DNA of 64,000 bases from Fidelibacterota bacterium (lineage in GTDB: Bacteria > Fidelibacterota > UBA8477 > JABMPR01): positions 65,136-129,135 of the forward strand of contig JABIFX010000253.1 of NCBI GenBank assembly GCA_018650445.1, given 5' to 3'. The notes below the pieces were generated by a model. It saw only the letters and a list, made by a program, of their open reading frames with translations, ran no database searches and had not been told where the DNA came from. Positions 1-64,000 of the stretch are shown in pieces (position 1 is the stretch's first letter; each line of letters opens with the position of its first letter). The translations under genes were made by a program, and so were the position numbers.

Positions 1-817
1 CAAGAATGTTGGTGGAAAACCAACCTTCAACTCCCAACATTCGGGATTTTAGTCCAGGTGCGAGGATAGTCTTCATCAGGGTTTGACCTGTCTTGAAATC
101 TTTTCCTGCGATAGGCAGACCTTCAGCCATAGCTAATTCCTGAATAGCTGGAACGTCAACTGCGAGATTTGGTGCACCCATGAGAAAGGGCACACCACTC
201 TTCAAGGCAGCATAAGCATAGATCATGCTTGGCGCGATGAGTGGATCATTGTTTAGCATAGCGGCTTCAAATTTTTCCAAACTGCTATGGATATCTGAAG
301 GTTCTATGTACGCCTCTGTGCTGGCGCACCAGATCATGACTTCTCGAGTCGTATTGTTTGTTTTTCTAAATGACTTAATATCATCTATGAGCATTTCGGC
401 CAGGAGCATCTTATTGGAAGCAGACTTTTTGTGAACCCCATCCAGGTTTTTCACATATTCCTTATCAAAAACTGCCTTCATCGGTTTTACTGTCTCGAGT
501 AGAGACCGTGCTTTTTCAAGATCTTGAGGTTCCAAAACCTGTGCCCGTGTGGCCGCTTGATATCCATCATCTTCAAAAATATCCCAGGCTCCAAAAACCA
601 GATCCTGTAGTTCTGCGAGAGGTACGAATTCTTTTATCTTCGGGCTGCGATTCTCAGTCCTTTTACCCAGTCGAATAGTTGCCATCTGAGTCACACTTCC
701 AATGGGGGCTGAGTGCCCGTTAATGATGGCATCCACACCGGCAATGAATGTGGTTGATACTGCCCCTAATCCAGGGATTAAAACTCCCAGTTTCCCCTCT
801 GGTGCTTTTGTATCCAA
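1..817 (-). CDS. ino1: myo-inositol-1-phosphate synthase, N-terminal ~272 aa (gene continues beyond the window start)
   Basis: Absent from the ORF track because it has no stop codon in the window. Hand translation of the minus strand from TTG at 817..815 gives LDTKAPEGKLGVLIPGLGAVSTTFIAGVDAI...EVMIWCASTE...PFLMGAPNLAVDVPAIQELA...GKDFKTGQTLMKTILAPGLKSRMLGVEGWFSTNIL. A GAGAGGAG SD-like motif lies ~9 nt upstream and in-frame TGA/TAG stops lie just before it. The peptide looks like the Rossmann start and conserved core of bacterial/archaeal MIPS. Confidence 0.75.
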   Translation of the reverse strand, partial: MDTKAPEGKLGVLIPGLGAVSTTFIAGVDAIINGHSAPIGSVTQMATIRLGKRTENRSPKIKEFVPLAELQDLVFGAWDIFEDDGYQAATRAQVLEPQDLEKARSLLETVKPMKAVFDKEYVKNLDGVHKKSASNKMLLAEMLIDDIKSFRKTNNTTREVMIWCASTEAYIEPSDIHSSLEKFEAAMLNNDPLIAPSMIYAYAALKSGVPFLMGAPNLAVDVPAIQELAMAEGLPIAGKDFKTGQTLMKTILAPGLKSRMLGVEGWFSTNIL

Positions 818-1031
818 AAAAAACTCCTCTCACTCTATCAATAGAACTCTACATATAATTAAAGGCAAAATTTAATCCCGCCAACACGCAATTCAAGGCC
901 TGCTTCGGTGCATATAATCATGCTGGATTTAGCAAGCAACAACTTATGAAATGAGTGTGGCAAAAAGGAGGAAGACATTATCTGTTCAGAAAGTACATTT
1001 TGGTCTATAAATTATTGCTCCTCGCCTTATT

Positions 1032-2018
1032 TTGATTCCAATGAGAAAGCATACCTTATTTGCAAACACCCTGCTCCAAGCGGTACGTATTGAGGAGCTT
1101 ATCGGTCTGGTGCTGATCGCATTCGCTATCATTTTTGCTGGTTTAGCAAATCTGTATATCATGATGAATCAACTACTTGATTCACACAGCATAGCTGTGA
1201 ATTTATTAAGGATATTTACTTCAGCTCTTCTCACCTTTTTATTTTGCCGCTCTATTCTCTACCATGCTGAAAACAAAGTTTTCCGATTTGCTCGTGATTT
1301 TGCACCCTTTCTATTCGTCCTGGTCATTTATTTTAATCTTCAGGATGCTATATTCATCCTTAATCCCAGTGACATTCACCATACACTGGTAAACCTGGAT
1401 GAAAAACTTTTTGGGCTTCAACCCACTGTTTGGGCCGAACGATTCTACCATCCCCGGGTGACAGATTTGCTTTCTCTTAGCTATTTGAACTACTACTTCA
1501 TGACGCTGACCCTGTTAGGTCTCCTTTATGTGAAAAAGAGACATGAGGATTTTAGAGTGGTCGTGAAGACTATCATGATTAGCTATTTTATAGGTTTTCT
1601 CAGCTATATCATCTTTCCAGCATCATCCCCCTATCTTGTTATTCCAGAACTGTATGAAGTTGATATCTGGAAAGACACATCCTTTTTCTCCTGGCTAACG
1701 TATACTATTGTTGATATGTCTCCCCATCGTGTACGTGATGCTTTCCCATCTATGCACAACGCTACCGTTCTACTGACCCTAATTATGGCCTGGAGATATC
1801 ATCGAACTTACTTCTGGATACAACTTCCATTGGCCATCTCCTTACCCTTCGCGACTGTGTATTTAAGATATCATTATGTCGTTGACATCATTGGAGCCAT
1901 CCCGGTTATAGCTTTGGCACTTTATATAACCCCTCGTCTAGAGCTTAAATGGACACAGTTTCAAAGGCAGAAGACGTCTCTTGAGAAAAGTATGAGTAAG
2001 AGTGGAGTAAATTATTGA
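1032..2018 (+). CDS. polytopic membrane protein of the PAP2 superfamily (AUR1/PAP2_3-like phosphotransferase or phosphatase)
   Basis: ORF track, 328 aa (TTG at 1032; first ATG at 1041). It has multiple hydrophobic segments. The C-terminal third carries 'FPSMHNA' and 'RYHYVVDIIGA', an SxH...HxxxD arrangement typical of PAP2-type active sites. It is divergent from the MIPS gene. Confidence 0.6.
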   Translation: MIPMRKHTLFANTLLQAVRIEELIGLVLIAFAIIFAGLANLYIMMNQLLDSHSIAVNLLRIFTSALLTFLFCRSILYHAENKVFRFARDFAPFLFVLVIYFNLQDAIFILNPSDIHHTLVNLDEKLFGLQPTVWAERFYHPRVTDLLSLSYLNYYFMTLTLLGLLYVKKRHEDFRVVVKTIMISYFIGFLSYIIFPASSPYLVIPELYEVDIWKDTSFFSWLTYTIVDMSPHRVRDAFPSMHNATVLLTLIMAWRYHRTYFWIQLPLAISLPFATVYLRYHYVVDIIGAIPVIALALYITPRLELKWTQFQRQKTSLEKSMSKSGVNY

Positions 2019-2449
2019 GCAACCATAGCCTGATTGAAGTTTCTTTTATTCATTCCAAAAGTGAAGCTCAAGCATCGCGACAGATACGAGAAGAGGTTTT
2101 CGTTGTGGAGCAAGAGGTTCCTCCGGAAATAGAGTACGATGAATACGAGGAGAGTTCGACACACATTCTAGCCTGCTTTGAAGGACTTCCAGTGGGCACA
2201 GCCCGCTGGCGTAAGACAGAGCATGGTCAAAAACTTGAACGTTTTGCTGTACTGAAATCAGCAAGGAGAAAAGGTGTTGGTGCGGCTCTGGTAAAATTTG
2301 TCCTGGATCAGATCGACCATACTGAGCCAGCCTATTTAAACTCACAGGTTTCAGCAATACCGTTTTATGCCCGCCTGGGATTTGAGGAGACGGGGGAAAT
2401 ATTTTATGAAGCCGGCATTCCCCATCGAAAGATGATTCGAAAGCTCTAA
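2015..2449 (+). CDS. GNAT-family N-acetyltransferase
   Basis: 144 aa. The TTG start overlaps the upstream stop (TTGA), with GGAG ~8 nt upstream. It has the acetyl-CoA motif 'RRKGVGAALV' and a C-terminal 'FYARLGFEETGE'. Confidence 0.8.
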   Translation: MSNHSLIEVSFIHSKSEAQASRQIREEVFVVEQEVPPEIEYDEYEESSTHILACFEGLPVGTARWRKTEHGQKLERFAVLKSARRKGVGAALVKFVLDQIDHTEPAYLNSQVSAIPFYARLGFEETGEIFYEAGIPHRKMIRKL

Positions 2450-2451
2450 GC

Positions 2452-2483
2452 AAAAAAAATGACCTGTTCAGGTCATTTTTTTT
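2452..2483. terminator. bidirectional rho-independent terminator between convergent genes
   Basis: The sequence aaaaaaaatgacct-gttc-aggtcattttttttt forms a GC-containing stem flanked by an A-run and a T-run. It lies directly after the GNAT stop (2449) and after the minus-strand fumarase beta stop (2504). Confidence 0.7.
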
Positions 2484-2503
2484 AAACTTATAACTCGATG
2501 CGA

Positions 2504-3085
2504 TCAGCCAAAGATGAGCTTTTTAGCGACCTCGTCCGATTTTGCTTTGATGGATTTGTGAAGTGAATCACCATGACTATCCATAGTGACTACGGCTGGA
2601 AAATCTTCCACTTCAATATGCCAGAATGCCTCAGGCACACCGAGTTCATCCAGCATGTAGACATCATGAACCCTCACAACAGACTTTGCCAGCGAGGCAG
2701 CCATACCACCAATGGCGTGTAAATAAACACCACCTGATTTGGCTAAACCAGCCAGGGTTTTTTCACCCATGCCACCCTTGCCAATCACAGCACGTACTTT
2801 ATAGTGTTCCATCACAGCGGCCTCATAGGGTTCCTCACGAATACTCGTGGTGGGGCCAGCTGCGACAAATGACCAGGAGCCATCTTCATGCTGCTTGACC
2901 ACTGGACCACAATGATAGATCATACTGCCGTCCATGATGGGTTTTAACCAATCCGGCCAGTTCTCATGGATATATTTATGAGCTGCGTCTCTGGCAGTGA
3001 CCATCAAACCTGAGATTGCCACCTCATCGCCCATTTTTAATTCACGGATGGCTGCTTCTGAAATAGGTAATTGCAGCTTAATCAT
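2504..3085 (-). CDS. class I (Fe-S) fumarate hydratase / tartrate dehydratase, beta-type subunit
   Basis: 193 aa. 'AAGPTTSIREEPY' and 'VRAVIGKGGMG' match the C-terminal-domain subunit of Fe-S hydro-lyases. It overlaps the alpha-type gene by 8 nt. Confidence 0.8.
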   Translation of the reverse strand: MIKLQLPISEAAIRELKMGDEVAISGLMVTARDAAHKYIHENWPDWLKPIMDGSMIYHCGPVVKQHEDGSWSFVAAGPTTSIREEPYEAAVMEHYKVRAVIGKGGMGEKTLAGLAKSGGVYLHAIGGMAASLAKSVVRVHDVYMLDELGVPEAFWHIEVEDFPAVVTMDSHGDSLHKSIKAKSDEVAKKLIFG

Positions 3086-3965
3086 AACTCACCTCCCCCT
3101 TGCCATTCAGAATCATGCTGTGTCTCCGATAAGCCCAACACATGTATGATATAGAGACAAAGAAAGAAGCCGGTAACCGGTGCATACTCCCCATTTTCAC
3201 ACCTAGAATGGTCGTTTTACCACCAAAACCCATGGGACCGACACCTAACTCATTTAAATCGGCCAGCAGCTTTGATTCCATTTCTACCAGATCTGCATTA
3301 GGATTGGTATCAGTCATTTTTCTGAATAGTTGAGACTTAGCTGTGAGGTGTGAAGTGGTTCTGTCACCACCAATACCAATACCAAGAATCCCGGGAGCAC
3401 AACCCAGACCCTGAGCTGCATTGACTGCATCCACAATGACCTTATAAACGCCATCAAGGTCACGTCCGGCACCCAAACCCACATCAGGAAGCTTGTATTG
3501 AGTGGACACGTTCTCACATCCCCCACCCTTAAGCATGAGTTTGAACTCGATATAATCGTTGTCCCATTCTTCGAAATGGATAAACGGCTGACCTTCACCA
3601 ATGTTGTTACCCGAATTTTTGCCAGTAATACTATCCACTGCATTTGGCCGGAGATAACTCTTATCAACTGCTTCAGAAGTGGCTTCATGGATTAGGGCAG
3701 TCAACTTGCGCATGCCTACACCTTCGGGAATGTAAACGAGGTAGATATTGGTTCCTGTGTCCTGGCAAATTGGTGTAGCTTCAGCACGAGCCAGCTCGAT
3801 ATTTTTCAGAATCATTCCAAAAACGCTACGGGCTGCTGAGCCCTCATCCTCATTTTGTTGAGCTGCCTGAATGCTCTCCACAACATCTTTGGGTAGATCT
3901 GTGGCAGCCAGGCGAATCAGCTCGAGTAGTTGATCCTTCAGAACTTTTTCATCATATTGAAACAT
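3078..3965 (-). CDS. class I (Fe-S) fumarate hydratase / tartrate dehydratase, alpha-type subunit
   Basis: 295 aa with the 'PICQDTGT' and 'LMLKGGGCEN' motifs of the Fe-S hydro-lyase alpha domain. Confidence 0.8.
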   Translation of the reverse strand: MFQYDEKVLKDQLLELIRLAATDLPKDVVESIQAAQQNEDEGSAARSVFGMILKNIELARAEATPICQDTGTNIYLVYIPEGVGMRKLTALIHEATSEAVDKSYLRPNAVDSITGKNSGNNIGEGQPFIHFEEWDNDYIEFKLMLKGGGCENVSTQYKLPDVGLGAGRDLDGVYKVIVDAVNAAQGLGCAPGILGIGIGGDRTTSHLTAKSQLFRKMTDTNPNADLVEMESKLLADLNELGVGPMGFGGKTTILGVKMGSMHRLPASFFVSISYMCWAYRRHSMILNGKGEVSYD

Positions 3966-3979
3966 ATTTCACCCCTAAA

Positions 3980-5008
3980 CTACTTAACCTCCCAAACATC
4001 ACCACTATAGAACAGATCTTCCAGAGTCCCCTTGCCATTAATCTTTGTAACCTCTTTGATCTGGTCGACCAGCATCCCATCATAAGTGGGCGCATCTACT
4101 GCGCGAAGTACACCAAATGGTGTTGGATTTTTTGGGTCAAATGTCATCTCTAGCAGGAGGTTCGTAATGATTGGATTCGTTTCATCATGCACCAGGAGAT
4201 CTTGCTCTGTCCAGTCCCCACCCAGAGTCACTACCTTGGGATGGTTATCTTTCATGATAATACCTTTATCCTGTTCCTTACCAAAAATCATGGGTTCTCC
4301 ATGAACGACAAACAGGGCATTATCAGGTCGAGTTGCCTTGTTCTCCAAAGCTCCAAATTCACCATCATTGAAAATGATGCAATTCTGGTACACCTCTATA
4401 AATGAGGCACCTTTATGACGTTGCGATCGTTTGATACTTTCCTGCAAGCCTTTTGCATCCACATCCAGAGCCCTTGCAATAAAGGTGGCGTTGGCACCCA
4501 GGGCAATGGCACTGGGATTAAAAGGACGATCGATCGAACCAAAGGGCGATGACTTGGTTTTCATACCTAACTGTGAAGTCGGAGAATACTGACCTTTGGT
4601 TAAGCCATAGATCCGATTATTGAACAGCATGATATTCATGTCGATATTACGTCGTAAGGCATGGATCATGTGATTTCCACCAATAGAAAATCCATCACCA
4701 TCGCCTGTTATGATCCAGACTGCCAGGTCAGGATTAGCCAGCTTCACTCCAGAGGCGATAGCAGGTGCCCGACCATGGATCGAATGGAAGCCATAGGTAT
4801 CCATGTAATAGGGGAAGCGGCTGGAACAACCGATACCTGAAATAAACGCGTAATTCTCTTTTTTGACACCCATTACCGGCAAGGTTTTCTGCATATTTGC
4901 CAGTACGGAATAATCCCCACAGCCTGGACACCAGCGCACCTCATTACCCGGCACGAAATCTTTTCGGGTTAGATTCAAGTCCTGAACATTGATAGTAGTT
5001 TCACTCAT
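3980..5008 (-). CDS. korB: 2-oxoacid (2-oxoglutarate):ferredoxin oxidoreductase, beta (TPP-binding) subunit
   Basis: 342 aa with 'RWCPGCGDY', 'GIGCSS' and 'IITGDGDG' (TPP GDG motif). It lies directly downstream of the alpha subunit gene. Confidence 0.85.
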   Translation of the reverse strand: MSETTINVQDLNLTRKDFVPGNEVRWCPGCGDYSVLANMQKTLPVMGVKKENYAFISGIGCSSRFPYYMDTYGFHSIHGRAPAIASGVKLANPDLAVWIITGDGDGFSIGGNHMIHALRRNIDMNIMLFNNRIYGLTKGQYSPTSQLGMKTKSSPFGSIDRPFNPSAIALGANATFIARALDVDAKGLQESIKRSQRHKGASFIEVYQNCIIFNDGEFGALENKATRPDNALFVVHGEPMIFGKEQDKGIIMKDNHPKVVTLGGDWTEQDLLVHDETNPIITNLLLEMTFDPKNPTPFGVLRAVDAPTYDGMLVDQIKEVTKINGKGTLEDLFYSGDVWEVK

Positions 5009-5042
5009 CTCTCTATACCTTCTTTATTCAAATGCCCGGGGA

Positions 5043-6881
5043 TTAACCGAGAATCTCGTTTATTTTTTCTTCAATCTCAAAAGCACGGAAGGGTTCGCCT
5101 CGTACTTTATTTAACTGGTGAATTGGTCTGATTAATTCAGCTTTGAGGAGCATAGCCAATTGACCTGAATTCACTTCGGGAATGAGAATTTCATCGAAAT
5201 TATCACAGATAGCTTTTAAATCTGATGGGAAGGGGCTCACCCAGCGTAAATGCATCTGACTTACTGATTGACCCTTGTTACGTGCACGATCCACGGCCAC
5301 ATGAATAGCTCCATGGGTGCTTCCCCATCCAAGTACTAGAACCTTTCCTTTAGTGTCTCCGTGAATTTCTGAAGGTGGAATATCCTTGGTAATATTCTCT
5401 ACTTTGCGAGCTCTAATATCAGTCATAAGCTGATGGTTCTCAGGATCTTGACTTACCATACCAGTGATATTCTCTTTTTCCAGACCACCGATACGATGTT
5501 CCAAACCAGGGGTTCCAGGAATAGCCCAGGGACGAGTTTCATTTTCATCACGTGCATAAGGCATAAATCCATCCTCACCGCGTGCGGATGAATCCGGGTG
5601 ATGCACCTCAATTTTAGGGAGTTTTTTAGGGTCGGGAATTTTCCATGGTCCAGAGCCCTGACCGAGATAACCATCTGTCAAGAGAATGACCGGGGTCATA
5701 TATTTCATGGCAACTCTGGCAGCCTCAAAGGCACAATCAAAACAATCAGCTGGATCCTGTGCAGCAATAACAGGTATCTGGGCATCACTATTACGTCCAT
5801 GGACAGCTTGAAGCAGATCTGACTGTTCCATTTTTGTAGGCATACCAGTACTGGGACCACCACGCTGGACATTCACAATAACCAGGGGAAGTTCAGTGAT
5901 AATAGCCAGTCCAATAGCTTCTGTTTTCAGAGCCATACCGGGACCGGAAGTTGTGGTTACTGCTAAATCACCTGCATAGGAGGCGCCGATTGCTGAGGCA
6001 ATACCTGCAATTTCGTCCTCAGCCTGGAATGTTTTGACACCATGATTGCGGAGACCGGACAGGGTGTGTAGAATTTCACTGGCTGGTGTAATTGGGTATG
6101 AGCCCAGAAACAGCTCTTTTCCGGCTTTTTCAGCAGCCGCAACCAACCCATAGGCAACAGCAACATTGCCGGTGATATTTCGATACTTACCCTTTGGGAG
6201 ATCGGCTTTCTCCACGGCATACGAAGTCGTAAATATTTCTGTGGTCTCACCATAATTGAAACCCGTCTTCATTGCTGTGATGTTTGCTTCGGCAATGGAA
6301 GGATTTTTGGCGAATTTTTTTCTTAGCCATTCCTCGGTTGGTTCAATAGGACGATTGTACATCCAAAACAGAACACCCAAAGCAAACATATTCTTGGTAC
6401 GTTCGATGCCTTTTGAGGTCAGGTCTGAATTTTCAAGAGCCTTTCCTACCAACTTGGACATTTCCATACTATAGACGGTGTATCCATCGAGAGATCCATC
6501 CGTAAGTGGGTTGGTTTCCCAGGTGGCCATTTTAAGATTTTTGTCGGTGAAAGCATTGGCATTGGCCAGAATGGTTCCACCCTTTTTTAGATCCTTTAAA
6601 TGTACCTTAAGGGCAGCTGGGTTCATGGCAACCAATGTGTCTGGCAAATCACCCGGGGTGAAGACCCGTTGAGAGCCGAACATCAACTGGAAGGCGCTCA
6701 CACCGGCCAGCGTTCCGAGAGGAGCGCGAATTTCCGAAGGATAATTGGGTATGGTTTTAAGATCATTTCCCACAATGGCCGTTGCTTCTGTGAAGCGCGT
6801 GCCAGTTAATTGCATACCATCGCCTGAGTCTCCTGCAAAACGAATGGTTGCTTCATTGATACTAATTACTTTTTTCGCCAT
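5043..6881 (-). CDS. korA: 2-oxoacid (2-oxoglutarate):ferredoxin oxidoreductase, alpha subunit (gamma-alpha fusion type)
   Basis: 612 aa. The size and the 'GSYPITPASE' and 'RGGPSTGMPTK' motifs are typical of KorA-type subunits. Confidence 0.85.
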   Translation of the reverse strand: MAKKVISINEATIRFAGDSGDGMQLTGTRFTEATAIVGNDLKTIPNYPSEIRAPLGTLAGVSAFQLMFGSQRVFTPGDLPDTLVAMNPAALKVHLKDLKKGGTILANANAFTDKNLKMATWETNPLTDGSLDGYTVYSMEMSKLVGKALENSDLTSKGIERTKNMFALGVLFWMYNRPIEPTEEWLRKKFAKNPSIAEANITAMKTGFNYGETTEIFTTSYAVEKADLPKGKYRNITGNVAVAYGLVAAAEKAGKELFLGSYPITPASEILHTLSGLRNHGVKTFQAEDEIAGIASAIGASYAGDLAVTTTSGPGMALKTEAIGLAIITELPLVIVNVQRGGPSTGMPTKMEQSDLLQAVHGRNSDAQIPVIAAQDPADCFDCAFEAARVAMKYMTPVILLTDGYLGQGSGPWKIPDPKKLPKIEVHHPDSSARGEDGFMPYARDENETRPWAIPGTPGLEHRIGGLEKENITGMVSQDPENHQLMTDIRARKVENITKDIPPSEIHGDTKGKVLVLGWGSTHGAIHVAVDRARNKGQSVSQMHLRWVSPFPSDLKAICDNFDEILIPEVNSGQLAMLLKAELIRPIHQLNKVRGEPFRAFEIEEKINEILG

Positions 6882-7163
6882 GAATACGAACTCCTGATTA
6901 ACGAAACTTTTTATGGATTAAAATTGACTGAAAATTCACTGGTTGAGCCTACTCGCCCCCAAGTTTGAATCGTGAGATTAGCCTGACCTTTTTGAGTTGC
7001 ATTTTGATGCAAATTCAGGCCTGAATATCGCGGCTCATTCATGAGCAAAAACTAATGTCCGCCTTGGCTTAAAACAATGCTGAATGATATGAGACACCAA
7101 TTATTTTTCACAAGTTTTAGACTAAGCAACTATTGAGCCGTATTATCTATTTCTTTGAAATTT

Positions 7164-9554
7164 CTAATCCGTTTTTGTCAGATTTTGACCCTTGGTAAAA
7201 TACTTTTTGAGCTGATTCTGTGCCTCTCCAAAAACGGTGCGTGCTGGGAAATTACCATGTCTGTTCAGTGCCCCTGCCTTCACCCCCGTGAGTATCTCAA
7301 TGCCTTCGGAGATAGTTTCAACTGACCAGATATTGAATTTACCGGCCTTCACTGCAGCCTGAATATCAGGCATAAGCATGAGGTGATCCACATTCGCTGA
7401 TGGAATCATGACTCCCTGCTCTCCAGTTAACCCTCGAAGTTTACAGAGATGGAAGAAGCCTTCGATCTTCTCATTTACACCACCAATGGCTTGAATCTCA
7501 CCCCACTGATTAACAGATCCTGTAACTGCAATCCCCTGCGAAATGGGAATTCCGGATAAGGCGGAAAGAATCACATAGATTTCTGTGGAACTGGCACTAT
7601 CACCATCGATGCCTCCATAGGATTGCTCAAAAGTCAACGTTATCGTCACCGACAAAGGAAAGTTTTGGGCAAAAGTTTGGCCAAGATAGCCATTGATGAT
7701 CAAATTGCCCTTATCATAAGTTTTTCCAGAAAGTTTTGCCTCCCGTTCAACCGAAATAATTCCTGGCTCACCCATGTAAGTCGTGGCTGTTATTCTGGAT
7801 GGTTTCCCAAATGAATTGTCACCCATGGAAAAAACGGCTAAACCGTTAATCTGACCTACTCGCTCTCCTTTCACATCGATCATCAAGGTTTCGCTTTCAA
7901 TATTTTCCCAGACCTTCTCCTCGTAGAGACTTCCACGAAAGCGTTTTTCAGAAATGGCTTTACGGACATCTTCCATCTGGACCTGACGATGTTTCTGTTT
8001 CTTGGCCCAGTAAGCTGATTCGGTAATCAGACCAACCAGAGTTCCGAACTGGAGGGAGAGTTTACTTTTATCGCCAGCCAATCTTGAGCTGTACACAATT
8101 ATCTGGGTGGCTGCCTGGGAGGTAAAGTGAGGTGATTTGCTTTCGCGGCAAACCTTTGCAATAAATTGGCACAGAAGATGTTCATTCTGAGCACTGCGGG
8201 TGACTTCATAATCAAAATCTGCACGAACCTTAAAGGTCTTATTAAATGCATCATCCACTTCCTGGAGGTAACGAAAATGATCTGAACGACCAAGCAGGAT
8301 GACATTCAAATCTAAAGGGATGGGTTCAGGTTGCAGCGAGCTGGTGGCGTTAAGGCCATATTGTTCATTCACATCTTCGATTTGCAGAGATTTGTTCTTG
8401 AGCGTCCGTTTTAAATAGTCCCATACATTGGCACCCTGGAGGACATTCTGGATGTCCAATATGAGGAATCCACCGTTTGCTCGCAACATGGCTCCGGAGC
8501 TAATCATGGTATAATCACTATGCCAGCCCCCCATAACTGCTTCCTTCCCTATTCTACCAAAAAGGTTGTAATACGAAGGATTGGTATCAACAATAACTGG
8601 TGCACCTTTCTGACGACAATTATCCACCAGTAGGTTGACCTTATATCTCAGCTTCAAAGCCTTTTGACTCTGTTGAGGACTTGGTGCCTCATCACTTTCT
8701 GCAACACTATCCATACCGACAAATTCCTGGACATGCTCGGCTATATCATCTCTGACTTCCTCGAGATATTTTATCAGACCTGGATGATCTGAATAATTTT
8801 CAAGCAGTCGGCCGATACGCTGTTCCACTGAATCCAAAGCTATTTTTTCCTGAAGCGTTTCAACAACATCTGCACGTTCTTCTTCAAGCTCCGCCATATC
8901 GCGCAGAGCTTCCCGCAACTGCTCCTGGATCAGATTGATTTTTTTATTAATCGTTGCCAGCTCCTCCTCAGTGAGCGCAGAAATATCAGCTTCATCCATA
9001 GGTGCACCATCTTTAAGCGGAATGGTTTGAAAACCAGCTTGAGTCAGGTTCAATTGGATGTCCCGCTCAGCAGCTTCTGCATTCACGGTGGCAATAATTT
9101 CCTCACGTCCTGTATCGAACTCTGCGGTTATCTCTTTTTTGCGTTTTGAATAATTATCACCCGTAAAAACTTTGGGGAGATCTGTACTTAAACTGGCTAT
9201 CAAGCGCTTCATCTGTTTGGCAAATTTGTTGCCCTGCCCAGCTGGCAATTGAAACACCCTGGGATGGTATTCATCTCGGAAATTGAACACAACCAGCCAG
9301 TCTGGTGGAACCGGTTTATTGGCAGCAAACTTTTCAACAAGACTTTTTACTATGGTACTCTTACCTGTTCCTGGGACACCACCGACAAACACATTATAGC
9401 CAGGTGCCAGAAGCTCCAGACCAAATTGAAGTGCCCGGACTGCCCGCTCCTGTCCGATCACCTTATTCAGACTGGGAAGTTCCGCTGTGGATTTAAATTT
9501 TAAAGCTTCATCATTGGTAGTTCTACAAAGATCTTTTGGTGTCAGCTTCTTCAT
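7164..9554 (-). CDS. Lon-like ATP-dependent protease (COG1067/LonB-LonC-like, with helical insertion)
   Basis: 796 aa. It has Walker A 'GGVPGTGKST', a long charged helical insertion ('EELATINKKINLIQEQLREALRDMAELEEERADVVETLQEK'), and a C-terminal Lon protease domain 'GGIDGDSASSTE...AIGGVNEKIEGFF'. Confidence 0.8.
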   Translation of the reverse strand: MKKLTPKDLCRTTNDEALKFKSTAELPSLNKVIGQERAVRALQFGLELLAPGYNVFVGGVPGTGKSTIVKSLVEKFAANKPVPPDWLVVFNFRDEYHPRVFQLPAGQGNKFAKQMKRLIASLSTDLPKVFTGDNYSKRKKEITAEFDTGREEIIATVNAEAAERDIQLNLTQAGFQTIPLKDGAPMDEADISALTEEELATINKKINLIQEQLREALRDMAELEEERADVVETLQEKIALDSVEQRIGRLLENYSDHPGLIKYLEEVRDDIAEHVQEFVGMDSVAESDEAPSPQQSQKALKLRYKVNLLVDNCRQKGAPVIVDTNPSYYNLFGRIGKEAVMGGWHSDYTMISSGAMLRANGGFLILDIQNVLQGANVWDYLKRTLKNKSLQIEDVNEQYGLNATSSLQPEPIPLDLNVILLGRSDHFRYLQEVDDAFNKTFKVRADFDYEVTRSAQNEHLLCQFIAKVCRESKSPHFTSQAATQIIVYSSRLAGDKSKLSLQFGTLVGLITESAYWAKKQKHRQVQMEDVRKAISEKRFRGSLYEEKVWENIESETLMIDVKGERVGQINGLAVFSMGDNSFGKPSRITATTYMGEPGIISVEREAKLSGKTYDKGNLIINGYLGQTFAQNFPLSVTITLTFEQSYGGIDGDSASSTEIYVILSALSGIPISQGIAVTGSVNQWGEIQAIGGVNEKIEGFFHLCKLRGLTGEQGVMIPSANVDHLMLMPDIQAAVKAGKFNIWSVETISEGIEILTGVKAGALNRHGNFPARTVFGEAQNQLKKYFTKGQNLTKTD

Positions 9555-9858
9555 AATCTTATCCTGATCATATTTTTGAATCCAAATAACTCAATGGACT
9601 AATTGGTATACTTAATTATGCATTTTACTTGAATCTATCGTGCTCAAGATAAGCAATTTCAGCATTGTTACTGCCTTAAAATCTAAACATCATCAGGAAT
9701 ACCTACGCGTCCAAAACATAATTTCTGCGACGAAATTAACGAAGATTACGAAATCTGACAGCCACACTGGTAAACACCGGGTTTTCTGACAAGACGGATA
9801 AAATAAATTGCTCAACGCTTCATTCCGTATACATTTTCTGAGCCATAAAGGGGAATAT

Positions 9859-11406
9859 ATGTCAGTACTGATACACACCGAAGCATTCAATCCAGCCACT
9901 GGTGAGTCCTTGGGTCAGATACCACAAAATACGCTGGAAGATATTCAGCACGCGGTATCGAGAATCCGAAAAGCACAAGTAAAATGGGCAGCTTTTTCCT
10001 TTTCAGAGCGAGGCAAACATCTGAGAAAAATGCAACGGCATTTGATTGAGCACGGTGAGGAATATGCCAGAATTATTTCAGCTGATACTGGTAAAACACT
10101 GGCTGATGCCTATATGACTGATATCTCTTCAGCTATCATAGCGTTCGATTACTATATCAAACATTCCTCTCGCGTATTAAGAGAGCGCAGGGTCAAGGGC
10201 TCTCATGTTTTTTCTCTTTTCACGCGAAACCGTCTGCAGCATGTTCCCAGGGGAGTCATTGGAATTATTTCCCCTTGGAATTACCCCCTGGCAATTCCCA
10301 TACATGAAATCCTCATGGCCCTCATGTCTGGTAATGGTCTGCTTTATAAGGCAGCCTCTGAAACGCAAATGGTCGGACAGGTTATTCAAAAAATTGTGGA
10401 TGCTGGCGAACTACCTCAGGATCTCTTTGTCCAGGTTAATGTAGCAGGACGAATTGCCGGTGATGCTTTTTTGGAGGCGGGAATTGATAAATTATTCTTT
10501 ACCGGTAGTGTTCCCGTCGGTAAGATTCTTATGAAAAAAGCAGCAGAAACCCTCACTCCAGTCTCGCTTGAGCTGGGTGGAAATGATCCCATGATTGTCT
10601 GTGCTGAGGTCAACCTAAAAAAGGCCGTCAACGGAGCAATCTGGGCTGGTTTATCTAATGCCGGTCAGAGTTGTGCCGGAGTTGAACGTATTTATGTACA
10701 CCGTGATGTCTACAAACCTTTCCTGAAACTACTCAAGAAGAAGGTTGAGAAACTACGTGTCGGGTATCCCGATCATAAAAACACCCATATTGGTACGATG
10801 ACAACATCAAGGCAACATGATGCCGTTCGAAACGTGCTGGAGGAAGCCATAGCTCAGGGCGCTAGCGTTGAGGCGATATCGCAGATTGATGAATCAACGG
10901 GTCAAGCGCTTCCTGCAACTATCCTCACTGATGTAAATCAGGAAATGCGAATCATGAAGGAAGAGACCTTTGGACCTGTTATTGGCGTTATGCCCTTCAA
11001 AAACATTGAGGAGGCCATTCAGCTGGCCAATAACTCGGATCTTGGATTAACTGCTTCGATCTGGACTAAAAATCATCGCCTAGGACGAAAAATTGCCACC
11101 CGGCTGGAAGCTGGAGTCGTGACAATAAATAGTCATCTTATTTCTCATGGCATTCCTAATTTGCCTTGGGGTGGTTTTAAGCAAAGTGGAATTGGCCGAA
11201 CTCATGGTGAACTCGGTCTATTGGAAATGACCCAAACACGCGCCATTGTGAATGACTATTTTCCTTTGAATAAACAATTTTACTGGACCCCGGTGCCTGG
11301 GTTTGTATATCGTCGCTGGGTCGGTTTTGTGATGATGTTAGGTGGAGCATGGCCCTGGAAACTTAAAGGTTTGCTCAAGCTTATTTTTGGATTTAAGAGG
11401 CTTTAG
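9859..11406 (+). CDS. NAD(P)-dependent aldehyde dehydrogenase with hydrophobic, Trp-rich C-terminal tail
   Basis: The track ORF starts at TTG 9808. I prefer ATG 9859 (aaagggga upstream; 'MSVLIHTEAFNPATGE'). Motifs are 'ELGGNDP', 'GQSCAGVER' (catalytic Cys) and 'EETFGPV'. The tail is 'VPGFVYRRWVGFVMMLGGAWPWKLKGLLKLIFGF'. Confidence 0.85.
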   Translation: MSVLIHTEAFNPATGESLGQIPQNTLEDIQHAVSRIRKAQVKWAAFSFSERGKHLRKMQRHLIEHGEEYARIISADTGKTLADAYMTDISSAIIAFDYYIKHSSRVLRERRVKGSHVFSLFTRNRLQHVPRGVIGIISPWNYPLAIPIHEILMALMSGNGLLYKAASETQMVGQVIQKIVDAGELPQDLFVQVNVAGRIAGDAFLEAGIDKLFFTGSVPVGKILMKKAAETLTPVSLELGGNDPMIVCAEVNLKKAVNGAIWAGLSNAGQSCAGVERIYVHRDVYKPFLKLLKKKVEKLRVGYPDHKNTHIGTMTTSRQHDAVRNVLEEAIAQGASVEAISQIDESTGQALPATILTDVNQEMRIMKEETFGPVIGVMPFKNIEEAIQLANNSDLGLTASIWTKNHRLGRKIATRLEAGVVTINSHLISHGIPNLPWGGFKQSGIGRTHGELGLLEMTQTRAIVNDYFPLNKQFYWTPVPGFVYRRWVGFVMMLGGAWPWKLKGLLKLIFGFKRL

Positions 11407-11449
11407 AGTACGGGATTTTAGTCCGCAAGCACTAAAATATTTGAGGCGG

Positions 11450-11854
11450 TTACCAGATCGCCAGCACAGCTCCCATAATTAGAAGACCAACTAGATACAT
11501 CCCTGAATTGATAAACCATAAATGGAGTGAACGCAGTTCAAAGGCGTGATTCACACCAAAGGATAGGCCCGTAAATCCCAACCACATGAAGAGCCCCAGG
11601 AGGAGTCCTCCTCCCACAGTTGCCGTGCCCGTCCAGGCAATCACATTAGCCATGAAAAAAGCCATAAAAAAAGAATTGATGATGGCCACAACATAGGGTG
11701 GCATCATGTTAGACCCTTCGACCTTTTCCATATTAATACCCACCGCTTCCATCCAAGATTTTCCAAACAGGGGACCATACCAAAGGGCACCTAGTCCCAT
11801 ATTGGCTATGACCAATACAGCGATTGCTATCCAATTCACATCAAAAGTAAGCAT
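11450..11854 (-). CDS. DUF1761-like small membrane protein
   Basis: I prefer the internal ATG at 11854 (GGGAGA ~7 nt upstream). 'MLTFDVNWIAIAVLVIANMGLGALWYGPLFGKSW' resembles DUF1761 N-termini. About 4 TM segments. Confidence 0.55.
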   Translation of the reverse strand: MLTFDVNWIAIAVLVIANMGLGALWYGPLFGKSWMEAVGINMEKVEGSNMMPPYVVAIINSFFMAFFMANVIAWTGTATVGGGLLLGLFMWLGFTGLSFGVNHAFELRSLHLWFINSGMYLVGLLIMGAVLAIW

Positions 11855-11965
11855 TTTACATCTCCCTGTCGGAGTTTTCACCCCTCGATAATTCAGCGTG
11901 ACTTTATTTGTCACAATTTGCGATATATGGAACAGGAAACCAGTATTTTATGCAGCATACAGGAG

Positions 11966-13750
11966 CTATTGCTTGTGGTACATTGTCTCGATGAGGGCTT
12001 TAAACTTCTCGTTGATCTGCTTGCGTTTGAGTTTCAGGGTGGGTGTAATCTCACCTCCCTCCTGGGTGAAGGGTTTCGCCATCAGACGGAATTTTTTGAT
12101 GGTCTCATAATTGGCCAATTTCTTGGACTGCTCCTCAATTCGCTTCCTGAAGAATTCAATGACATGGGGATGAGAAATCAATTCCTCATTGTCCTGGAAT
12201 TGTATTTTCTTTTTATGAGCCCAGGTTTCCAGACTTTCAAATGCAGGTACAATTAATGCGCTAACAAAGTTGCGTTTATCTCCAATGGCAATAATCTGAT
12301 CAATGAAAAAATCTTTGCCGATCAATTTTTCAATGTTCTGTGGAGCAATGTTTTTCCCCCCAGAGGTGATGATCAAGTCCTTGATACGATCAGTAATTTT
12401 CAAGAAACCATCCTCGTCAAACTCACCTACATCACCTGTTTTGAACCACCCATCCACAATACTTTCAGCCGTGGCTTCAGGATTATTGAAATAGCCCTTC
12501 ATAACCTGAGGACCCTTGACCTGGATTTCTCCATTTTCAGCAATTCTGACTTCGCAATTAGGGACCAGTTTTCCAACCGTACCGAACTTAAAATTTTCAG
12601 GCGTATTGTATGAAATCATGGGAGAAGTCTCAGTCAGACCATATCCCTGACAAATAAGTAAACCACAGGCCAGGAAAAACTCTTCAATACTTTTATCAAG
12701 TGGAGCTCCACCTGCGGAAAAGAAATTTTTATCCCCACCCACAACTGCTCGCACTTTGGAAAGGACTAGTTTATCCAAAACCTTGTATTTCAGGGCCAGA
12801 CTGGAGGGCACGGCCTGGTTTCTAAAGAATAGATTATTGTAGGCAGTCCCAGTCGCAATCGCTTTTGTAAACAGGAATCGTTTTATGGTTGATGCATTTT
12901 CCTGGGAATTCATCACAGCTGCATAGATCTTTTCGTATAGCCTGGGAACTGATACCATGGCAGTAGGCTTGACCTCCTGAAGGGTTTCAATCACTTGTTT
13001 TGGATCTTCCAGGTAGGTCTGAACGGCTCCTTTGAGATAGACATAATAGGACCACATACGTTCATAGACATGGCTCAAGGGCAAAAAGCACAGGGAAACA
13101 TCCTTGTGGCTGACGTTGAAATTCACATCCACACATTCAAACTGATGGAACAAATTTCCATGAGATAACATGACACCTTTAGGGTGTCCGGTTGTTCCAG
13201 AAGTATAAATAACGGTGGAGACATCATCGCTTTTGATTGTTCCCGAACGGAGATTCATTTCCTTGATCAGTTTTTCCTGATCCTGTACATTCAGATAATC
13301 TCGGAAATAAGTGGCGAATTTAGTGTCAATCTCTATAGCTGGATCGTAGGAAACCACCTGGAGTGGGTGGCCATCTTTATGAATGGTGGCGAGATTTGTA
13401 TACTGTTCTAAATTACCAACATAGATCAGCTTGATGCCCGCATCCTGAATGATATATCTAGCTTGGTCGAGGGTATTTGTGGCATAAATAGGGACCGAGA
13501 TGGCTCCCACGAGTATACAGGCAAGATCACTCACTGCCCACTCATAACGGTTGGCGGAATAAATGCCCACAGAATCACCCTTTTTTACACCGGACTGTAT
13601 CATAGCGCAGGCGAGACTCGTAATCTTTTCGCCAAATTCTTTGTAGCTCAACGATGCCCAGCCATCTCCAATCTTATATCTCAGTGCAGTATTATTTCCA
13701 TACTCAGCAATTTTAATGGTGATCATCTGACCGATGTGATCGTAATTCAT
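11966..13750 (-). CDS. long-chain fatty acid--CoA ligase (AMP-forming)
   Basis: 594 aa with the 'YTSGTTGHPKGV' AMP-binding motif, 'GYGLTET' and 'TGDVGEFDEDGFLKITDRIKD'. Confidence 0.85.
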   Translation of the reverse strand: MNYDHIGQMITIKIAEYGNNTALRYKIGDGWASLSYKEFGEKITSLACAMIQSGVKKGDSVGIYSANRYEWAVSDLACILVGAISVPIYATNTLDQARYIIQDAGIKLIYVGNLEQYTNLATIHKDGHPLQVVSYDPAIEIDTKFATYFRDYLNVQDQEKLIKEMNLRSGTIKSDDVSTVIYTSGTTGHPKGVMLSHGNLFHQFECVDVNFNVSHKDVSLCFLPLSHVYERMWSYYVYLKGAVQTYLEDPKQVIETLQEVKPTAMVSVPRLYEKIYAAVMNSQENASTIKRFLFTKAIATGTAYNNLFFRNQAVPSSLALKYKVLDKLVLSKVRAVVGGDKNFFSAGGAPLDKSIEEFFLACGLLICQGYGLTETSPMISYNTPENFKFGTVGKLVPNCEVRIAENGEIQVKGPQVMKGYFNNPEATAESIVDGWFKTGDVGEFDEDGFLKITDRIKDLIITSGGKNIAPQNIEKLIGKDFFIDQIIAIGDKRNFVSALIVPAFESLETWAHKKKIQFQDNEELISHPHVIEFFRKRIEEQSKKLANYETIKKFRLMAKPFTQEGGEITPTLKLKRKQINEKFKALIETMYHKQ

Positions 13751-13866
13751 TGTTACATTCCTATCATAGTTTCATGTGCTGACGATTAATCTGATATTAT
13801 GCTCTCGGTGTTCTTATGAAACAGGTGAAGTTCACTCCTCGCATTCCGGATGGTAAAATTAGATTT

Positions 13867-15018
13867 CTATTCCAATATGGTGTTAATCATTATCTGCAAA
13901 TCAGTAATATCAACTGCCTCATCTAGGTTGAGATCAGCTATTTCAAGTTGGTACTCATTTACCTCTTGAATGCCCAGTATAATGCTCACAAGCTGGATCA
14001 CGTCAGAAATATTCAGCGAGTAATCAAAGTTTATATCGCCCATGGGATCAAAAATGATATCACCCTGTCCAAATGACCAGGTGGTTGATGTGCTGTAAAT
14101 AGAGTTCCCCGCATACCACATTCGATAAAAACCTCGCTCAATGATCACTATACTGGGACCCGAACTTGTTTCTTCATTCCAGCTACCTACTGAACCATGT
14201 GGGATAATCGGATTGCCTGGATACCGATTCCATTGGATGCCATCTGTAGAGTGAGCAATCCCTATCTGTCGATAAAGTCCATCAAAACCCATGTAAGCCA
14301 TCAGAAAACTGCCATCTTCCCGTTCAATCACGGCTGGCAAGGCAGGGTAATATGATTCCCACAAAATATTGGGAGACATCATAAACACCGGATTTTGTTG
14401 ATCCTCCTCCCAGGTGATACCATCTGATGAATAAGCCAACCCCATTCCGATTTCGAAGTTGGAATTCCTTCCGCTGAACCACATATAATAGAGACCATTT
14501 CGCTTGATGACTGATGCATTGTGAGATCTGGATTCGTTCCAACTACCTGCCTCTCCCAATTCTAAAATTGGATTCTGGGCATACTTTGTCCATGTGATTC
14601 CATCTGGACTTGTGGCGAGTCCAAGCCGGGGCATAGCTGATGAATTCGTTGCGGTATAATACATTTTATACTCATTATCGTCATGCAATACACAAATAGC
14701 CTTGAGATCTTGAGAGTCGAACTCTCCATTTGAACCAACCGTGAGGACGGGGTCTGACAATTCATCCCATACGATACCGTCCTGAGAAGTGGCATATCCA
14801 ATCTGAATTTGGAGACCCACATTGCGACCGCCAAACCACATTTTATATGCTCCATCTTCATAGAGAACGGTTGGATTAATGACCGCTAAATCATCCCAGA
14901 TTTGTGATCCGTTAAAAATTGGGTTGTTTAGGTTATCCAGATATTCAAAAGCCTTTAATTGAGGTACTAATATTACAGCGATTATTACGGAGATAAGACT
15001 CATTTTCGTCATTATCAA
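13867..15018 (-). CDS. secreted beta-propeller glycosidase-like protein with C-terminal dockerin-type domain
   Basis: 383 aa with an N-terminal signal-like segment. Repeated blades end in 'YKMWFGGRN', 'YKMYYTA', 'YYMWFSGRN', 'FLMAYMG' and 'YRMWYAGNS', as in GH43/32/130-type propellers. The C-terminus has two Ca-binding-like repeats, 'DINFDYSLNISDVIQLV' and 'DLNLDEAVDITDLQIMI'. Confidence 0.55.
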   Translation of the reverse strand: MIMTKMSLISVIIAVILVPQLKAFEYLDNLNNPIFNGSQIWDDLAVINPTVLYEDGAYKMWFGGRNVGLQIQIGYATSQDGIVWDELSDPVLTVGSNGEFDSQDLKAICVLHDDNEYKMYYTATNSSAMPRLGLATSPDGITWTKYAQNPILELGEAGSWNESRSHNASVIKRNGLYYMWFSGRNSNFEIGMGLAYSSDGITWEEDQQNPVFMMSPNILWESYYPALPAVIEREDGSFLMAYMGFDGLYRQIGIAHSTDGIQWNRYPGNPIIPHGSVGSWNEETSSGPSIVIIERGFYRMWYAGNSIYSTSTTWSFGQGDIIFDPMGDINFDYSLNISDVIQLVSIILGIQEVNEYQLEIADLNLDEAVDITDLQIMINTILE

Positions 15019-15071
15019 CTTAAGCTCCCCATTTTCATATTAGAATATTTACAAATTTACATTGATTAATA

Positions 15072-16694
15072 TTACCAATCTCCACCTGGCCCCCCAAAAG
15101 CTCCAATATCATTTCTGGACCCATCAACGTCAAAAAAGGAAGTTGCTGGATTACCAGCATCCACACAGGGTGAACTCTCTTCCAGATGATAGTTCCTGTA
15201 ATTTTGGTCAATGAACATTGGAATAGTATCAAGTAATCCTCCAACAATACTCAATTCATTCTCGAAATTTGCACCGGTAATAGCTTCCTCGCCACCTTGA
15301 ACATTTGAATATGAGAGCGTTAAATTATTTCTCCACAGATCAAAGAGATCAATACTACCAGTTGTATTGTCCCAGAAGATTGAATTGGAGACATAATTAT
15401 TAGTAGCTTCATATGCTCTAAGACCGTGTTGATTTTCACTTATCACAAGATTCGTTCCTGAGAATGTTCCAAAATATGTATTGCTCACCCCATTGCGCCC
15501 ATTCAAGTAAATCACACTATTCTTAACGGTTCCCCGACCGTCATATCCGACTTGAATCCCATCGAAAGCGTTGTTGTGGATGATACACTGGGATGCCCTT
15601 ATGCGTCCATCTTGGCTCGAAGTGAGACCATGCCCACCGTTGTTGTGAATCTCACTGCTTTCGATGTTCAATAACCCATACATTACTTTCGCACCAGATC
15701 CGCTATTATTATAAATTTTTAAATTTTTTAAGTCAACATTACTGTCAAATCCTACTTCAACACCAATATTTCCTCCTGTCAGACTTAAATCGCTGATCAA
15801 CACATTTCCATACCAAGACTGATCACTCTCAATAATTGTATTTCCTTCTCCATTCAATATGGTTTGCTCAACACCTTGACCTACAATGTGAGTATCATCA
15901 CCGATGTTTATCGGGAAGCTTTCGCCTGTCTTGCTGGGGCTAAACGTTCCAGTATCCAAAACAAGATTGGTTTCCACTCCTTCTAATTCAGCGCTTGTTC
16001 CTAGTGCAAAAGTTATACTCTGATACGCAGACCCCCATGAGCGCCCCGAATTAGTATTGTCCCCATTTGGTGACACATATCGAACCCAATGGTCTGAAAC
16101 AAAGATTGTATGGACCTTTAAATCGATGGCATCATCAATATCTCTAACCTCACATGTAATGGAAAATTCACCATAATTAGGCGGAGTAGTCCAGATGGCC
16201 ACAGAGTCTGAACCGGAGATTTCACCCCCACTACATGACCAGTAATAGCTTAATTCAGATCCATCGGGATCGTGAGCTAAACATATCACCTGGATAGACT
16301 CGTTTTTTATCACCATATCAGCCTCAACCATTAATGAATCAATAACTGGAGCTAGGTTGAGTGCCCTCACTGTAACCTCTATACTGTCTGAGTCAGAATT
16401 CTGATCTGGATCTTGAACAGTACAAACTATGGTGAATGTGCCTACCGTATCCGGGGATACCCATATCACTTCCTCTCCATTACCAATAACGTTCCCATAT
16501 CTCGCTTCCCAGGAAAATGAAAGTGCATCTCCATCTGGATCCTCAGCGTTACAATGCACTAACAGAGAATCATTCAACCTGATAATTGATTGTAATGGGT
16601 CCATGGATATTATTTCTGGCGGATGATTAATTTGCTCGCAATTCCATAGAGCCAAAATTATGAGTAAAATGTATCCTATTCGTTTTAAATACAT
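15072..16694 (-). CDS. secreted/lipoprotein with two Ig-like (PKD-type) repeats and a right-handed parallel beta-helix domain
   Basis: 540 aa with a signal peptide and Cys ('ILALWNCEQ'). Two ~95-aa repeats ('DPDGDALSFSW' / 'DPDGSELSYYW') are followed by degenerate beta-helix repeats ('NNGGHGL','HNNAFDGI','LNGRNGV') and a 'DIGAFGGPG' end. Confidence 0.6.
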   Translation of the reverse strand: MYLKRIGYILLIILALWNCEQINHPPEIISMDPLQSIIRLNDSLLVHCNAEDPDGDALSFSWEARYGNVIGNGEEVIWVSPDTVGTFTIVCTVQDPDQNSDSDSIEVTVRALNLAPVIDSLMVEADMVIKNESIQVICLAHDPDGSELSYYWSCSGGEISGSDSVAIWTTPPNYGEFSITCEVRDIDDAIDLKVHTIFVSDHWVRYVSPNGDNTNSGRSWGSAYQSITFALGTSAELEGVETNLVLDTGTFSPSKTGESFPINIGDDTHIVGQGVEQTILNGEGNTIIESDQSWYGNVLISDLSLTGGNIGVEVGFDSNVDLKNLKIYNNSGSGAKVMYGLLNIESSEIHNNGGHGLTSSQDGRIRASQCIIHNNAFDGIQVGYDGRGTVKNSVIYLNGRNGVSNTYFGTFSGTNLVISENQHGLRAYEATNNYVSNSIFWDNTTGSIDLFDLWRNNLTLSYSNVQGGEEAITGANFENELSIVGGLLDTIPMFIDQNYRNYHLEESSPCVDAGNPATSFFDVDGSRNDIGAFGGPGGDW

Positions 16695-16993
16695 GATTGT
16701 CTCTATTGAAGAATTAATAACCAGATTCTAAAAGATGATTGCTTTAATAAATTGATTATTAATGTGGACTTCTAATTTTTGGATGATGTCTCCATGGTCT
16801 AAGTTCTGGGACTGTAGACTGAACACCAAACTGAAGCAGAAGGAATGTCGTATCAAAAATTTCAAGAGTGCCCCCATATATTGTGATTAATAAGTTAGGA
16901 TGGAAACAGCAATCACACAAGCAGGCACAGCTTATAATTGCCAAGACTTTGAATTCGGACTAGTTTAGGACAACATTCATTCATGAGGTAATA

Positions 16994-18038
16994 ATGAGCA
17001 TTACACGCAGGCAAATTTTACAAATGGTTGGAACTGGACTAGTAGCCACACAGGTTCCCATGGCATCTGCTTCCGGAATATTTTCAAAATCAGCCCTGAA
17101 ACCTCCCCGCCTGAAACCTGGGGATACTGTGGGACTCGTCAATCCTGCAGGCGCAACCTTCCACCCGGAAGATGTTGTCATCGCCGAGGAAACCTTTGAG
17201 GCTCTTGAGCTAAAAATGAAGACCGGGGACCATCTCATGGATCGATATGGATATCTCTGCTGTCACCGATGAAGCCAGAGCGGCTGATATAAACAGTATG
17301 TATTCTGATCCAGACGTAGATGCCATCATCACCCTCAGGGGTGGTTGGGGATGCAATCGTATTCTGGATTTAATTGACTATAAAACCATCGCAAAGCATC
17401 CCAAAATTATCATGGGCTATAGTGATATCACCAGTCTGCTCCTGGCTCTCAATGCCAAGACCTCGCTGGTTACCTTCCATGGCCCTGTGGGCATCTCTAC
17501 CTGGAATGAGTACTCCACCGATTATGTCAAACGGCTCCTTTTTGAGGGCCAATCCTTTACGATGGAAAACCCTACTGACAAGGGTGATAACCTGACTCAG
17601 GTGAAGGACCGTATATTGACCATTCACGGGGGTCAGGCACAGGGTAAGTTGTTAGGTGGTAACCTGTCTGTTCTCACTGCCATGGTAGGCTCAGATTATT
17701 TACCTGATTTTAAGAGCAACATTCTTTTCCTGGAAGAAGTCGGTGAAGATATCTATCGCGTTGACAGGATGCTCACTCAGCTCAAACTGGCAGGTATACT
17801 TGGTGAAATATCTGGATTTATTTTTGGAAAGTGCAGTAGATGCGATTCTGGTGAAAGTTATGGGTCCCTCACTTTAGAAGAAGTTCTGGATGATCATATT
17901 AAGCCCCTTGGTATCCCCGCCTGGTTTGGATCAATGATCGGTCATATCGAGGATAAGTTCACCATTCCCCTCGGTGTCAAGGCTGAGATTGATGCAGACA
18001 AGGGTAGCATAAAACTGCTTGAGGCTGCGGTCAGCTAA
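16994..18038 (+). pseudogene. ldcA: LD-carboxypeptidase (peptidase S66, LdcA-like) with twin-arginine signal, split by a 1-nt frameshift near 17255-17260
   Basis: Two track ORFs (16994..17272 and 17247..18038) together make one S66 protein. ORF1 reads 'MSITRRQILQMVGTGLVATQVPMASA...LKPGDTVGLVNPAG...DRYGYL'. ORF2 reads 'AVTDEARAADINSMYSDPDVDAIITLRGGWGCNRIL...IIMGYSDITSL'. Skipping one nt in 'tatctctgct' restores 'GYLAVTDEARAADIN'. Confidence 0.75.
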
Positions 18039-18454
18039 ACTGTTAAATCTTCACACTACGCAATACTCACTAGAGTACAACTGGACTCAGTTTAACCTGG
18101 TTATTTAAACCTGTTTGACCACTTCTTGTCGCGGCGAGAGAGATTACGCGAAGCCGGACGCGCTTGAGAACAGGCTTAAAAAGTCATCAGAATATCGGTG
18201 TGAATTTTTCCGCAAACGATTGAAGCATGCCTGTTCAATTCATACTCCGATATCATAGATGATACTTACGATCATGATATTGCCTTTCATTTTTTCCTGC
18301 GTAAATTTGCTCCATAATTCCAGGTGCACTTAATTCATTGATAAAATCCTTCTAAAAGGACTTTATCGTGTGTGTTTTGATGAATTACGCGAATTACAAT
18401 CGAAATTGTCGTCATAATGACTTGAAAATTGCATAGTCGAAAGGGAGAACACAG

Positions 18455-18961
18455 ATGCGAACAAAATTAATGGTAATAATCTTTACTGCCGTTTGGGTAA
18501 TAATAGGATGCTCATCTTCACATCAATTCATTGATGTAGATGATGCTCTTTTAATTAAACCCGGTATGTCAAAAGCTGATGTCAGAAGTACTCTAGGAAA
18601 ACCGACCGAAGTGCGTGCAGGTATTGTTCTGACAAACAATGATGTCATTGAGCTTTGGGGATATCAAATGAAGGAACAGCAGATAAGGCAAGTCCTTGAT
18701 ATTAACAAAATATTGCCACCATTTATTGCAGCAAAATCAAAGCCCGACAAAGAGTTTCGTCCAAATGACTGGTCAGGTGAAAATCGATATGGACTCATTT
18801 TCAAAAATGATACGATTGCAAAGTGGGGCTATATGGGTGATGATTGGGCTGATTATTCACAAGAGCAGGGTGATGAATTACCTCCTTCATCCTCAAAACC
18901 CTCTACTGGTGGTCGCAGTGGATTCTTAAGCAAACTACCCCTGATTGGGAGGTTTTTTTAG
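18455..18961 (+). CDS. lipoprotein with SmpA/OmlA (BamE)-like segment
   Basis: 168 aa with AGGGAG upstream, a lipobox 'VIIGCSS', and a 'LIKPGMSKADVRSTLGKPTEV' BamE-like motif. Confidence 0.5.
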   Translation: MRTKLMVIIFTAVWVIIGCSSSHQFIDVDDALLIKPGMSKADVRSTLGKPTEVRAGIVLTNNDVIELWGYQMKEQQIRQVLDINKILPPFIAAKSKPDKEFRPNDWSGENRYGLIFKNDTIAKWGYMGDDWADYSQEQGDELPPSSSKPSTGGRSGFLSKLPLIGRFF

Positions 18962-19056
18962 GTCCCATTCACTCCCAGCGCTGTTTTGGTGATACATTCG
19001 GGACACTGTTGGTTTAGACGTCACACACAGTATTGTAAAGCTTCACTGCAGGGCAT

Positions 19057-19075
19057 AGGGGCAGTTACTGCCCCT
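19057..19075. terminator. hairpin between convergent genes
   Basis: aggggcag-tta-ctgcccct is an 8-bp GC-rich stem, followed by the T-containing 'catgtttcgtctgattt'. Confidence 0.5.
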
Positions 19076-19105
19076 CATGTTTCGTCTGATTTGGTGTAGA
19101 GTACC

Positions 19106-19657
19106 TTAAGCCAAACCACCAGTAGTGGGAGCTATTTCAATACCAAAACTCTGGGTGGCTGAGATCCATTTTTCTGAATCATTGCCGGTAAAAATGAATT
19201 CAAGTGTGACTTCCTGAAACAGCCAATCGCCGTTTTCTATTTCACGCTCAAGTTGACCTTCTCCCCAACCAGCGTAACCTAGCATCATCTTAAAGTGATG
19301 AGGACCCTTTCCCTCCTGGATGGCATCAATCACCGCAGAATTACTGGTCAATGAGAATTCGTCTGTTACCGGTAAAGTATCAGAGTTGACATAGTCACTG
19401 CTGTGAAGGATAAAGCCTTGCTCCAACGATACAGGTCCGCCAAAATACATGGGTGATATGGCTTCATTGATGGCCTCGTCGTTGATTATCAGGGTCGGGA
19501 AGACTTCCTTGACCACTTTATCATCAAAAGACTTATTCATTATTAAACCCATGGCACCATTCTCATCATGTTCGCAGATAAACACCAGGGAACGACTGAA
19601 ATATGGATCAGTCAGATGAGGCATGGATATGAGTATATGTCCTTTCATGGAAGCCAT
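19106..19657 (-). CDS. YqgE/AlgH family protein (UPF0301)
   Basis: The track ORF starts at TTG 19684. ATG at 19657 or 19648 fits the family N-terminus better ('MKGHILISMPHLTDPYFSRSLVFICEHDENGAMGLIMNK'). Confidence 0.8.
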   Translation of the reverse strand: MASMKGHILISMPHLTDPYFSRSLVFICEHDENGAMGLIMNKSFDDKVVKEVFPTLIINDEAINEAISPMYFGGPVSLEQGFILHSSDYVNSDTLPVTDEFSLTSNSAVIDAIQEGKGPHHFKMMLGYAGWGEGQLEREIENGDWLFQEVTLEFIFTGNDSEKWISATQSFGIEIAPTTGGLA

Positions 19658-19737
19658 GATTAAAAGTAGAGCTAATTGACCCAAATCCCATTAGAAGATG
19701 AAAATAATTTGAACTGATGTTGAGATTTGAATGTCAA

Positions 19738-19770
19738 AACCTTGCGAAGGTTTAAAACCTTCGCAAGGTT
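19738..19770 (-). terminator. strong hairpin terminator downstream of the acylase gene
   Basis: aaccttgcgaaggtt-taa-aaccttcgcaaggtt has perfect 15-bp arms. It starts 9 nt after the stop at 19779 and is followed on the minus strand by tttt. Confidence 0.7.
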
Positions 19771-19778
19771 CATTGTGA

Positions 19779-22136
19779 TCACTCAGGTATGAGACGCAGT
19801 TCCTGAACTTCACCCAATTCTGACTTATCGAGATGCATATCCACATATTCACCTGCCAGCCAGATATCCACTAGATCAATATAGTGCTTGTGAAGAGGCA
19901 TGCCCACCTGTCCAGAGGCATTAGCCATACGACTCTGGGTAGCATCTGACAGATCAACCAGCATTCTCATTGATGCTGTCATCTCAGCCATATAGGGTGC
20001 ATCAAAATTATGAGTCCCACGATTGACAGTCTCCCCGTCACCGCCAAAAGGAAAAGGACCATAATTGAAGAACTTCTCTATGAGACCCCCCTTGGCCTCA
20101 AAAGGATGATGAAAAGCTATATTGTGGATAACTCCCCATTCCCAGGTCTTGAAATCATCAGATTCAAACTTCTGTTCCAGGCTGGTCATGGCTGTCATAA
20201 AAGCGTCCAGGAGTAAGACATCACGTGTTTCCATAGTAGCAGTTTCAACAATATCATACCAGGGATTCTCATTGTCTTCCAGCATCTTGACCCAGCGGTT
20301 GAGTGAGATATACCAGGTATCCAAATATTTTTCCGCCAACTCCAGACCCATATCATCGACCCATATCAATCTCAGGAAGGTTTCCATGGTCTCATGATAA
20401 ATTGAACCTTCCACCCCATTTTGATCCAGCTCATGATCCCAGGTTTCCATTAGATTTTTAACATCTTGATGGGATTCTGGGATAACTGGTATGAGATATT
20501 TCAGAAAGACTGGCGCCAGATATGACTTTCTGTCAAATTGAAAAATTGCCATATCATCCAGGCTAAGTTTCTCTTTGGACTCGATGAGATCTTTGATGCG
20601 CCGAGTCCGGTAATCAGGTGCATATACACCTGGCATGGGATAGGGATAACCTGCACTATAAGGCTCTGCATTGGCTGACACAATCATACCACCTTCGGGA
20701 TTATAAATATGGGGCATGTCTTCGAAGGGGATATAACCTTCCCAGTCAAACTCACCTGACCAACCTGGCACCGGAAAGATTCCTGATCCACTTTTCCGGA
20801 TGGGTACTTTTCCCGCACCGTAATAACCAATATTACCCTCAATATCAGCGTAAACGAAATTCTGTGGCGCTGTGGAGAAATGTGAGAGTGCCAGTGAGAA
20901 TTCGCCCCAATCCTGAGCATGATTCAATCGGTAAAAAGCTTCCATCTCACCATCAAATTGATGCCCTGTCCAGGATAGTGCCAGGAGTTCCTCATCCTCT
21001 TTAACAATAGGACCATGGATGGTCTTCCGAATTTCAAATTCTTCAATTCTAAAACCATCTTCCTCCTCGCTGTCTTTGATTCGAATGGTCTGAGGGATAA
21101 TTTCAAAATTTAGCCATTCATCCTGATACATGTATTGGGTGGTATCATCAGGATTGCCTGCTTCTATAAAAAGATCCTGAACATCGGGACCCATATTGGT
21201 GATACCCCAGGCAATGTTGCGGTTGTGTCCAATCAGGGCAGTAGGTAAACCAGGAAAAAAGCTCCCGGCCACATCCAGACCTGGCGCACTAAGATGGGCA
21301 AAATACCAGGGTCCGGGAAGTCTGGATCCATGCAGGTGGGGATCTGAAGCCAACAGTGGTTTCCCTGAGACTGACCGTTCTCCAGAAACGACCCAGTTAT
21401 TACTGCCTCCATTGGTACCTAGCAGCTCCCTGAGTTGGGTAGCCTGGGAGATCAATTCTGAATCTCCAGGGCTGGTTTTTCCAAAAGCATCTAGAAGTTT
21501 CAGATGTTCAGGAGAATAATATGGAAACAATTCAGCGGCTCTTTCCACACCGAGCTTTTCGTTGAGCTGACGATAGATTAACTCCATGTCATAGTTATAG
21601 GAGAGTTGCCAGCTTTGGAGTTTCACAATGGCCATCATATCAGCAATACTCCAGAGCATGGGTGCATGACCCAGTAGCCTGAACTCAATGGGCAAGTCCG
21701 GATCCTCTTTGATAAAGGCATTAATGCCAGATCTGAAAGCGGTTAACATAGTCTGAACTCCAGGAGGAAAGGTCTCAAATAGCTCCTCCGAATTCCTGGG
21801 TCTCAGCATGATACGGCGTAGAAATTTGTCGGATTTCAACATGCTTTCACCAAGAATTTCACTAAGACTTCCATTCCCTGCTGCACGGAGAAATTCCATC
21901 TGGAAGAGTCGGTCCTGTGACATGGCATAGCCCAGGGCAAAGAATGCATCGGCTTCGGTTTCAGCCATGATATGAGGGATACCAGAGGCATCTCTTAGAA
22001 TAGACACTTCCTGGTCCAGTCCTTTAACCATGACTTCACCAGCATGATCCGGTATACCAATTTTTAGATAATGATTCAGATAGGCAGCTCCCAATAAGAG
22101 CATGACAACAACCACTACAATTACTTTCTTTAGCAT
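19779..22136 (-). CDS. penicillin acylase-family Ntn hydrolase (peptidase S45; penicillin/AHL acylase-like)
   Basis: 785 aa with an N-terminal signal/anchor. 'TNGGSNNWVVSG' contains the Ser nucleophile context of the S45 family. Confidence 0.85.
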   Translation of the reverse strand: MLKKVIVVVVVMLLLGAAYLNHYLKIGIPDHAGEVMVKGLDQEVSILRDASGIPHIMAETEADAFFALGYAMSQDRLFQMEFLRAAGNGSLSEILGESMLKSDKFLRRIMLRPRNSEELFETFPPGVQTMLTAFRSGINAFIKEDPDLPIEFRLLGHAPMLWSIADMMAIVKLQSWQLSYNYDMELIYRQLNEKLGVERAAELFPYYSPEHLKLLDAFGKTSPGDSELISQATQLRELLGTNGGSNNWVVSGERSVSGKPLLASDPHLHGSRLPGPWYFAHLSAPGLDVAGSFFPGLPTALIGHNRNIAWGITNMGPDVQDLFIEAGNPDDTTQYMYQDEWLNFEIIPQTIRIKDSEEEDGFRIEEFEIRKTIHGPIVKEDEELLALSWTGHQFDGEMEAFYRLNHAQDWGEFSLALSHFSTAPQNFVYADIEGNIGYYGAGKVPIRKSGSGIFPVPGWSGEFDWEGYIPFEDMPHIYNPEGGMIVSANAEPYSAGYPYPMPGVYAPDYRTRRIKDLIESKEKLSLDDMAIFQFDRKSYLAPVFLKYLIPVIPESHQDVKNLMETWDHELDQNGVEGSIYHETMETFLRLIWVDDMGLELAEKYLDTWYISLNRWVKMLEDNENPWYDIVETATMETRDVLLLDAFMTAMTSLEQKFESDDFKTWEWGVIHNIAFHHPFEAKGGLIEKFFNYGPFPFGGDGETVNRGTHNFDAPYMAEMTASMRMLVDLSDATQSRMANASGQVGMPLHKHYIDLVDIWLAGEYVDMHLDKSELGEVQELRLIPE

Positions 22137-22268
22137 AAAGCCCCCTTCAGCTTGAATTATCGACGGATATCAGTGACATCATAGTTTAGCATTGGCAAAA
22201 GATAACTCAACAATCAGACATTAACGAACAGCTTTGAAACCTCACCTCTCAAAAACTGGTGAAAGTGA

Positions 22269-23672
22269 CTATCTAATAAGCGGCCACCAAACCAGACCCA
22301 CCAGAGCTAGAGAAATGATTGACATAATCGCCATCTTCCAACCGGCGCGCAGAAAGTCAGGCGCCTTGACCAGACCACTGGAATAAATGATGGTACAAGC
22401 CGGAGCCGCGACAGCAGTGAAATAACCAAAGGCTGAAGATATTACTGAAGCCAGACCCAGGAGGATGGGATCACCACCCAGATTAAGAACAACAGGCCCC
22501 ACTACAGCTACGGTTGCTGAACTGCTCAGTAGATTTGATAAAACCCCACTCAATGCTACGGAGACAACGGCACGCAGTGTATCAATATTGGGGATCAAAA
22601 TCTGAAGAAAATTGACACTGCCCTCTGCCAGCCAGGCGGCTCCACCAGTATTTTTCATCTGGACACCAATGGAAATGGTCGCCCCAAACAATAGAATCAC
22701 TCCCCAGTTAACCCCTCTGCTAAGATCCTTCCATGAAACCAGCCCAAAGGTTAAATAGAGGAAAATGCCCATGAGTGCGATACTCCCTAATCCATAAACC
22801 TCGCTTAATGCAATCCAACCATATAGAACTGCTGCAAACAGAACGAGAGAGAAGCTTTCCTTCCAGGACATCTTACCAGCATGAGCCACTTCTACAGAAA
22901 GTCGTCGAACTGCAGTGTCCAATACCTTCAATTCAGGTGGGAAGGTTTTTAATATGATGAAGCTGGTAATAGGAATCTCAATCAGTACCATGGGATAAAC
23001 CATTTTCATCCATTCGATATAACTCAGGCTGCCGGATCCAAATTCAGCCCAATAATTCATCATAATCACATTGCGCCCACCTCCACTGGGTGTTCCAATG
23101 GAGCCAATGGTTGCCCCATAGGCAATGGAAAAGAGTAAAGCAGCAATAAGTCCTGTGTTTGACTGCCCTCTATTAGAAGTATATCGAATCAGGGTCAGGG
23201 CGACAGGCAGCATCATTGCTGTCACCATATGGGGACCAACAAAGCTTGAAAGAATTGCGGAGATGGCGGTAAAACCAGCCACAATACGCCAGGTTTTATT
23301 GCCGGTAAGACGGATGATCCCCAGAGCGAGGCGTTTATCCAGGCCCTGACTCACGATAGCTACAGCCAACATAAGTGATCCCATGATAAAGAAAACCGCA
23401 TCATTCATAAAATAGCCGCCAACCTCATTGGGTGTGCTGCCCCCGATGATGACCTGCCAGAATATCAACTGTAGGGCAATGGCTGGAAGGGGTATGGGTT
23501 CTTTCAGAATGAGTATGAGGGTCATCAAAATGATGATGAGAATGTGATAACCGTCCTTACCAAGAGATTGTGGATGTGGAACAAAAAAATAAAGGATGGC
23601 TCCAATTACCAATGCAATCAGGAGCCAGCGTTTTTGCTGGATCCAAAATAGCATGTCGGCAGAGATATGCAT
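22269..23672 (-). CDS. anion permease of the ion-transporter superfamily (DASS/SLC13-ArsB-like), paralogue 1
   Basis: 467 aa with many TM segments. Conserved blocks are 'FMNDAVFFIMGSLMLAVAIVSQGLDKRLALGII', 'GSIGTPSGGGRNVIMMNYW' and 'LSSSATVAVVGP'. This is a family-level call by eye only. Confidence 0.6.
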   Translation of the reverse strand: MHISADMLFWIQQKRWLLIALVIGAILYFFVPHPQSLGKDGYHILIIILMTLILILKEPIPLPAIALQLIFWQVIIGGSTPNEVGGYFMNDAVFFIMGSLMLAVAIVSQGLDKRLALGIIRLTGNKTWRIVAGFTAISAILSSFVGPHMVTAMMLPVALTLIRYTSNRGQSNTGLIAALLFSIAYGATIGSIGTPSGGGRNVIMMNYWAEFGSGSLSYIEWMKMVYPMVLIEIPITSFIILKTFPPELKVLDTAVRRLSVEVAHAGKMSWKESFSLVLFAAVLYGWIALSEVYGLGSIALMGIFLYLTFGLVSWKDLSRGVNWGVILLFGATISIGVQMKNTGGAAWLAEGSVNFLQILIPNIDTLRAVVSVALSGVLSNLLSSSATVAVVGPVVLNLGGDPILLGLASVISSAFGYFTAVAAPACTIIYSSGLVKAPDFLRAGWKMAIMSIISLALVGLVWWPLIR

Positions 23673-23685
23673 TGGAGAGGTCTGG

Positions 23686-24606
23686 CTATCGGACGATCAG
23701 AATCGGGACATCAGTTTGTTCTAGGGTCTTGATTGGCTTGCTTCCAAACAGAAATTGCTTCACAGGATTCAAGGTTGAGGCACCCATGATGACGAAGTGA
23801 TTGTCTCCGGCGAACTCAACAAAGGTTCTCACGGGGTCTCCAGTGAGAAAAAATTGCTCAACTTCAATACCTCTGGAATCAAAGTATGCTTTTGCCTTAT
23901 CTGCGGCACCCTGATACCCCGCTCCAAACCGCTTGGTTTTGGAAACAGTAAGCGTTCTTACGGGCCATCCCAATTTCCCCGCAATCAAAGCCCCCCATTC
24001 AATGGACTTGCTTGTAGCCGTTGAATCATCCACCAGGAGTAAGAGTTTATATTTCTTGCGAGGATTAAATTTTTGAAGTACAAAAATGGAGGAGGGTAGA
24101 TACTGGAGAATGGAGTGTGCTAAATGGCGTTTGTTCTGACTCCCACCAATAATGGCAAGATCGTAACCCTCCAGTTGTATTTCCTTCCTCAACTGATCAA
24201 CCAACTCACCCTCCCGAAGGACAAGCTCGATACGGCAGCCTTTATCATCAGGTAAAATGACCCGGACACGACCATCTTCTTCATAGACATGATCCGAATT
24301 GAATTGAATTTTTGCCAACTCTTCATTATCGGAGGATAGTTTTTTTAGCTCCTGCAAAGCCCACTCCAGCACTTCCAGACCAGGATGTATGATATTCCAA
24401 TTATCCAGATTCTGACGGGTCAGATTGACAGAACTACCATGAAATTCACTGGCTCTTTCACCGACATAAACCACACCATGACTGGCATCGAAAACAGAGG
24501 CAATGAGTGCGCCCATCTTCAAAGTGGGCTTAGAATATTCAACACTACTTACCGCAGTGAGAAACTTGAGAGATTTTGGGTCGAATGGAGCTTTCTTCTT
24601 TGTCAT
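23686..24606 (-). CDS. tandem universal stress protein (USP) domain protein
   Basis: The track ORF starts at 24621. I prefer ATG 24606, which overlaps the upstream stop as ATGA. It has two USP-like halves, and the C-terminus 'HFVIMGASTLNPVKQFLFGSKPIKTLEQTDVPILIVR' resembles the USP nucleotide-binding end. Confidence 0.65.
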   Translation of the reverse strand: MTKKKAPFDPKSLKFLTAVSSVEYSKPTLKMGALIASVFDASHGVVYVGERASEFHGSSVNLTRQNLDNWNIIHPGLEVLEWALQELKKLSSDNEELAKIQFNSDHVYEEDGRVRVILPDDKGCRIELVLREGELVDQLRKEIQLEGYDLAIIGGSQNKRHLAHSILQYLPSSIFVLQKFNPRKKYKLLLLVDDSTATSKSIEWGALIAGKLGWPVRTLTVSKTKRFGAGYQGAADKAKAYFDSRGIEVEQFFLTGDPVRTFVEFAGDNHFVIMGASTLNPVKQFLFGSKPIKTLEQTDVPILIVR

Positions 24607-26003
24607 AATAGTGGCCACCATAATAAGGATAATCCAAGCAGGCTAACAAGGGATAAAACACCCATTTTCCAACCGGCTCTGAGAAAGTCTTTTGATTTTA
24701 CCAGCCCGCTGGAATAGATAATGGTACAAGCAGGAGCTGCTACCGCTGTGAAATAACCAAATGCAGAGGCTATTGCAGTGGCGAATCCGATGAGAATTTG
24801 ATCCCCCCCCAGGTCCAGTACAATAGGACCCACAACAGCTACAGTCGCAGAGCTACTTAAAATATTTGACATGACACCGGAGAGAAGCACGGAAACACTT
24901 CCCTGGAGAATTGCAGGACTATCGATAACCTTACCTAGATTGGTTATGATTACATGGGCTATCCATTCAGCAGCACCGGTTTGGTTCATCTGAATACCGA
25001 TTGAAATGGCAGCACCAAAAAGGAGAATGACCCCCCAGTTGGTTTTACGGTTGAGTTCTTGCCATTCAACCAATCCAAATGACAGATACAGGAAAACACC
25101 GAGGAGAGCGATAATCCCCAACCCAAAATCCTCACTGAGAAAGACCCAGCCGAGAAACACCAGGATAAAAAGAATAATTGCCAGCCATTCGCGACCCTTG
25201 ATCCTGCCTGCTCGTGCCACATCGACAACCAGTTTACGTACAGCGCTATCCAGATTGCTCTGTTCCGGTTTAAAGGTCCAGAGTAGAATGAAAACTGTAA
25301 AGGGTATTTGAAACAAGACCATGGGGTAGACATATTTGATCCATTCCAGGTAAGTCACAGATCCAGATCCAAATTCAGCCCAGTAATTCATCATGATAAC
25401 ATTGCGACCACCTCCAGAGGGAGTACCAATGGATCCAATAGTTGCGCCATAAGCAATTGAAAAGAGTAGGGCAGCAGTCAGCCCTGCCACTTTTCTGGGA
25501 TCCTTATGGGCATATCTGACAAGTGTTAGCCCCACCGGCATCATCATAGCGGCGACCGTATGCTCGCCAATAAACGAGGCCAGGATAGCTGAGATCGCAG
25601 TGAATCCTGCAACAATCCGCCAGGTTTTATGCCCTGTTAACGTGATAATCCCCAGGGCCAATCGTTTATCCAGCCCCTGACTCACAATGGCTACTGCCAA
25701 CATGAGCGATCCCATGATAAAGAATACGGCATCATTCATAAACGATGAGGCCACATTATTGGCTGTATCTATCCCCAGGACCACCTGCATAAACAGCATA
25801 AACATAGCTATTGCAGGAAGCGGCAAGGGTTCAGTAACAATGAGGATCAACGCCATTGAGATGATTATAAGAGCATCAAAAGCGGCTGGATTTAGATCAG
25901 GCGGGGGCGTCACGCTATGATGCATGAGCAAGCCGTACACCAGAGCAATCAGCAGCCATTTTTTCTGGCGTATCCAAAACAGGATATCAATATATGAATT
26001 CAC
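24603..26003 (-). CDS. anion permease of the ion-transporter superfamily (DASS/SLC13-ArsB-like), paralogue 2
   Basis: 466 aa, colinear with 22269..23672, with long identical blocks (e.g. 'FMNDAVFFIMGSLMLAVAIVSQGLDKRLALGII', 'LLFSIAYGATIGSIGTPSGGGRNVIMMNYWAEFGSGS', 'AFGYFTAVAAPACTIIYSSGLVK'). Confidence 0.6.
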   Translation of the reverse strand: MNSYIDILFWIRQKKWLLIALVYGLLMHHSVTPPPDLNPAAFDALIIISMALILIVTEPLPLPAIAMFMLFMQVVLGIDTANNVASSFMNDAVFFIMGSLMLAVAIVSQGLDKRLALGIITLTGHKTWRIVAGFTAISAILASFIGEHTVAAMMMPVGLTLVRYAHKDPRKVAGLTAALLFSIAYGATIGSIGTPSGGGRNVIMMNYWAEFGSGSVTYLEWIKYVYPMVLFQIPFTVFILLWTFKPEQSNLDSAVRKLVVDVARAGRIKGREWLAIILFILVFLGWVFLSEDFGLGIIALLGVFLYLSFGLVEWQELNRKTNWGVILLFGAAISIGIQMNQTGAAEWIAHVIITNLGKVIDSPAILQGSVSVLLSGVMSNILSSSATVAVVGPIVLDLGGDQILIGFATAIASAFGYFTAVAAPACTIIYSSGLVKSKDFLRAGWKMGVLSLVSLLGLSLLWWPLL

Positions 26004-26099
26004 TAAAATCCCCTGATGTCTCGGATTATTCCGAGATTATGCAATATGGCATAATACAAACTGGATTGAAACAACTCATCGATGTTTCGCCAGCTATGC

Positions 26100-28958
26100 T
26101 CAACCCTTTTTCTTTTCGAGATAAAAGAGCTCTTTGCTGGGGGCCAGTGGACGCGCCATCCACAATGGTCTTCTTAAACCATCCGGATGTGTTTCACGTT
26201 CTTTCGCCCATCCGTTCCATTTTTTGAAGTGAGCAAATGACTTCTCAGTATCTACAAAGACATCCCCATATTTCTCACCCTCTTTTGGTTTGGAAATAGC
26301 CACCTTCTGGAGCCAACAATGGGCACCGGATACTGGGTCAGGTTGTACAGCATGAGTGATGTTCTGATGAACACCTCCATCCCGCCACCATACCCTCTGA
26401 GTATCAGGATCGCTGGTTTTCCACGGTTCCACACCTCTAGTGGTTTCCATGCGCCACTTGCCTTCACCTTCATTGCTGATGTTTACCGTATTGGTCATAA
26501 ACTTATTGCCTTGATCCTGTTTACGGCGCCAGCGTCCAATGTGGTGTGAACACGCCACAACACTGGGCTTGATAGCCTCAGTGACCCAGACCTTATCCAC
26601 AAACCAGCCAATCTCTGTTTCGATTTTCAGAAGCTCGCCTGTTTTCACACCCAGCTTGTCAGCATCCAGCGTGTTGATCCAGATGGGATTCCTGTGGGCG
26701 ATTTCTGTCAACCATTTTGCATTGGCGGAACGAGAATGGATATGGGTTGGTAATCTGAAATTTGGTAAAAGCACACATTCGTGACGGCTTTCATCCATAT
26801 GATCCCGATGGACATGGGATTTGATATAACCAGGAATAGCTTGATCAGGATAACCAAAATCAGCTGTAGTTTGAGAATAGAATTCCTGCTTCTTTGAAGG
26901 TGTGGGGAACCCACTGTATTTGACGCCCTTCTCTTCTACTCCAACGATCTCGCCATCCTTGAAAACACTACCATTATCATTGACGGTCGTATTCGCACTG
27001 GCTGCGGCTGACATTTCAGTCTTATTTTTCTCATATAAACTGGGCACCACGTTAAAGGCACCATACTTGCGCATATAATCGAGTGCTGTGAGACCTTCCT
27101 TGGCGGCAGTTTCCTTAAGACCATCAGTGTGCTCAAAGATGTATTGGTAGTATTCATCGATAGTTATTTTTTCACCATCACGATAGGGACTTATGAAGTG
27201 TTTGCGAATCCCCAGGTCATCATCCTTATCAATCCGCCAGGATAATTCAATCCAGAATTCATCTTCTTCCCAAACTTCACCGGGATTCACTTCATAGGTA
27301 AATTTGACTTCCTTGCCATCACGGCGTGCTTTTTCTCTAAGCACGGGTTGACGGAAGGCGATCCACATTCCTGAATGGGTTTCATATGAATTGATATCAT
27401 GACGCTCAGGTCCATGACCCATGGGAAGGACATAATCGGCAAAGAAGGCCGTTTCATTCCAGGTGGGTGTAAGCGCAATGTGGCAGCCTACAGAGTCATG
27501 GTTGCTCAGCATCTCAATCCATGAAAAACCATCGGGATAGGTCCATACCGGATTAAAAACCCGGGTGAAGTAGACATCCATTGATCCACGACCATCTTTG
27601 ATCAGATGGGGTAAAATCTGACTCATTTCAAAATGATTCAGGGTGTATTCCTTTGGAAAATGGAGTTCGTTCCAAACCGGAGGTCCTGGGGGTACATCAA
27701 AGAATTCGGGGTGAAATTTATTCCACGCACTGGGTGAGGTTCCACCTGGGGTCCCCACCGAACCGGTCAAGACATTCAAGAAATGCAGTGTTCGAGCGAC
27801 TTGCCAGCCACCGAGATTACCAATTGAAGCACCTCGCCAAACATGGGTTGAAAGCTGGGACCCGGCATCAGCTATAACATGAGCTACTTCGATAATCTGC
27901 TCTGCTTCAATACCTGCTTCCTGTGCGGCATATTCCGGTGTGAATTCAGCATAAGCTTCAATAGTTTTTTCGATAAAGTTTTCAAAGGTCACTTCAGAAT
28001 CGGGATGTTCAGCTTTGAGATATTCATCCCAATTGACCCAGGTTTCAATATACTCTCTGTCGTAAAGACCTTCTTCAAGAATGATCTTTGCTATTGCTAG
28101 AAATACTGCGGCTTCAGAACCGGGATAGGTTGGCATCCAATAGTCAGCGTGGGAGGCGGTATTTGAGAGACGGGGGTCCATAACAATAAGTTTGGCACCC
28201 TTCATCTTGCCTTCCATAATGCGCTGAGCATGGGGATTAAAATAATGACCGGTTTCCAGATGAGAGCTGGCCAGGAGAATCACCTTGGCATTGGTATGAT
28301 CTGGTGAAGGTCGATCATATTTATGCCACATGGCATATCCGGCGCGGGCTCCAGCTGAACAAATATTGGTATGGGAGTTGTGGCCATCCACACCCCAGGC
28401 TTTTAGCACACGTTCCATGTAGCCCTCATGACCAGGACGACCGACGTGATAGACCACTTTGTCACGGCGATTAGCTCTCAATGATTTTTGGATTTTTGCC
28501 CCAATTTCATCCAGAGCCTGATCCCAGGTAATCTGTTCCCAGTCTCCAGCACCACGCTCTCCCACTCGCTTGAGGGGATATAGAATCCGCTCGGTGTCTT
28601 TGACCTGATTAATGGTGGCTGGACCTTTGGCGCAATTTCTTCCACGTGAGCCTGGATGATGAGGATTTCCTTCAAATTTGCGGATTTTATCATCGTCTTT
28701 GTCAATATACGCCAGTAAGCCACAAGCGGATTCACAGTTAAAGCAGGTTGTGGGTACGATGCTATAGCGACGTTCCTTTTTCACCGGCCAGGCTTGGGGG
28801 TCCAGCTCCACAAAATTATCCCACTCTTCTGGCTTAGGATATTTATAGAGGGGACGCGGTCCCTCCAGGGCATACGCTTCAGAAGCATCTTCATGATGCG
28901 AAATTTTCGGGATGACACCAATACCTTCAGCAAGCTTTTCTATAAATGATCGTTTCAT
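26100..28958 (-). CDS. Mo/W-bis-PGD (DMSO reductase family) catalytic subunit without canonical Tat signal; SoeA-like candidate sulfite dehydrogenase
   Basis: 952 aa. The N-terminal FeS motif 'CFNCESACGLL...GRNCAKG' is preceded by a ~70-aa extension. The N-terminus 'MKRSFIEKLAEGIGVIP' has KR rather than RR and no hydrophobic h-region. The family call is firm. The SoeA assignment rests on context and remembered similarity. Confidence 0.75.
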   Translation of the reverse strand: MKRSFIEKLAEGIGVIPKISHHEDASEAYALEGPRPLYKYPKPEEWDNFVELDPQAWPVKKERRYSIVPTTCFNCESACGLLAYIDKDDDKIRKFEGNPHHPGSRGRNCAKGPATINQVKDTERILYPLKRVGERGAGDWEQITWDQALDEIGAKIQKSLRANRRDKVVYHVGRPGHEGYMERVLKAWGVDGHNSHTNICSAGARAGYAMWHKYDRPSPDHTNAKVILLASSHLETGHYFNPHAQRIMEGKMKGAKLIVMDPRLSNTASHADYWMPTYPGSEAAVFLAIAKIILEEGLYDREYIETWVNWDEYLKAEHPDSEVTFENFIEKTIEAYAEFTPEYAAQEAGIEAEQIIEVAHVIADAGSQLSTHVWRGASIGNLGGWQVARTLHFLNVLTGSVGTPGGTSPSAWNKFHPEFFDVPPGPPVWNELHFPKEYTLNHFEMSQILPHLIKDGRGSMDVYFTRVFNPVWTYPDGFSWIEMLSNHDSVGCHIALTPTWNETAFFADYVLPMGHGPERHDINSYETHSGMWIAFRQPVLREKARRDGKEVKFTYEVNPGEVWEEDEFWIELSWRIDKDDDLGIRKHFISPYRDGEKITIDEYYQYIFEHTDGLKETAAKEGLTALDYMRKYGAFNVVPSLYEKNKTEMSAAASANTTVNDNGSVFKDGEIVGVEEKGVKYSGFPTPSKKQEFYSQTTADFGYPDQAIPGYIKSHVHRDHMDESRHECVLLPNFRLPTHIHSRSANAKWLTEIAHRNPIWINTLDADKLGVKTGELLKIETEIGWFVDKVWVTEAIKPSVVACSHHIGRWRRKQDQGNKFMTNTVNISNEGEGKWRMETTRGVEPWKTSDPDTQRVWWRDGGVHQNITHAVQPDPVSGAHCWLQKVAISKPKEGEKYGDVFVDTEKSFAHFKKWNGWAKERETHPDGLRRPLWMARPLAPSKELFYLEKKKG

Positions 28959-28968
28959 ATTTCTATCC

Positions 28969-30579
28969 CTAACTCAGTGGAATCATTTGTGGAACTCTAA
29001 TCCGGACAAACTCGGTAAGGTAAATGCCCAGCGCTGCAAGACCGGCGGCAACAAGAAGCATGAGGTGGCTATCCAGGGTATATAGCATCAGAAGCGGTAC
29101 CAGATTCCCCAAAATGATACCGAGGTAAAAATAGCGGGAATAGTATCCTGATATCATCAGAGTGTGGGCGCGTTTTGTATCGGAGGTCGCATGGGGAGTC
29201 ATAAACTCAAAAGCAATTAAAGCCAGGTTCAACACAACGGCACCTTTAAGAATGGTACTGATAAATGCTATGCCAGATGTATCCAGAACCATCCACGCTG
29301 CAGAGCCTGCTATGATAGCATGAACTAACATGTGTATGGGAGCAAGGTGACTTCCCCAGAGATCTCGACCCTTAGCCTGAGCCAATAAAAAGGCAGTGTA
29401 AATAGCACCTAATACTGCGACTGGCACTGTGATATTGATTAATACCTGTCTGAACCCCAGTTGGAAGTAATTATCTGCCAGGAGGGCTGATATTACACCA
29501 CCGAGGATGGTGATGATATAACCACCGCGGACCAGCCATGATGACCAATTTGGTCGTAGCAATACATATAGGAAACGATCTGGCCGATCCAGGTCTTTTA
29601 CCAGGAGTCCACCCGTCAAACCCATAAAAACAAGGGCGGTTATGAAGGCATTAAATTCTGCCGCCACATTAACACCGACTCCAAACCAGGATAAAAGTGC
29701 CAGAACCAGCATCAAACCAGTTGCTACTGATTTGGTCCAGATATAGGCAGGCACTTCCCAACCCCAGAGTACACCCTTGGAGGGAGAATCATATACGCGT
29801 CTGGTAGTATCTTCCTTTTGGGTTTTCAATTCTTCAAGAACATTGTCAATCGCCCGTTGATCAGGTTGGGTTCCACCTTTTGCGTGGGTCTCCAGGGCCA
29901 TTTGGACCAACAGTTTGGCCTGGTCTGTTTCCTGCGTCGCATCGGCAGCTGCAGGTGCGTGATGCCCCACCCCAGCGGCTTGCTCACTCCACAGATAATC
30001 ATCCCGACGATCCGCCTGGGTGGGGATCAACATATCAGAATCACCTTCGATATAGTATAGATTGGGAGTGGTTCCTTTTTCAGGTTTTCTGGTGACCACA
30101 TGCTCCATAGCCACAAAGGAAGCAATTTTTGAATGGGCATCATCCAGATCACCTGAAATGATAGCCTCAGTGGGACAAATCACCACACAGGCAGGTTCGT
30201 AACCGGTGTCAATCCGGTGTGCACAATAATTACATTTGGCTGCTGTGTTGGTGTCAGGATCAATATAGAGCGCATCATATGGACAAGCCTGCATACACGA
30301 TTTACAGCCAATACAACGATCATTATCAAAATCGACAATACCATCCATGCGGGTATGCAAGGCTGAGGTAGGACAAATTGTAGTACAAGGTGCATCTTCA
30401 CAATGATTGCAACGGTGTACGGAAAAGGAGCGGCTTGCATCGGGGAAGACACCCTTTTCAATGTACTTTACATGGGTCCGGTTGACACCGATAGCCACAT
30501 CGTGTTCAGACTTACATGCAACGGTACAAGCGTGACAGCCGATACATTTTCGATTATCTATGACAAATCCGTAATTCAT
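28969..30579 (-). CDS. fusion of 4x[4Fe-4S] ferredoxin subunit (DmsB/PsrB/SoeB-type) and 8-TM NrfD/PsrC/SoeC-type quinone-interacting membrane subunit
   Basis: 536 aa as one uninterrupted ORF. Cys clusters are 'CIGCHACTVAC', 'CNHCEDAPCTTIC', 'CIGCKSCMQAC' and 'CNYCAHRIDTGYEPACVVIC'. A polar linker ('HAPAAADATQETDQAKLL...') is followed by 8 hydrophobic helices. No signal peptide. Confidence 0.8.
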   Translation of the reverse strand: MNYGFVIDNRKCIGCHACTVACKSEHDVAIGVNRTHVKYIEKGVFPDASRSFSVHRCNHCEDAPCTTICPTSALHTRMDGIVDFDNDRCIGCKSCMQACPYDALYIDPDTNTAAKCNYCAHRIDTGYEPACVVICPTEAIISGDLDDAHSKIASFVAMEHVVTRKPEKGTTPNLYYIEGDSDMLIPTQADRRDDYLWSEQAAGVGHHAPAAADATQETDQAKLLVQMALETHAKGGTQPDQRAIDNVLEELKTQKEDTTRRVYDSPSKGVLWGWEVPAYIWTKSVATGLMLVLALLSWFGVGVNVAAEFNAFITALVFMGLTGGLLVKDLDRPDRFLYVLLRPNWSSWLVRGGYIITILGGVISALLADNYFQLGFRQVLINITVPVAVLGAIYTAFLLAQAKGRDLWGSHLAPIHMLVHAIIAGSAAWMVLDTSGIAFISTILKGAVVLNLALIAFEFMTPHATSDTKRAHTLMISGYYSRYFYLGIILGNLVPLLMLYTLDSHLMLLVAAGLAALGIYLTEFVRIRVPQMIPLS

Positions 30580-30610
30580 AGTGACCTTTGACTGAGGTTA
30601 ATCATGTTAA

Positions 30611-31723
30611 TTATACAAGAATCATTTCTTCATTGATCAGAGTGAAAGCAGAAACACCGACACGATTGTGGATTTCTGTTAAATGCAAAACCCCATTTTC
30701 ATAATCCACGAGACGATTAATCAGGTAAAATAGATACATACTCGTGAGCCAGTTAGTGAACTCCTGTTTTGAGCCGAGATGCTTCTTCATATTGACCATA
30801 ACCCAGGAAAAGTGCTGCCAGACATCCAGACAAGAATCACATGAACGATCAATCCCCGTACAACACCGACGGGTTGTTTTCAAGTCCGCATTATAGGCAC
30901 GAAAGTGGGGGCTATATGGGTTTCCATTGGTTAGTCGAGCTGCATTGACAGGATTGTTTTCACTGATGGTGGTACAGACATTATAGCCCCATTCCTGATC
31001 ATACAAGCGTCCTGTGGAAATGACCTCGCTGAGGTAGGTGGAGAGATAGATTGAGTCGGGGTATTTGATGATAACTTTACTGATTTCAGCCCTGACTTCT
31101 TTAAAGCCTTTTCGGTGGTCTACGGATCCACCCAGATTGGTCAAATCACTATAAAAATTAAACAAAACTCGATTTCCATTCGCCACACATTGAGCCACAA
31201 CATCACTAATTTCATGGGCATTACCCGGCGTAACTGTGTAATACCAGAAGGCTCGAGAATCATTCGCATAGTTTTTTAAAGCGATCGCAAAAATGTCTCT
31301 TTTCCCAGCCGTCCTCATCTCTGCATCCGTGCCATGGTTCCCCCAAACCGAAACACCTATGGGCATTCGCTCAAGACCTTCCACAGGTATCGGAATAATA
31401 CCATTTGTAGAGACATTCATTTTGAAGTTATCGTAAATCTTTTTCAGTCGAGATAAGCTTAAACTTGGCTCACCACCCACAATGGTCACAAAATTAGTTC
31501 CCCTAACCAATTCCTGCTCAATAAAAGCATCAAATTCGGCTTCATTTGTGGGGGACTGGGTAACATCCATTCCTTCAGAAAAATAATAGCAGCCGTTGCA
31601 GCGGAGATTGCATTCGTGGGTCAAATCAATTGAAATTGATTTCATGGACCCTGCATCTCGTATCTCTTGATACAGGTGCTTCAAGAAGGGATCGGCGAGG
31701 TATGTTTTTAGCGCTTTGGACAT
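30611..31723 (-). CDS. radical SAM protein of unknown specificity with C-terminal Cys-rich region
   Basis: 370 aa with 'THECNLRCNGCYY' (CxxxCxxC), 'VTIVGGEPSLS', and a C-terminal 'TTRRCCTGIDRSCDSCLD'. Confidence 0.7.
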   Translation of the reverse strand: MSKALKTYLADPFLKHLYQEIRDAGSMKSISIDLTHECNLRCNGCYYFSEGMDVTQSPTNEAEFDAFIEQELVRGTNFVTIVGGEPSLSLSRLKKIYDNFKMNVSTNGIIPIPVEGLERMPIGVSVWGNHGTDAEMRTAGKRDIFAIALKNYANDSRAFWYYTVTPGNAHEISDVVAQCVANGNRVLFNFYSDLTNLGGSVDHRKGFKEVRAEISKVIIKYPDSIYLSTYLSEVISTGRLYDQEWGYNVCTTISENNPVNAARLTNGNPYSPHFRAYNADLKTTRRCCTGIDRSCDSCLDVWQHFSWVMVNMKKHLGSKQEFTNWLTSMYLFYLINRLVDYENGVLHLTEIHNRVGVSAFTLINEEMILV

Positions 31724-31788
31724 AACTAACTCTTACTTCATCATTATCCGTAGACTGAAAGCTCCATTGCTCTTGTCATGTGGGTTCA

Positions 31789-32835
31789 TCAAACCATCCC
31801 GATCAGTTTGAGTTTCCAGTCTTCAAAGCTCTCACCGACCAGATTGGCTTCGTACTTCTGATGGGGTTTCTCGAGTTTTACTGAATGAATTTTGCCAGAT
31901 TCAACCCTGAAGCTGCCTGCTATCTGTTCTCCCTTAATTTCCATTTCATCATAATGGATAAACACATCCCGGGAAATCTTTAATGGTTTACGTGGACCCG
32001 TGTCCTCAATATGATTCAAAAATGAATCTGATCTTAACATGGCTCCGATTTGTCCTGCACGCTCAATTTCAGCCATGGACAAACCACTGGGATTCAAATT
32101 TCGCTGAAAATGCTTTTCAAATTCCTGAATAAGTTGATCAGCAACTTTATCCATGGATATATCGCAACCTAAATTGTCGAGGGTGATCATGTGATCCTGC
32201 ATGGCTTGTTTGCCTAACTCACGGTATGCTTCGTTCGGTGCTGACCACATAGCTGCAGCGGAATCAAAATCGAAATCAAAGAGGATATTTCCGACAACGA
32301 TGCTGGCCTCCCCAATCTGGCCACCGCCAATACCAGCAATTCGTTTTCCATTTATCTCTATCTCATGACTCCCGACCAGTTTTGCCTCAATATCTGGATA
32401 GTGTGAGAGGGTGTTGACTACAGGGGTCAACATTTGCTCATAAACTTTGGTAGAATTGGCAGCCACACGATTCGAATGGAAAATGCATTGATAAAACAGT
32501 TGATCTTTATTAAGAAAAGTTCCCCCGCCTCCAATTTTCCTGCGAATAATAGGAATCTCCAATTTGTCACTAGCTTCGCTGTCAAAGACATGCTCCAGTT
32601 TTTGGTGGTATCCCAAACAAACATACGGGTCAGCCGGCTGAGAAATGATAATGGTATCAGGTGTCTCTGCCGTCATTAGCTCTGCAACCGTATGGTAGGC
32701 TGCCTGGGTCTGCCAACCAGGGATCTGACCCAAATAGAGCAATCGGATTGAGCTTGATTCAGATTCAATATCCTCAGCGTGTTTGAGGGGTTGGTTTATC
32801 GGAATATTGAATCGTGTGACAACAGCTTGAGTCAT
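31789..32835 (-). CDS. lipoate-protein ligase-like protein (BPL_LplA_LipB family), copy 2
   Basis: 348 aa. 'RRKIGGGGTFLNKDQLFY' and 'INGKRIAGIGGGQ' correspond to the RRxxGGGxV and GxKxxG (catalytic Lys) motifs of LplA-type enzymes. Confidence 0.7.
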   Translation of the reverse strand: MTQAVVTRFNIPINQPLKHAEDIESESSSIRLLYLGQIPGWQTQAAYHTVAELMTAETPDTIIISQPADPYVCLGYHQKLEHVFDSEASDKLEIPIIRRKIGGGGTFLNKDQLFYQCIFHSNRVAANSTKVYEQMLTPVVNTLSHYPDIEAKLVGSHEIEINGKRIAGIGGGQIGEASIVVGNILFDFDFDSAAAMWSAPNEAYRELGKQAMQDHMITLDNLGCDISMDKVADQLIQEFEKHFQRNLNPSGLSMAEIERAGQIGAMLRSDSFLNHIEDTGPRKPLKISRDVFIHYDEMEIKGEQIAGSFRVESGKIHSVKLEKPHQKYEANLVGESFEDWKLKLIGMV

Positions 32836-32857
32836 GGTTTTTTCTTTTACCCTCTTA

Positions 32858-33952
32858 TCATTTCGTTGCGCTGGAGAGCTGCATCTGATCTTGAATTACA
32901 TTCAGCTCCATCCCGGTTGGTTTGAAGGGATAGTCACGATATTCTTCCCCTGGCCGATAGGAACCATAAGGACGGTTACAAGCCATTGCCCCATCCCGAT
33001 CAGGACAACCATTGGTCATAAATGGCAATCCCGTATCAATAGATTCCTGCACCATGGCATCTTCTGATTCAATGGCTGAAATATGATCCTGCTCATCAAA
33101 TAGAATGGCCTCGCGTTCCAGGTCTTTTTCCTCTATGAGGTATTTGGCCAGTTGAATTCTGCGGTGCCTTTGGATGGGTTGACGCTCCTGGTGCTGGAGG
33201 GCAGTTCCTTCTTCTGGATTGAATGAGAAGAGATATCCAGCTATTTCCTCACCCTTCAGCTTATAGAACATATCAATCAGATCTCGATCTGTTTCTCCTA
33301 AGCCAACAATCAGGTGGCAATTGACATTCATGGGTCCATAAATCTCCCGGGCCGCTCTCACCATTTCCCAGTGATAATCCCAGTCGTGGGGTCCCCGGGC
33401 TTCTTTGCCGCGGGTTTTAATAAACAATTCTTCAGTAACTGCATCCAGACCATACCCAATGATGTCGATGCCCTCTGCCTTGAGCTGTTTTAAAAAGGGC
33501 ACATCCATGGTGGTGGCATTTACCAATCCGGATAAGGGAACTCCAGGTGCTGCGCTGTGAATCCGCCGGGTAATCTCCAGCATATCATCATTGGCACGAT
33601 GGTCCTGTACTTGTGAAATACAGACACGTCCAACCGTGCTTTCAGCTTCCTTCTCAGCAATTTTTTCAGCGATTAATTCCGTGGAGAAAAGAGGCCAATC
33701 CACCCGAATAAAGCTATTCTCTTCAGCCAGTCCAGGACGCTCTCTCGCCAATCCACAGTAACTACAGTTGGCAAAGCAGCCCTCAGGATAATTTTGAAGT
33801 AGGTTGATGCAACCACAGCCACAGCCATGGATGCGACCCGGCTTTAACCCCAGTTCAATAGCTGCTGCCATACTTATGCGGACATAATCAGGACTGATAT
33901 TCAACAGTTCGGCCTGTTCTTGTGATGATAATTTTAATGCTTCAGCGTTCAT
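32858..33952 (-). CDS. radical SAM protein, candidate LipS-type lipoyl synthase component
   Basis: 364 aa with 'CFANCSYCGLA' (CxxxCxxC) preceded by an extra 'HGCGCGCINL' Cys cluster. It sits between two ligase-like genes. Confidence 0.65.
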   Translation of the reverse strand: MNAEALKLSSQEQAELLNISPDYVRISMAAAIELGLKPGRIHGCGCGCINLLQNYPEGCFANCSYCGLARERPGLAEENSFIRVDWPLFSTELIAEKIAEKEAESTVGRVCISQVQDHRANDDMLEITRRIHSAAPGVPLSGLVNATTMDVPFLKQLKAEGIDIIGYGLDAVTEELFIKTRGKEARGPHDWDYHWEMVRAAREIYGPMNVNCHLIVGLGETDRDLIDMFYKLKGEEIAGYLFSFNPEEGTALQHQERQPIQRHRRIQLAKYLIEEKDLEREAILFDEQDHISAIESEDAMVQESIDTGLPFMTNGCPDRDGAMACNRPYGSYRPGEEYRDYPFKPTGMELNVIQDQMQLSSATK

Positions 33953-34106
33953 AAATATTCTCGACTAATAATTGCTTAAATCTGTATTTTGATCGTTGCG
34001 GTACATGTTGTATTCACGACTCCCACTTTATTAAATATCCTGGTCCCTTCGATACGATTGCATTGCAATCACTCAGGGTCCGGATAATTCCTAACGCCCA
34101 AACTCT

Positions 34107-35096
34107 TCACCACGTCACTCCGCAACACGCGTTAATAAATTTGGACTCCAGACCTTTCTCCTTGGCATAGCTGATTATTCCTTCTGAGGGAAAGGCTATC
34201 CCATTTAAACCGGCGTTAATGGCAAGCTGGTCAATGTCTATTTTTAAGGCTCCTAATGGACGGGCACATCCCAGTAAAATTGGAGACTGAGGAAGAGCCC
34301 GGCGGGCTGTTTCAAAAAAGTCCCCGATTTCATTGATTGATGGAGGCTTAACACCCTCCATTCCTGTTCCGGTTAAGGGGAGTAGAATCACCAGAACCAA
34401 TATTTTTGGTGAGTATTTTTTAATCATCTCCAGAGCAGCCCATTCACCATTCATTTTGCCAAAATAGTGACCTATGACAATATGAGGAATGGCTGGAATC
34501 CCATAACGATCCAGACGTTCTAGAACTTTATCATAATCTGCTGGTGTTGCATTGAGATGATAGACTTCTGAGATGGTTTCCTGGTCCCCAATTATATCCA
34601 GCATAACTCCATCGATATCCACTTCACTCAAAGCTTGACAGGTTGCTTCATCAGGCAAGCCTGGATGCACTCGAATAAGCAGATCAAGTTCACTTCTGAT
34701 GCGTTTCATATCAGCAATATGAGGTAGCAAAGGAACCTGGTTCATAGCATTACTGCCACCAGATATGAGCAAACCTTTGGCACCCTTCTCTTTTAAACTG
34801 ACAGCCATATCAAAAAGAGAACCATCAAAACTGGGTAAATCCAGCATCTTGTCCAGCATTTTGGTGTTACAATGCTCACAATTCAGAGCACAATTACTGC
34901 CAGTCACGCTGATTGATACAAACTCCCTTAACGATCCTGAAAACTCTGAGGTTTTATGTGGTTTTAAACCTGGACCATAAAAAGTTATTTCATTGGGGAA
35001 ATGTTCCTGACGGATATCAAAACATTCAGGGTTGACTAAATTTTTTGAAGTATCTATCACGGGTTGGGGTGGGCTGATAATGGTGAGCTCAGACAT
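34107..35096 (-). CDS. radical SAM protein, candidate LipS-type lipoyl synthase component
   Basis: The track ORF starts at GTG 35102. ATG 35096 ('MSELTIISPP') overlaps the upstream stop by 8 nt. 'SNCALNCEHCN' is the CxxxCxxC motif. Confidence 0.65.
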   Translation of the reverse strand: MSELTIISPPQPVIDTSKNLVNPECFDIRQEHFPNEITFYGPGLKPHKTSEFSGSLREFVSISVTGSNCALNCEHCNTKMLDKMLDLPSFDGSLFDMAVSLKEKGAKGLLISGGSNAMNQVPLLPHIADMKRIRSELDLLIRVHPGLPDEATCQALSEVDIDGVMLDIIGDQETISEVYHLNATPADYDKVLERLDRYGIPAIPHIVIGHYFGKMNGEWAALEMIKKYSPKILVLVILLPLTGTGMEGVKPPSINEIGDFFETARRALPQSPILLGCARPLGALKIDIDQLAINAGLNGIAFPSEGIISYAKEKGLESKFINACCGVTW

Positions 35097-36216
35097 GCAC
35101 ACTTCCCGGGCTTACAAAACATCCATATGGATCAACAGCTACTTTCTTCGCTGATACTTCAGCTCGCTTCAGTGCCATCTCCAGGGCTCGAATTAAGGCT
35201 TCCTGGGGCAGGGTCGCTAAATCATCTGACCAGCGTTTATAAACTTTGTTAATTGTTCCCAGGATAAGTTTGCTCTGGCTGGAGTGCCAGCGTAGTGATT
35301 GCTCAAGATCAGCAATGGCATTCTCAGAAGTAAAGAAGTCGCCTCCGATGAAGGTTGATTTGATCATCTTCCCAGCCAGGACCATCCTGACATCCAATAA
35401 TCCGCCAGCCGTCTTGACCTTGGCCTTACCAGTTGAATCTGGTACATCTGTTGTCTGATAGATCCAGTTTTTATCTAAATATTTTGAATTTTCAAGGTTT
35501 TGGGCTTCAACCAGCTCAGCATCAGAATAGTTTCCCTTTTGAATATCCACCTGAAAAGCTTCCTGATATCCTTCAAGAATTTTTTCCCGAACCTCATCGA
35601 CTGAAAGATTTTCCCCAACTTCTCTTCTCACGGTTGTGGTTCTTTCAGCAACCGTGGAAATTTCCTTGTCTGACAATTTCTCAAAAGGTGTATTAAGTAC
35701 ATTCAACATAAGGGGCACATCCAGATCAACCAACAGGGAAGCATGAAATAGCAAGCCACCAGAAGGGGTTCGGTGCAGTCCCAAACCGGCTATTTTTTTA
35801 CCGGCAATTTCCAGGTCATTTTTACGTCGAAATTCAATAGAACATCCCAGCGAAGATAAACCAGCTACTATTCCCCGGGAAAAGCGGGCCATTTGTTCAC
35901 GCACGCCAGCATATGAATCGTCGGATTTACCAGGAATAGCCAGGGCTACTCCGAGCTGTTCTGATCCCATAATGATAGCTCCACCACCAGTGGGACGTCG
36001 ATTTACTGAGATGCCGTGCTCTAAGCAATAATCCAGGTTAAGTTCACTTTCAATATTTTGGAAGCGACCTACCAGGGCACAGTGTGATTTATAAGTATAA
36101 AGCCTTAAAGTCTGGGGAGATTGCCCGGTACCTACCCGGCTAGCCAACATTTCATCAATAGCCAGTCCTGAAGTTGCTGAGACTTGATTGTCTTCGATAT
36201 AGCGTGAGATGTTCAA
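35089..36216 (-). CDS. lipoate-protein ligase-like protein (BPL_LplA_LipB family), copy 1
   Basis: 375 aa. The TTG start overlaps the LbpA stop (TTGA). Motifs are 'NRRPTGGGAIIMGSEQL' and 'IAGKKIAGLGLH'. Confidence 0.7.
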   Translation of the reverse strand: MNISRYIEDNQVSATSGLAIDEMLASRVGTGQSPQTLRLYTYKSHCALVGRFQNIESELNLDYCLEHGISVNRRPTGGGAIIMGSEQLGVALAIPGKSDDSYAGVREQMARFSRGIVAGLSSLGCSIEFRRKNDLEIAGKKIAGLGLHRTPSGGLLFHASLLVDLDVPLMLNVLNTPFEKLSDKEISTVAERTTTVRREVGENLSVDEVREKILEGYQEAFQVDIQKGNYSDAELVEAQNLENSKYLDKNWIYQTTDVPDSTGKAKVKTAGGLLDVRMVLAGKMIKSTFIGGDFFTSENAIADLEQSLRWHSSQSKLILGTINKVYKRWSDDLATLPQEALIRALEMALKRAEVSAKKVAVDPYGCFVSPGSVHV

Positions 36217-36647
36217 TCAAGCATACCCTGTGTCTCAAAGCGTTCAATTTCCTCATTCCACCAAGCTGTCACTTGGTCACCAGAGATCATGGTGTTGGCT
36301 TCTACAGCCCATTGTGTCGGTTCAATTCTTACTAACCAACCCTCATCATAGGGTTTTTCATTTACCAGCAATGGATTTCTCAATGCGGCTTCGTTTCTCT
36401 CCATAACGATGCCTGAGAGGGGGGCAATAAGTTCGCTGGTCATCTTGGCGGCTTCGATAGACCCCATGGCTTTACCTAATTCAACAGGTGAACCTACAGT
36501 TGGCAACATCAAATAGGCCAATTCTCCCATGGAATCCAAACCCAGTTCATCCATACCAACCAGGAGTTGACCTGAATCATCCTCCTTTATCCAAAGGTGA
36601 TTTGAGTTATAGTAAAACCCCGGCTTAAACTTGAATTGCTGCTTCAT
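36213..36647 (-). CDS. lbpA: GcvH-like lipoate-binding protein (LbpA-type), copy 1
   Basis: The track ORF is 173 aa. I prefer ATG 36647 ('MKQQFKFKPGFYYNSNHLWIKEDD'), because the longer form overlaps the upstream gene by 110 nt. The lipoyl-lysine context is 'GSIEAAKMTSELIAPLSGIV', followed by 'PYDEGWLVRI'. Confidence 0.8.
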   Translation of the reverse strand: MKQQFKFKPGFYYNSNHLWIKEDDSGQLLVGMDELGLDSMGELAYLMLPTVGSPVELGKAMGSIEAAKMTSELIAPLSGIVMERNEAALRNPLLVNEKPYDEGWLVRIEPTQWAVEANTMISGDQVTAWWNEEIERFETQGMLD

Positions 36648-38676
36648 CTGCCCCTGCTTCCACGGTTGGTTCTGGTAAATCCATGGCATCCATGACATAA
36701 TCAATGATATCCATGACTGCCATATCTGCTTCATGTCCCGATGTTTTTACTGCATCAGCATACATGGTCATGTCCTTGGGACAGGCCACGGTGAAATTAT
36801 TCACACCCACCGAAACGGCTTCTTCGATCCGATTTTCACTGGGTCGCTGATTCATATCCTCATGATCAGGCATCCATACCCGACCACCACCGGCACCACA
36901 GCAAAAACTGTTTTCCTTGTTACGGGGCATTTCAACAGTTTCGACACCACATAACTTCATGACTTCTCTGGGGGCATCATAAACACCATTGTAGCGACCG
37001 AGGTAACAGGGATCGTGATAGGTGGCCTTCATTCCCAAATTCTTCTTTAGTTTGATCTCGTCCTGTTGAATTAAGTCCAATAGCAAAGATGAATAATGTT
37101 TGACTTCAAACTCTCCACCAAGCTTTGGATATTCATTCTTAAGAGTATTAAATGTATGGGGATCTGTGGTAAAGATTTCTTCAAAATCACACTTTTGGAT
37201 GGATTCAATATTCTGTTCTGCCAGCACCTCAAAGAGTCCTTCTTCACCGACTCTGCGAACATCATTTCCTGCTGATTTCTCTCCTTTACCCATGATACCA
37301 AAATCAATTCCGGCTGCATTCAACACCTGGGCGACTTTGCGGGTGGTATCTTGACAATTCTGATTAAAACTGGCAAAATCTCCTACATACCACAGGTATT
37401 TTACTGGTTCCTTTGTCGCATCTTTGATTTTGAAATCCAATTCCTTGGACCATTTGGAGCGTTTACGGGCAGACTCATTAAATGAATTCCCCTGTTCATC
37501 CAGACTGCGCAAGACATCAGCCAGTTCATCAGGCATTTTTGCATCAAATACTTGTTTCCGACGAAGCTCCACGATATCCATCAAAGGTTCATTACCTACG
37601 GGACAGACTTGTACACAAGCATAACAAGTGGTACAGGACCAGAGTGCATCATCAGAAATGGCGTAATCCAGCATGGGTAGGTCTGCACTTCCATTGATAA
37701 CATCCGTGGCTTTATCCCGCACAAAATAGCGCTTGTTGATTTCAAGTGCGGACGGGCTGAGCGGCGTACCACTCTCATGGGCCGGGCAAACTTCATGACA
37801 ACGGGTACACATGATACAAGCCCATGTATCCAGGACTTGCGGCCAGGGTAAATCTGTGAGCGTTGTAGCTCCAGGAGATGTCGGATCCGAGATGGCATCC
37901 ATGGCTCCTCGGGGTGTCTGGCGACCTAAGGCCAGGTTCACCGGGGCAATCATCATATGAATGTGCTTAGAACTGGGGAAATAAGGAAGAAAGACCACAA
38001 TAAGACCCATGGCCAGCCACCAGGTTACATGGATACCTGTTTCCAGGGCACCTGGGGACCAGCTAGTGAATAATCCTGAAAGGATACTTGCTGTGGGTAA
38101 CCAGGCATCTGTATGACCATTTTCTGCTAAATGAAGGGCGGTTCCCATCCAACGAGATCCCACGTGGATCAAAATAAAAATGCCTACGATAAGTGAGTCT
38201 TTTTTGACACCACCAGCCGCCACATTGGGGTGGAGTTTTACATTGGCATTAAATTCCAAAACCTTGGGTTTTTTAATAAAGCGACGGTAGAGGAAAAAAA
38301 GCATCCCTGTTATTACCAGAACACTGAACAGGTCTGCAAAAAGATTAAATACTCCTGCAATGGAACCAGCACCGATGGTGGTCCAACCAGCCACATAGGC
38401 TTCCAGAATATCGTTCACATTCACCAGCAGATAAAAACTAAAACCAAAGAATATGAAGCTATGCATAAAACTTACAAATGGTCTGGCTTTAGAGATTGTT
38501 TTTTGGAGTCCGATTTCGATTAGAGTAGTGACAAAGCGACTGATAAGTTTATCAAACCTATCCATCTTGCCACCACGCGAAACGATTTGATAGATTTGTC
38601 TAAATCTACCAAAGGCCAGACTCAGGCAAACAATGACTAATACAATAAATCCAATTTGTTCATAGGTTGATAGCAT
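36625..38676 (-). CDS. membrane-anchored HdrD-like Fe-S oxidoreductase (N-terminal multi-TM His-rich domain + 2x[4Fe-4S] + 2 CCG domains; Etf:quinone oxidoreductase EtfD/EMO-like or DsrMK-like)
   Basis: 683 aa. The N-terminal ~250 aa has about 5-6 TM helices with conserved-looking His ('FMHSFIFFG', 'LIHVGSRW', 'GIHVTWWL', 'KHIHMM'). The rest has 'CIMCTRCHEVCP', 'CTTCYACVQVCP', 'YHDPCYLGRYNG' and 'FCCGAGGG'. Confidence 0.75.
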   Translation of the reverse strand: MLSTYEQIGFIVLVIVCLSLAFGRFRQIYQIVSRGGKMDRFDKLISRFVTTLIEIGLQKTISKARPFVSFMHSFIFFGFSFYLLVNVNDILEAYVAGWTTIGAGSIAGVFNLFADLFSVLVITGMLFFLYRRFIKKPKVLEFNANVKLHPNVAAGGVKKDSLIVGIFILIHVGSRWMGTALHLAENGHTDAWLPTASILSGLFTSWSPGALETGIHVTWWLAMGLIVVFLPYFPSSKHIHMMIAPVNLALGRQTPRGAMDAISDPTSPGATTLTDLPWPQVLDTWACIMCTRCHEVCPAHESGTPLSPSALEINKRYFVRDKATDVINGSADLPMLDYAISDDALWSCTTCYACVQVCPVGNEPLMDIVELRRKQVFDAKMPDELADVLRSLDEQGNSFNESARKRSKWSKELDFKIKDATKEPVKYLWYVGDFASFNQNCQDTTRKVAQVLNAAGIDFGIMGKGEKSAGNDVRRVGEEGLFEVLAEQNIESIQKCDFEEIFTTDPHTFNTLKNEYPKLGGEFEVKHYSSLLLDLIQQDEIKLKKNLGMKATYHDPCYLGRYNGVYDAPREVMKLCGVETVEMPRNKENSFCCGAGGGRVWMPDHEDMNQRPSENRIEEAVSVGVNNFTVACPKDMTMYADAVKTSGHEADMAVMDIIDYVMDAMDLPEPTVEAGADEAAIQV

Positions 38677-38798
38677 TAGGACTGACTCCTGTGTTAATAA
38701 CTTTGTTTAAGATTAATCACTACGAGGTTGAGAGTTGCTGATAGCTCTCTTCCCCACTTTACCCTTCGTGTTGATAAAACTGGGAAATATCTAAAGAC

Positions 38799-39020
38799 TT
38801 AAGTCTGTGAGGAGGACTCTTCTTTCTTGGCGGTACTAAGTTTGAGGGGCCAGTACAGTGGGCAAAAGCTCATGAAGCTGGTAAGCAGAAAAATAACTGC
38901 TACAGCGCCTAAAACGATAGCTGCCGTTCCACTGATTTGATCCATGAAATATAACACTCCAATTAATACTGCCAGAGTTGCCCGAATCGCTCGATCGATT
39001 GAACCCATATTTGTTGGCAT
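38799..39020 (-). CDS. DUF2892-family small membrane protein (YgaP C-terminal-domain-like)
   Basis: 73 aa. 'MGSIDRAIRATLAVLIGVLYF' and '...FCPLYWPL' are typical of DUF2892. Two TM helices. Confidence 0.65.
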   Translation of the reverse strand: MPTNMGSIDRAIRATLAVLIGVLYFMDQISGTAAIVLGAVAVIFLLTSFMSFCPLYWPLKLSTAKKEESSSQT

Positions 39021-39176
39021 AATTTTCTTCCTTCTTTTTATTGCGTATACCGGACTATTAAAAATTCTCTATGAGCCAGACGACTGAAAAAATCAACCCA
39101 AGACAAACCACGCATACGGCGAGCAGTTTTAGGGCTTTTTTACCTGCTGAATCGTCACTTGGATGTCCCTGATCTG

Positions 39177-40121
39177 TCAATCCAATTCCTCTAATAGTTC
39201 TTCCACTACATCAAACAAATCTTCCGTCATTCCATAATGAGCGACGTCAAAAATAGGTGCGTTCTTATCTGTGTTGATGGCAATGATCGTAGATGTCGCT
39301 TTCATACCTTCGATATGCTCTGGAGCACCAGAAATACCCAGCGCGATATACACCTTCGGTTTTACCTTCATGCCGGATTTTCCAACCTGGTGAGATTTTG
39401 ACATCCAACCTGCATCAACGATAGGACGGGAGCAGGCAATATCTGCTTCCAGAGCTTCTGCCAGCTCTTCAGCAACTTCGATATCATCTTTACTGCCAAT
39501 ACCCCGGCCAACAGCCACCAGAATATCACTCTGAGTGATATCAACATCAGCTGCCTCTGGCTCAATCAATTGTTTAAAGCGAACCTTTCCGGCTCCGGCC
39601 TCAACTGCTGATGCTTCCACGGCTGGTGACCCGGAAACTCTCCCGGTATCCGCATTGAATGATCCTGCCAGAACCATAGAAATGAGGGCTCCATCCACAC
39701 TGCTAACAACATTCATTTTGCCACCATACATTTGACTTGTACAGGTAAATCCACCTCCTGCAGCCACGATATCTGCACAAAAACTTACAGTAGGAATATC
39801 GAGTGCTGTAGAAACAGGATTTGCTATATCAATCCCCATCGATGTAGAACCAATCATGATCAGATCTGGAGAATTTGCTGAAACGACAGATTTTACTGCT
39901 GCAGCGTATGCTTCAGGATTATAGTCATCACCAACTTCAGCCGTAATGACTGTATCCGCTGCTCCCATTTGATCGGTTTGACCACTCATACTGCCAAAGA
40001 CCATAGCTGAACATGACCCACCAGTAGATTGTGCAATTTCTTTGGCCTTCCCCAACATTTCAAATGTGATATCCTGGAATTCACCCTTCAGGTGTTCGGT
40101 TACAACGAGAATGTTAGCCAT
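39177..40121 (-). CDS. etfA: electron transfer flavoprotein, alpha subunit
   Basis: 314 aa. The C-terminal FAD domain reads 'VAVGRGIG...CSRPIVDAGW...QVGKSGMKVKPKVYIALGISGAPEHIEGM'. The start overlaps the etfB stop (TGATG). Confidence 0.9.
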   Translation of the reverse strand: MANILVVTEHLKGEFQDITFEMLGKAKEIAQSTGGSCSAMVFGSMSGQTDQMGAADTVITAEVGDDYNPEAYAAAVKSVVSANSPDLIMIGSTSMGIDIANPVSTALDIPTVSFCADIVAAGGGFTCTSQMYGGKMNVVSSVDGALISMVLAGSFNADTGRVSGSPAVEASAVEAGAGKVRFKQLIEPEAADVDITQSDILVAVGRGIGSKDDIEVAEELAEALEADIACSRPIVDAGWMSKSHQVGKSGMKVKPKVYIALGISGAPEHIEGMKATSTIIAINTDKNAPIFDVAHYGMTEDLFDVVEELLEELD

Positions 40122-40867
40122 CAGGCCACCCCCTTATCTTTCAATACGGCCATTAAGGCTTCAACATCATCCAGCATTTTAGCTCCCAAACCCTTTTCAG
40201 GTGCGGCCATACTGCTAATGGCACTTCCAGCTCCAGCCCCTAAATCACCGGCATCCATTTCCTGGATGGTTTCAGTTTGTTGGATTTGTCTCACTTTACT
40301 CACTGGAGCATAGCGAGGTGCTTGAGCCGCAGCTTGAATCCCCAACACTGCAGGAAGATCTACTTCAAACTCGCCCAACATACCGCCAGAGTATTCCTTC
40401 TGTACTGTAGCCTGTCCACCAGAGACGCTAACACCAGCCACGACACTGATGCAGGGGACTGATAGATATTCAGCCATAATGGGTCCCAAATGACCATCGC
40501 GACCATCAGCAGATTGCACTCCTGCCATAACCAGATCAAAACCCTCTGTGGCAACAGCATTGGCAAATGCTTTGGCTAATTGATGTATATCTGTGGGGCT
40601 GCTACCGTTTAATTTGATCGCCTTGTTTGCACCTTTGGCAATGGCAGTAAATAACATTTTGTCGACATCTTCCCCGTCAAAAGCCATTGCAACCACCTCG
40701 TCAGCCGCACCACTCTCTTTTAAGAGCAGCGCTTCCTCGAGTGCTTGATCGTCAAATTCATTTAATTTTAACTTGACCTCTTCAGCATCCAGAGCTTTTC
40801 CAGTGGCATCCACCTCCAGGTCTTCTACCAGGTCTGGTACTTGTTTTAAAGGCACGACGATCTTCAT
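40121..40867 (-). CDS. etfB: electron transfer flavoprotein, beta subunit
   Basis: 248 aa. 'MKIVVPLKQVPDLVEDLEVD' and 'DLVMAGVQSADGRDGHLGPIMAEYL' are typical of EtfB. GGAG SD upstream. Confidence 0.9.
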   Translation of the reverse strand: MKIVVPLKQVPDLVEDLEVDATGKALDAEEVKLKLNEFDDQALEEALLLKESGAADEVVAMAFDGEDVDKMLFTAIAKGANKAIKLNGSSPTDIHQLAKAFANAVATEGFDLVMAGVQSADGRDGHLGPIMAEYLSVPCISVVAGVSVSGGQATVQKEYSGGMLGEFEVDLPAVLGIQAAAQAPRYAPVSKVRQIQQTETIQEMDAGDLGAGAGSAISSMAAPEKGLGAKMLDDVEALMAVLKDKGVA

Positions 40868-40881
40868 ATTTCTCTCCTCAT

Positions 40882-41112
40882 TTACTTCATACGCTGGATA
40901 AAAAAGTTTCTCGTATCACCAGCTTCTTCTATATCTAATAATTTCTGTCCGGACGACCTGCACCAGGCGTTGATATCAGGGACTGATCAGGGGTGAGCAC
41001 TACTCAACTGAAGAACGCCCCCGATAGGGAGATTCCTCAAAGCCTGCCAGGATCGAATCACTGGCATACCCATTCCACAAGGTCCCGTATCAATGTGCAA
41101 ATCTACTTTCAT
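40882..41112 (-). CDS. TusA/SirA-fold small protein (76 codons) interrupted by one in-frame TGA at codon 42 (plus-strand 40987..40989): candidate selenoprotein or recent pseudogene
   Basis: Found by hand; it is below the ORF-track size cutoff. The ATG at 41112 overlaps the upstream stop (TGATG). Translation is MKVDLHIDTGPCGMGMPVIRSWQALRNLPIGGVLQLSSAHP-TGA-SVPDINAWCRSSGQKLLDIEEAGDTRNFFIQRMK-TAA. This aligns without gaps to the TusA at 47408..47644 (ELDCKGMNCPLPILKTKKQIDTMGSGEVLKMIATDPGSINDMTSWTKRTGNELL...YVFFIKKT). The natural stop lies 14 nt before the etfB ATG. Confidence 0.55.
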
Positions 41113-42410
41113 CAGGCAGTGTCTTCGCCTTCACTCATGCAATAATCAAGAATTTCAATGATATCCATGACCAGTAGCTTACCATCATTATTTGTAGATT
41201 TAACAGCATCTTCAAAACGTGAGACTTCATAGGGGCAGCAGACAGCTAATATCTCAGCACCTACTTCCACAGCTTCCTTGACCCGGTTTTCCGATAGACG
41301 TTCAGCAGAGTTATCCGCCATGAGTCCATCCAACCACATGCCTCCACCACCTCCACCGCAGCAATAGGCTTGTTCTTTGTTTCGATACATTTCCATATAT
41401 TCGATCTCAGGGACGGCATTCAAAAGAGTGCGCGGGGCATTGTATTCGCCATTATGACGACCTAAATAGCAGGGATCATGAAAAGTAACCTTCTTGGGGA
41501 AGGGCCGTTTCATCAGCTTGGCTAAATCATCAACCCGTTCTTCCAGGAGTTGGGTATAGTGCTGTAAATTGTATTCTTTTCCGGTAACAGCAGGGTAGAA
41601 ATTCTTAAAAGCATTGTAAGCATGGGGATCACTGACGACCAATTTGTTATGTTCATATTTATCAAACTGGATTCCATTATGTTCTGCCAATTCTTCAAAT
41701 AAACCGGATTCACCCACCAGACGCTGAGAATCACCATCACATTTTTCTTCTTTTCCCAGGATGCCAAAATCAATCCCCAAACGATTAAACACTCGTACAG
41801 TTGCTTTGGCGGCATCATTTCCACGATTGTGGTAGGAGAAGTAATCACTGACGTACCATAAAACATCTACTGGCTCTGGGTCCGTTTCTTTTGACAAATC
41901 GCGAACGGGTTCTTCAAATTTGCGTAGCCATCCCACTCGTTTACGGGCTGATTCGCCCATAGGATTGCCATATTCAGCAACATTCTGCAACATGTCCTGT
42001 ATTTCACCAGGAACATTGCCATTCAATACTGCCTGTTCTCTGGCTGCAGGGATAATCTGAATCATATCGACTTCTTTTGGACAAACACGAAGACAATTTG
42101 AACAAGTCGTGCACAGCCATAAATCATCATGATCGAAAAAATCCATACCGGTCTGAAGCTTTCGAAAAATTTTGCGTGGTCCATAGCTACCTACATTATC
42201 GACAGGACAAACCCCAATGCATTGGGCACATTGATAGCAGGCATTGATGGATTTAGCACCGGGTAACTCACGTAATTTTTCGAGACCGTCAATATCATAG
42301 GTCAGGATCTCACGGGGTTCATACATCTTGTTCCACTCACCGGATAGATCAACCCCATCTACTACGACATTGTCTTTCTGGACAAATTTTTCATATTTAT
42401 GTTCAGACAT
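41112..42410 (-). CDS. soluble HdrD-like Fe-S protein (2x[4Fe-4S] + 2 CCG domains; HdrC/HdrB fusion type, 'sHdrB3'-like)
   Basis: 432 aa with 'CYQCAQCIGVCP', 'CTTCSNCLRVCP', 'FHDPCYLGRHNG' and 'YCCGGGGG'. It is clearly paralogous to the C-terminal two thirds of 36625..38676. Confidence 0.8.
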   Translation of the reverse strand: MSEHKYEKFVQKDNVVVDGVDLSGEWNKMYEPREILTYDIDGLEKLRELPGAKSINACYQCAQCIGVCPVDNVGSYGPRKIFRKLQTGMDFFDHDDLWLCTTCSNCLRVCPKEVDMIQIIPAAREQAVLNGNVPGEIQDMLQNVAEYGNPMGESARKRVGWLRKFEEPVRDLSKETDPEPVDVLWYVSDYFSYHNRGNDAAKATVRVFNRLGIDFGILGKEEKCDGDSQRLVGESGLFEELAEHNGIQFDKYEHNKLVVSDPHAYNAFKNFYPAVTGKEYNLQHYTQLLEERVDDLAKLMKRPFPKKVTFHDPCYLGRHNGEYNAPRTLLNAVPEIEYMEMYRNKEQAYCCGGGGGGMWLDGLMADNSAERLSENRVKEAVEVGAEILAVCCPYEVSRFEDAVKSTNNDGKLLVMDIIEILDYCMSEGEDTA

Positions 42411-42412
42411 TA

Positions 42413-43168
42413 TTAATTCATCTCCATACTTTTTACCCCAAGAATCTGCTGGGTCAACTCAGTCAGCTCAGGTAATATCCGATTAAATTCTTGGGAAAGT
42501 TTCACGCGAAAAACTGTATACATGTAGACAGCATACACACAGGCAAAAAAGATATCTGTTCCGAATAATCCTGCTCCAGCACTGGAAAAACCAACTCGGT
42601 GCCCTACAGCATTCACCAGCGCGGTGGTTTGTCCTATCTTGACATACAGCTCCCCTGGAGTCTTGGCTTCAAGATCAATATCGTCTTGTAGAACCAGAGA
42701 TAATGCTCCGGTATGTTTCTTGAAATCCCAGATCCAGTTTGTCCAAAGCCAATATTTTTGCGGATTAGAGAAGTGCAATAATTCGCAAATTAGATTGAAG
42801 CGCATCGTATCGTTCATCATTTCCAGTGCCTGACTGGCTTGATTAAATCTGACATCCAGGGCTTCATCGCCGTAGAGTAAAGTTGCCAATGTTTCTCTCA
42901 GGGATTCAATTTCTATCGCCTTCAAGATTTTATTCGCTTTCCGCTTAATGGAAAAAATAGAAGCAATGAGCTGCTTGAATTCATCCGCAGTCAGTTCTGC
43001 AATGTGCTCTTCAGACAACAGCTCTGAAAACAATCTGGCTTTATTCTCCAGGCGTTGCCCGATATCTTCCAGATCAGTGGAAGTTGCCAATTTGGTCGCT
43101 TCTTTCATAAACTCCAAAGCGGCTTCAGAGTCTACAACATCTGCAATATTTACTTTATCGTAGAGCAT
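42413..43168 (-). CDS. hypothetical protein at the 'hyp' position of shdr clusters
   Basis: 251 aa with no motif I recognise. It sits between the HdrA-like and HdrD-like genes (gaps of 0 and 2 nt). Confidence 0.5.
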   Translation of the reverse strand: MLYDKVNIADVVDSEAALEFMKEATKLATSTDLEDIGQRLENKARLFSELLSEEHIAELTADEFKQLIASIFSIKRKANKILKAIEIESLRETLATLLYGDEALDVRFNQASQALEMMNDTMRFNLICELLHFSNPQKYWLWTNWIWDFKKHTGALSLVLQDDIDLEAKTPGELYVKIGQTTALVNAVGHRVGFSSAGAGLFGTDIFFACVYAVYMYTVFRVKLSQEFNRILPELTELTQQILGVKSMEMN

Positions 43169-44236
43169 TTAGGCTGGTTGTAACTCAGATTTTCTTATAA
43201 AACTACAGGCCTTCATCACGGCTGAGCCACCCATGGAAACAGAATCTTCCAAATCAGCTGGACCGGCGGCCGCACCAACAACAAAAACACCAGGGACCGT
43301 GGTTTCAACTGTATTCAAAGCTCCACCAGTAGTTTCTATATAGCCATGTGGTTCGAGGGGTAGCTCGAAGGTATCAGCCATTTCTACGGTTCCATCACTG
43401 GGCTCCATGCCTACTGATAGAATAACTACATCCATGGCAACTTCCATGGGACGACCCATGGTGGTATCTTCACCCTTTACAACCAGCGTGTCACCTCGTT
43501 TTGTTACTTCGGTAACAATACCACGGATAAAATTCACATTATAGTCTTCCTGGGCTTTCCAATAAATTTCATCTTCCCAGAAGCCGTAGGTACGCATATC
43601 GATATAAAAGACAAAAACGCGTGCATCTGGAGCGGCTTCTTTGACTTCAATGGCTTGCTTACAAGCAATGCCGCAGCAGACCTTGGAACACCACTGATTT
43701 CCTATCTGACGATCTCTACTTCCAACACATTGGATAAAACAGACGGTTTTGGGGGCTTCTCCAGTTGACGGTCGGGCAAACTCATCTGCCTTGAGCATTT
43801 TCTCAGCATCCACCAGAGTGATCACATCTTCAAACTCATAGTAACCATACATCTGGGTTTCTTTGCCTGGATCAAAATGTTTGAAGCCTGTGGCAACGAT
43901 GACGCTACCCACTTCTAGAATTTCTTCACCTCCGGCATTTTTCACAGTCACTTCCATATTGGGCGCATCACCCTTGGAACCGACAACCGTGGTACTCAAA
44001 CGAATATCTATAGATGGATTGTCCGTAATAGCAACAATCATCTCACCCATGGCCTCTTCCGGACTGCGCATATCCGGGGTCAAAGCAGCATAGTCGGCTG
44101 AAATAGGCATTCCGCCCAGAAAATCGGCCTTTTCAATCAAAATAGCCTGATACCCGAGATCAGCGATCCCACGCACAGCCTCTAAACCGGCAGGTCCACC
44201 ACCGATAACTAATATTGGTTTACTTGACATCTGCAT
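43169..44236 (-). CDS. hdrA: short HdrA-like FAD/[4Fe-4S] flavoprotein (sHdrA-type)
   Basis: 355 aa with 'ILVIGGGPAGLEA' and 'CFIQCVGSRDRQIGNQWCSKVCCGIAC' (four-Cys cluster motif). It lacks the ferredoxin and MvhD-binding domains of methanogen HdrA. Confidence 0.85.
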   Translation of the reverse strand: MQMSSKPILVIGGGPAGLEAVRGIADLGYQAILIEKADFLGGMPISADYAALTPDMRSPEEAMGEMIVAITDNPSIDIRLSTTVVGSKGDAPNMEVTVKNAGGEEILEVGSVIVATGFKHFDPGKETQMYGYYEFEDVITLVDAEKMLKADEFARPSTGEAPKTVCFIQCVGSRDRQIGNQWCSKVCCGIACKQAIEVKEAAPDARVFVFYIDMRTYGFWEDEIYWKAQEDYNVNFIRGIVTEVTKRGDTLVVKGEDTTMGRPMEVAMDVVILSVGMEPSDGTVEMADTFELPLEPHGYIETTGGALNTVETTVPGVFVVGAAAGPADLEDSVSMGGSAVMKACSFIRKSELQPA

Positions 44237-45428
44237 CCTCCCATGTCATAAAATCCAGTTCTCCACTTTCAATTCTTCCAGCGATGGCTTCAAATTCTCC
44301 CCATGCTTTTTTGTAGTCGATTCCCATCTTTTCCAGCAACGGCTTATTATCAACTCCATGCCAGTGAAGCTGACAAACGTTATACGGATGAGCACCCATG
44401 GCTAAGGCAGCGTACTGTGCATCGGATAGCACAGGAATGCCCACATTTCTACCATGTGCCTTTGCAGCAAATTGGCTTTTATCCAGAGTGGTAACACAAC
44501 CCGTGTCATGGGTCAGGGTCACATCAGGATCCACTTCTTCCTTCATTCGTTCAATTTTTCTAATGGTGGCAAAAGAGCGCGAAAAATCCCTGCTCACCAG
44601 AATATGCCTGAAGCCGAATCCACAGCAATCATGCCAGGTGGAATAATCAGCTGCAGTAGATCCCAGAGCTTCAACCAAGCTGGTTACCACAGCAGTACGT
44701 TGTCCATCATATAATTCGCGGTCATAGATAGCATCCTCTACAACCAGTTTGTGGTAATGACAGGCGGGATGAACTGTGACAGTTAGATCGCTAAAATCCA
44801 GAACCTGTCTTTCTGCAATTCGGTGCCGCATGACATGGATCCATTCAGAGTAATGCACGATCTCTTCTGGGAAGACAAAGGGCATTTTCAATTTGTCCAT
44901 TATGCGACGCACCTGGTCTCTTAGTTCAGGGTGATGTATGATTTCTTCCCGAGTTTCCTTATAATGACCAAAACTGGTTCCACAATGGATCAGGGGGAAA
45001 TATCCATCCTGTTTGGCTTGAGCAAAGTTACGTACAGCTACAGAAGCCTGGGCGGCGGAGTTTGATGTAGAAGAAGCATAGTAATTCCAGGCCGTACAGG
45101 ATGATTGATCCTTGGGATCATAGTAATCCAGACCAAACTGTCTGTGTAGCCAGAAAATGGCTGTTGAATACCCTGGAATATGTCCACACTGTCCGCAGGA
45201 TTTATGATGCCAAGTATGTTCGATGGGTATCTTTTTTTTCCTGCCATATTTGGTCTCTACTTCTTCAAATGGTTCGGGGACTCGGTGTACTTCCAACTCA
45301 CCTTTAGCTTCTAATTCAAAGAGCTTCTCCCGGTAATCTTCCGTAGGTGGTTTGCCCTTACGAACATACTCTCGCATTGGCGACTTTTTCTCGGTATGTA
45401 CTGCCGGTGCTTGGGTTGTCTCTGCCAT
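44220..45428 (-). CDS. hdrB: HdrB-like CCG-domain protein (sHdrB1-type)
   Basis: 402 aa with 'WHDCCGFGFRH', 'HPACHYHK' and 'HDTGCVTT'. It overlaps the hdrA-like start by 17 nt. Confidence 0.8.
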   Translation of the reverse strand: MAETTQAPAVHTEKKSPMREYVRKGKPPTEDYREKLFELEAKGELEVHRVPEPFEEVETKYGRKKKIPIEHTWHHKSCGQCGHIPGYSTAIFWLHRQFGLDYYDPKDQSSCTAWNYYASSTSNSAAQASVAVRNFAQAKQDGYFPLIHCGTSFGHYKETREEIIHHPELRDQVRRIMDKLKMPFVFPEEIVHYSEWIHVMRHRIAERQVLDFSDLTVTVHPACHYHKLVVEDAIYDRELYDGQRTAVVTSLVEALGSTAADYSTWHDCCGFGFRHILVSRDFSRSFATIRKIERMKEEVDPDVTLTHDTGCVTTLDKSQFAAKAHGRNVGIPVLSDAQYAALAMGAHPYNVCQLHWHGVDNKPLLEKMGIDYKKAWGEFEAIAGRIESGELDFMTWEDADVK

Positions 45429-45461
45429 TATATTATTTCCTTGTTGCTAAGCTCTGTTTTA

Positions 45462-46181
45462 TCAATCATCCAGGATATTCTCGAAGTCATCTATATCATA
45501 TCCATTGTCTTCCAGAAGCTCTTCCATCACTTCTTCCAGAATCATATAAATTCCCTCATCAATCCCTTCGATGAGCTCCAGGTTACCGGTCAATTTCCAG
45601 ATCATATAAAGTTCGAGTCTGGTTTTTTCAGAAACATCCCAGGCCAGTTCAGTGGTATGCAGCGTCTCCGGGGGAATGGCTCTACGCCAGACATCCAGAT
45701 TTTCAGCAACTGCTTTTACATCATTACCCCAGTCTGGGAAAAAGTCGGGTTGAAGCATATCAGGGGCTACCTGAGTTCCGGTGGCCATGACTTTGTAGAT
45801 AATGCGACTGTAAGCTTGTAAAGCATCTTTAGCAGATTGCAAACCGCGGCGGACAGCTGCATCGCGCATCATGAGAATAATTCCACCGGGATTATTCTGA
45901 CGGGGGCAACGGGTACACGAGTAACATTGAGAGCAATCCCAGACGCTATCATTTAACAGCTCATAGAAGGTGTCCACATCTTCACGAGCCATGGTCTGGG
46001 CAAAAACGCGGGGACTGAAATCATAAAATCTGGCGGAGGGACATGCGGCAACACAAATTCCGCATTCATAGCAACCGTACAAATTATTTCCATATCGCAT
46101 GTCAGCCTTGACTTCATTGAAGAGTTCTAATTTCTCTTCATAGGGGACATCCATATATTTTGCATCTTTATAAATCGACAT
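45462..46181 (-). CDS. hdrC: HdrC-like 2x[4Fe-4S] ferredoxin subunit (sHdrC1-type)
   Basis: 239 aa with 'CYECGICVAACP' and 'CSQCYSCTRCP'. Confidence 0.8.
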   Translation of the reverse strand: MSIYKDAKYMDVPYEEKLELFNEVKADMRYGNNLYGCYECGICVAACPSARFYDFSPRVFAQTMAREDVDTFYELLNDSVWDCSQCYSCTRCPRQNNPGGIILMMRDAAVRRGLQSAKDALQAYSRIIYKVMATGTQVAPDMLQPDFFPDWGNDVKAVAENLDVWRRAIPPETLHTTELAWDVSEKTRLELYMIWKLTGNLELIEGIDEGIYMILEEVMEELLEDNGYDIDDFENILDD

Positions 46182-46189
46182 ATATAGTC

Positions 46190-46465
46190 CTACTTATTTA
46201 GTGCTTTCAATTCTTCGTAAACTTCCTGCAGGAATTCCGCTTTCGGTAAACCAACAATTCTTTTTTGTTCTACATCATCACGGTAAAAAATCAAACTTGG
46301 GATTGTTTTAATTCCAACCTTTTGAGCATGAGCCAATCCTGCCTTATTTTCCAACTTCACTGTCTCCAGTAATAGGTCATCCACCGACTCAGACAGTTTC
46401 CAGCCTAATTCAACAGCTGGGCCACATCCAGAACAGGCGGGATGAGTGAATATGCGCAGGGTCAT
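46190..46465 (-). CDS. small thioredoxin/glutaredoxin-fold protein with CxxC
   Basis: Only the last 91 codons of track ORF 46190..46750 are taken, because the 5' part overlaps lbpA2 in another frame. The sequence 'MTLRIFTHPACSGCGPAVE...GIKTIPSLIF' has the CxxC plus cis-Pro pattern of the Trx fold. Confidence 0.6.
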   Translation of the reverse strand: MTLRIFTHPACSGCGPAVELGWKLSESVDDLLLETVKLENKAGLAHAQKVGIKTIPSLIFYRDDVEQKRIVGLPKAEFLQEVYEELKALNK

Positions 46466-46493
46466 TTTTTCCAAAACTCCAGAGTGCTCTTTT

Positions 46494-46955
46494 TTAGCCT
46501 TCAAAGCCTTCGCAATGAATGCACTCGCCCATATCCTTTTCAGCCATATAAGCATCAAATCCAACAATGGCATCTGCTCCGTTGACCAAGGCACTTGCCT
46601 CTTCATCGAAATTGCTGGGGTTGATTTTGACAATCCAGCCAGCTTTATAAGGACTCTTATTAAGGAGTGTACCATCACCTGCAACAGCTTCATTGGCCTC
46701 CATAATCTCACCGGCAAAGGGAGTTTTAACGGGGCCAACCCATTTACCACTTTCTACAGTGGCTACACTTTTTCCCAGCTTGACTGAGCGACCCACTTTT
46801 TTAGGACGACAATGGATAATACTTCCAGCCATGCTTTGGGCGATATCAGTCATCCCCAAATCGACGGTTCCATCATCATTCTTGCGTACCCATACGTTAT
46901 ACTCAACGTGGTACAGAAGATCATCAGGTAACATGCAGTTTTTTAATTCAGCCAT
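46494..46955 (-). CDS. lbpA: GcvH-like lipoate-binding protein (LbpA-type), copy 2, with C-terminal CxxC extension
   Basis: 153 aa. The lipoyl-lysine context is 'VATVESGKWVGPVKTPFAGEI', followed by 'PYKAGWIVKI'. There is an extra C-terminal tail 'DMGECIHCEGFEG'. Confidence 0.8.
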   Translation of the reverse strand: MAELKNCMLPDDLLYHVEYNVWVRKNDDGTVDLGMTDIAQSMAGSIIHCRPKKVGRSVKLGKSVATVESGKWVGPVKTPFAGEIMEANEAVAGDGTLLNKSPYKAGWIVKINPSNFDEEASALVNGADAIVGFDAYMAEKDMGECIHCEGFEG

Positions 46956-46970
46956 ACTCTTCCCCTTCTA

Positions 46971-47345
46971 TTAGTACGTTAAAACCATATCACTTTCGAG
47001 GCCAACATCCGTCATATAGGCAGCTCCAACAACGCCATCACAGGCTTCAGTCAGGTCATCCTCTGTCATATCGTGTAGCTGAAGTGCGGCAGAACAGACA
47101 TACATTTCAACATCAGCATCTTTCGCATCCTGGATGAAATCGGCCACAGATTTACCACCCTCTTTTGCAAACAGCCCTTCAGAAACACCGTGTTTCAGCA
47201 ACAGAATTCCGTCAATCTGGAATATCATTTCTACCTCATTATCCATGGCAGCAGCAACACTGGCCATATAAAATGGAGTTGCACATCGCTGTGGAGTTGC
47301 CGGACCAGAGGTCACGAATATGGTTACTTTTCCTTCGTCAGACAT
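46971..47345 (-). CDS. DsrE/DsrF-family sulfur-relay protein (DsrE3-like)
   Basis: 124 aa with 'VTIFVTSGPATPQRCATPFYMASVAAAMD' and 'MYVCSAAL'. Confidence 0.7.
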   Translation of the reverse strand: MSDEGKVTIFVTSGPATPQRCATPFYMASVAAAMDNEVEMIFQIDGILLLKHGVSEGLFAKEGGKSVADFIQDAKDADVEMYVCSAALQLHDMTEDDLTEACDGVVGAAYMTDVGLESDMVLTY

Positions 47346-47407
47346 TTAGGTATTCCTTTATTTATTATTCTGATAACAAATGGACCAAGAGGTTCTCAAG
47401 GTATCAA

Positions 47408-47644
47408 TTACGTTTTCTTTATAAAAAAAACGTAATCGCCACCATCCTGAGAGTGTGATAGTAGTTCATTACCGGTACGTTTTGTCCATGAAGTCATGTC
47501 ATTAATAGATCCCGGGTCAGTGGCTATCATTTTTAAAACCTCTCCAGAACCCATTGTATCAATCTGTTTCTTGGTTTTCAGGATAGGCAAAGGACAATTC
47601 ATACCTTTGCAGTCAAGTTCTTGGTCATATGCTTGATCGTTCAT
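47408..47644 (-). CDS. tusA: TusA-family sulfur carrier
   Basis: 78 aa. 'LDCKGMNCPLPILKTKK' is the canonical CPxP active site, and '...ATDPGSINDM' follows. Confidence 0.9.
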   Translation of the reverse strand: MNDQAYDQELDCKGMNCPLPILKTKKQIDTMGSGEVLKMIATDPGSINDMTSWTKRTGNELLSHSQDGGDYVFFIKKT

Positions 47645-47668
47645 TTGATTTCCTTTTTTACAAGTGGT

Positions 47669-48184
47669 TTAAACAAACAGAGATATATCAGAGTCAGCTG
47701 CGAACTCTAGAAAAGTTGCCGCTCCACCCAGATCAACACCATCGATGAATTGATCTTTAGTAAACCCAAATACATCCATGGTCATCTGACAACCAATCAG
47801 TTTTACTCCCATTTCTACACAGATATCACGTAATTCCTCTATGCTGGCGACGCCTTTGTTTGCAAAAGTCTTCTTCATAAGCGATGTAGCCATGGTTTCA
47901 AACCCAGGTACGTTTCCAGCGATAACATTTGGAATCGGCCAACTAATATTTTGGAAGCCCTGGGGTCCAAAAGGCATTTTCATAGGCATCGCTGGATTTG
48001 TTTGCGGAGCAACCTTGGCAGAAAGATCTTTTTGAAGTAGTGTCAATCCGTAAAACGTAAAGAAGATTCCTACCTCCATATCCATTGCGGCAGCAGTGGA
48101 GGCCAGGATAAAGGGTGGATATGCCCAATCCAGGGTTCCCTGTGATGCTATAAGAGCTAATCGTTTGGGTTTGGTTTCACTCAT
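47669..48184 (-). CDS. DsrE-related protein (DrsE_2-like, ~170 aa type)
   Basis: 171 aa with 'RLALIASQGTLDWAYPPFILASTAAAMDMEVGIFFTFYGL' and 'LIGCQMTMDVFG'. Confidence 0.65.
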   Translation of the reverse strand: MSETKPKRLALIASQGTLDWAYPPFILASTAAAMDMEVGIFFTFYGLTLLQKDLSAKVAPQTNPAMPMKMPFGPQGFQNISWPIPNVIAGNVPGFETMATSLMKKTFANKGVASIEELRDICVEMGVKLIGCQMTMDVFGFTKDQFIDGVDLGGAATFLEFAADSDISLFV

Positions 48185-48533
48185 GTTTACTCCTTTTTGA
48201 CTCTGGAAATATATCTTTCATCTGCATTTCACCTGTCTCCAGGTCCAGTCTGCAGGAATTCATACATTCCAGAAGTTTGCGGATCATGTCACTGGCTAAT
48301 GAATAATATGTGCTGGTCCCCTCTTTACGTGATGCGAGAATATTGTTGTTTTGCATAAAGCGTAAATGTTGCGAGGTAACGGGCTGGGACAGACCTATTC
48401 CCTGTTGGATTCTACCAACTGTCTGCTCACCAGTCTGGAGCAGTTCAATTATTTTCAGCCGTTCTGGGTGCCCCAAAGCTTTGAGAACTTTTGAGGCCGC
48501 CTCGAAAAACACTATGTTATTTACAGCATTCAT
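48177..48533 (-). CDS. ArsR/SmtB-family transcriptional regulator (sHdrR/SoxR-like position)
   Basis: 118 aa. The winged helix reads 'HPERLKIIELLQTGEQTVGRIQQGIGLSQPVTSQHLRFMQNNNILASRKEGTSTYYSL', and Cys residues occur in 'LLECMNSC'. It is the first gene of the minus-strand cluster. Confidence 0.8.
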   Translation of the reverse strand: MNAVNNIVFFEAASKVLKALGHPERLKIIELLQTGEQTVGRIQQGIGLSQPVTSQHLRFMQNNNILASRKEGTSTYYSLASDMIRKLLECMNSCRLDLETGEMQMKDIFPESKRSKHE

Positions 48534-48553
48534 GATAAAAATTTGGTAACGCT

Positions 48554-48577
48554 TTGGTGATAATATTGGTCACCAAT
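48554..48577. promoter_or_regulatory. candidate operator: nested inverted repeats TTGGTGA-N9-TCACCAA and ATTGGT-C-ACCAAT
   Basis: The site lies 21-44 nt upstream of the ArsR-type gene start, in the 228-nt divergent region shared with acnA. 'ttggt' occurs three times within 48542..48570. Confidence 0.4.
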
Positions 48578-48761
48578 ATAGCAATTCTCATATATATGTC
48601 AAGTTGAATATTTGCACTTGTAAATCATTTTGATTGACACATGGTATGGCGATTGATTTTGGCAGGCAAAAGCTTAGTTTGTAAGGTGTTTCGCTTGATA
48701 GAATATACCAACCTCCTACCTAACATATCTTTGAACAACCCTATAAATTTCAGGAGTTCCC

Positions 48762-51440
48762 ATGGCCAATAAAACCAAATCTCTGAATAGTTTTCAGACC
48801 CGGTCAAATCTCAACCTTAATGGCAAAAACCACGAATACTTTGCCCTCACAAAACTGAACGCCGATAAAAAACTTAAGCAATTACCCATCGCTCATAAAG
48901 TCCTCTTGGAAAACATGCTGCGCTTTGAGGATGATGTCACAGTTAGCAAAGAAGATGTTAATGCAATTCTTAACTGGGATGCTCAAGCGAAACCAGCACA
49001 TGAAATTCAGCTCCGACCCAGTCGTGTTTTACTCCAGGATTTCACAGGTGTACCTGCAGTAGTAGATTTGGCTGTGATGCGCGATACCATGGCTGATCTG
49101 GGTGGCAACCCTGAAAAAATCAATCCCCTCCAACCAGCAGATCTGGTCATTGATCACTCGGTTCAAGTTGATAAATTCGGCTCGAATTCTGCCTTTGCCG
49201 AAAATGCTTCAATTGAAATGGAACGCAACCGCGAGCGTTATGGTTTTTTACGCTGGGGGCAGGGTGCTTTTAAGAATTTTAATGTGGTTCCACCTGATAC
49301 AGGCATCATTCATCAAATCAACCTGGAATACCTGGCACAGGTTGTCTTTAAAAATGAAACTGATGAGGGCACTCAGATTTATCCTGATTCCCTTGTGGGG
49401 ACCGACTCGCATACCACCATGATCAACGGGCTTGGTGTCATGGGCTGGGGTGTCGGTGGTATTGAAGCTGAAGCCGCCATGCTGGGACAGCCGATCTCCA
49501 TGCTGATCCCCCAGGTTGTAGGTTTTAAACTTAGTGGCAAAATGGCAGAAGGCACCACTGCCACAGATCTCGTCTTGACGGTTGTTGAAATGCTCAGAGC
49601 AGAAGGTGTGGTTGGAAAATTTGTAGAGTTCTATGGTGACGGTATTGCCCACCTCAGTCTGGAAGACCAGGCTACTATCGCCAACATGGCACCTGAATAT
49701 GGCGCAACGATGGGGTACTTCCCTGTGAACGCCGCCACACTTAAGTATCTGCGTTTTAGTGGTAGAGATGATGAACAGGTCGAGTTGGTTGAAGCTTATA
49801 CCAAAGCTCAGGGTATGTATTATGAAGCCGGAGTTGAAGATGCCGTTTATTCTGCCAATCTTGCCCTGGATATGAGCACTGTCCTGCCCTCCATCTCTGG
49901 ACCTAAACGACCCCAGGATCGCATTGAGTTACGACAATCAAAGACAATCTGGGAGCGAGATCTGGAAGTTCTTCGAGGCGAGAGCAAGGGATCTGTTGCT
50001 GTAACAGGTGAAGATTTCGCAATGAAGGACGGTGCTGTCGTGATTGCAGCCATCACTTCATGTACCAACACTTCTAACCCCAGCGTTTTGATCGGTGCGG
50101 GACTGCTTGCCAAAAAAGCCGTTGAACTTGGTCTGAATATCAAACCCTGGGTTAAACCCAGCCTGGGTCCTGGCTCCAAAGTTGTTACTGAATATCTGGA
50201 TGCTGCTGGTCTATCCCCCTATTTGGACAAACTGAAATTCAATCTGGTTGGCTATGGCTGTACTACTTGTATTGGGAATAGTGGCCCATTACCTCCAGCT
50301 ATTGCTACTGCCATCGAGGATGGAGAACTGGTAGCGACCTCTGTCCTTTCTGGTAACCGCAACTTTGAAGGACGTATCAGTCCCCACGTCAAAGCCAATT
50401 ATCTCGCATCACCCCCGCTGGTCGTAGCCTATGCTCTTGCTGGAACCATGGATTTTGACATGTATAATGATGCCCTGGGGCAGGATAAAAATGGGAATGA
50501 TGTTTTCTTGAAAGATATCTGGCCCAGTTCCCGGGAAATTGCAGATGCTGTGGCCCAGGCTGTGAAGCCTGAACAGTTCAAAGCAAAGTATGCTGATGTG
50601 TTCAGTGGCGATGCCACCTGGCAAAACCTGGATGCCCCCAAGGGTAATACTTTTGACTGGGAAGCCAATTCAACTTATATCCGTAAACCTTCATTTTTTG
50701 ATGGCATGAGCCGTGAATTCGGGGAGTTGAGTGATATCCAGGATGCCCGTGTACTGGCCCTTCTGGGTGATTCAGTCACCACGGACCATATTTCGCCAGC
50801 TGGTTCATTTACAGCAGATACTCCGGCAGGAAAATATCTGATCGACAATGGAACTGATGTGAAGGATTTCAACTCCTATGGCAGTCGCCGAGGAAATCAT
50901 GAAGTTATGATGCGCGGGACATTTGCAAATATTCGCCTTCGTAACCTTCTTGCTCCAGATACTGAAGGTGGCTTTACCAAAAAATTACCTGAAGGAAATG
51001 TGACCACGATTTTTGATGGTGCTATGGCCTACAAAGCTGAAGGCACAGCTCTAGTTGTTATTTCTGGGAAGGAATATGGAACAGGCTCCAGTCGTGACTG
51101 GGCAGCAAAGGGTACTTATCTACTGGGTGTCAAAGCCGTTATTGCTGAAAGCTTTGAACGAATTCATAGAAGTAATTTGATTGGTATGGGTGTATTACCA
51201 TTGCAGTTCAAAGATGGAGAGGGCCGGGTGAGCCTTGGATTAACAGGTGAAGAGATTTTTTCTATTGCTGGAATCTCTGAAGGTCTCAAACCAGGTAAAG
51301 AACTGGAAGTCAAGTGTACCAGAACAGATGGGAGCCATTTTTCATTTATGGCAACTACTCGGATTGACACTCCCAACGAGCTGGAATATTATCGTCATGG
51401 TGGTATCCTTCAGTATGTAATGAGGTCGCTGCTGGATTAA
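48762..51440 (+). CDS. acnA: aconitate hydratase A
   Basis: 892 aa with '[16 protein letters not shown]', '[26 protein letters not shown]', '[10 protein letters not shown]', '[12 protein letters not shown]' and '[16 protein letters not shown]'. Confidence 0.95.
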
Positions 51441-51515
51441 GGCACATATACTGTCAATACGTGAACATGTGCGGTTTCATGCGAAGTATGATAAACAGAT
51501 TTCTATCTTAAAACA

Positions 51516-51544
51516 AAGAAGCCACCTGGCAGAGGTGGCTTCTT
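51516..51544. terminator. bidirectional hairpin terminator
   Basis: aagaagccacct-ggcag-aggtggcttctt is a 12-bp stem between the acnA stop and the convergent hydrolase stop. Confidence 0.7.
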
Positions 51545-51578
51545 GTATTCATTCAGATTAGAATGAATCCCGAAAATT

Positions 51579-52685
51579 CTATAACTGCATCCACCTTACA
51601 GCATCGTTAAATACGTCGGCCTTGATACCATGACGTCCCTCGAACTCTGTATATGTCAGATCAAAGCCCTCTGATTCAAACATTTTCTTCAGCTCCCGCG
51701 CAGTCTCTACTTTGATAGCAGCATCATCAATTCCATGGGCAATATATAGTCGTACATCATTGCCAGCTTCAATATCCTGTTGAGTAAGAATTGACTTATC
51801 CTCCTCTGTATTCATGAGATACCCGCTGAATCCAATTACACCCTTGATCATATCTGGATTCTGAAGACCAATGGTGTAGGCATACACTGCCCCTTGTGAA
51901 AAGCCCATGAGATAAACATCAGAAATTTTATATTCTCCCGACACCTTTTTTATGGTTTTCAAAATATAGTCACTGACCATTTTATCGCTGGATTTCCAGG
52001 CCTTTTTCCCAGCTTCAGTGATAGACCAGGTTCGCCGATGCCACTGTGGACCCATATGCATGGACAGTGGATATTGTCCCTCTGGCGTCACATATATCAC
52101 CTGTGGATTTTCCAGTTTATCATATTGGCTGATGAAGCCCTCAGAATTACCTCCCATACCATGCATCCCAATTAATAAAGGGTAACTTTTGCTGGCATCA
52201 TAGTCACTGGGGAAGCGAATTCGATAAGGCTGTAGAGAAGACGCCTCTACATATTCCATGGTCCCAATAGATTTAAAACGCTCCTCTATATCCTGAACAG
52301 CTTTCTGAAATTCGGGATCCTTTCTCACGGGGTCAAAGTCTTTGTCTTTAAAAAAGAGGTCAAGTCCTCGGAACCCATTTTGGAAAGCATGTGTTACGAA
52401 TAAACTGGCTTTGCTTGCATCTCCCTGAAGGGCATAGCAACAGGCCAGGTTATAGGACACAATGGGATCGTCCTGGTTGTGAATGAGTACTTTCTTATAA
52501 TTTTTTCCGGCTTCAGTGAAATCTCCAGCGCGATAGGCTGTCGCCGCATCTGCAAGTAATTGACCGCGATTCACCTGTTTAAAAATTAGGTCCTTCCCCT
52601 GCTGAATACTATTACACCCCATGAACACAAATGCTACCAGGATAATGATAAAAAATTGAGCAAAATTTCGTTTATTTCTCTTCAT
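51579..52685 (-). CDS. lipoprotein with TPR-like N-terminal region and alpha/beta-hydrolase (carboxylesterase/phospholipase-type) domain
   Basis: 368 aa with a lipobox 'FMGCNS', a nucleophile elbow 'GFSQGA', and a C-terminal 'AHGIDD' / 'GRHG' region consistent with an Asp/His triad. Confidence 0.65.
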   Translation of the reverse strand: MKRNKRNFAQFFIIILVAFVFMGCNSIQQGKDLIFKQVNRGQLLADAATAYRAGDFTEAGKNYKKVLIHNQDDPIVSYNLACCYALQGDASKASLFVTHAFQNGFRGLDLFFKDKDFDPVRKDPEFQKAVQDIEERFKSIGTMEYVEASSLQPYRIRFPSDYDASKSYPLLIGMHGMGGNSEGFISQYDKLENPQVIYVTPEGQYPLSMHMGPQWHRRTWSITEAGKKAWKSSDKMVSDYILKTIKKVSGEYKISDVYLMGFSQGAVYAYTIGLQNPDMIKGVIGFSGYLMNTEEDKSILTQQDIEAGNDVRLYIAHGIDDAAIKVETARELKKMFESEGFDLTYTEFEGRHGIKADVFNDAVRWMQL

Positions 52686-52935
52686 GGATGCTTCCCTCCC
52701 TTGAGTATTGTGTCGCTATTTTAATTAAGGGAAAAGGATTCCATCAAATTTATCTACGGATGGCTCCCGGATTCGTTGAGCGGTCAACCATTGGCGTCGA
52801 GCAATCACTTGTTCAGCAGGTCTCCCTACCTTCTTTGATGAGACTAATAGCTACAATAAACCAGATCAATAGACCCCGGTTCAGGAATACAGTGCCCTGT
52901 TCTGAGTTTTTAATCTGGACTTGGAAAGCGGGGTT

Positions 52936-53649
52936 TTAAATAGGTAACCATCGTGAGAGAATAGCCGGTACTGCTGTTTCTACGCGCAGAATTCTCTCAC
53001 CAAAACTGAATGGAGTAAAGCCACAAGCTGCAAACTTGTCGACCTCGTAGGGGATAAAGCCTCCTTCTGGTCCAATGGCAAGGGTGGTTGGTTGGCTAGG
53101 TTCCAGTAATACGTTCTTTGCGCTAGTCGGATGGGCGACCAAAGCCTTGGTCCCCTCGCATAATTCCGGTAATTCATCCTCTACAAAGGGTTTAAAGCGC
53201 TGGCGTATATGAACTTCCGGTAGAACTGTATCTCGAGCCTGCTCCAGACCGAGCAGGAGCTGTTCATGCAGGTTATCCGGCTGCAGGAGGGGGCTGCTCC
53301 AGAAACTCTTTTCCACTCGGTAACTGTTGATCAGGTAGATCTGTTTGACACCGAGGGAGGTGACACTTTGTATCACTCGCTTTAGCATTTTAGGTCGGGG
53401 AAGAGCCAAAAGCAGGGTAACCGGGAGTTTTTCTGGTGGTGGTTGCGTTAACACAACAGTCAGTTCTATAAAATTGGGATCAATCTGCGTGATCAATCCG
53501 TGGCCTGTCTTGCCATTGAGCAACCCAACTCGTAGTTGAGTGTCAGGTTCTGCTCGATGGACCGTGTTGATGTGTTCCAGCCTGCGACCGCTCAGGCGGA
53601 CCCGGTCTTCAGCGATAAAATCATCACGATTGAGCAGGATCAGGTTCAT
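52936..53649 (-). CDS. rsmE: 16S rRNA (uracil1498-N3)-methyltransferase
   Basis: 237 aa with an N-terminal PUA-like region ('RLSGRRLEHINTVHR') and a C-terminal 'AIGPEGGF' SPOUT motif. Confidence 0.8.
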   Translation of the reverse strand: MNLILLNRDDFIAEDRVRLSGRRLEHINTVHRAEPDTQLRVGLLNGKTGHGLITQIDPNFIELTVVLTQPPPEKLPVTLLLALPRPKMLKRVIQSVTSLGVKQIYLINSYRVEKSFWSSPLLQPDNLHEQLLLGLEQARDTVLPEVHIRQRFKPFVEDELPELCEGTKALVAHPTSAKNVLLEPSQPTTLAIGPEGGFIPYEVDKFAACGFTPFSFGERILRVETAVPAILSRWLPI

Positions 53650-53774
53650 GCTAGGCAGTCTAGTCAGATTGAGTTAACAGTGGAAGCGGAAAATGACGAA
53701 CTTTGGAGGGTAATGAACCCGGATGCCATCTTGCAGTTCAAATTCAGATTACTATTTTGGGTCCGAGCCTAAGC

Positions 53775-55043
53775 ATGAACCAAATACTTGAATCCCCCAA
53801 ACTTCTCTTTCTCCTTCTAGTTGTGGTATCCCTGATCACCATCAACCCTCGAATCAATGGTTGGAACGAAGCCAGCAGGATGGCATTGACACAATCTCTG
53901 GTAGAGCATCACAGTTTTATCATTGATGAGAGCATATTTGTGAACGGTGGAGACAAAGTTTTCATCAATGGTCATTTCTATTCAGATAAACCTGCTCTTC
54001 CTTCCCTGTTGGCCGCCATTATTTACGCGCCGCTCCACGCATTTGGACTGAGTCTGGATTATGGCTGGAACCTGAGCTATTACTTCATCATCCTCTTTAC
54101 TATAAAAATATTCTGGATAGCCAGTATTTTGGCATTTCGTTGTGCCCTCACCTTCGCACCAGTCAAAGAAGCCAAAATTCCCCTCGCCGTCTTTATCTAT
54201 GCCTTTGCTTCCCTTGCATTTGCCTGGACTTCCAGCTTCAACAATCACAGCCTGGCTGCTTCAAGTCTTATGATTGCATTCTATTTCTACTTGAAAGGGA
54301 AGCACAAGGATGTGAAATCGGCGCTCCTTTGGTCAGGGTTGTTTTTCGGGCTGGCAGCCAGTATGGATATGCCCACGGCTATTTTTCCACTTGGTTTTAG
54401 TCTACTAGTCGCACACAAATGGCGCACTGCAACTCCGACACGGTTGTTCTTATTTGGAGTATTCATTCCTCTCACCATACATTTTGGAGTGAATTACGCT
54501 ATCGGGGGAACCATTTTACCACTCCAAATTAATCCTGAATTTTTTATATTCGAAGGCTCTGTCTGGACAGATTCGCAGGCCCTCTCAGGAGTGAGCATAA
54601 ATAGCCCATTATTCACTATTCACTATGCGATTATAAGCCTATTCGGGTCTAAGGGATTCGTCTGGTACAATCCCATGTTGTTTCTTTTGGTACCCCTGGC
54701 TATCAGAAATGCTCAAAGAGAAAAAGTCTTTCAGGCTGAAACCCTCATCATTCTATTGGGCTCAATTATTCTGATGTCCTACTACTGGCTATTCAGTTCT
54801 AATTACGGGGGGTGGAGTTACAGTATGCGTTGGTTTGTACCCACGCTGCCCCTCCTTTTCTTTTACCTCTTCGATCTCGACTACTTGAAAGATTGGCATT
54901 GGGGAAAACCAGTTTTATGGACTCTGGCTGTCTGCTCGATCATTATTGCAGGAATTGGCCTTATCAATCCCTGGAGCAACCAGAATCTGCATGCCATCCC
55001 CATCATTTCCAACTTGAAACAGCTCTGGGGAATTCTTTCCTAA
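53775..55043 (+). CDS. GT-C fold membrane glycosyltransferase (ArnT/PMT, GT39/83-like)
   Basis: The track ORF starts at TTG 53703; I prefer ATG 53775. It has at least 10 TM segments. The first-loop motif 'WNEASRMALTQSLVEH...INGHFYSDKPALPSLL' resembles the ArnT-family 'DE...M...G..Y.eKPPL' region. Confidence 0.6.
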   Translation: MNQILESPKLLFLLLVVVSLITINPRINGWNEASRMALTQSLVEHHSFIIDESIFVNGGDKVFINGHFYSDKPALPSLLAAIIYAPLHAFGLSLDYGWNLSYYFIILFTIKIFWIASILAFRCALTFAPVKEAKIPLAVFIYAFASLAFAWTSSFNNHSLAASSLMIAFYFYLKGKHKDVKSALLWSGLFFGLAASMDMPTAIFPLGFSLLVAHKWRTATPTRLFLFGVFIPLTIHFGVNYAIGGTILPLQINPEFFIFEGSVWTDSQALSGVSINSPLFTIHYAIISLFGSKGFVWYNPMLFLLVPLAIRNAQREKVFQAETLIILLGSIILMSYYWLFSSNYGGWSYSMRWFVPTLPLLFFYLFDLDYLKDWHWGKPVLWTLAVCSIIIAGIGLINPWSNQNLHAIPIISNLKQLWGILS

Positions 55044-55180
55044 CCGCTCGCCGTACTTATTAGCCGTTGGGCTAAATCAGAATATTCTGGTAGCCTTCTC
55101 ATCTATATTGGGCTCAAACTGATGAAACAACTTTTTCTACATAATATTTTCAATCCAATCCACGAAAGTTATCTTTGCTT

Positions 55181-56278
55181 ATGACATCCACTTCCGATCC
55201 GAGTAAAATTTCACTCTTTTGGGTACTCCAAATTTCAGGATGGTTCCTGTACGGTGTAATCTACTATCTAATTTATTACTCCTACAAAGACCTTGATTTA
55301 GCCAATACCTTTGGATTTGCCGTAACCTACGTGGTGGCTTTTGTAATGACCATCATTATGCGCAAAATCTATCAAAAGCTGGATTACCAACACAGATCCC
55401 TCCTGAATGTCTCTGCTATTGTTATCCTGACATCCATCACCTTCGCTGTGATCTGGATTTATGTGGATCGACTTGTATCCTATCCCATTTATGGTATTGA
55501 AAAATTTCAGCAGGCGTTGGATAAAATCACCATGCGCAAGAATATTGGTCAGATCTATTGGAATTCATTTATCCTGTTTACCTGGTCGACACTATACTTT
55601 CTGATCAATTTCTGGAGACAATGGAATGAGCAACTTGCCCGCACTGAGAAGGCTGAACTTCTTGCCCACAGTGCCCAGCTTCAGATGTTGAGATATCAAC
55701 TGAATCCTCACTTTCTCTTTAACTCTCTAAATTCTATTCGTGCCCTTATTCTGGAAGACCAGGCCAAAGCCCGGGATATGGTGACTGAGCTGGCCGAACT
55801 TCTACGTTACTCCCTTGTGAGTAAAAACAATGGTGATGTACCTTTTAGTGAAGAGATCACAGCTATTAAACATTACTTCGCTATAGAAGAGAAACGCTAT
55901 GAGGAAAATCTACAAGTTAGCTTCGAGATTGACCCTCTGGCTGAAGAATATCCCATCCCCAGCTTCCTCGTCCATCCCCTGGTAGAAAATGCGGTGAAGT
56001 ACGGGATGAAAACTTCAAGCATGCCGTTGAAGATTAATATTCAAGCAAAGATCAAAGATAATAAATTATCCATCTTTGTTAGAAATAGCGGAACCTGGTT
56101 GTCTGATGATGCGGAGGGACGTGGTCGTCCAGCAGGTACAGGGACAGGCCTGAAAAATGTCAAGGAACGTCTTGAAAATAGATTCCCCGGGAAATACGCC
56201 TTGAGCACATCAGAAGAAGAAGGTTGTGTGGTCATTAAGATCTCAATTTCACGCGATGTCGAGGGAAATCATGTCTAA
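55181..56278 (+). CDS. LytS/YehU-type sensor histidine kinase
   Basis: It has several N-terminal TM helices, the 'LRYQLNPHFLFNSLNSI' His_kinase (PF06580-type) motif, and the HATPase 'NAVKYG...GTGTGLKNVKERL'. Confidence 0.85.
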   Translation: MTSTSDPSKISLFWVLQISGWFLYGVIYYLIYYSYKDLDLANTFGFAVTYVVAFVMTIIMRKIYQKLDYQHRSLLNVSAIVILTSITFAVIWIYVDRLVSYPIYGIEKFQQALDKITMRKNIGQIYWNSFILFTWSTLYFLINFWRQWNEQLARTEKAELLAHSAQLQMLRYQLNPHFLFNSLNSIRALILEDQAKARDMVTELAELLRYSLVSKNNGDVPFSEEITAIKHYFAIEEKRYEENLQVSFEIDPLAEEYPIPSFLVHPLVENAVKYGMKTSSMPLKINIQAKIKDNKLSIFVRNSGTWLSDDAEGRGRPAGTGTGLKNVKERLENRFPGKYALSTSEEEGCVVIKISISRDVEGNHV

Positions 56279-56996
56279 GCTTTATCGTGCCATTGTAGTT
56301 GATGATGAACGTCTTGCTCGTAATGACTTACGTTTACTTCTCAACAATCACAAAAATATTGAAGTCCTGGGTGAAGCTTCTAATGGTCAGGATGCTCTAG
56401 ATATGATCAAAGAGTTGGAGCCGGACCTGGTTTTTCTGGATATTCAGATGCCAGGCATGAATGGCTTTGATGTCCTGGAACATATCAGTTCAGATATACG
56501 GGTCATTTTTGTCACCGCTTATGACGAATTCGCCTTACGCGCTTTCGAAGTCAACGCATTGGACTACCTGTTAAAACCAGTCAGTGTTGACCGCCTCCAA
56601 CAATCCATCGAACGACTTGAGTTGATTCCCGATGAAGTTGAAGATGACTTAAGGGAGCTGGAATATCATGATCGGCTACTCCTCAAACTGGATACCAGTC
56701 TGGGTTTCCTGAAAATCTCCACCATTGTCTGTATCACATCAGCTGGAGATTATTCTGAGGTCTTGTGCACAAATATGAAGAAGGTACTGGTTCATAAATC
56801 TATGGCAGAATGGGAAACTCGGTTACCCCTCGCGTTCTTTAACCGGATTCACCGCACGACCATCGTAAACATGGAATTTGTAGATCGACTGGAAGAGTGG
56901 TTTAACAATTCATACCGCGTCTACATGAAGGGCATTGAAGAGCCCTATGTCATGAGCCGTCGCTATGTCACCAAACTCAAACAAAAACTCAGCTGA
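56271..56996 (+). CDS. LytTR-family response regulator
   Basis: ATG 56271 overlaps the kinase stop. The receiver domain reads 'AIVVDDE...DLVFLDIQMPGMNG', and the C-terminal LytTR domain reads 'FFNRIHRTTIVNMEFV'. Confidence 0.85.
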   Translation: MSKLYRAIVVDDERLARNDLRLLLNNHKNIEVLGEASNGQDALDMIKELEPDLVFLDIQMPGMNGFDVLEHISSDIRVIFVTAYDEFALRAFEVNALDYLLKPVSVDRLQQSIERLELIPDEVEDDLRELEYHDRLLLKLDTSLGFLKISTIVCITSAGDYSEVLCTNMKKVLVHKSMAEWETRLPLAFFNRIHRTTIVNMEFVDRLEEWFNNSYRVYMKGIEEPYVMSRRYVTKLKQKLS

Positions 56997-57129
56997 AAAA
57001 AACACCAATATATTTTTTGATTCCAAAATCTAATATTACAAGTTCAAGCACCAAAAATTGAGGACGCCGGGATTGTGCTAAGGCCTACCTGGCAAGCGCA
57101 GTGTCCCAATCTTCCAAACTCAATATCAT

Positions 57130-57585
57130 CTATTCCATGTAGTCGTCATATATCTCAAGATATTGTTTGACCTGTTTTGCGGATTCCATATCACCATTTT
57201 GTGAGAGCGTCTTAACAGCAGGCATGTAACCTGCCAGATACACGTGGAGTTGATCGTGAGCTTCACCAGTCATCGTACAACCCTTGACTAAGACATTCAG
57301 CTCTGTTTGAAGCTCACCTCCCACACTTTTTAACTCGGTGGTTTCCATTGATGCATGATCAGTATTTAAAAATGAATCTGCCATTTTTACAAAACTAATG
57401 CGCGTGTGTTCATCCATTTTCCACTTTTTACCATCATTTAATACCAGCCCCGAAGGTCTATCATCCTGACCAGCCATTTTGTGGTGAGTATCATGACTCT
57501 CAGCTTTTTTTACATGATCATCACTACAGTTCACCAGCATGGTTAAGGTGGTGAGAGCAATTATAATTATTGTTAATTTTTTCAT
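57130..57585 (-). CDS. hypothetical lipoprotein, His-rich N-terminal region
   Basis: 151 aa with a lipobox 'LVNCSD' and 'ESHDTHHKMAG'. No family recognised. Confidence 0.4.
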   Translation of the reverse strand: MKKLTIIIIALTTLTMLVNCSDDHVKKAESHDTHHKMAGQDDRPSGLVLNDGKKWKMDEHTRISFVKMADSFLNTDHASMETTELKSVGGELQTELNVLVKGCTMTGEAHDQLHVYLAGYMPAVKTLSQNGDMESAKQVKQYLEIYDDYME

Positions 57586-57641
57586 ATATCCTCTTACTCG
57601 TTTTTTAAATGAGTATTATTGTGTGTAATTATGACCATGGA

Positions 57642-58352
57642 TTAGAAGTTCGGTACCATCTCCTTGCGGAATTTCGCAAAAAAGCCTGTTATGGAATCCA
57701 TGACTTCCTCGGCTGTATCAACAACCCGAAACAATTCAAGATCATCGGCACCAATATACCCTTGGGCCAGCGCCTTCTCCCGGAGCCAGTCCACCAGACC
57801 GGACCAATAATCACGACCGACTAGAATAATTGGGAATTTGGGGGTTTTACCTGTTTGTGAGAGGGTCAGGGATTCAAATAGTTCATCCAGAGTACCTAAT
57901 CCGCCAGGAAAGGCTACAAAAGCCTGAGAATATTTGAGAAACATGAGCTTACGCACAAAGAAGTAGCGGAAGGTAATGTTCTTGTCAGAGTCAATATAGG
58001 CGTTATTTGAGGCTTCAAAGGGCAACTCGATACCAACACCTGCCGAAGCACCGCCAACCTCCTTAGCGCCTTTATTGGTGGCTTCCATGATACCAGGACC
58101 ACCACCTGTGATGACACTTAGGCCTTCCTGGGCCAAAAAGGTGCCGAGTTGATGTGCAATTTCATAATATGGGTCGTCGGGCTTGGTGCGTGCCGAGCCA
58201 AAAACGGTTACAGAAGGACCCACCTGTGTCAAAGCATCAAAGCCCTCAACAAATTCAGCCATTATGCGGAAAACCTGCCAGGAATTTTTGGATTTTACTT
58301 CACTCCAGGTCTTCTTCTCAAATTTACGGATAACACGTTTATCTACATTCAT
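57642..58352 (-). CDS. LOG-family (TIGR00730) nucleotide 5'-monophosphate nucleosidase
   Basis: 236 aa with 'VITGGGPGIMEA' and 'VAFPGGLGTLDELFE' (PGGxGTxxE). Confidence 0.85.
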   Translation of the reverse strand: MNVDKRVIRKFEKKTWSEVKSKNSWQVFRIMAEFVEGFDALTQVGPSVTVFGSARTKPDDPYYEIAHQLGTFLAQEGLSVITGGGPGIMEATNKGAKEVGGASAGVGIELPFEASNNAYIDSDKNITFRYFFVRKLMFLKYSQAFVAFPGGLGTLDELFESLTLSQTGKTPKFPIILVGRDYWSGLVDWLREKALAQGYIGADDLELFRVVDTAEEVMDSITGFFAKFRKEMVPNF

Positions 58353-59230
58353 ATCGCTCCTTCCAGGGCAATTTCAATCGCCTTCATCAAACATTTACTG
58401 GTGGTCGTGGCCCCTGTGATTCCATCAACATCAGGACTTTGTTTTTCGATTACCCGAGGAATAATTCCTTCAGCAAATCGAGCATAGTCACTATCTCGAT
58501 TCTGAATTACCCCCACGCCTACGATCATCGCTTCATTCATTTTCACAGCAACAGCATATTCAAATCCCGAATAGCTCACCGAGCCACGATGAATACCATC
58601 AGGTACTTGGGTTAAATCAGGATTTCCGATTTCCATATTACGATAGGATTCTAAATCGTAATAACCGATGAGCCCCAGGCCTACACCTAAAACAACTCCA
58701 ATACCGGTCAGGGATAGCACCAGACCCCTGCGCATCTCGTATTTTTGAGATCGTTGACCCCAGGGTCTAAAAATAGTGATTGATATCAAGGTGAACATGA
58801 TCAGTAGTGCAACAGCAATCACCGGTGTCAGAGTGTTGTGATACTCCGTATAATCATGGGGTACTGCTGATTCTTGCATTCCAATATCTGAGAGAGCCAC
58901 CATCCCATTGATGGCCGGTCCCAGCCAGATCCATACGAGAATAAAGAGCGCGACCGTTCCAGTCCATTTTCCGATAATCCACCAGTGTTTGGTGAGACCC
59001 CAGTGGGTAAAAACAGAATATATCAGACCTGTGGTCACCACCCCGTAAAATGACCAGGTCACCACCATATTAAAAAGTGAGTAGATAGAGTAATTAGCGA
59101 TAAATAGTTGACGCGTATCTAAACCAGGGAGAACATGAATAGCAAGAATAGATGCCAGTCCTCCCATAAGAGAAGCAATAAAGACAATATGGATGACTCG
59201 CAGCCAGCGTCTGCCCGTTTTTTCCAGCAT
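58349..59230 (-). CDS. membrane protein with C-terminal FMN-binding (FMN_bind) domain
   Basis: 293 aa with about 6 TM segments, then 'VDGITGATTTSKCLMKAIE', a typical FMN attachment-site region. Confidence 0.6.
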   Translation of the reverse strand: MLEKTGRRWLRVIHIVFIASLMGGLASILAIHVLPGLDTRQLFIANYSIYSLFNMVVTWSFYGVVTTGLIYSVFTHWGLTKHWWIIGKWTGTVALFILVWIWLGPAINGMVALSDIGMQESAVPHDYTEYHNTLTPVIAVALLIMFTLISITIFRPWGQRSQKYEMRRGLVLSLTGIGVVLGVGLGLIGYYDLESYRNMEIGNPDLTQVPDGIHRGSVSYSGFEYAVAVKMNEAMIVGVGVIQNRDSDYARFAEGIIPRVIEKQSPDVDGITGATTTSKCLMKAIEIALEGAI

Positions 59231-59392
59231 GGAAGCTCCTTTGTTGAAACGATTCTTATTCTAAGCAATTTTATCAATTAATCCTGCTCTTTTTTTGTTA
59301 ATCGATGCACAGCTCTCGCGTACTTTCTCAGCATGCCGTTTTCCAAATGATTGGGCGACGGAGACAAATCATAGTTCAGGAGAACAGGCAAG

Positions 59393-59878
59393 ATGCAAAT
59401 ACAGATATTCATCACAGGGGGCACCTTTGATAAGGAATACAACGAGCTCAATGGAGACTTATACTTTCGAGACACTCACCTGAAGCAAATGCTGGAGCAG
59501 GGTCGTTCGCAACTCAATGTGAATATTCGTAGTCTGATGATGATCGATAGTCTGGAAATGACCGAGCAGGACCGGGAGATCATTCTGACCCACTGCCGCA
59601 AGAGTACCATGGATCGCATTGTAATTACACACGGTACCGACACGATGGTTGAATCGGCTCGGTATCTGGCGGAGCATATCAAGGACAAAACAATTATCCT
59701 CACCGGCGCCATGATTCCCATTGTATTTGGAAGTTCTGATGGATTGTTCAATATGGGTGCTGCCATGGCCTATGTTCAGACCCTGGAACATGGAATTTAT
59801 ATTGCCATGAATGGTCAATATTTTAACTATGACAATGTCCGTAAAAATAAAGCCAAAGGGCTTTTCGAGACCTTATAG
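59393..59878 (+). CDS. short asparaginase-family protein (N-terminal domain only)
   Basis: 161 aa with 'IFITGGTFDKEY' and 'VITHGTDTMVESA', the two Thr-containing asparaginase motifs. Confidence 0.7.
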   Translation: MQIQIFITGGTFDKEYNELNGDLYFRDTHLKQMLEQGRSQLNVNIRSLMMIDSLEMTEQDREIILTHCRKSTMDRIVITHGTDTMVESARYLAEHIKDKTIILTGAMIPIVFGSSDGLFNMGAAMAYVQTLEHGIYIAMNGQYFNYDNVRKNKAKGLFETL

Positions 59879-59891
59879 CAAGGAGATAATC

Positions 59892-60185
59892 ATGAAACTT
59901 CAAAAATTCACTTTCCTCACCATCACCACCATGCTGGTTATTATAGCTTTAACATCCTGTATGCCCAACCCAGAACACGATATGGGGCAAGCACCCTCTG
60001 GTTTTTTCAGCGGGGTCTGGCACGGTTGGGTCGCTCCTTTTTCATTGATTGTGGGCTTTTTTAATGACCACACTCGTGTCTATGACCCCAACAATACGGG
60101 CTGGTGGTATGATTTCGGGTTTTACATGGCTGTAATTAGCGGTTTCGGTGGTCTCTCTCTGGCCAGGAAAAAAGCAGAATCCTGA
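59892..60185 (+). CDS. small lipoprotein / membrane protein
   Basis: ATG 59892 is preceded by AAGGAG. It has a lipobox 'ALTSCMP' and two hydrophobic segments. Confidence 0.45.
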   Translation: MKLQKFTFLTITTMLVIIALTSCMPNPEHDMGQAPSGFFSGVWHGWVAPFSLIVGFFNDHTRVYDPNNTGWWYDFGFYMAVISGFGGLSLARKKAES

Positions 60186-60226
60186 TTCTTGTTTGATTTG
60201 ATTCAATCCAAGACATATTGATAAGT

Positions 60227-61147
60227 ATGAAAATAACTGTTAAAGAACTGACAACTGTCGGTCCCACCATACACTCAAGCTTTGCTACCCTGCCCTATCA
60301 ACAGGACAAATCAACCCATGGGAGACTGTCCAGACCCATTCTGGCTTATCAATCGCCCTCCTGCATAAAAATTGTCGGCGATATTCATCGCTTTGAGGCT
60401 CATCAGGAAGCAGGCAAGCCTACCGTCTCTGTCTATCTGATACAAGAAACTGAGAGTACCCTCGAATTGATTCAACTGGTCATAGAGTACTACAGCCCCA
60501 TGAACCTCATGGACAAAGCGCTGCTTACCCGCGCAGCCATTGATTTGGGTGTCCCCCGCCCCATACTGGCAGAGCAGATTTTACCCGCTCTGGAGCTGGC
60601 ACCCCGGGAGAAACTCATCGATCAGGTATTATTTCTCCTGAAATTGCCTCCTACTCTGCAGGCATTCATTGTAGATAAGGATCTAAGTCTCAAGCGAGCT
60701 CTAATATTTCAAAGGGCGGCAGATCATCTCGAATGGGTTGAACGTTTTATTACCAATCTGAGAATTGGTATCAATATGACGGCTGAGATTATTCAGAATG
60801 TCTGGGAGATGAGTAAAAATGACGAGGTCGATTTCAAAACCAAAGCCCAGGAAATGGGTCTATGGGAAATGGCAGACACTGCCTATGAGGATAATCGTCT
60901 GGCGATCATGGAAATTAGAGAAAAAATCAACCAGGCGCGTTTCCCTTCTCTGAATCAGGCCGGTGTTGATCTTAGCAAAACGCTGGAGGCTGCCAAGCTG
61001 CCTGATTCCATTAAGATCAAGTGGGATCCCTATTTTGAGCAGCAAGGTGTTCAGATCGCTTTTCATGCCAAAGACGAAGGTGATCTGGAGGATTCTCTGG
61101 AAAAGCTGAAATCAACTGCATTTAAAAACATCTTCAAGCATATATAA
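60227..61147 (+). CDS. hypothetical protein with possible ParB/sulfiredoxin-like N-terminal domain
   Basis: 'ILAYQSPSCIKIVGDIHRFEAHQEAGKPTVSVYLI' resembles the ParB-fold 'idGhHRleAa...G...v.v' motif. The rest is helical. This is a weak call. Confidence 0.35.
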   Translation: MKITVKELTTVGPTIHSSFATLPYQQDKSTHGRLSRPILAYQSPSCIKIVGDIHRFEAHQEAGKPTVSVYLIQETESTLELIQLVIEYYSPMNLMDKALLTRAAIDLGVPRPILAEQILPALELAPREKLIDQVLFLLKLPPTLQAFIVDKDLSLKRALIFQRAADHLEWVERFITNLRIGINMTAEIIQNVWEMSKNDEVDFKTKAQEMGLWEMADTAYEDNRLAIMEIREKINQARFPSLNQAGVDLSKTLEAAKLPDSIKIKWDPYFEQQGVQIAFHAKDEGDLEDSLEKLKSTAFKNIFKHI

Positions 61148-61153
61148 GGGCTT

Positions 61154-62344
61154 ATGAAAGAACCGAAAATTACTAGGATCATTGTTGATCAGAAAGTTGC
61201 TGATCAAGAATTAGTCCAACGATATATAAAGAACAATCCACAGGCCAAGGTTATCCAACAGGATATTACCGAAGCCGATAAAGACCACATGTTCAAACAG
61301 GAATCCACGCCAGCCAAAAGGGATATCCTGCTTACCGAGAAACAGGGCCATACCGTTAAGCAGTGTCCTGGAACGGATCGGACCTACCGTTGCTGTAACT
61401 ATCATGTCATGAATCAGACCAGTAATTGTCCCATTGACTGCACTTATTGCATTCTTCAATTTTACTTGAATAATCCTGTTACCACGGTTTATGCCAATAC
61501 AGATAAACTTTTAACTGAGGTGAAGGACAAGATAGCCACTCAGCCCAAACGCTTCTTCCGAATTGGAACCGGTGAACTGTCAGACAGCCTGGCTTTTGAT
61601 TCATCCTCAGAATACTCCAAGGATGTGGTTGAATATTTTGCTGAATTGCCTAATGTACTATTAGAGCTAAAAACCAAATCTAATCGCATAGAAAACTTAC
61701 TAGACCTGGATCATAAAGGTCATACGGTAATCTCCTGGTCTGTAAATCCCCAGGTCATCATTGATGCCGAAGAGCACAAGGCAGCTTCTCTAAACGAACG
61801 TCTTGAAGCCATGCGTTTGGTCCAGGAGAAGGGTTATAAGATTGGGTTCCATTTTGATCCCCTGCTATTCCATCAGGAATGGAAGCAGAGCTATCCTGAT
61901 TTGATTCGACAACTATTTGAAGTTGTTGATCCCAAAAATGTGGCCTGGATTTCCATTGGGTCTCTGCGTTTCCCACCAGAGATGAAGGATAAGGTTCTGG
62001 AAAAATTCCCAAAATCCAAGATCATGTTTGCTGAGTTAATTCGTGGTATGGATGGCAAGATGCGTTATCCCAAACCACTGCGTCTAGAGATGTATCGAAC
62101 CGTGTATAATTCATTGCGTTACTATGGTGGTGATGATCTGTTTATTTATTTCTGTATGGAATCAGCTGAAATCTGGGATCGGGTTATGGGCTGGAGCCCT
62201 GAGAGTAATGAGCATCTCGATCATCTCTTTGCCATGAGTCTGTATAAGCAATTCCCAGGATTAATGAAATCTGAGCCCCAGAGAATTGATTATGACAATG
62301 GGATTCCCCTCCATCATGAGAAGGCTGACATTCCAGGGTTTTAG
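61154..62344 (+). CDS. spore-photoproduct-lyase-family radical SAM protein
   Basis: 396 aa with 'SNCPIDCTYCILQ' (CxxxCxxC) and 'FRIGTGELSDSL', and an overall SPL-like length. It lies 6 nt after the preceding gene. Confidence 0.65.
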   Translation: MKEPKITRIIVDQKVADQELVQRYIKNNPQAKVIQQDITEADKDHMFKQESTPAKRDILLTEKQGHTVKQCPGTDRTYRCCNYHVMNQTSNCPIDCTYCILQFYLNNPVTTVYANTDKLLTEVKDKIATQPKRFFRIGTGELSDSLAFDSSSEYSKDVVEYFAELPNVLLELKTKSNRIENLLDLDHKGHTVISWSVNPQVIIDAEEHKAASLNERLEAMRLVQEKGYKIGFHFDPLLFHQEWKQSYPDLIRQLFEVVDPKNVAWISIGSLRFPPEMKDKVLEKFPKSKIMFAELIRGMDGKMRYPKPLRLEMYRTVYNSLRYYGGDDLFIYFCMESAEIWDRVMGWSPESNEHLDHLFAMSLYKQFPGLMKSEPQRIDYDNGIPLHHEKADIPGF

Positions 62345-62453
62345 AGCTGATTTAAACTATTTAACTTTGTTCAGCTTTTGCTTTCAAAGCTTCATTCATT
62401 GATTTCAGAGAATCAGGTACAAAATTTTCCAGTTTACTCCAGAAGAGGGAAAC

Positions 62454-62483
62454 AAAAAGACCGGATAAAAATCCGGTCTTTTT
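62454..62483. terminator. bidirectional rho-independent terminator
   Basis: aaaaagaccgga-taaaaa-tccggtcttttt lies between convergent genes. Confidence 0.7.
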
Positions 62484-62503
62484 GTAATATTAGGATATAG
62501 GTT

Positions 62504-63151
62504 TTAGCCGTTTTTGAGACGGAAAACTACAGGTACGGATATTCTAACCGTGACTGGTTTATCACGTTGATAGGCTGGTTTCCACTTGATGGTTTTGATA
62601 GCATCCATGGCAGCTTCATCCAGACCTGTTTTGGGAATACCTTTAAGAATAATGGTTTCTTTTACACGACCATCTTTCCCAATGGTAGCCTGTACAATGA
62701 CAGTTCCTTCGATGCCTGCTTCACGAGCAATCTCAGGATAGACTACAGCCTTCTGAATAGCACCATACCCACCCATGGGCTCTGGTGGTTCATCATAAGC
62801 GATGAAGATCACATTGCTTTCAGGCGGTGGTGGTGGCTCGTCCAGAATTTCAAAGTCTTCCAGGTCAGTTTCTTCAATGGTGAAATCTTCATCGATTTCG
62901 TCATCTTCAGATTCAATGGGGATGGAAGGACGCGCAGGTGGTGGTGGCTTGTCAAACTGTTGAGTTTCCGGAGGAATCTCAATGTTCTCAATTGGAGCCA
63001 CATAGGCCTGCTCTTGAAGCTTTTCAGTTTCAAATTTTGGAACCGCAAACAGAACCATTGTAAACAACAGCAGCACGATGATAGCACCAATTTCAAGATA
63101 CTTTCTGTGTTGCAGTTTGACCGAGATATGCGGATGTTGTTGTTCTAGCAT
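62504..63151 (-). CDS. tonB: TonB-family energy transducer
   Basis: 215 aa with an N-terminal anchor, a Pro-rich spacer ('KPPPPARPSIPIE', 'EPPPPPE'), and a C-terminal TonB domain 'YPEIAREAGIEGTVIVQATIGKDGRV'. Confidence 0.8.
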   Translation of the reverse strand: MLEQQHPHISVKLQHRKYLEIGAIIVLLLFTMVLFAVPKFETEKLQEQAYVAPIENIEIPPETQQFDKPPPPARPSIPIESEDDEIDEDFTIEETDLEDFEILDEPPPPPESNVIFIAYDEPPEPMGGYGAIQKAVVYPEIAREAGIEGTVIVQATIGKDGRVKETIILKGIPKTGLDEAAMDAIKTIKWKPAYQRDKPVTVRISVPVVFRLKNG

Positions 63152-63155
63152 AATC

Positions 63156-63563
63156 CTACTCCCTCGGTTTGGCTGAATAGTTAAGTTTTAGCGCATTCGC
63201 TTCTCTGAGCTCTTGGTGAATATCGGTAATGATTGCCATCTCGGTCTGTCTATCAGCTTTCAAAGAAGCCGTCATCTGAGGATCAGCGAGAATCTTATCA
63301 TACATGATGGTGCGGATTTTTCCAATAGTAACAATCTGATCGTCAATGGAAATGGTACCTTCAGATGTAGCCCAGATATGGGAAACGTGTTTGTTTCCTT
63401 CCAGTTTGGCTATTTTTTTGGCTTCTGGGAGTATCAATTTTAGACCTTGAAACTCACGTAGAACCGTAACCACCATGAAGAAAATCAGCAACATGAAGAT
63501 GATATCAGGAAGCGAAGATGTTGGAATCCCAGCCTCAGTTTTCATTTTTCTTTTTAAACGCAT
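63156..63563 (-). CDS. exbD: ExbD/TolR-family biopolymer transport protein
   Basis: 135 aa with 'SSLPDIIFMLLIFFMV', a single TM helix and a periplasmic domain. Confidence 0.85.
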   Translation of the reverse strand: MRLKRKMKTEAGIPTSSLPDIIFMLLIFFMVVTVLREFQGLKLILPEAKKIAKLEGNKHVSHIWATSEGTISIDDQIVTIGKIRTIMYDKILADPQMTASLKADRQTEMAIITDIHQELREANALKLNYSAKPRE

Positions 63564-63566
63564 GAT

Positions 63567-63983
63567 CTAACTCTCCGGGTCAGCAATAGAAATACGTTTG
63601 GCACTGGCCTGCTTAAGCTGGTCAATCACCTCAATGTAATCCTTGTACTTGCTGGTTGCGGCCGTTTTGACAGAAAAAATCATCTTGTCATTGGTTGCTA
63701 GCGATCTCTTAGCGAAATGTTTCAACTCACGAACATCGATAACTTCGATGTCTCCCTCGTGACTCACTGCGATCTTACCAGAGGCATTCACAAGAATATT
63801 TGTAATATTCTTGGGGTTCACTTCTGTTGTATTGCCCTTTTCTGGAAGCACCATACCCAGACCTTTATCCATGTCAATGGTTGTGGTCACCAGGAAAAAA
63901 AGCAGCAACATAAACACAATATCCGGGAGGGATGCTGTGGGAATTTCACCACCACTTTTATTTCTTTTTTTCTTTACTAGCAT
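63567..63983 (-). CDS. exbD: ExbD/TolR-family biopolymer transport protein
   Basis: 138 aa with 'ASLPDIVFMLLLFFLV'. It is a tandem paralogue of the preceding gene. Confidence 0.85.
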   Translation of the reverse strand: MLVKKKRNKSGGEIPTASLPDIVFMLLLFFLVTTTIDMDKGLGMVLPEKGNTTEVNPKNITNILVNASGKIAVSHEGDIEVIDVRELKHFAKRSLATNDKMIFSVKTAATSKYKDYIEVIDQLKQASAKRISIADPES

Positions 63984-64000
63984 AGTATCAGCTAACCCCG

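Follow-up and report, generated by a model that had tools for sequence, protein, structure and literature searches.

A gene cluster containing five sHdr genes (shdrC1, shdrB1, shdrA, shdrH and shdrB3) was identified in a Fidelibacterota/Marinimicrobia contig, of which 64 kb were analysed (the window). With a probability of roughly 85%, this region encodes the central part of a type II sHdr-LbpA system by which a marine Marinimicrobia (SAR406) bacterium would oxidise protein-bound sulfane sulfur in the cytoplasm to sulfite, and in which sHdrB3 would be an ETF-docking electron relay and not a second disulfide-reducing site. As judged from sequence, the locus matches the type II cluster (shdrC1B1AHB3-etfBA-emo) gene for gene, an architecture already published between 2018 and 2024.

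Gene content and order of the cluster

The five open reading frames of the original prediction and their order were recovered, all on the minus strand, and the Pfam and NCBIfam matches agree with them. Next come etfB, etfA and a gene encoding a membrane-bound oxidoreductase of the EtfD/EMO type. Genes for an ArsR-type regulator, DsrE-family proteins, TusA, two LbpA proteins and lipoate assembly flank the cluster (Table 1). Anion symporters also follow it.

Table 1. Features of the sHdr region (positions in the 64-kb window)
Feature	Position	Strand	Basis
ArsR-type transcriptional regulator	48177..48533	-	Pfam HTH_5 E = 1.5e-9; sHdrR-like position, cluster head
DsrE2/DsrE3-family sulfur transferase (PF13686)	47669..48184	-	Pfam DrsE_2 E = 5.6e-50
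TusA sulfur carrier	47408..47644	-	Pfam TusA E = 5e-25
DsrE-like sulfur transferase	46971..47345	-	Pfam DsrE E = 1.5e-16
LbpA1, GcvH-like lipoate-binding protein	46494..46955	-	Pfam GCV_H E = 1e-35
Thioredoxin-like protein, 91 aa, CSGC motif	46190..46465	-	NCBIfam MJ0307-type thioredoxin E = 4.5e-6, below cut-off
sHdrC1, ferredoxin-like, 2 x [4Fe-4S], 239 aa	45462..46181	-	Pfam Fer4_8; best NCBIfam matches are HdrC models
sHdrB1, CCG-domain subunit (proposed catalytic), 402 aa	44220..45428	-	Pfam CCG; best NCBIfam match HdrB, E = 7e-35
sHdrA, short FAD/[4Fe-4S] flavoprotein, 355 aa	43169..44236	-	full-length match to 6TJR
sHdrH, conserved protein, 251 aa	42413..43168	-	homology to type I sHdrH
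sHdrB3, ferredoxin + CCG fusion, 432 aa	41112..42410	-	Pfam Fer4 and two CCG stretches
EtfB	40121..40867	-	Pfam ETF
EtfA	39177..40121	-	Pfam ETF, ETF_alpha; PDB matches
YgaP-like transmembrane protein, 73 aa	38799..39020	-	Pfam YgaP-like_TM E = 7e-20
EMO, EtfD-type membrane-bound ETF:menaquinone oxidoreductase, 683 aa	36625..38676	-	EtfD 9ojn match; Pfam Fer4 and CCG
LbpA2, second GcvH-like lipoate-binding protein	36213..36647	-	Pfam GCV_H E = 9e-29
sLpl(AB)-type lipoate-protein ligase	35089..36216	-	Pfam LplA-B_cat E = 2e-41
LipS1 lipoyl synthase	34107..35102	-	NCBIfam LipS1 240 bits, above cut-off 230
LipS2-like radical SAM lipoyl synthase	32858..33952	-	best NCBIfam match LipS2, 196.9 bits, below cut-off 270
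Second LplA/LipB-fold protein	31789..32835	-	Pfam LplA-B_cat E = 1.3e-28

The DsrE2/DsrE3-family protein scores 215.8 bits against the NCBIfam DsrE2 model (cut-off 210). LbpA1, with its lipoyl-lysine within VESGKWVG, falls below the NCBIfam GcvH cut-offs, and the sLpl(AB)-type protein falls below those of the lipoate-protein ligase models. Two of the small genes are called in locus L001, where a 144-aa gene maps onto LbpA2 and a 91-aa gene onto the CSGC thioredoxin-like protein; the latter is present in most related type II loci. The position of the ArsR-type regulator is kept in many related loci, and the second LplA/LipB-fold gene adjoins the lip genes there too. The YgaP-like gene occupies the same position in just one other locus (L013). 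The start of etfB is located 244 bp downstream of shdrB3.

The same gene order is present in 49 genomes from about ten phyla. The genes shdrC1, shdrB1 and shdrA were found in 37 of the 38 loci having an upstream flank. Co-occurrence with etfAB, for which a survey had been proposed, was complete: etfB and etfA are present in all loci with at least 7 kb of downstream flank (26/26), and a separate EMO-like gene is listed for each. In all related loci with an upstream flank, shdrB3 directly follows shdrH or, in two from Chlorobi, shdrA. The sequence of this sHdrB3 occurs without change in 109 blocks of the public assembly collection.

The genes shdrC1, shdrB1, short shdrA and shdrH are adjacent in that order, and their products show 45% (E = 1e-79), 48% (E = 1e-139), 42% (E = 6e-100) and 23% (E = 3e-8) identity, respectively, to the type I subunits of Thioalkalivibrio. 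The Hyphomicrobium denitrificans sHdrA crystal structure 6TJR is matched by sHdrA over its full length (E = 9e-88), and the match with methanogen HdrA is limited to residues 104-351. sHdrB1 can be aligned with methanogen HdrB. The motifs quoted earlier (GGGPAGLEA, CVGSRD...CSKVCCGIAC, HDCCGFG, FHDPCYLG and YCCGGGGG) were all found; of the two CxxCxxCxxxCP motifs ascribed to the HdrC-like protein, the second is really CxxCxxCxxCP (C83/86/89/92). The 251-aa protein, previously listed as unknown, gave no match in Pfam and NCBIfam scans and is identified by homology as sHdrH. Its 291 homologues include none that is annotated. The AlphaFold model of sHdrH is all-alpha (pTM 0.75), and comparison with PDB folds returned no structural relative (best E = 0.67).

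Assignment to the type II sHdr systems

Type II sHdr is defined operationally by shdrC1B1AHB3 and etfAB in one syntenic cluster (PMC11094781, PMC11582611). The system comes from Dahl and co-workers (Tanabe et al. 2024, PMC11094781), and the same arrangement was drawn earlier as Group III by Cao et al. 2018 (PMC6067878); Kumpel et al. 2024, as cited in PMC11094781, is also among the type II sources. In the locus studied here, etfAB and emo lie in the same syntenic cluster as the shdr genes, and two GcvH-like proteins, sLpl(AB), LipS1, a LipS2-like protein, TusA and two DsrE-family proteins are associated with them. Gene content and order are identical to type II, including EtfBA, EMO, two LbpA, TusA/DsrE, the lipoate-assembly genes and the ArsR-type regulator. 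Nothing essential differs; the local extras are the CSGC thioredoxin-like gene before shdrC1 and the YgaP-like gene between etfA and emo. The phylum Marinisomatota has already been listed as a carrier of type I or type II. For Sulfobacillus, the type II reference is reportedly Justice et al. 2014.

The proposal of an sHdr core (C1-B1-A-hyp) completed by one HdrD-like fusion protein is thus borne out as the type II form of the literature with sHdrB3, EtfAB and EMO. The gene order is real but not new, because the locus is a textbook example of the published cluster (PMC11094781, PMC11582611, PMC6067878), and the implied novelty has to be withdrawn.

Homologous C1, B1, A and H subunits are shared with the type I systems of Thioalkalivibrio sp. 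ALJ24 (L054), Hyphomicrobium denitrificans and Aquifex aeolicus, as are LbpA, TusA/DsrE and the lipoate-assembly genes. Type I systems, unlike this locus, encode C2 and B2 separately and contain neither etfAB nor emo. The electron-output half is differently built, as had been proposed, with the sHdrB3 fusion replacing separate HdrC2 and HdrB2. No separate hdrC2/hdrB2 pair occurs within the 64-kb window, where tblastn searches with the Thioalkalivibrio proteins recovered only the sHdrB3 N-terminus with C2 and nothing at E < 1e-3 with B2.

It is improbable that the cluster of this heterotrophic marine lineage runs in the reductive direction or serves, instead of dissimilatory sulfur oxidation, some other redox process linked to lipoate and ETF, for example the degradation of organosulfur compounds or the detoxification of persulfide. 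The function of type II is putative in the literature (PMC11094781), other genes of the window are of heterotroph type (glycoside hydrolases, acyl-CoA ligase, aldehyde dehydrogenase and penicillin amidase), and the scanned ORFs of the window revealed no sox, sqr or dsr gene. Against such a role, the locus also includes a complete sulfur relay, made up of TusA and two DsrE-family proteins, and the ArsR-type regulator, and the cluster is followed by the anion symporters and by a Tat-less molybdoenzyme and FeS-NrfD pair that is co-conserved across phyla and compatible with cytoplasmic sulfite oxidation. Known type II carriers also include established sulfur oxidisers (PMC11094781).

Architecture and relationships of sHdrB3

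sHdrB3 is encoded by a single gene that replaces shdrC2 and shdrB2. It is composed of an sHdrC2-like di-cluster ferredoxin (residues 1-140), a Cys-depleted CCG fold and one intact CCG site (C314, CC350/351 and CC391/392, with H263). The two CCG domains claimed for the 432-aa protein are present as two Pfam CCG-fold stretches, but the motifs quoted for them both lie in the C-terminal domain. In a Cys audit of 116 homologues, the eight ferredoxin Cys were essentially invariant (C110 in 115/116), C314, C350, C351, C392 and H263 were invariant, and C391 was present in 113. Both CCG domains had been credited with Cys motifs; the N-terminal fold retains one Cys, C224, which is partly conserved (78%), so that just one non-cubane cluster site is intact. 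Three of the four D1-ligand positions, as taken from the EtfD paper (PMC13083937), are lost in the family. The last ligand pair is CC (CC...E), where HdrB has CxxC, and the site geometry may for this reason differ from that of EtfD D2.

The literature describes sHdrB3 as sHdrC2 fused to sHdrB2, with just one bound non-cubane Fe/S cluster (PMC11094781, PMC11582611). In contrast to this summary, the CCG half of the present protein is EMO/EtfD-like rather than sHdrB2-like. In segment comparisons, residues 1-140 reached 84 bits with sHdrC2 and 46 bits with EMO, whereas residues 141-432 reached 123 + 113 bits with EMO and 26 bits with sHdrB2. The homology with type I sHdrC2 extends to the N-terminal extension and includes the common motif VVDGVDxSGxWN. 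By these scores, likeness to sHdrC2 is confined to residues 1-140. The remainder (141-432) is paralogous to the soluble module of the neighbouring EMO/EtfD and has little similarity to sHdrB2, which suggests that it relays electrons by docking to ETF and is not a second site of disulfide reduction.

The top scores of sHdrB3 were obtained with the neighbouring EMO (274 bits), EtfD 9ojn (183 bits, E = 7e-53) and TfrB (141 bits). Both EMO and sHdrB3 share a soluble module of two ferredoxin and two CCG domains with mycobacterial EtfD (Rv0338c homologue, 9ojn). They keep the D2 non-cubane ligands of EtfD, including the His, and are without the D1 linear [3Fe-4S] ligands, as are FadF and DgcB. The 683-aa EMO carries the EtfD membrane domain, which is N-terminal with five helices and haem b, and its match with Mycobacterium smegmatis EtfD (E = 1.5e-82) spans both the membrane (18-326) and the soluble (340-672) domain. 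sHdrB3 aligns only with EtfD residues 402-741, plus a weak match at the first ferredoxin motif. A search of sHdrB3 for the EtfD-type N-terminal membrane domain found none, and an EtfD/EMO identity was rejected on this ground. It further differs from EtfD by the absence of haem, its sHdrC2-type N-terminus, the CC in place of CxxC and its location within the shdr operon.

Identity of the 432-aa protein as a GlpC/LutA/GlcF-type subunit of an unrelated dehydrogenase beside Hdr-like genes is extremely improbable. The Fer4 + CCG architecture is common to GlpC and GlcF, and weak NCBIfam matches exist, yet GlpC scored 64.8 bits against a cut-off of 278, GlcF 25 bits and LutA not at all, far below the EMO, EtfD, TfrB and N-terminal sHdrC2 scores. 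The genes glpAB, lutBC and glcDE are absent nearby, and the position after shdrH is constant among related loci with an upstream flank. This identity is effectively refuted, in line with the original prediction.

sHdrB3 could also be a catalytic HdrD/DsrK-like disulfide (or tri- or persulfide) reductase acting through its single non-cubane cluster on LbpA lipoamide, the adjacent CSGC thioredoxin-like protein or DsrE/TusA persulfide, with EtfAB/EMO as a separate electron sink. Such a role is unlikely but keeps some weight, because five Cys are retained at the C-terminal CCG site and a single non-cubane cluster suffices for catalysis in DsrK-type proteins. NCBIfam matches to DsrK, TmcB, HmcF and TfrB, conservation of the CSGC protein and the disulfide-reductase role given in the literature to the type I counterpart sHdrB2 point the same way. 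It is opposed by the much closer relationship of the CCG half to EMO/EtfD than to sHdrB2, by the replacement of the HdrB CxxC pair and by the invariant His263, since in EtfD such a His completes the cluster coordination and renders D2 non-catalytic (PMC13083937). Type I B2 has two complete CCG Cys sets (C10, CC42/43, C80xxC83 and C157, CC204/205, C240xxC243). Methanogen HdrBC/HdrD (PDB 5ODC and relatives) match sHdrB3 in the ferredoxin module (HdrC, E = 1e-20) and the CCG fold (HdrB, E = 5e-8), but methanogen HdrB contains a pair of catalytic non-cubane clusters, both with a bridging Cys, whereas sHdrB3 has one site with the EtfD-type His.

Proposed electron transfer and its meaning

In the proposed type II pathway, whose steps are taken from the literature, TusA and the DsrE-family proteins would bring persulfide sulfur, which the sHdrA/B1/C1 core would oxidise with lipoylated LbpA. 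Electrons would leave the core via sHdrB3, in place of the type I sHdrC2 and sHdrB2 pair, and pass to EtfAB, EMO and menaquinone. Synteny, paralogy, the ligands of the cofactors and the identities of the genes are established here; the sulfur chemistry, the docking to ETF and the direction in which electrons flow are inferred. The nearest solved relative of EtfB is the beta subunit of the non-bifurcating Methylophilus methylotrophus ETF (118 bits); comparison of EtfA with PDB entries did not separate bifurcating from non-bifurcating types. Homologues without D1 are argued to accept ETF electrons directly at D2 (PMC13083937).

sHdrB3 may tentatively be viewed, at slightly less than even odds, as a chimera of an sHdrC2-type ferredoxin and a duplicated EMO/EtfD ETF-docking module with a single His-capped non-cubane cluster, so that in type II a pure electron relay would stand where type I has its second disulfide-reductase site. 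If so, ETF would sit between two paralogous HdrD-like modules, with sHdrB3 as its donor and EMO as its acceptor, and the chemistry of type I sHdrB2 would be dispensable for sulfane-sulfur oxidation. The recognition of sHdrB3 and EMO as D1-less EtfD-type modules is a useful addition that gives a testable picture of electron exit via ETF. The main value lies in the correct annotation: an abundant marine lineage of SAR406/Marinimicrobia carries a complete sHdr-LbpA cluster of type II, which supports a role of these mostly heterotrophic bacteria in the oxidation of reduced sulfur in the ocean.

Composition and identity of the shdr cluster

Five sHdr genes form the middle of a 17-kb cluster with all genes on a single strand. 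In transcription order, the head of the cluster encodes an ArsR-type regulator, a DsrE2/E3-family protein, TusA, DsrE, a GcvH-like lipoate-binding protein (LbpA) and a 91-aa thioredoxin-like CSGC protein. The core encodes sHdrC1, sHdrB1, sHdrA, a 251-aa protein, a 432-aa fusion protein (sHdrB3), EtfB, EtfA and a 73-aa YgaP-like membrane protein, and the tail encodes a 683-aa ferredoxin and CCG membrane protein, a second LbpA, a lipoate-protein ligase, LipS1, a LipS2-like protein, a second LplA-fold protein and a radical-SAM-like protein. The five open reading frames of the original prediction were all recovered on the minus strand in the predicted order and position, together with every sequence motif quoted for them. 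The two cysteine motifs of sHdrC1, both given as CxxCxxCxxxCP, are present, but the second is actually CxxCxxCxxCP. Two CCG domains had been ascribed to sHdrB3 and Pfam gives two CCG stretches, but the motifs FHDPCYLG and YCCGGGGG both lie in the C-terminal one.

Features of the shdr cluster and its surroundings in the window
Feature	Position	Strand	Description
CSGC protein	46190-46465	-	91 aa; thioredoxin-like; between lbpA1 and shdrC1
sHdrC1	45462-46181	-	239 aa; HdrC-like; Pfam di-cluster ferredoxin domain
sHdrB1	44220-45428	-	402 aa; HdrB-like; Pfam CCG domain
sHdrA	43169-44236	-	355 aa; short HdrA-like; Pfam pyridine-nucleotide-disulfide oxidoreductase fold
sHdrH	42413-43168	-	251 aa; unannotated; no Pfam match
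sHdrB3	41112-42410	-	432 aa; ferredoxin and CCG fusion; Pfam ferredoxin domain and two CCG stretches
YgaP-like protein	38799-39020	-	73 aa; transmembrane, no rhodanese domain; between etfA and emo
EMO	36625-38676	-	683 aa; ferredoxin and CCG membrane protein
LbpA2, longest ORF	36213-36734	-	overlaps the emo 3' end by 110 nt
LbpA2, internal Met start	36213-36647	-	144 aa; overlap with emo of 23 nt
LplA/LipB-fold and radical-SAM/SPASM-like proteins	30611-32835	-	348 aa and 370 aa; after LipS2
Molybdopterin oxidoreductase region	26100-30579, with 22269-26003	-	952-aa protein without a twin-arginine signal
Central-metabolism genes	2504-6881	-
Central-metabolism genes	48762-51440	+

The HdrC, HdrB and HdrA models were the top-ranked NCBIfam models for sHdrC1, sHdrB1 and sHdrA, respectively, with scores far below the methanogen cut-offs. 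For sHdrA, the Hyphomicrobium denitrificans sHdrA crystal structure (6TJR) gave a full-length match (E = 9e-88), whereas methanogen HdrA covers only its C-terminal two thirds. The 683-aa protein belongs to the EMO/EtfD type of ETF:menaquinone oxidoreductases, because both its membrane and its soluble parts are covered by the match to Mycobacterium smegmatis EtfD (cryo-EM structure 9ojn, E = 1.5e-82).

Two types of sHdr cluster were defined by Tanabe et al. 2024 (PMC11094781), type I being shdrC1B1AHC2B2 and type II shdrC1B1AHB3-etfAB-emo, and the same definition is used in PMC11582611. Tanabe et al. counted 130 GTDB assemblies with type II, spread over 12 bacterial phyla and one archaeal phylum, and Marinisomatota is among the phyla named with either type (PMC11094781). 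In 2018, Cao et al. (PMC6067878) had already shown EtfBA together with a "CCG domain" protein, as their Group III. All elements of the operational definition of type II are present in the window, and neither a separate hdrC2/hdrB2 pair nor a second Hdr set was found within its 64 kb. The original prediction of an sHdr core completed by one fusion protein was right, and the cluster is exactly the "type II sHdr" cluster of the literature, an architecture already published and named, this phylum included.

Several further features of the cluster were observed. Most related type II loci have the CSGC gene at the same place, and its product may be a thiol/disulfide partner of the sHdr complex; the reading of its gene as a 186-aa open reading frame is an over-extension that overlaps lbpA1. 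Elsewhere, a YgaP-like gene was found between etfA and emo only in the comparison locus L013. The shorter form of LbpA2 is the gene call in an identical contig (L001). The genes of the 348-aa and 370-aa proteins are co-conserved with lipoate-assembly genes in several phyla, and the window's cluster showed no LipT-like flavoprotein. The central-metabolism genes encode a split class I fumarate hydratase, a two-subunit 2-oxoacid:ferredoxin oxidoreductase and an aconitase, the last directly upstream of the shdr regulator and divergently transcribed.

Origin and cofactor sites of sHdrB3

The canonical cluster of Thioalkalivibrio sp. ALJ24 (L054) was the type I reference for a comparison of sHdrB3 by segments. 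Residues 1-140 showed 33% identity to sHdrC2 (84 bits, against 46 bits for the window's EMO) and have in common with it the stretch VVDGVDxSGxWN, N-terminal to the ferredoxin motifs. Residues 141-300 had no match in sHdrB2 and were 41% identical to EMO (123 bits), and residues 301-432 gave 26 bits (E = 0.002) with sHdrB2 and 45% identity (113 bits) with EMO. The full-length protein and the soluble half of EMO were 38% identical over 405 residues (E = 2e-89). These scores, highest for sHdrC2 at 1-140 and for EMO at 141-432, show a C2-like N-terminus joined to a CCG half that is an EMO/EtfD-type module and only distantly related to sHdrB2; sHdrB3 would replace sHdrC2 and sHdrB2 functionally. In a three-way MAFFT alignment of the sHdrB3 and EMO CCG halves with sHdrB2, the N-terminal CxxC region of sHdrB2 was not reliably aligned. 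The alternative that sHdrB3 is a GlpC/GlcF/LutA-type protein was rejected, as no such grouping appeared in the NCBIfam profile comparison.

The cysteines of sHdrB3 were audited in an alignment with 115 homologues (n = 116). The eight ferredoxin cysteines (58, 61, 64, 68, 100, 103, 106 and 110) are essentially invariant, C110 being found in 115/116. The C-terminal CCG domain has four invariant cysteines (C314, C350, C351 and C392) and a fifth, C391, in 113/116, whereas the N-terminal CCG fold has C224 (78%) as its only cysteine. Type I sHdrB2 of strain ALJ24 differs in having two complete CCG cysteine sets. Residues were mapped onto EtfD by pairwise alignment, with cluster ligands as published for EtfD (PMC13083937). 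Of the four ligands of D1, the linear [3Fe-4S] site, three are replaced in the sHdrB3 family (EtfD C503 by D, C581 by G/D and C584 by A), whereas the ligands of the non-cubane site D2 are kept, including the invariant histidine (H263). The second cysteine of the CPxC motif is gone and C391 is added directly before the first, giving the signature CCP(Y/F)E, invariant but for C391. The window's EMO has the same D1-less pattern. With three of the four D1 ligands replaced and D2 kept, sHdrB3 has only one intact non-cubane site, in agreement with the literature, and not intact patterns in both CCG domains; its expected cluster content is two cubane clusters and one non-cubane cluster.

The sole increment over published work is this segment-level evidence that the CCG half of sHdrB3 is paralogous to EMO/EtfD and has the EtfD type of ligand set, and it may already stand in Kumpel et al. 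2024 (BBA), which later papers cite as the primary source for sHdrB3 and EMO.

Two other sources of a type I reference were rejected. A tblastn search of plasmids with sHdrB1 matched only plasmids of Acidithiobacillus ferrooxidans, on which the sHdrB1-like gene is an orphan (52% identity to sHdrB1 of the window on pACF1, L051, 3150-4490), and the homologue on the Thermithiobacillus tepidarius chromosome (L052, 8001-9365) is likewise an orphan. In both loci C1, A, H, C2 and B2 are all absent. The neighbours are hemerythrin, DUF2249 and thioredoxin genes, with a GcvH-like gene in L051 and globin and Rrf2 regulator genes in L052. The orphan gene may represent a separate use of the sHdrB1 module.

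Recurrence of the cluster and sHdrH

The closest genomes are Marinimicrobia/Neomarinimicrobiota MAGs (sHdrB3 identity 85%), and the identical sHdrB3 sequence is recorded in 109 blocks of a public assembly collection. The order C1-B1-A-H-B3 is kept across 49 related genome loci, two Chlorobi loci lacking H. These loci belong to Marinisomatota, SAR324, marine group II archaea, Calditrichota, Chlorobi, Acidobacteriota, Myxococcota, Bacteroidota, KSB1 and Planctomycetota. C1-B1-A is present in 37/38 loci with enough upstream sequence. Co-occurrence with etfAB, for which a survey had been proposed, is essentially obligatory: etfB and etfA were found in 26/26 loci whose downstream flank is 7 kb or longer, all of which are also listed with an EMO-like gene of their own. 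Lipoate genes sit between shdrB3 and etfB in Bacteroidota, KSB1 and Saprospiraceae. The Marinimicrobia MAG NNSG01 has two contigs (L003 and L004), each with B1-A-H-B3 at equal identities to the window, which is probably strain redundancy in the bin and not true duplication.

The 251-aa protein is sHdrH: its gene sits where type I clusters have shdrH, and the two proteins share 23% identity (E = 3e-8). In PMC11582611, sHdrH is described as a soluble protein of unknown function. No family match was found in Pfam or NCBIfam, and none of 291 homologues is annotated or has a Pfam domain. As predicted, no Cys/His pattern points to a cofactor. Conservation in a 61-sequence alignment is highest in the C-terminal 50 residues. 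The AlphaFold model is all-alpha (mean pLDDT 76, pTM 0.75) with low confidence in these conserved C-terminal helices, and Foldseek found no relative of the model in the PDB (best E = 0.67, TM 0.17). In the two Chlorobi loci without shdrH (L023 and L049, about 9960-10001) only about 39 bp separate shdrA from shdrB3; sHdrH is therefore not universally required at that position. Both loci contain etfBA and emo, yet they would fall outside the published shdrC1B1AHB3 criterion. At most, a role as a structural, adaptor or assembly subunit can be suggested for sHdrH.

Beyond the cluster, the 952-aa molybdopterin oxidoreductase (N-terminus MKRSFIEKLAEG...) is preceded in transcription order by a 536-aa protein in which a four-cluster FeS subunit is fused to an NrfD membrane subunit. 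At least 10 loci from other phyla (marine group II archaea, Chlorobi, Myxococcota and Acidobacteriota) also have this pair in synteny with a type II shdr cluster. In the window, genes for two DASS anion symporters and one Usp protein lie downstream of the pair. It is a candidate SoeABC-like sulfite dehydrogenase that would face the cytoplasm and have SoeB fused to SoeC.

Proposed electron route

In the published pathway, TusA and DsrE proteins bring sulfane sulfur, which the sHdr core with lipoylated LbpA oxidises to sulfite, and in type II the electrons pass from EtfAB through EMO to menaquinone (PMC11094781, PMC11582611). EtfB is closest to the non-bifurcating ETF of M. methylotrophus (118 bits, against at most 73 bits for bifurcating ETFs), whereas comparison of EtfA with solved ETFs did not separate the two types. 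The ETF type leans non-bifurcating by EtfB, which favours a simple one-way transfer, short of proof.

The chief alternative to the electron-relay role proposed below is a catalytic one, as in DsrK, for the one non-cubane cluster of sHdrB3, which is possible for a protein that keeps this site. The EtfD work (PMC13083937) argues that the histidine gives D2 full coordination and makes it non-catalytic, and that in the D1-less homologues FadF and DgcB electron exchange with ETF takes place directly at D2. sHdrB3 and EMO are both D1-less, both have the EtfD-type histidine, and their genes flank etfBA in the operon. By analogy with that model, sHdrB3 would be the module through which electrons leave the sHdr complex by reducing ETF, and EMO would be the one that oxidises ETF at the membrane.

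Follow-up and report, generated by a model that had tools for sequence, protein, structure and literature searches.

Selenocysteine (Sec) can be inserted at in-frame UGA codons, which raises the question whether a short unannotated stretch within a sulfur-oxidation operon is a selenoprotein gene or the remnant of a carrier gene interrupted by a nonsense mutation. The window analyzed in this work is a stretch of 64,000 nucleotides of a Fidelibacterota bacterium (contig JABIFX010000253.1), which carries a type II sHdr gene cluster. An earlier note, based on the sequence alone, pointed out that the apparent gap between an HdrD-like gene (hdrB3) and etfB holds a reading frame with similarity to TusA, a single in-frame TGA and a SECIS-like hairpin, and proposed either a Sec-containing sulfur/selenium carrier or a GGA-to-TGA nonsense mutation too recent to have degraded the rest of the gene. 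In this work we have analyzed the conservation, RNA structure, predicted fold and genomic context of this gene, and conclude that it is a conserved gene for a small TusA-fold protein whose TGA very probably encodes selenocysteine, an inference drawn from comparative data. We found no description of such a selenoprotein family: it is absent as a family from Pfam and NCBIfam, from a 2026 selenoproteome review and from the papers that we searched, although a description in Haft & Tolstoy 2025 (PMC12013261) cannot be excluded.

Organization of the locus

The genes and motifs discussed below, given in coordinates of the window, are as follows.
40882..41112, minus strand: full coding sequence of the Sec-containing TusA-like protein (76 codons plus TAA), translationally coupled to hdrB3 through the TGATG overlap
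40987..40989, minus strand: in-frame UGA, codon 42, read as selenocysteine (motif S-[SAG]-H-P-U-[AS]-x-P-D)
40953..40970, minus strand: SECIS-like hairpin, ACGCCU / AGG-U-CGU stem with a bulged U and apical GGUGC (G-C closed GUG)
40947..40983, minus strand: outer limits of the optional lower stem GUCC/GGAC
41077..41079, minus strand: Cys12 codon in the loop before helix 1 (G-x-C-G-M-G-M-P)
40990..40995, minus strand: His40-Pro41 codons preceding Sec
40975..40977, minus strand: Asp46 codon
41112..42410, minus strand: sHdrB3 (fused HdrC2/HdrB2-like protein, two CCG domains plus a 4Fe-4S dicluster)
40121..40867, minus strand: etfB
39177..40121, minus strand: etfA
36625..38676, minus strand: EMO-like membrane Fe-S/CCG oxidoreductase (ETF:menaquinone oxidoreductase of type II sHdr clusters)
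42413..46181, minus strand: sHdrH (42413-43168), sHdrA (43169-44236), sHdrB1 (44220-45428) and sHdrC1 (45462-46181)
46494..48533, minus strand: sulfur-relay genes at the head of the operon, namely lbpA (46494-46955), dsrE3-like (46971-47345), canonical tusA (47408-47644), dsrE2-like (47669-48184) and an ArsR-type regulator (48177-48533)

The reading frame was confirmed in every coordinate given by the earlier note. The ATG shares its A (41112) with the TGA stop of hdrB3, the TAA lies 14 nt before the etfB ATG at 40867, and the TGA at codon 42 is the only one in the frame. With Cys in place of the stop, the protein scores 41.9 bits on the Pfam TusA model (PF01206; cut-off 28.6) and the match runs across the TGA (residues 16-74). 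It aligns without gaps to the canonical TusA encoded at 47408..47644 (25% identity over 59 residues, E 3e-11). A search for CCTGGTGCAGG in the window gave one exact match, at this locus.

The window carries exactly the type II sHdr cluster (shdrC1B1AHB3-etfAB-emo; Kuempel et al. 2024 and Tanabe et al. 2024 as cited in PMC11094781), with all the genes in order at 36625..46181, dsrE, tusA and lbpA upstream and lipoate-assembly genes downstream. The published cluster has nothing between shdrB3 and etfB. In 38 of 41 GTDB-representative type II loci with both genes, the gene studied here is not found between hdrB3 and etfB: most have hdrB3 abutting etfB, and some have other inserts. The gene is an accessory insertion in a few marine lineages (loci L003, L006 and L008 of our collection, and the metagenomic Marinimicrobia and SAR324-like contigs). 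It occurs in two contexts, hdrB3-[gene]-etfB and arsR-tusA-dsrE2-[gene]-rhodanese/MBL-FeS/NrfD.

Conservation of the in-frame TGA

A tblastn search over 150 related loci from public genomes and metagenomes yielded 74 family copies, of which 72 carry TGA at the aligned codon (40-99% amino-acid identity; 56 distinct DNA versions, 44 distinct proteins), with no further stop up to the normal end. Of the remaining two, one has TTA (L131) and one has TAA plus a second stop (L139). A first word-based protein search found only a 41-aa stub, but an exhaustive HMMER search of 1.84 billion representatives gave 17 clusters truncated at, or translated as W across, the codon, and five related clusters (P0122, P0145, P0154, P0163 and P0177) with Cys there, encoded by TGC or TGT. 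A Cys form also follows tusA-dsrE2. GGN (Gly) was found only in the canonical TusA paralogues, and the orthologues do not carry the GGA or GCA which the earlier note had named, together with an absence of Sec-decoding genes, as the sign of a pseudogene.

The codons following the TGA are under purifying selection, with a median dN/dS of 0.25 for codons 43-72 and 0.09 for codons 10-41, and there is no in-frame start codon after the TGA until codon 75. TGA is an ordinary stop in this DNA, since it ends 17 of 55 long ORFs in the window including hdrB3 itself; a genome-wide reassignment of TGA (code 4 or 25) was therefore rejected, and the recoding is site-specific. The proteins with W at this position (P0124-P0126, P0132) look like database translations made with code 4. 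A scan of the window for other read-through ORFs found nothing convincing, and a scan of all loci for TGA followed by the same hairpin motif found only out-of-frame chance hits outside the family.

The SECIS-like hairpin

The hairpin described in the earlier note is formed by the stem 40970..40965 / 40959..40953 with a bulged U, the loop GGUGC at 40964..40960 and the lower stem 40983..40980 / 40950..40947, except that the loop starts 22 nt, and not 23 nt, after the UGA. The loop pattern G-G-U-G-C, the spacing and the stem length (7 bp with a bulge, 4 + 3) fit the bSECIS model quoted in PMC13188914. The MFE is -9.7 to -10.5 kcal/mol for the 53-60-nt context but only -6.5 for the hairpin alone, whereas most orthologues score -9 to -16. 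On this one sequence the hairpin is no better than chance: the MFE fold of 40940..40992 picks a different pairing, with z = +0.32 against dinucleotide shuffles, so that the caution expressed in the earlier note (a short hairpin that could arise by chance) was justified. No Rfam family matched at gathering thresholds in the whole window, and no SECIS family matched the locus at E <= 10.

The feature is shown to be real only by comparison with orthologues, in which it lies at a fixed distance from the UGA. RNAalifold did not recover it from the mixed alignment and chose a 3-bp alternative (C10-C11 with G26-G27), because two clades use registers that differ by 1-2 nt; we therefore scored a named structure and applied codon-shuffle tests. 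The named structure is 76-77% paired, against 68-72% in shuffles (0 of 500 shuffles reach it) and 22-56% when the partners are slid, and four to five pairs show double changes. The hairpin is also held by synonymous-codon choice: Arg at nt 31-33 is AGG in 45 of 46 cases against 5 of 78 Arg codons elsewhere, and Ala is GCC in 43 of 46 against 33 of 108 elsewhere. The mean z against synonymous-codon shuffles is -2.1, although in the window sequence and its closest clade (L008/L095-like) the hairpin is short and not more stable than chance (z -0.1 to -1.6). Four of five Cys forms lack the hairpin (z +0.36, +0.20, +1.67 and -1.75), while one (L152) keeps a stable one. The lower stem is present in the window and in the L008-like clade but is not conserved in other clades, its GGA codon being replaced by AAA and others in L104/L105-type sequences.

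Predicted fold and active site

AlphaFold2 gave a confident TusA fold (pLDDT 93.8, b-a-b-a-b-b topology), and the top Foldseek hits of the model were TusA, YeeD and SirA-like structures, with E. coli TusA (PDB 3lvj_C) matched at TM 0.89 and rmsd 1.4 A. The protein retains the second Pro of CPxP and the D-P-x loop proline, but the defining Cys of the CPxP motif is Met14, in the motif C-G-M-G-M-P. Residue 42 lies in the loop before helix 2, at the start of that helix, and is inferred to occupy the pocket that holds the catalytic Cys of canonical TusA. By alignment, His40 corresponds to the conserved Asp45, Sec42 to Ala47 and the nearly invariant Asp46 to the active-site Asp51 of E. coli TusA, in which Asp45 H-bonds the backbone NH of Cys19 and Asp51 is 4.2 A from the Cys19 sulfur (PMC2854127). 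An additional Cys12, two residues upstream of the canonical Cys position, is conserved in nearly all Sec and Cys forms and sits in the neighbouring loop. On this inferred geometry it is a clean case of an active-site residue moving to a neighbouring loop of the same pocket in a very small protein. The second Cys noted earlier (U-x8-C, Cys51) is not a conserved partner of Sec: it is Ser or Val in some clades, aligns with Cys56 of E. coli TusA, lies about 2.5 helical turns from Sec42, and its codon is part of the hairpin loop.

Decoding and possible function

The data are best explained, with good confidence, by a functional gene for a 76-residue selenoprotein with the TusA (SirA) fold. It is inferred that a hairpin 19-37 nt downstream of UGA42 acts as a bacterial SECIS and recruits SelB-GTP-Sec-tRNA(Sec), so that selenocysteine is inserted instead of terminating. 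From gene neighbourhood only, the protein is inferred to be an extra carrier in the cytoplasmic sulfane-sulfur relay, which takes sulfur from TusA or DsrE2/DsrE3 as a selenenyl-persulfide (Se-S-S-), possibly with Cys12 as resolving or relay residue, and hands it on to the sHdr/LbpA oxidising machinery in the window organism, or to the downstream sulfur enzymes in lineages where the gene follows tusA-dsrE2. A distant clade of the family (L143-L151), however, has no sulfur genes nearby.

The main alternative, considered unlikely, is that UGA42 is recoded by something other than the canonical SelA/SelB/tRNA-Sec system, either by hairpin-stimulated read-through by a near-cognate tRNA (Cys or Trp) or by an unknown decoding route. 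No selA, selB, selD or tRNA-Sec was found in the 64-kb window (including a Pfam search of 30 further ORFs; ARAGORN found no tRNA at all), in the 10 kb beyond its right-hand end or in 1.35 Mb of related loci, the rest of the genome remaining unsearched. In addition, Peng et al. 2016 list three SAR406 and two SAR324 single-cell genomes as "orphan SelD" organisms, in which SelD was found but not SelA, SelB or known selenoproteins; this could reflect incomplete genomes or a real absence. The short hairpin in the window's own clade points the same way. On the other hand, the hairpin matches the SelB-type bSECIS model in loop sequence (G-G-U-G-C, or GGUCU in the distant clade), stem length and spacing, the alternative residue at the column is Cys, the usual Sec counterpart, the single-cell genomes are incomplete, and the presence of SelD shows selenium activation. 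SelB-independent Sec or Cys recoding of UGA also seems to be without precedent in bacteria.

It is very unlikely that translation really stops at UGA42 and that the downstream sequence is conserved for RNA-level reasons such as coupling or attenuation of etfB translation, even though gene callers and NCBI annotate 41-44-residue hypothetical proteins and the hairpin lies between the UGA and etfB. The downstream conservation is protein-like, stays in frame without further stops in 72 copies with synonymous changes dominating, and completes helix 2 and strands 3-4 of the predicted fold; the same arrangement occurs where no etfB follows, and a 41-residue fragment would be half a domain. A pseudogene derived from a duplicated tusA is excluded by the comparative data. 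Gly (GGN) in canonical TusA is one base away from TGA, and a few copies do look decayed (L131, L139 and the frameshifted L003), but the TGA is shared by 72 copies which differ by up to 60% in protein sequence and come from at least three lineages (Marinimicrobia, SAR324-like, others) and both gene contexts, and the family has its own conserved motifs (GMGMP, HPU) besides the selection and the Cys forms described above. A sequencing or assembly error is refuted, since identical DNA, TGA included, is found in independent assemblies from ENA (L001), JGI (L082), NCBI and Logan, and the identical 41-aa stub is on record from MGnify/ENA, JGI (6 contigs) and Logan (4 contigs).

More tentatively, this protein could be the missing selenoprotein of the orphan-SelD lineages SAR406 (Marinimicrobia) and SAR324, which would offer an explanation for their SelD. 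If it carries sulfane sulfur as a selenenyl-persulfide into the sHdr or Soe-like oxidation machinery, dissimilatory sulfur oxidation by some of the most abundant bacteria of oxygen-minimum zones would depend on selenium, linking the selenium and sulfur cycles there. Should those genomes truly lack SelA and SelB, the conserved UGA and hairpin would be decoded by a route not yet known.

Relation to known families

The protein scores far below the NCBIfam cut-off for the TusA equivalog (NF001423; 18.3 bits against 78). It is encoded next to tusA, dsrE and hdr genes, like the sulfur-relay TusA proteins described in PMC11094781, but its reactive residue is Sec (or Cys) five residues into the D-P-G/A loop before helix 2. 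The best NCBIfam hit was YedF, a TusA-like "selenium metabolism protein" (NF008242 / TIGR03527), at 26.2 bits against a cut-off of 79, so that the protein is not a member; YedF has a genomic link to selenium but is not a selenoprotein, keeps the CPxP motif and is usually fused to a DsrE-like domain (PMC5322559).

Standard pipelines miss the family, and NCBI annotates 41-residue "hypothetical proteins" on hundreds of contigs. The parent family has Gly or Ala rather than Cys at the Sec position and Cys forms are in the minority, so Cys/Sec-pair searches that start from annotated proteins have little to work with. Sec-containing DsrE-like and rhodanese-like proteins (PMC2398784, PMC13188914) are likewise small sulfur-trafficking proteins, found mainly in marine metagenomes and identified through Sec/Cys pairs plus a bSECIS, but their folds are unrelated and Sec replaces the canonical, persulfide-carrying active-site Cys. 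In the family described here, Sec clusters outnumber Cys clusters (17 against 5).

Gene organization of the UGA-containing locus

On the minus strand, 40882..41112 of the window reads MKVDLHIDTGPCGMGMPVIRSWQALRNLPIGGVLQLSSAHP-TGA-SVPDINAWCRSSGQKLLDIEEAGDTRNFFIQRMK-TAA. The ATG shares one base with the TGA stop of the upstream gene (TGATG) and the TAA lies 14 nt before the next ATG. All coordinates proposed in the earlier note hold. The window has a G+C content of 44%. The neighbouring genes have been assigned by Pfam as follows:
41112..42410: upstream gene sHdrB3, a fused HdrC/HdrB-type protein with two CCG domains
further upstream: sHdrH, sHdrA, sHdrB1, sHdrC1, LbpA, DsrE3-like, canonical TusA, DsrE2-like and an ArsR-type regulator
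downstream: EtfB, EtfA and a membrane CCG/Fe-S protein (EMO)

This organization corresponds to the type II sHdr sulfur-oxidation cluster (PMC11094781). With Cys placed at codon 42 the protein passes the Pfam TusA threshold (41.9 against 28.6 bits) and the match spans the stop.

Conservation of the in-frame TGA

Type II sHdr loci were collected from GTDB representative genomes with the use of an HdrB3 alignment. Three of them hold a gene in the same slot with TGA at the same codon: a Neomarinimicrobiota MAG (70% identity), an unclassified MAG (58%) and a SAR324 MAG. An alignment of these copies retrieved 70 metagenomic loci. Over all loci 72 copies have TGA at the aligned codon, one has TTA and one has TAA plus a second stop; none has a Gly codon, whereas the 19 canonical TusA paralogues in the same loci all have GGN. 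The copies comprise 56 distinct DNA versions and 44 distinct proteins, down to 40% identity. A few copies look decayed: that of the SAR324 REDSEA MAG (locus L003:8049-8223) is frameshifted between the GMGIP and HP-TGA parts, L131:224-433 has TTA (Leu) at the Sec codon in an otherwise intact gene and L139:4001-4189 has TAA plus a second stop. One Neomarinimicrobiota MAG, Fu_MAG_87, holds two type II sHdr contigs, of which one (L008, HdrB3 84% identical) has the Sec gene and the other (L002, 79%) does not, pointing to two operons or a mixed bin.

The median dN/dS is 0.25 for codons 43-72 and 0.09 for codons 10-41, and no in-frame start codon exists that could express the second half separately. 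TGA terminates 17 of the 55 long ORFs of the window, including hdrB3 one base upstream of the ATG of this gene. The organism therefore uses TGA as a stop and this site is an exception. The pseudogene and base-call readings are excluded.

Homologs with Cys at the Sec position

A word-indexed protein search found only the 41-residue stub. An exhaustive HMMER search of 1.84 billion cluster representatives found three groups of relatives: 17 clusters that end exactly at ...S-x-H-P or carry W at the position (translations that read TGA as Trp), five clusters with Cys there (SSHPCAESD, SSHICSYPD, SQHPCSYSD, SEHACSFSD and SSHLCSYPD), and the canonical TusA proteins. The Cys codons are TGC or TGT. A UGA that alternates with Cys in homologs is the standard criterion for selenocysteine (PMC13188914). 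A 582-residue JGI protein (P0310) clusters with the 41-44-residue stubs and may be an HdrB3-to-stub read-through call, and one further protein (P0222) has Arg at the Sec position (SISHPRAEPD).

SECIS-like hairpin downstream of the UGA

In the main clade, nucleotides 19-37 after the U of UGA form a hairpin whose apex is invariably CCUG-GUG-CAGG. The lower stem varies with compensation, being AAUG/CAUU in locus L100, GCUG/CAGU in L006, AAGU/ACUU in L123 and GAGGG/GCCUC in L133. The most distant clade has a different protein sequence there (HSWVSRC) but again a 7-bp hairpin, with a GGUCU loop shifted by 1-2 nt. On a named 8-9-bp structure 76-77% of cells pair, whereas shuffles give 68-72% (0 of 500 reach the observed value) and slid registers give 22-56%; four to five pairs show double changes.

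The clearest signal has been found in synonymous sites. The Arg codon in the 3' arm is AGG in 45 of 46 sequences, while AGG is 5 of 78 Arg codons elsewhere in these genes, and the Ala codon in the 5' arm is GCC in 43 of 46, against 33 of 108 elsewhere. Hairpins are on average 2.1 sd more stable than synonymous-codon shuffles. As a control, four of the five Cys forms have no such hairpin (z +0.36, +0.20, +1.67, -1.75), although one Cys form (L152) keeps a stable one. In the window sequence itself and in its nearest clade the hairpin is short and not significant on its own, no Rfam SECIS family matches, and RNAalifold did not recover the hairpin on the mixed-register alignment. The element fits the published bSECIS constraints (PMC13188914): a G-G-U-G-C apex, 22 nt from the UGA, and a 4+3-bp stem with a bulged U. 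The 11-mer CCTGGTGCAGG with one mismatch occurs 6 times in the window, against 1 expected, but only the copy at 40957-40967 is exact and follows a TGA; the others, at 4186, 33046, 33187, 35202 and 50474, lie inside ordinary genes and look like codon-usage effects.

Predicted structure and relation to known TusA proteins

AlphaFold2, run with X at residue 42 and 82 homologs, gives pLDDT 93.8 and pTM 0.83, with the elements b1 5-10, a1 16-25, b2 33-38, a2 44-54, b3 57-64 and b4 67-73. The best PDB matches found by Foldseek are E. coli TusA (3lvj_C, TM 0.89, rmsd 1.4 A), YeeD and SirA-like proteins.

Table. Residues of this protein and their equivalents in E. coli TusA, from the alignment with canonical TusA.
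This protein: E. coli TusA
Met14: Cys19
Pro17: second Pro of CPxP
His40: Asp45
Pro41: Pro46
Sec42: Ala47
Asp46: Asp51
Cys51: Cys56

In the IscS-TusA crystal structure Asp45 H-bonds the backbone NH of Cys19, and Asp51 lies 4.2 A from its sulfur (PMC2854127). Sec42, placed between those two positions at the N-terminus of helix 2, is therefore inferred to sit in the same pocket that normally holds the persulfide-accepting Cys. The family thus keeps the TusA scaffold and the catalytic Asp; by this inference it has moved the reactive chalcogen to the neighbouring loop, and it has replaced Asp45 by His and gained Cys12. Cys12 is conserved in almost all Sec and Cys forms, with Ala in L006 and Phe in L098/L102. 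The earlier note pointed to a second Cys following the TGA ('U-x8-C'), but this residue, Cys51, is Ser or Val in some clades and its codon is part of the hairpin loop, and we do not regard it as a conserved partner.

The protein is predicted to have the fold of a TusA-type carrier and is inferred to work like one, but it fails the defining CPxP-Cys test and falls below the NCBIfam TusA and YedF cut-offs. Sec-containing DsrE-like and rhodanese-like proteins are known. Within the literature accessible to us, which did not cover every relevant paper, a Sec-containing TusA/SirA protein is found neither in the GOS selenoproteome table, nor in the 2026 review's table of prokaryotic selenoprotein families, nor in the BSepDB and deep-Sep papers, nor in any of the papers found on TusA together with selenoproteins or selenocysteine. 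NCBI annotates the 41-44-residue stubs as hypothetical proteins on hundreds of contigs. We consider that it probably represents a new selenoprotein family within the TusA fold, with a relocated active site.

Putative decoding and role in sulfur transfer

The comparative data reveal a conserved, selected, UGA-containing gene of the predicted TusA fold with a SECIS-like hairpin, embedded in sulfur-trafficking operons. It is inferred that Sec is inserted at residue 42 in a SelB-dependent manner. It is further inferred that the selenolate accepts sulfane sulfur from TusA or DsrE proteins as Se-S-S-, possibly relayed or resolved by Cys12, and delivers it to the LbpA/sHdr system or other sulfur enzymes. 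The overlap with the hdrB3 stop suggests coupled, roughly stoichiometric synthesis with HdrB3. In the absence of experimental data and of a check for the Sec machinery, we consider it very likely that this is a genuine recoded Sec gene of the TusA fold, whereas the specific sulfur-relay chemistry is about as likely as not. The finding, solid by the comparative standards of the field, bears on the selenium dependence of marine sulfur oxidation.

No Sec-decoding gene lies in the window, in the 10 kb beyond its right-hand end or in any of the loci collected, the sequence beyond the left-hand end not being covered. The only literature found on these lineages lists three SAR406 and two SAR324 single-cell genomes as 'orphan SelD' organisms, which have SelD but in which no SelA, SelB or known selenoprotein was detected (PMC5029168). 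This cuts both ways. Selenium is activated in exactly the lineages that carry this gene, and an unrecognised selenoprotein family, which may be the missing SelD-dependent trait, could explain why SelD looked orphan. If SelA and SelB are truly absent, however, decoding would have to be unconventional. Incomplete single-cell genomes make the ordinary explanation more likely.

Genomic associations

The gene has been found in three contexts. The first is hdrB3-[gene]-etfB, present in Marinimicrobia-like, SAR324-like and two unclassified lineages. Variable accessory ORFs sit around the gene in some copies: a Rieske-type protein (CPHAGF...CPEHGSRF), and in locus L083 a second unknown ORF, lie between hdrB3 and the Sec gene (L083:2725-4000, L003:7276-8040 and L129/L136, about 730 nt after hdrB3), and a 4HBT-thioesterase-like ORF lies between the Sec gene and etfB (L084-L088, 450 nt before etfB). 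Of 41 GTDB-representative type II sHdr loci with both hdrB3 and etfB only three carry the gene; in most of the others the two genes abut and some hold other inserts. It is therefore an accessory of the sulfur relay and not a core sHdr subunit.

The third context is a distant clade of the family comprising Sec and Cys forms (loci L143-L151, L153, L156, L158, L159), with a conserved N-terminal extension (DIEDIRREIEKTPKPD...) and the motif S-G-H-P-U-S-Y-P-D-I-H-S-W. It has no sulfur genes nearby, the neighbours including a multihaem cytochrome, RecG, DnaN, DnaA and ValRS, and its function may differ.

The second context, found in other Marinimicrobia, is arsR-tusA-dsrE2-[gene]-rhodanese/metallo-beta-lactamase-FeS/NrfD fusion. 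The closest Cys form (cluster P0122) also follows tusA-dsrE2. The last protein of this arrangement (L104:5407-7014) is 64% identical to the one encoded at 28969..30579 of the window, where the following genes lie on the minus strand downstream of the lipoate-assembly genes:
28969-30579: fused 4Fe-4S/NrfD membrane protein
26100-28958: 952-aa molybdopterin oxidoreductase
22269-26003: two Na+/sulfate-symporter-family genes flanking a Usp gene

This group of genes (22269-30579) may be a Soe-like sulfite or sulfur module with an export route.
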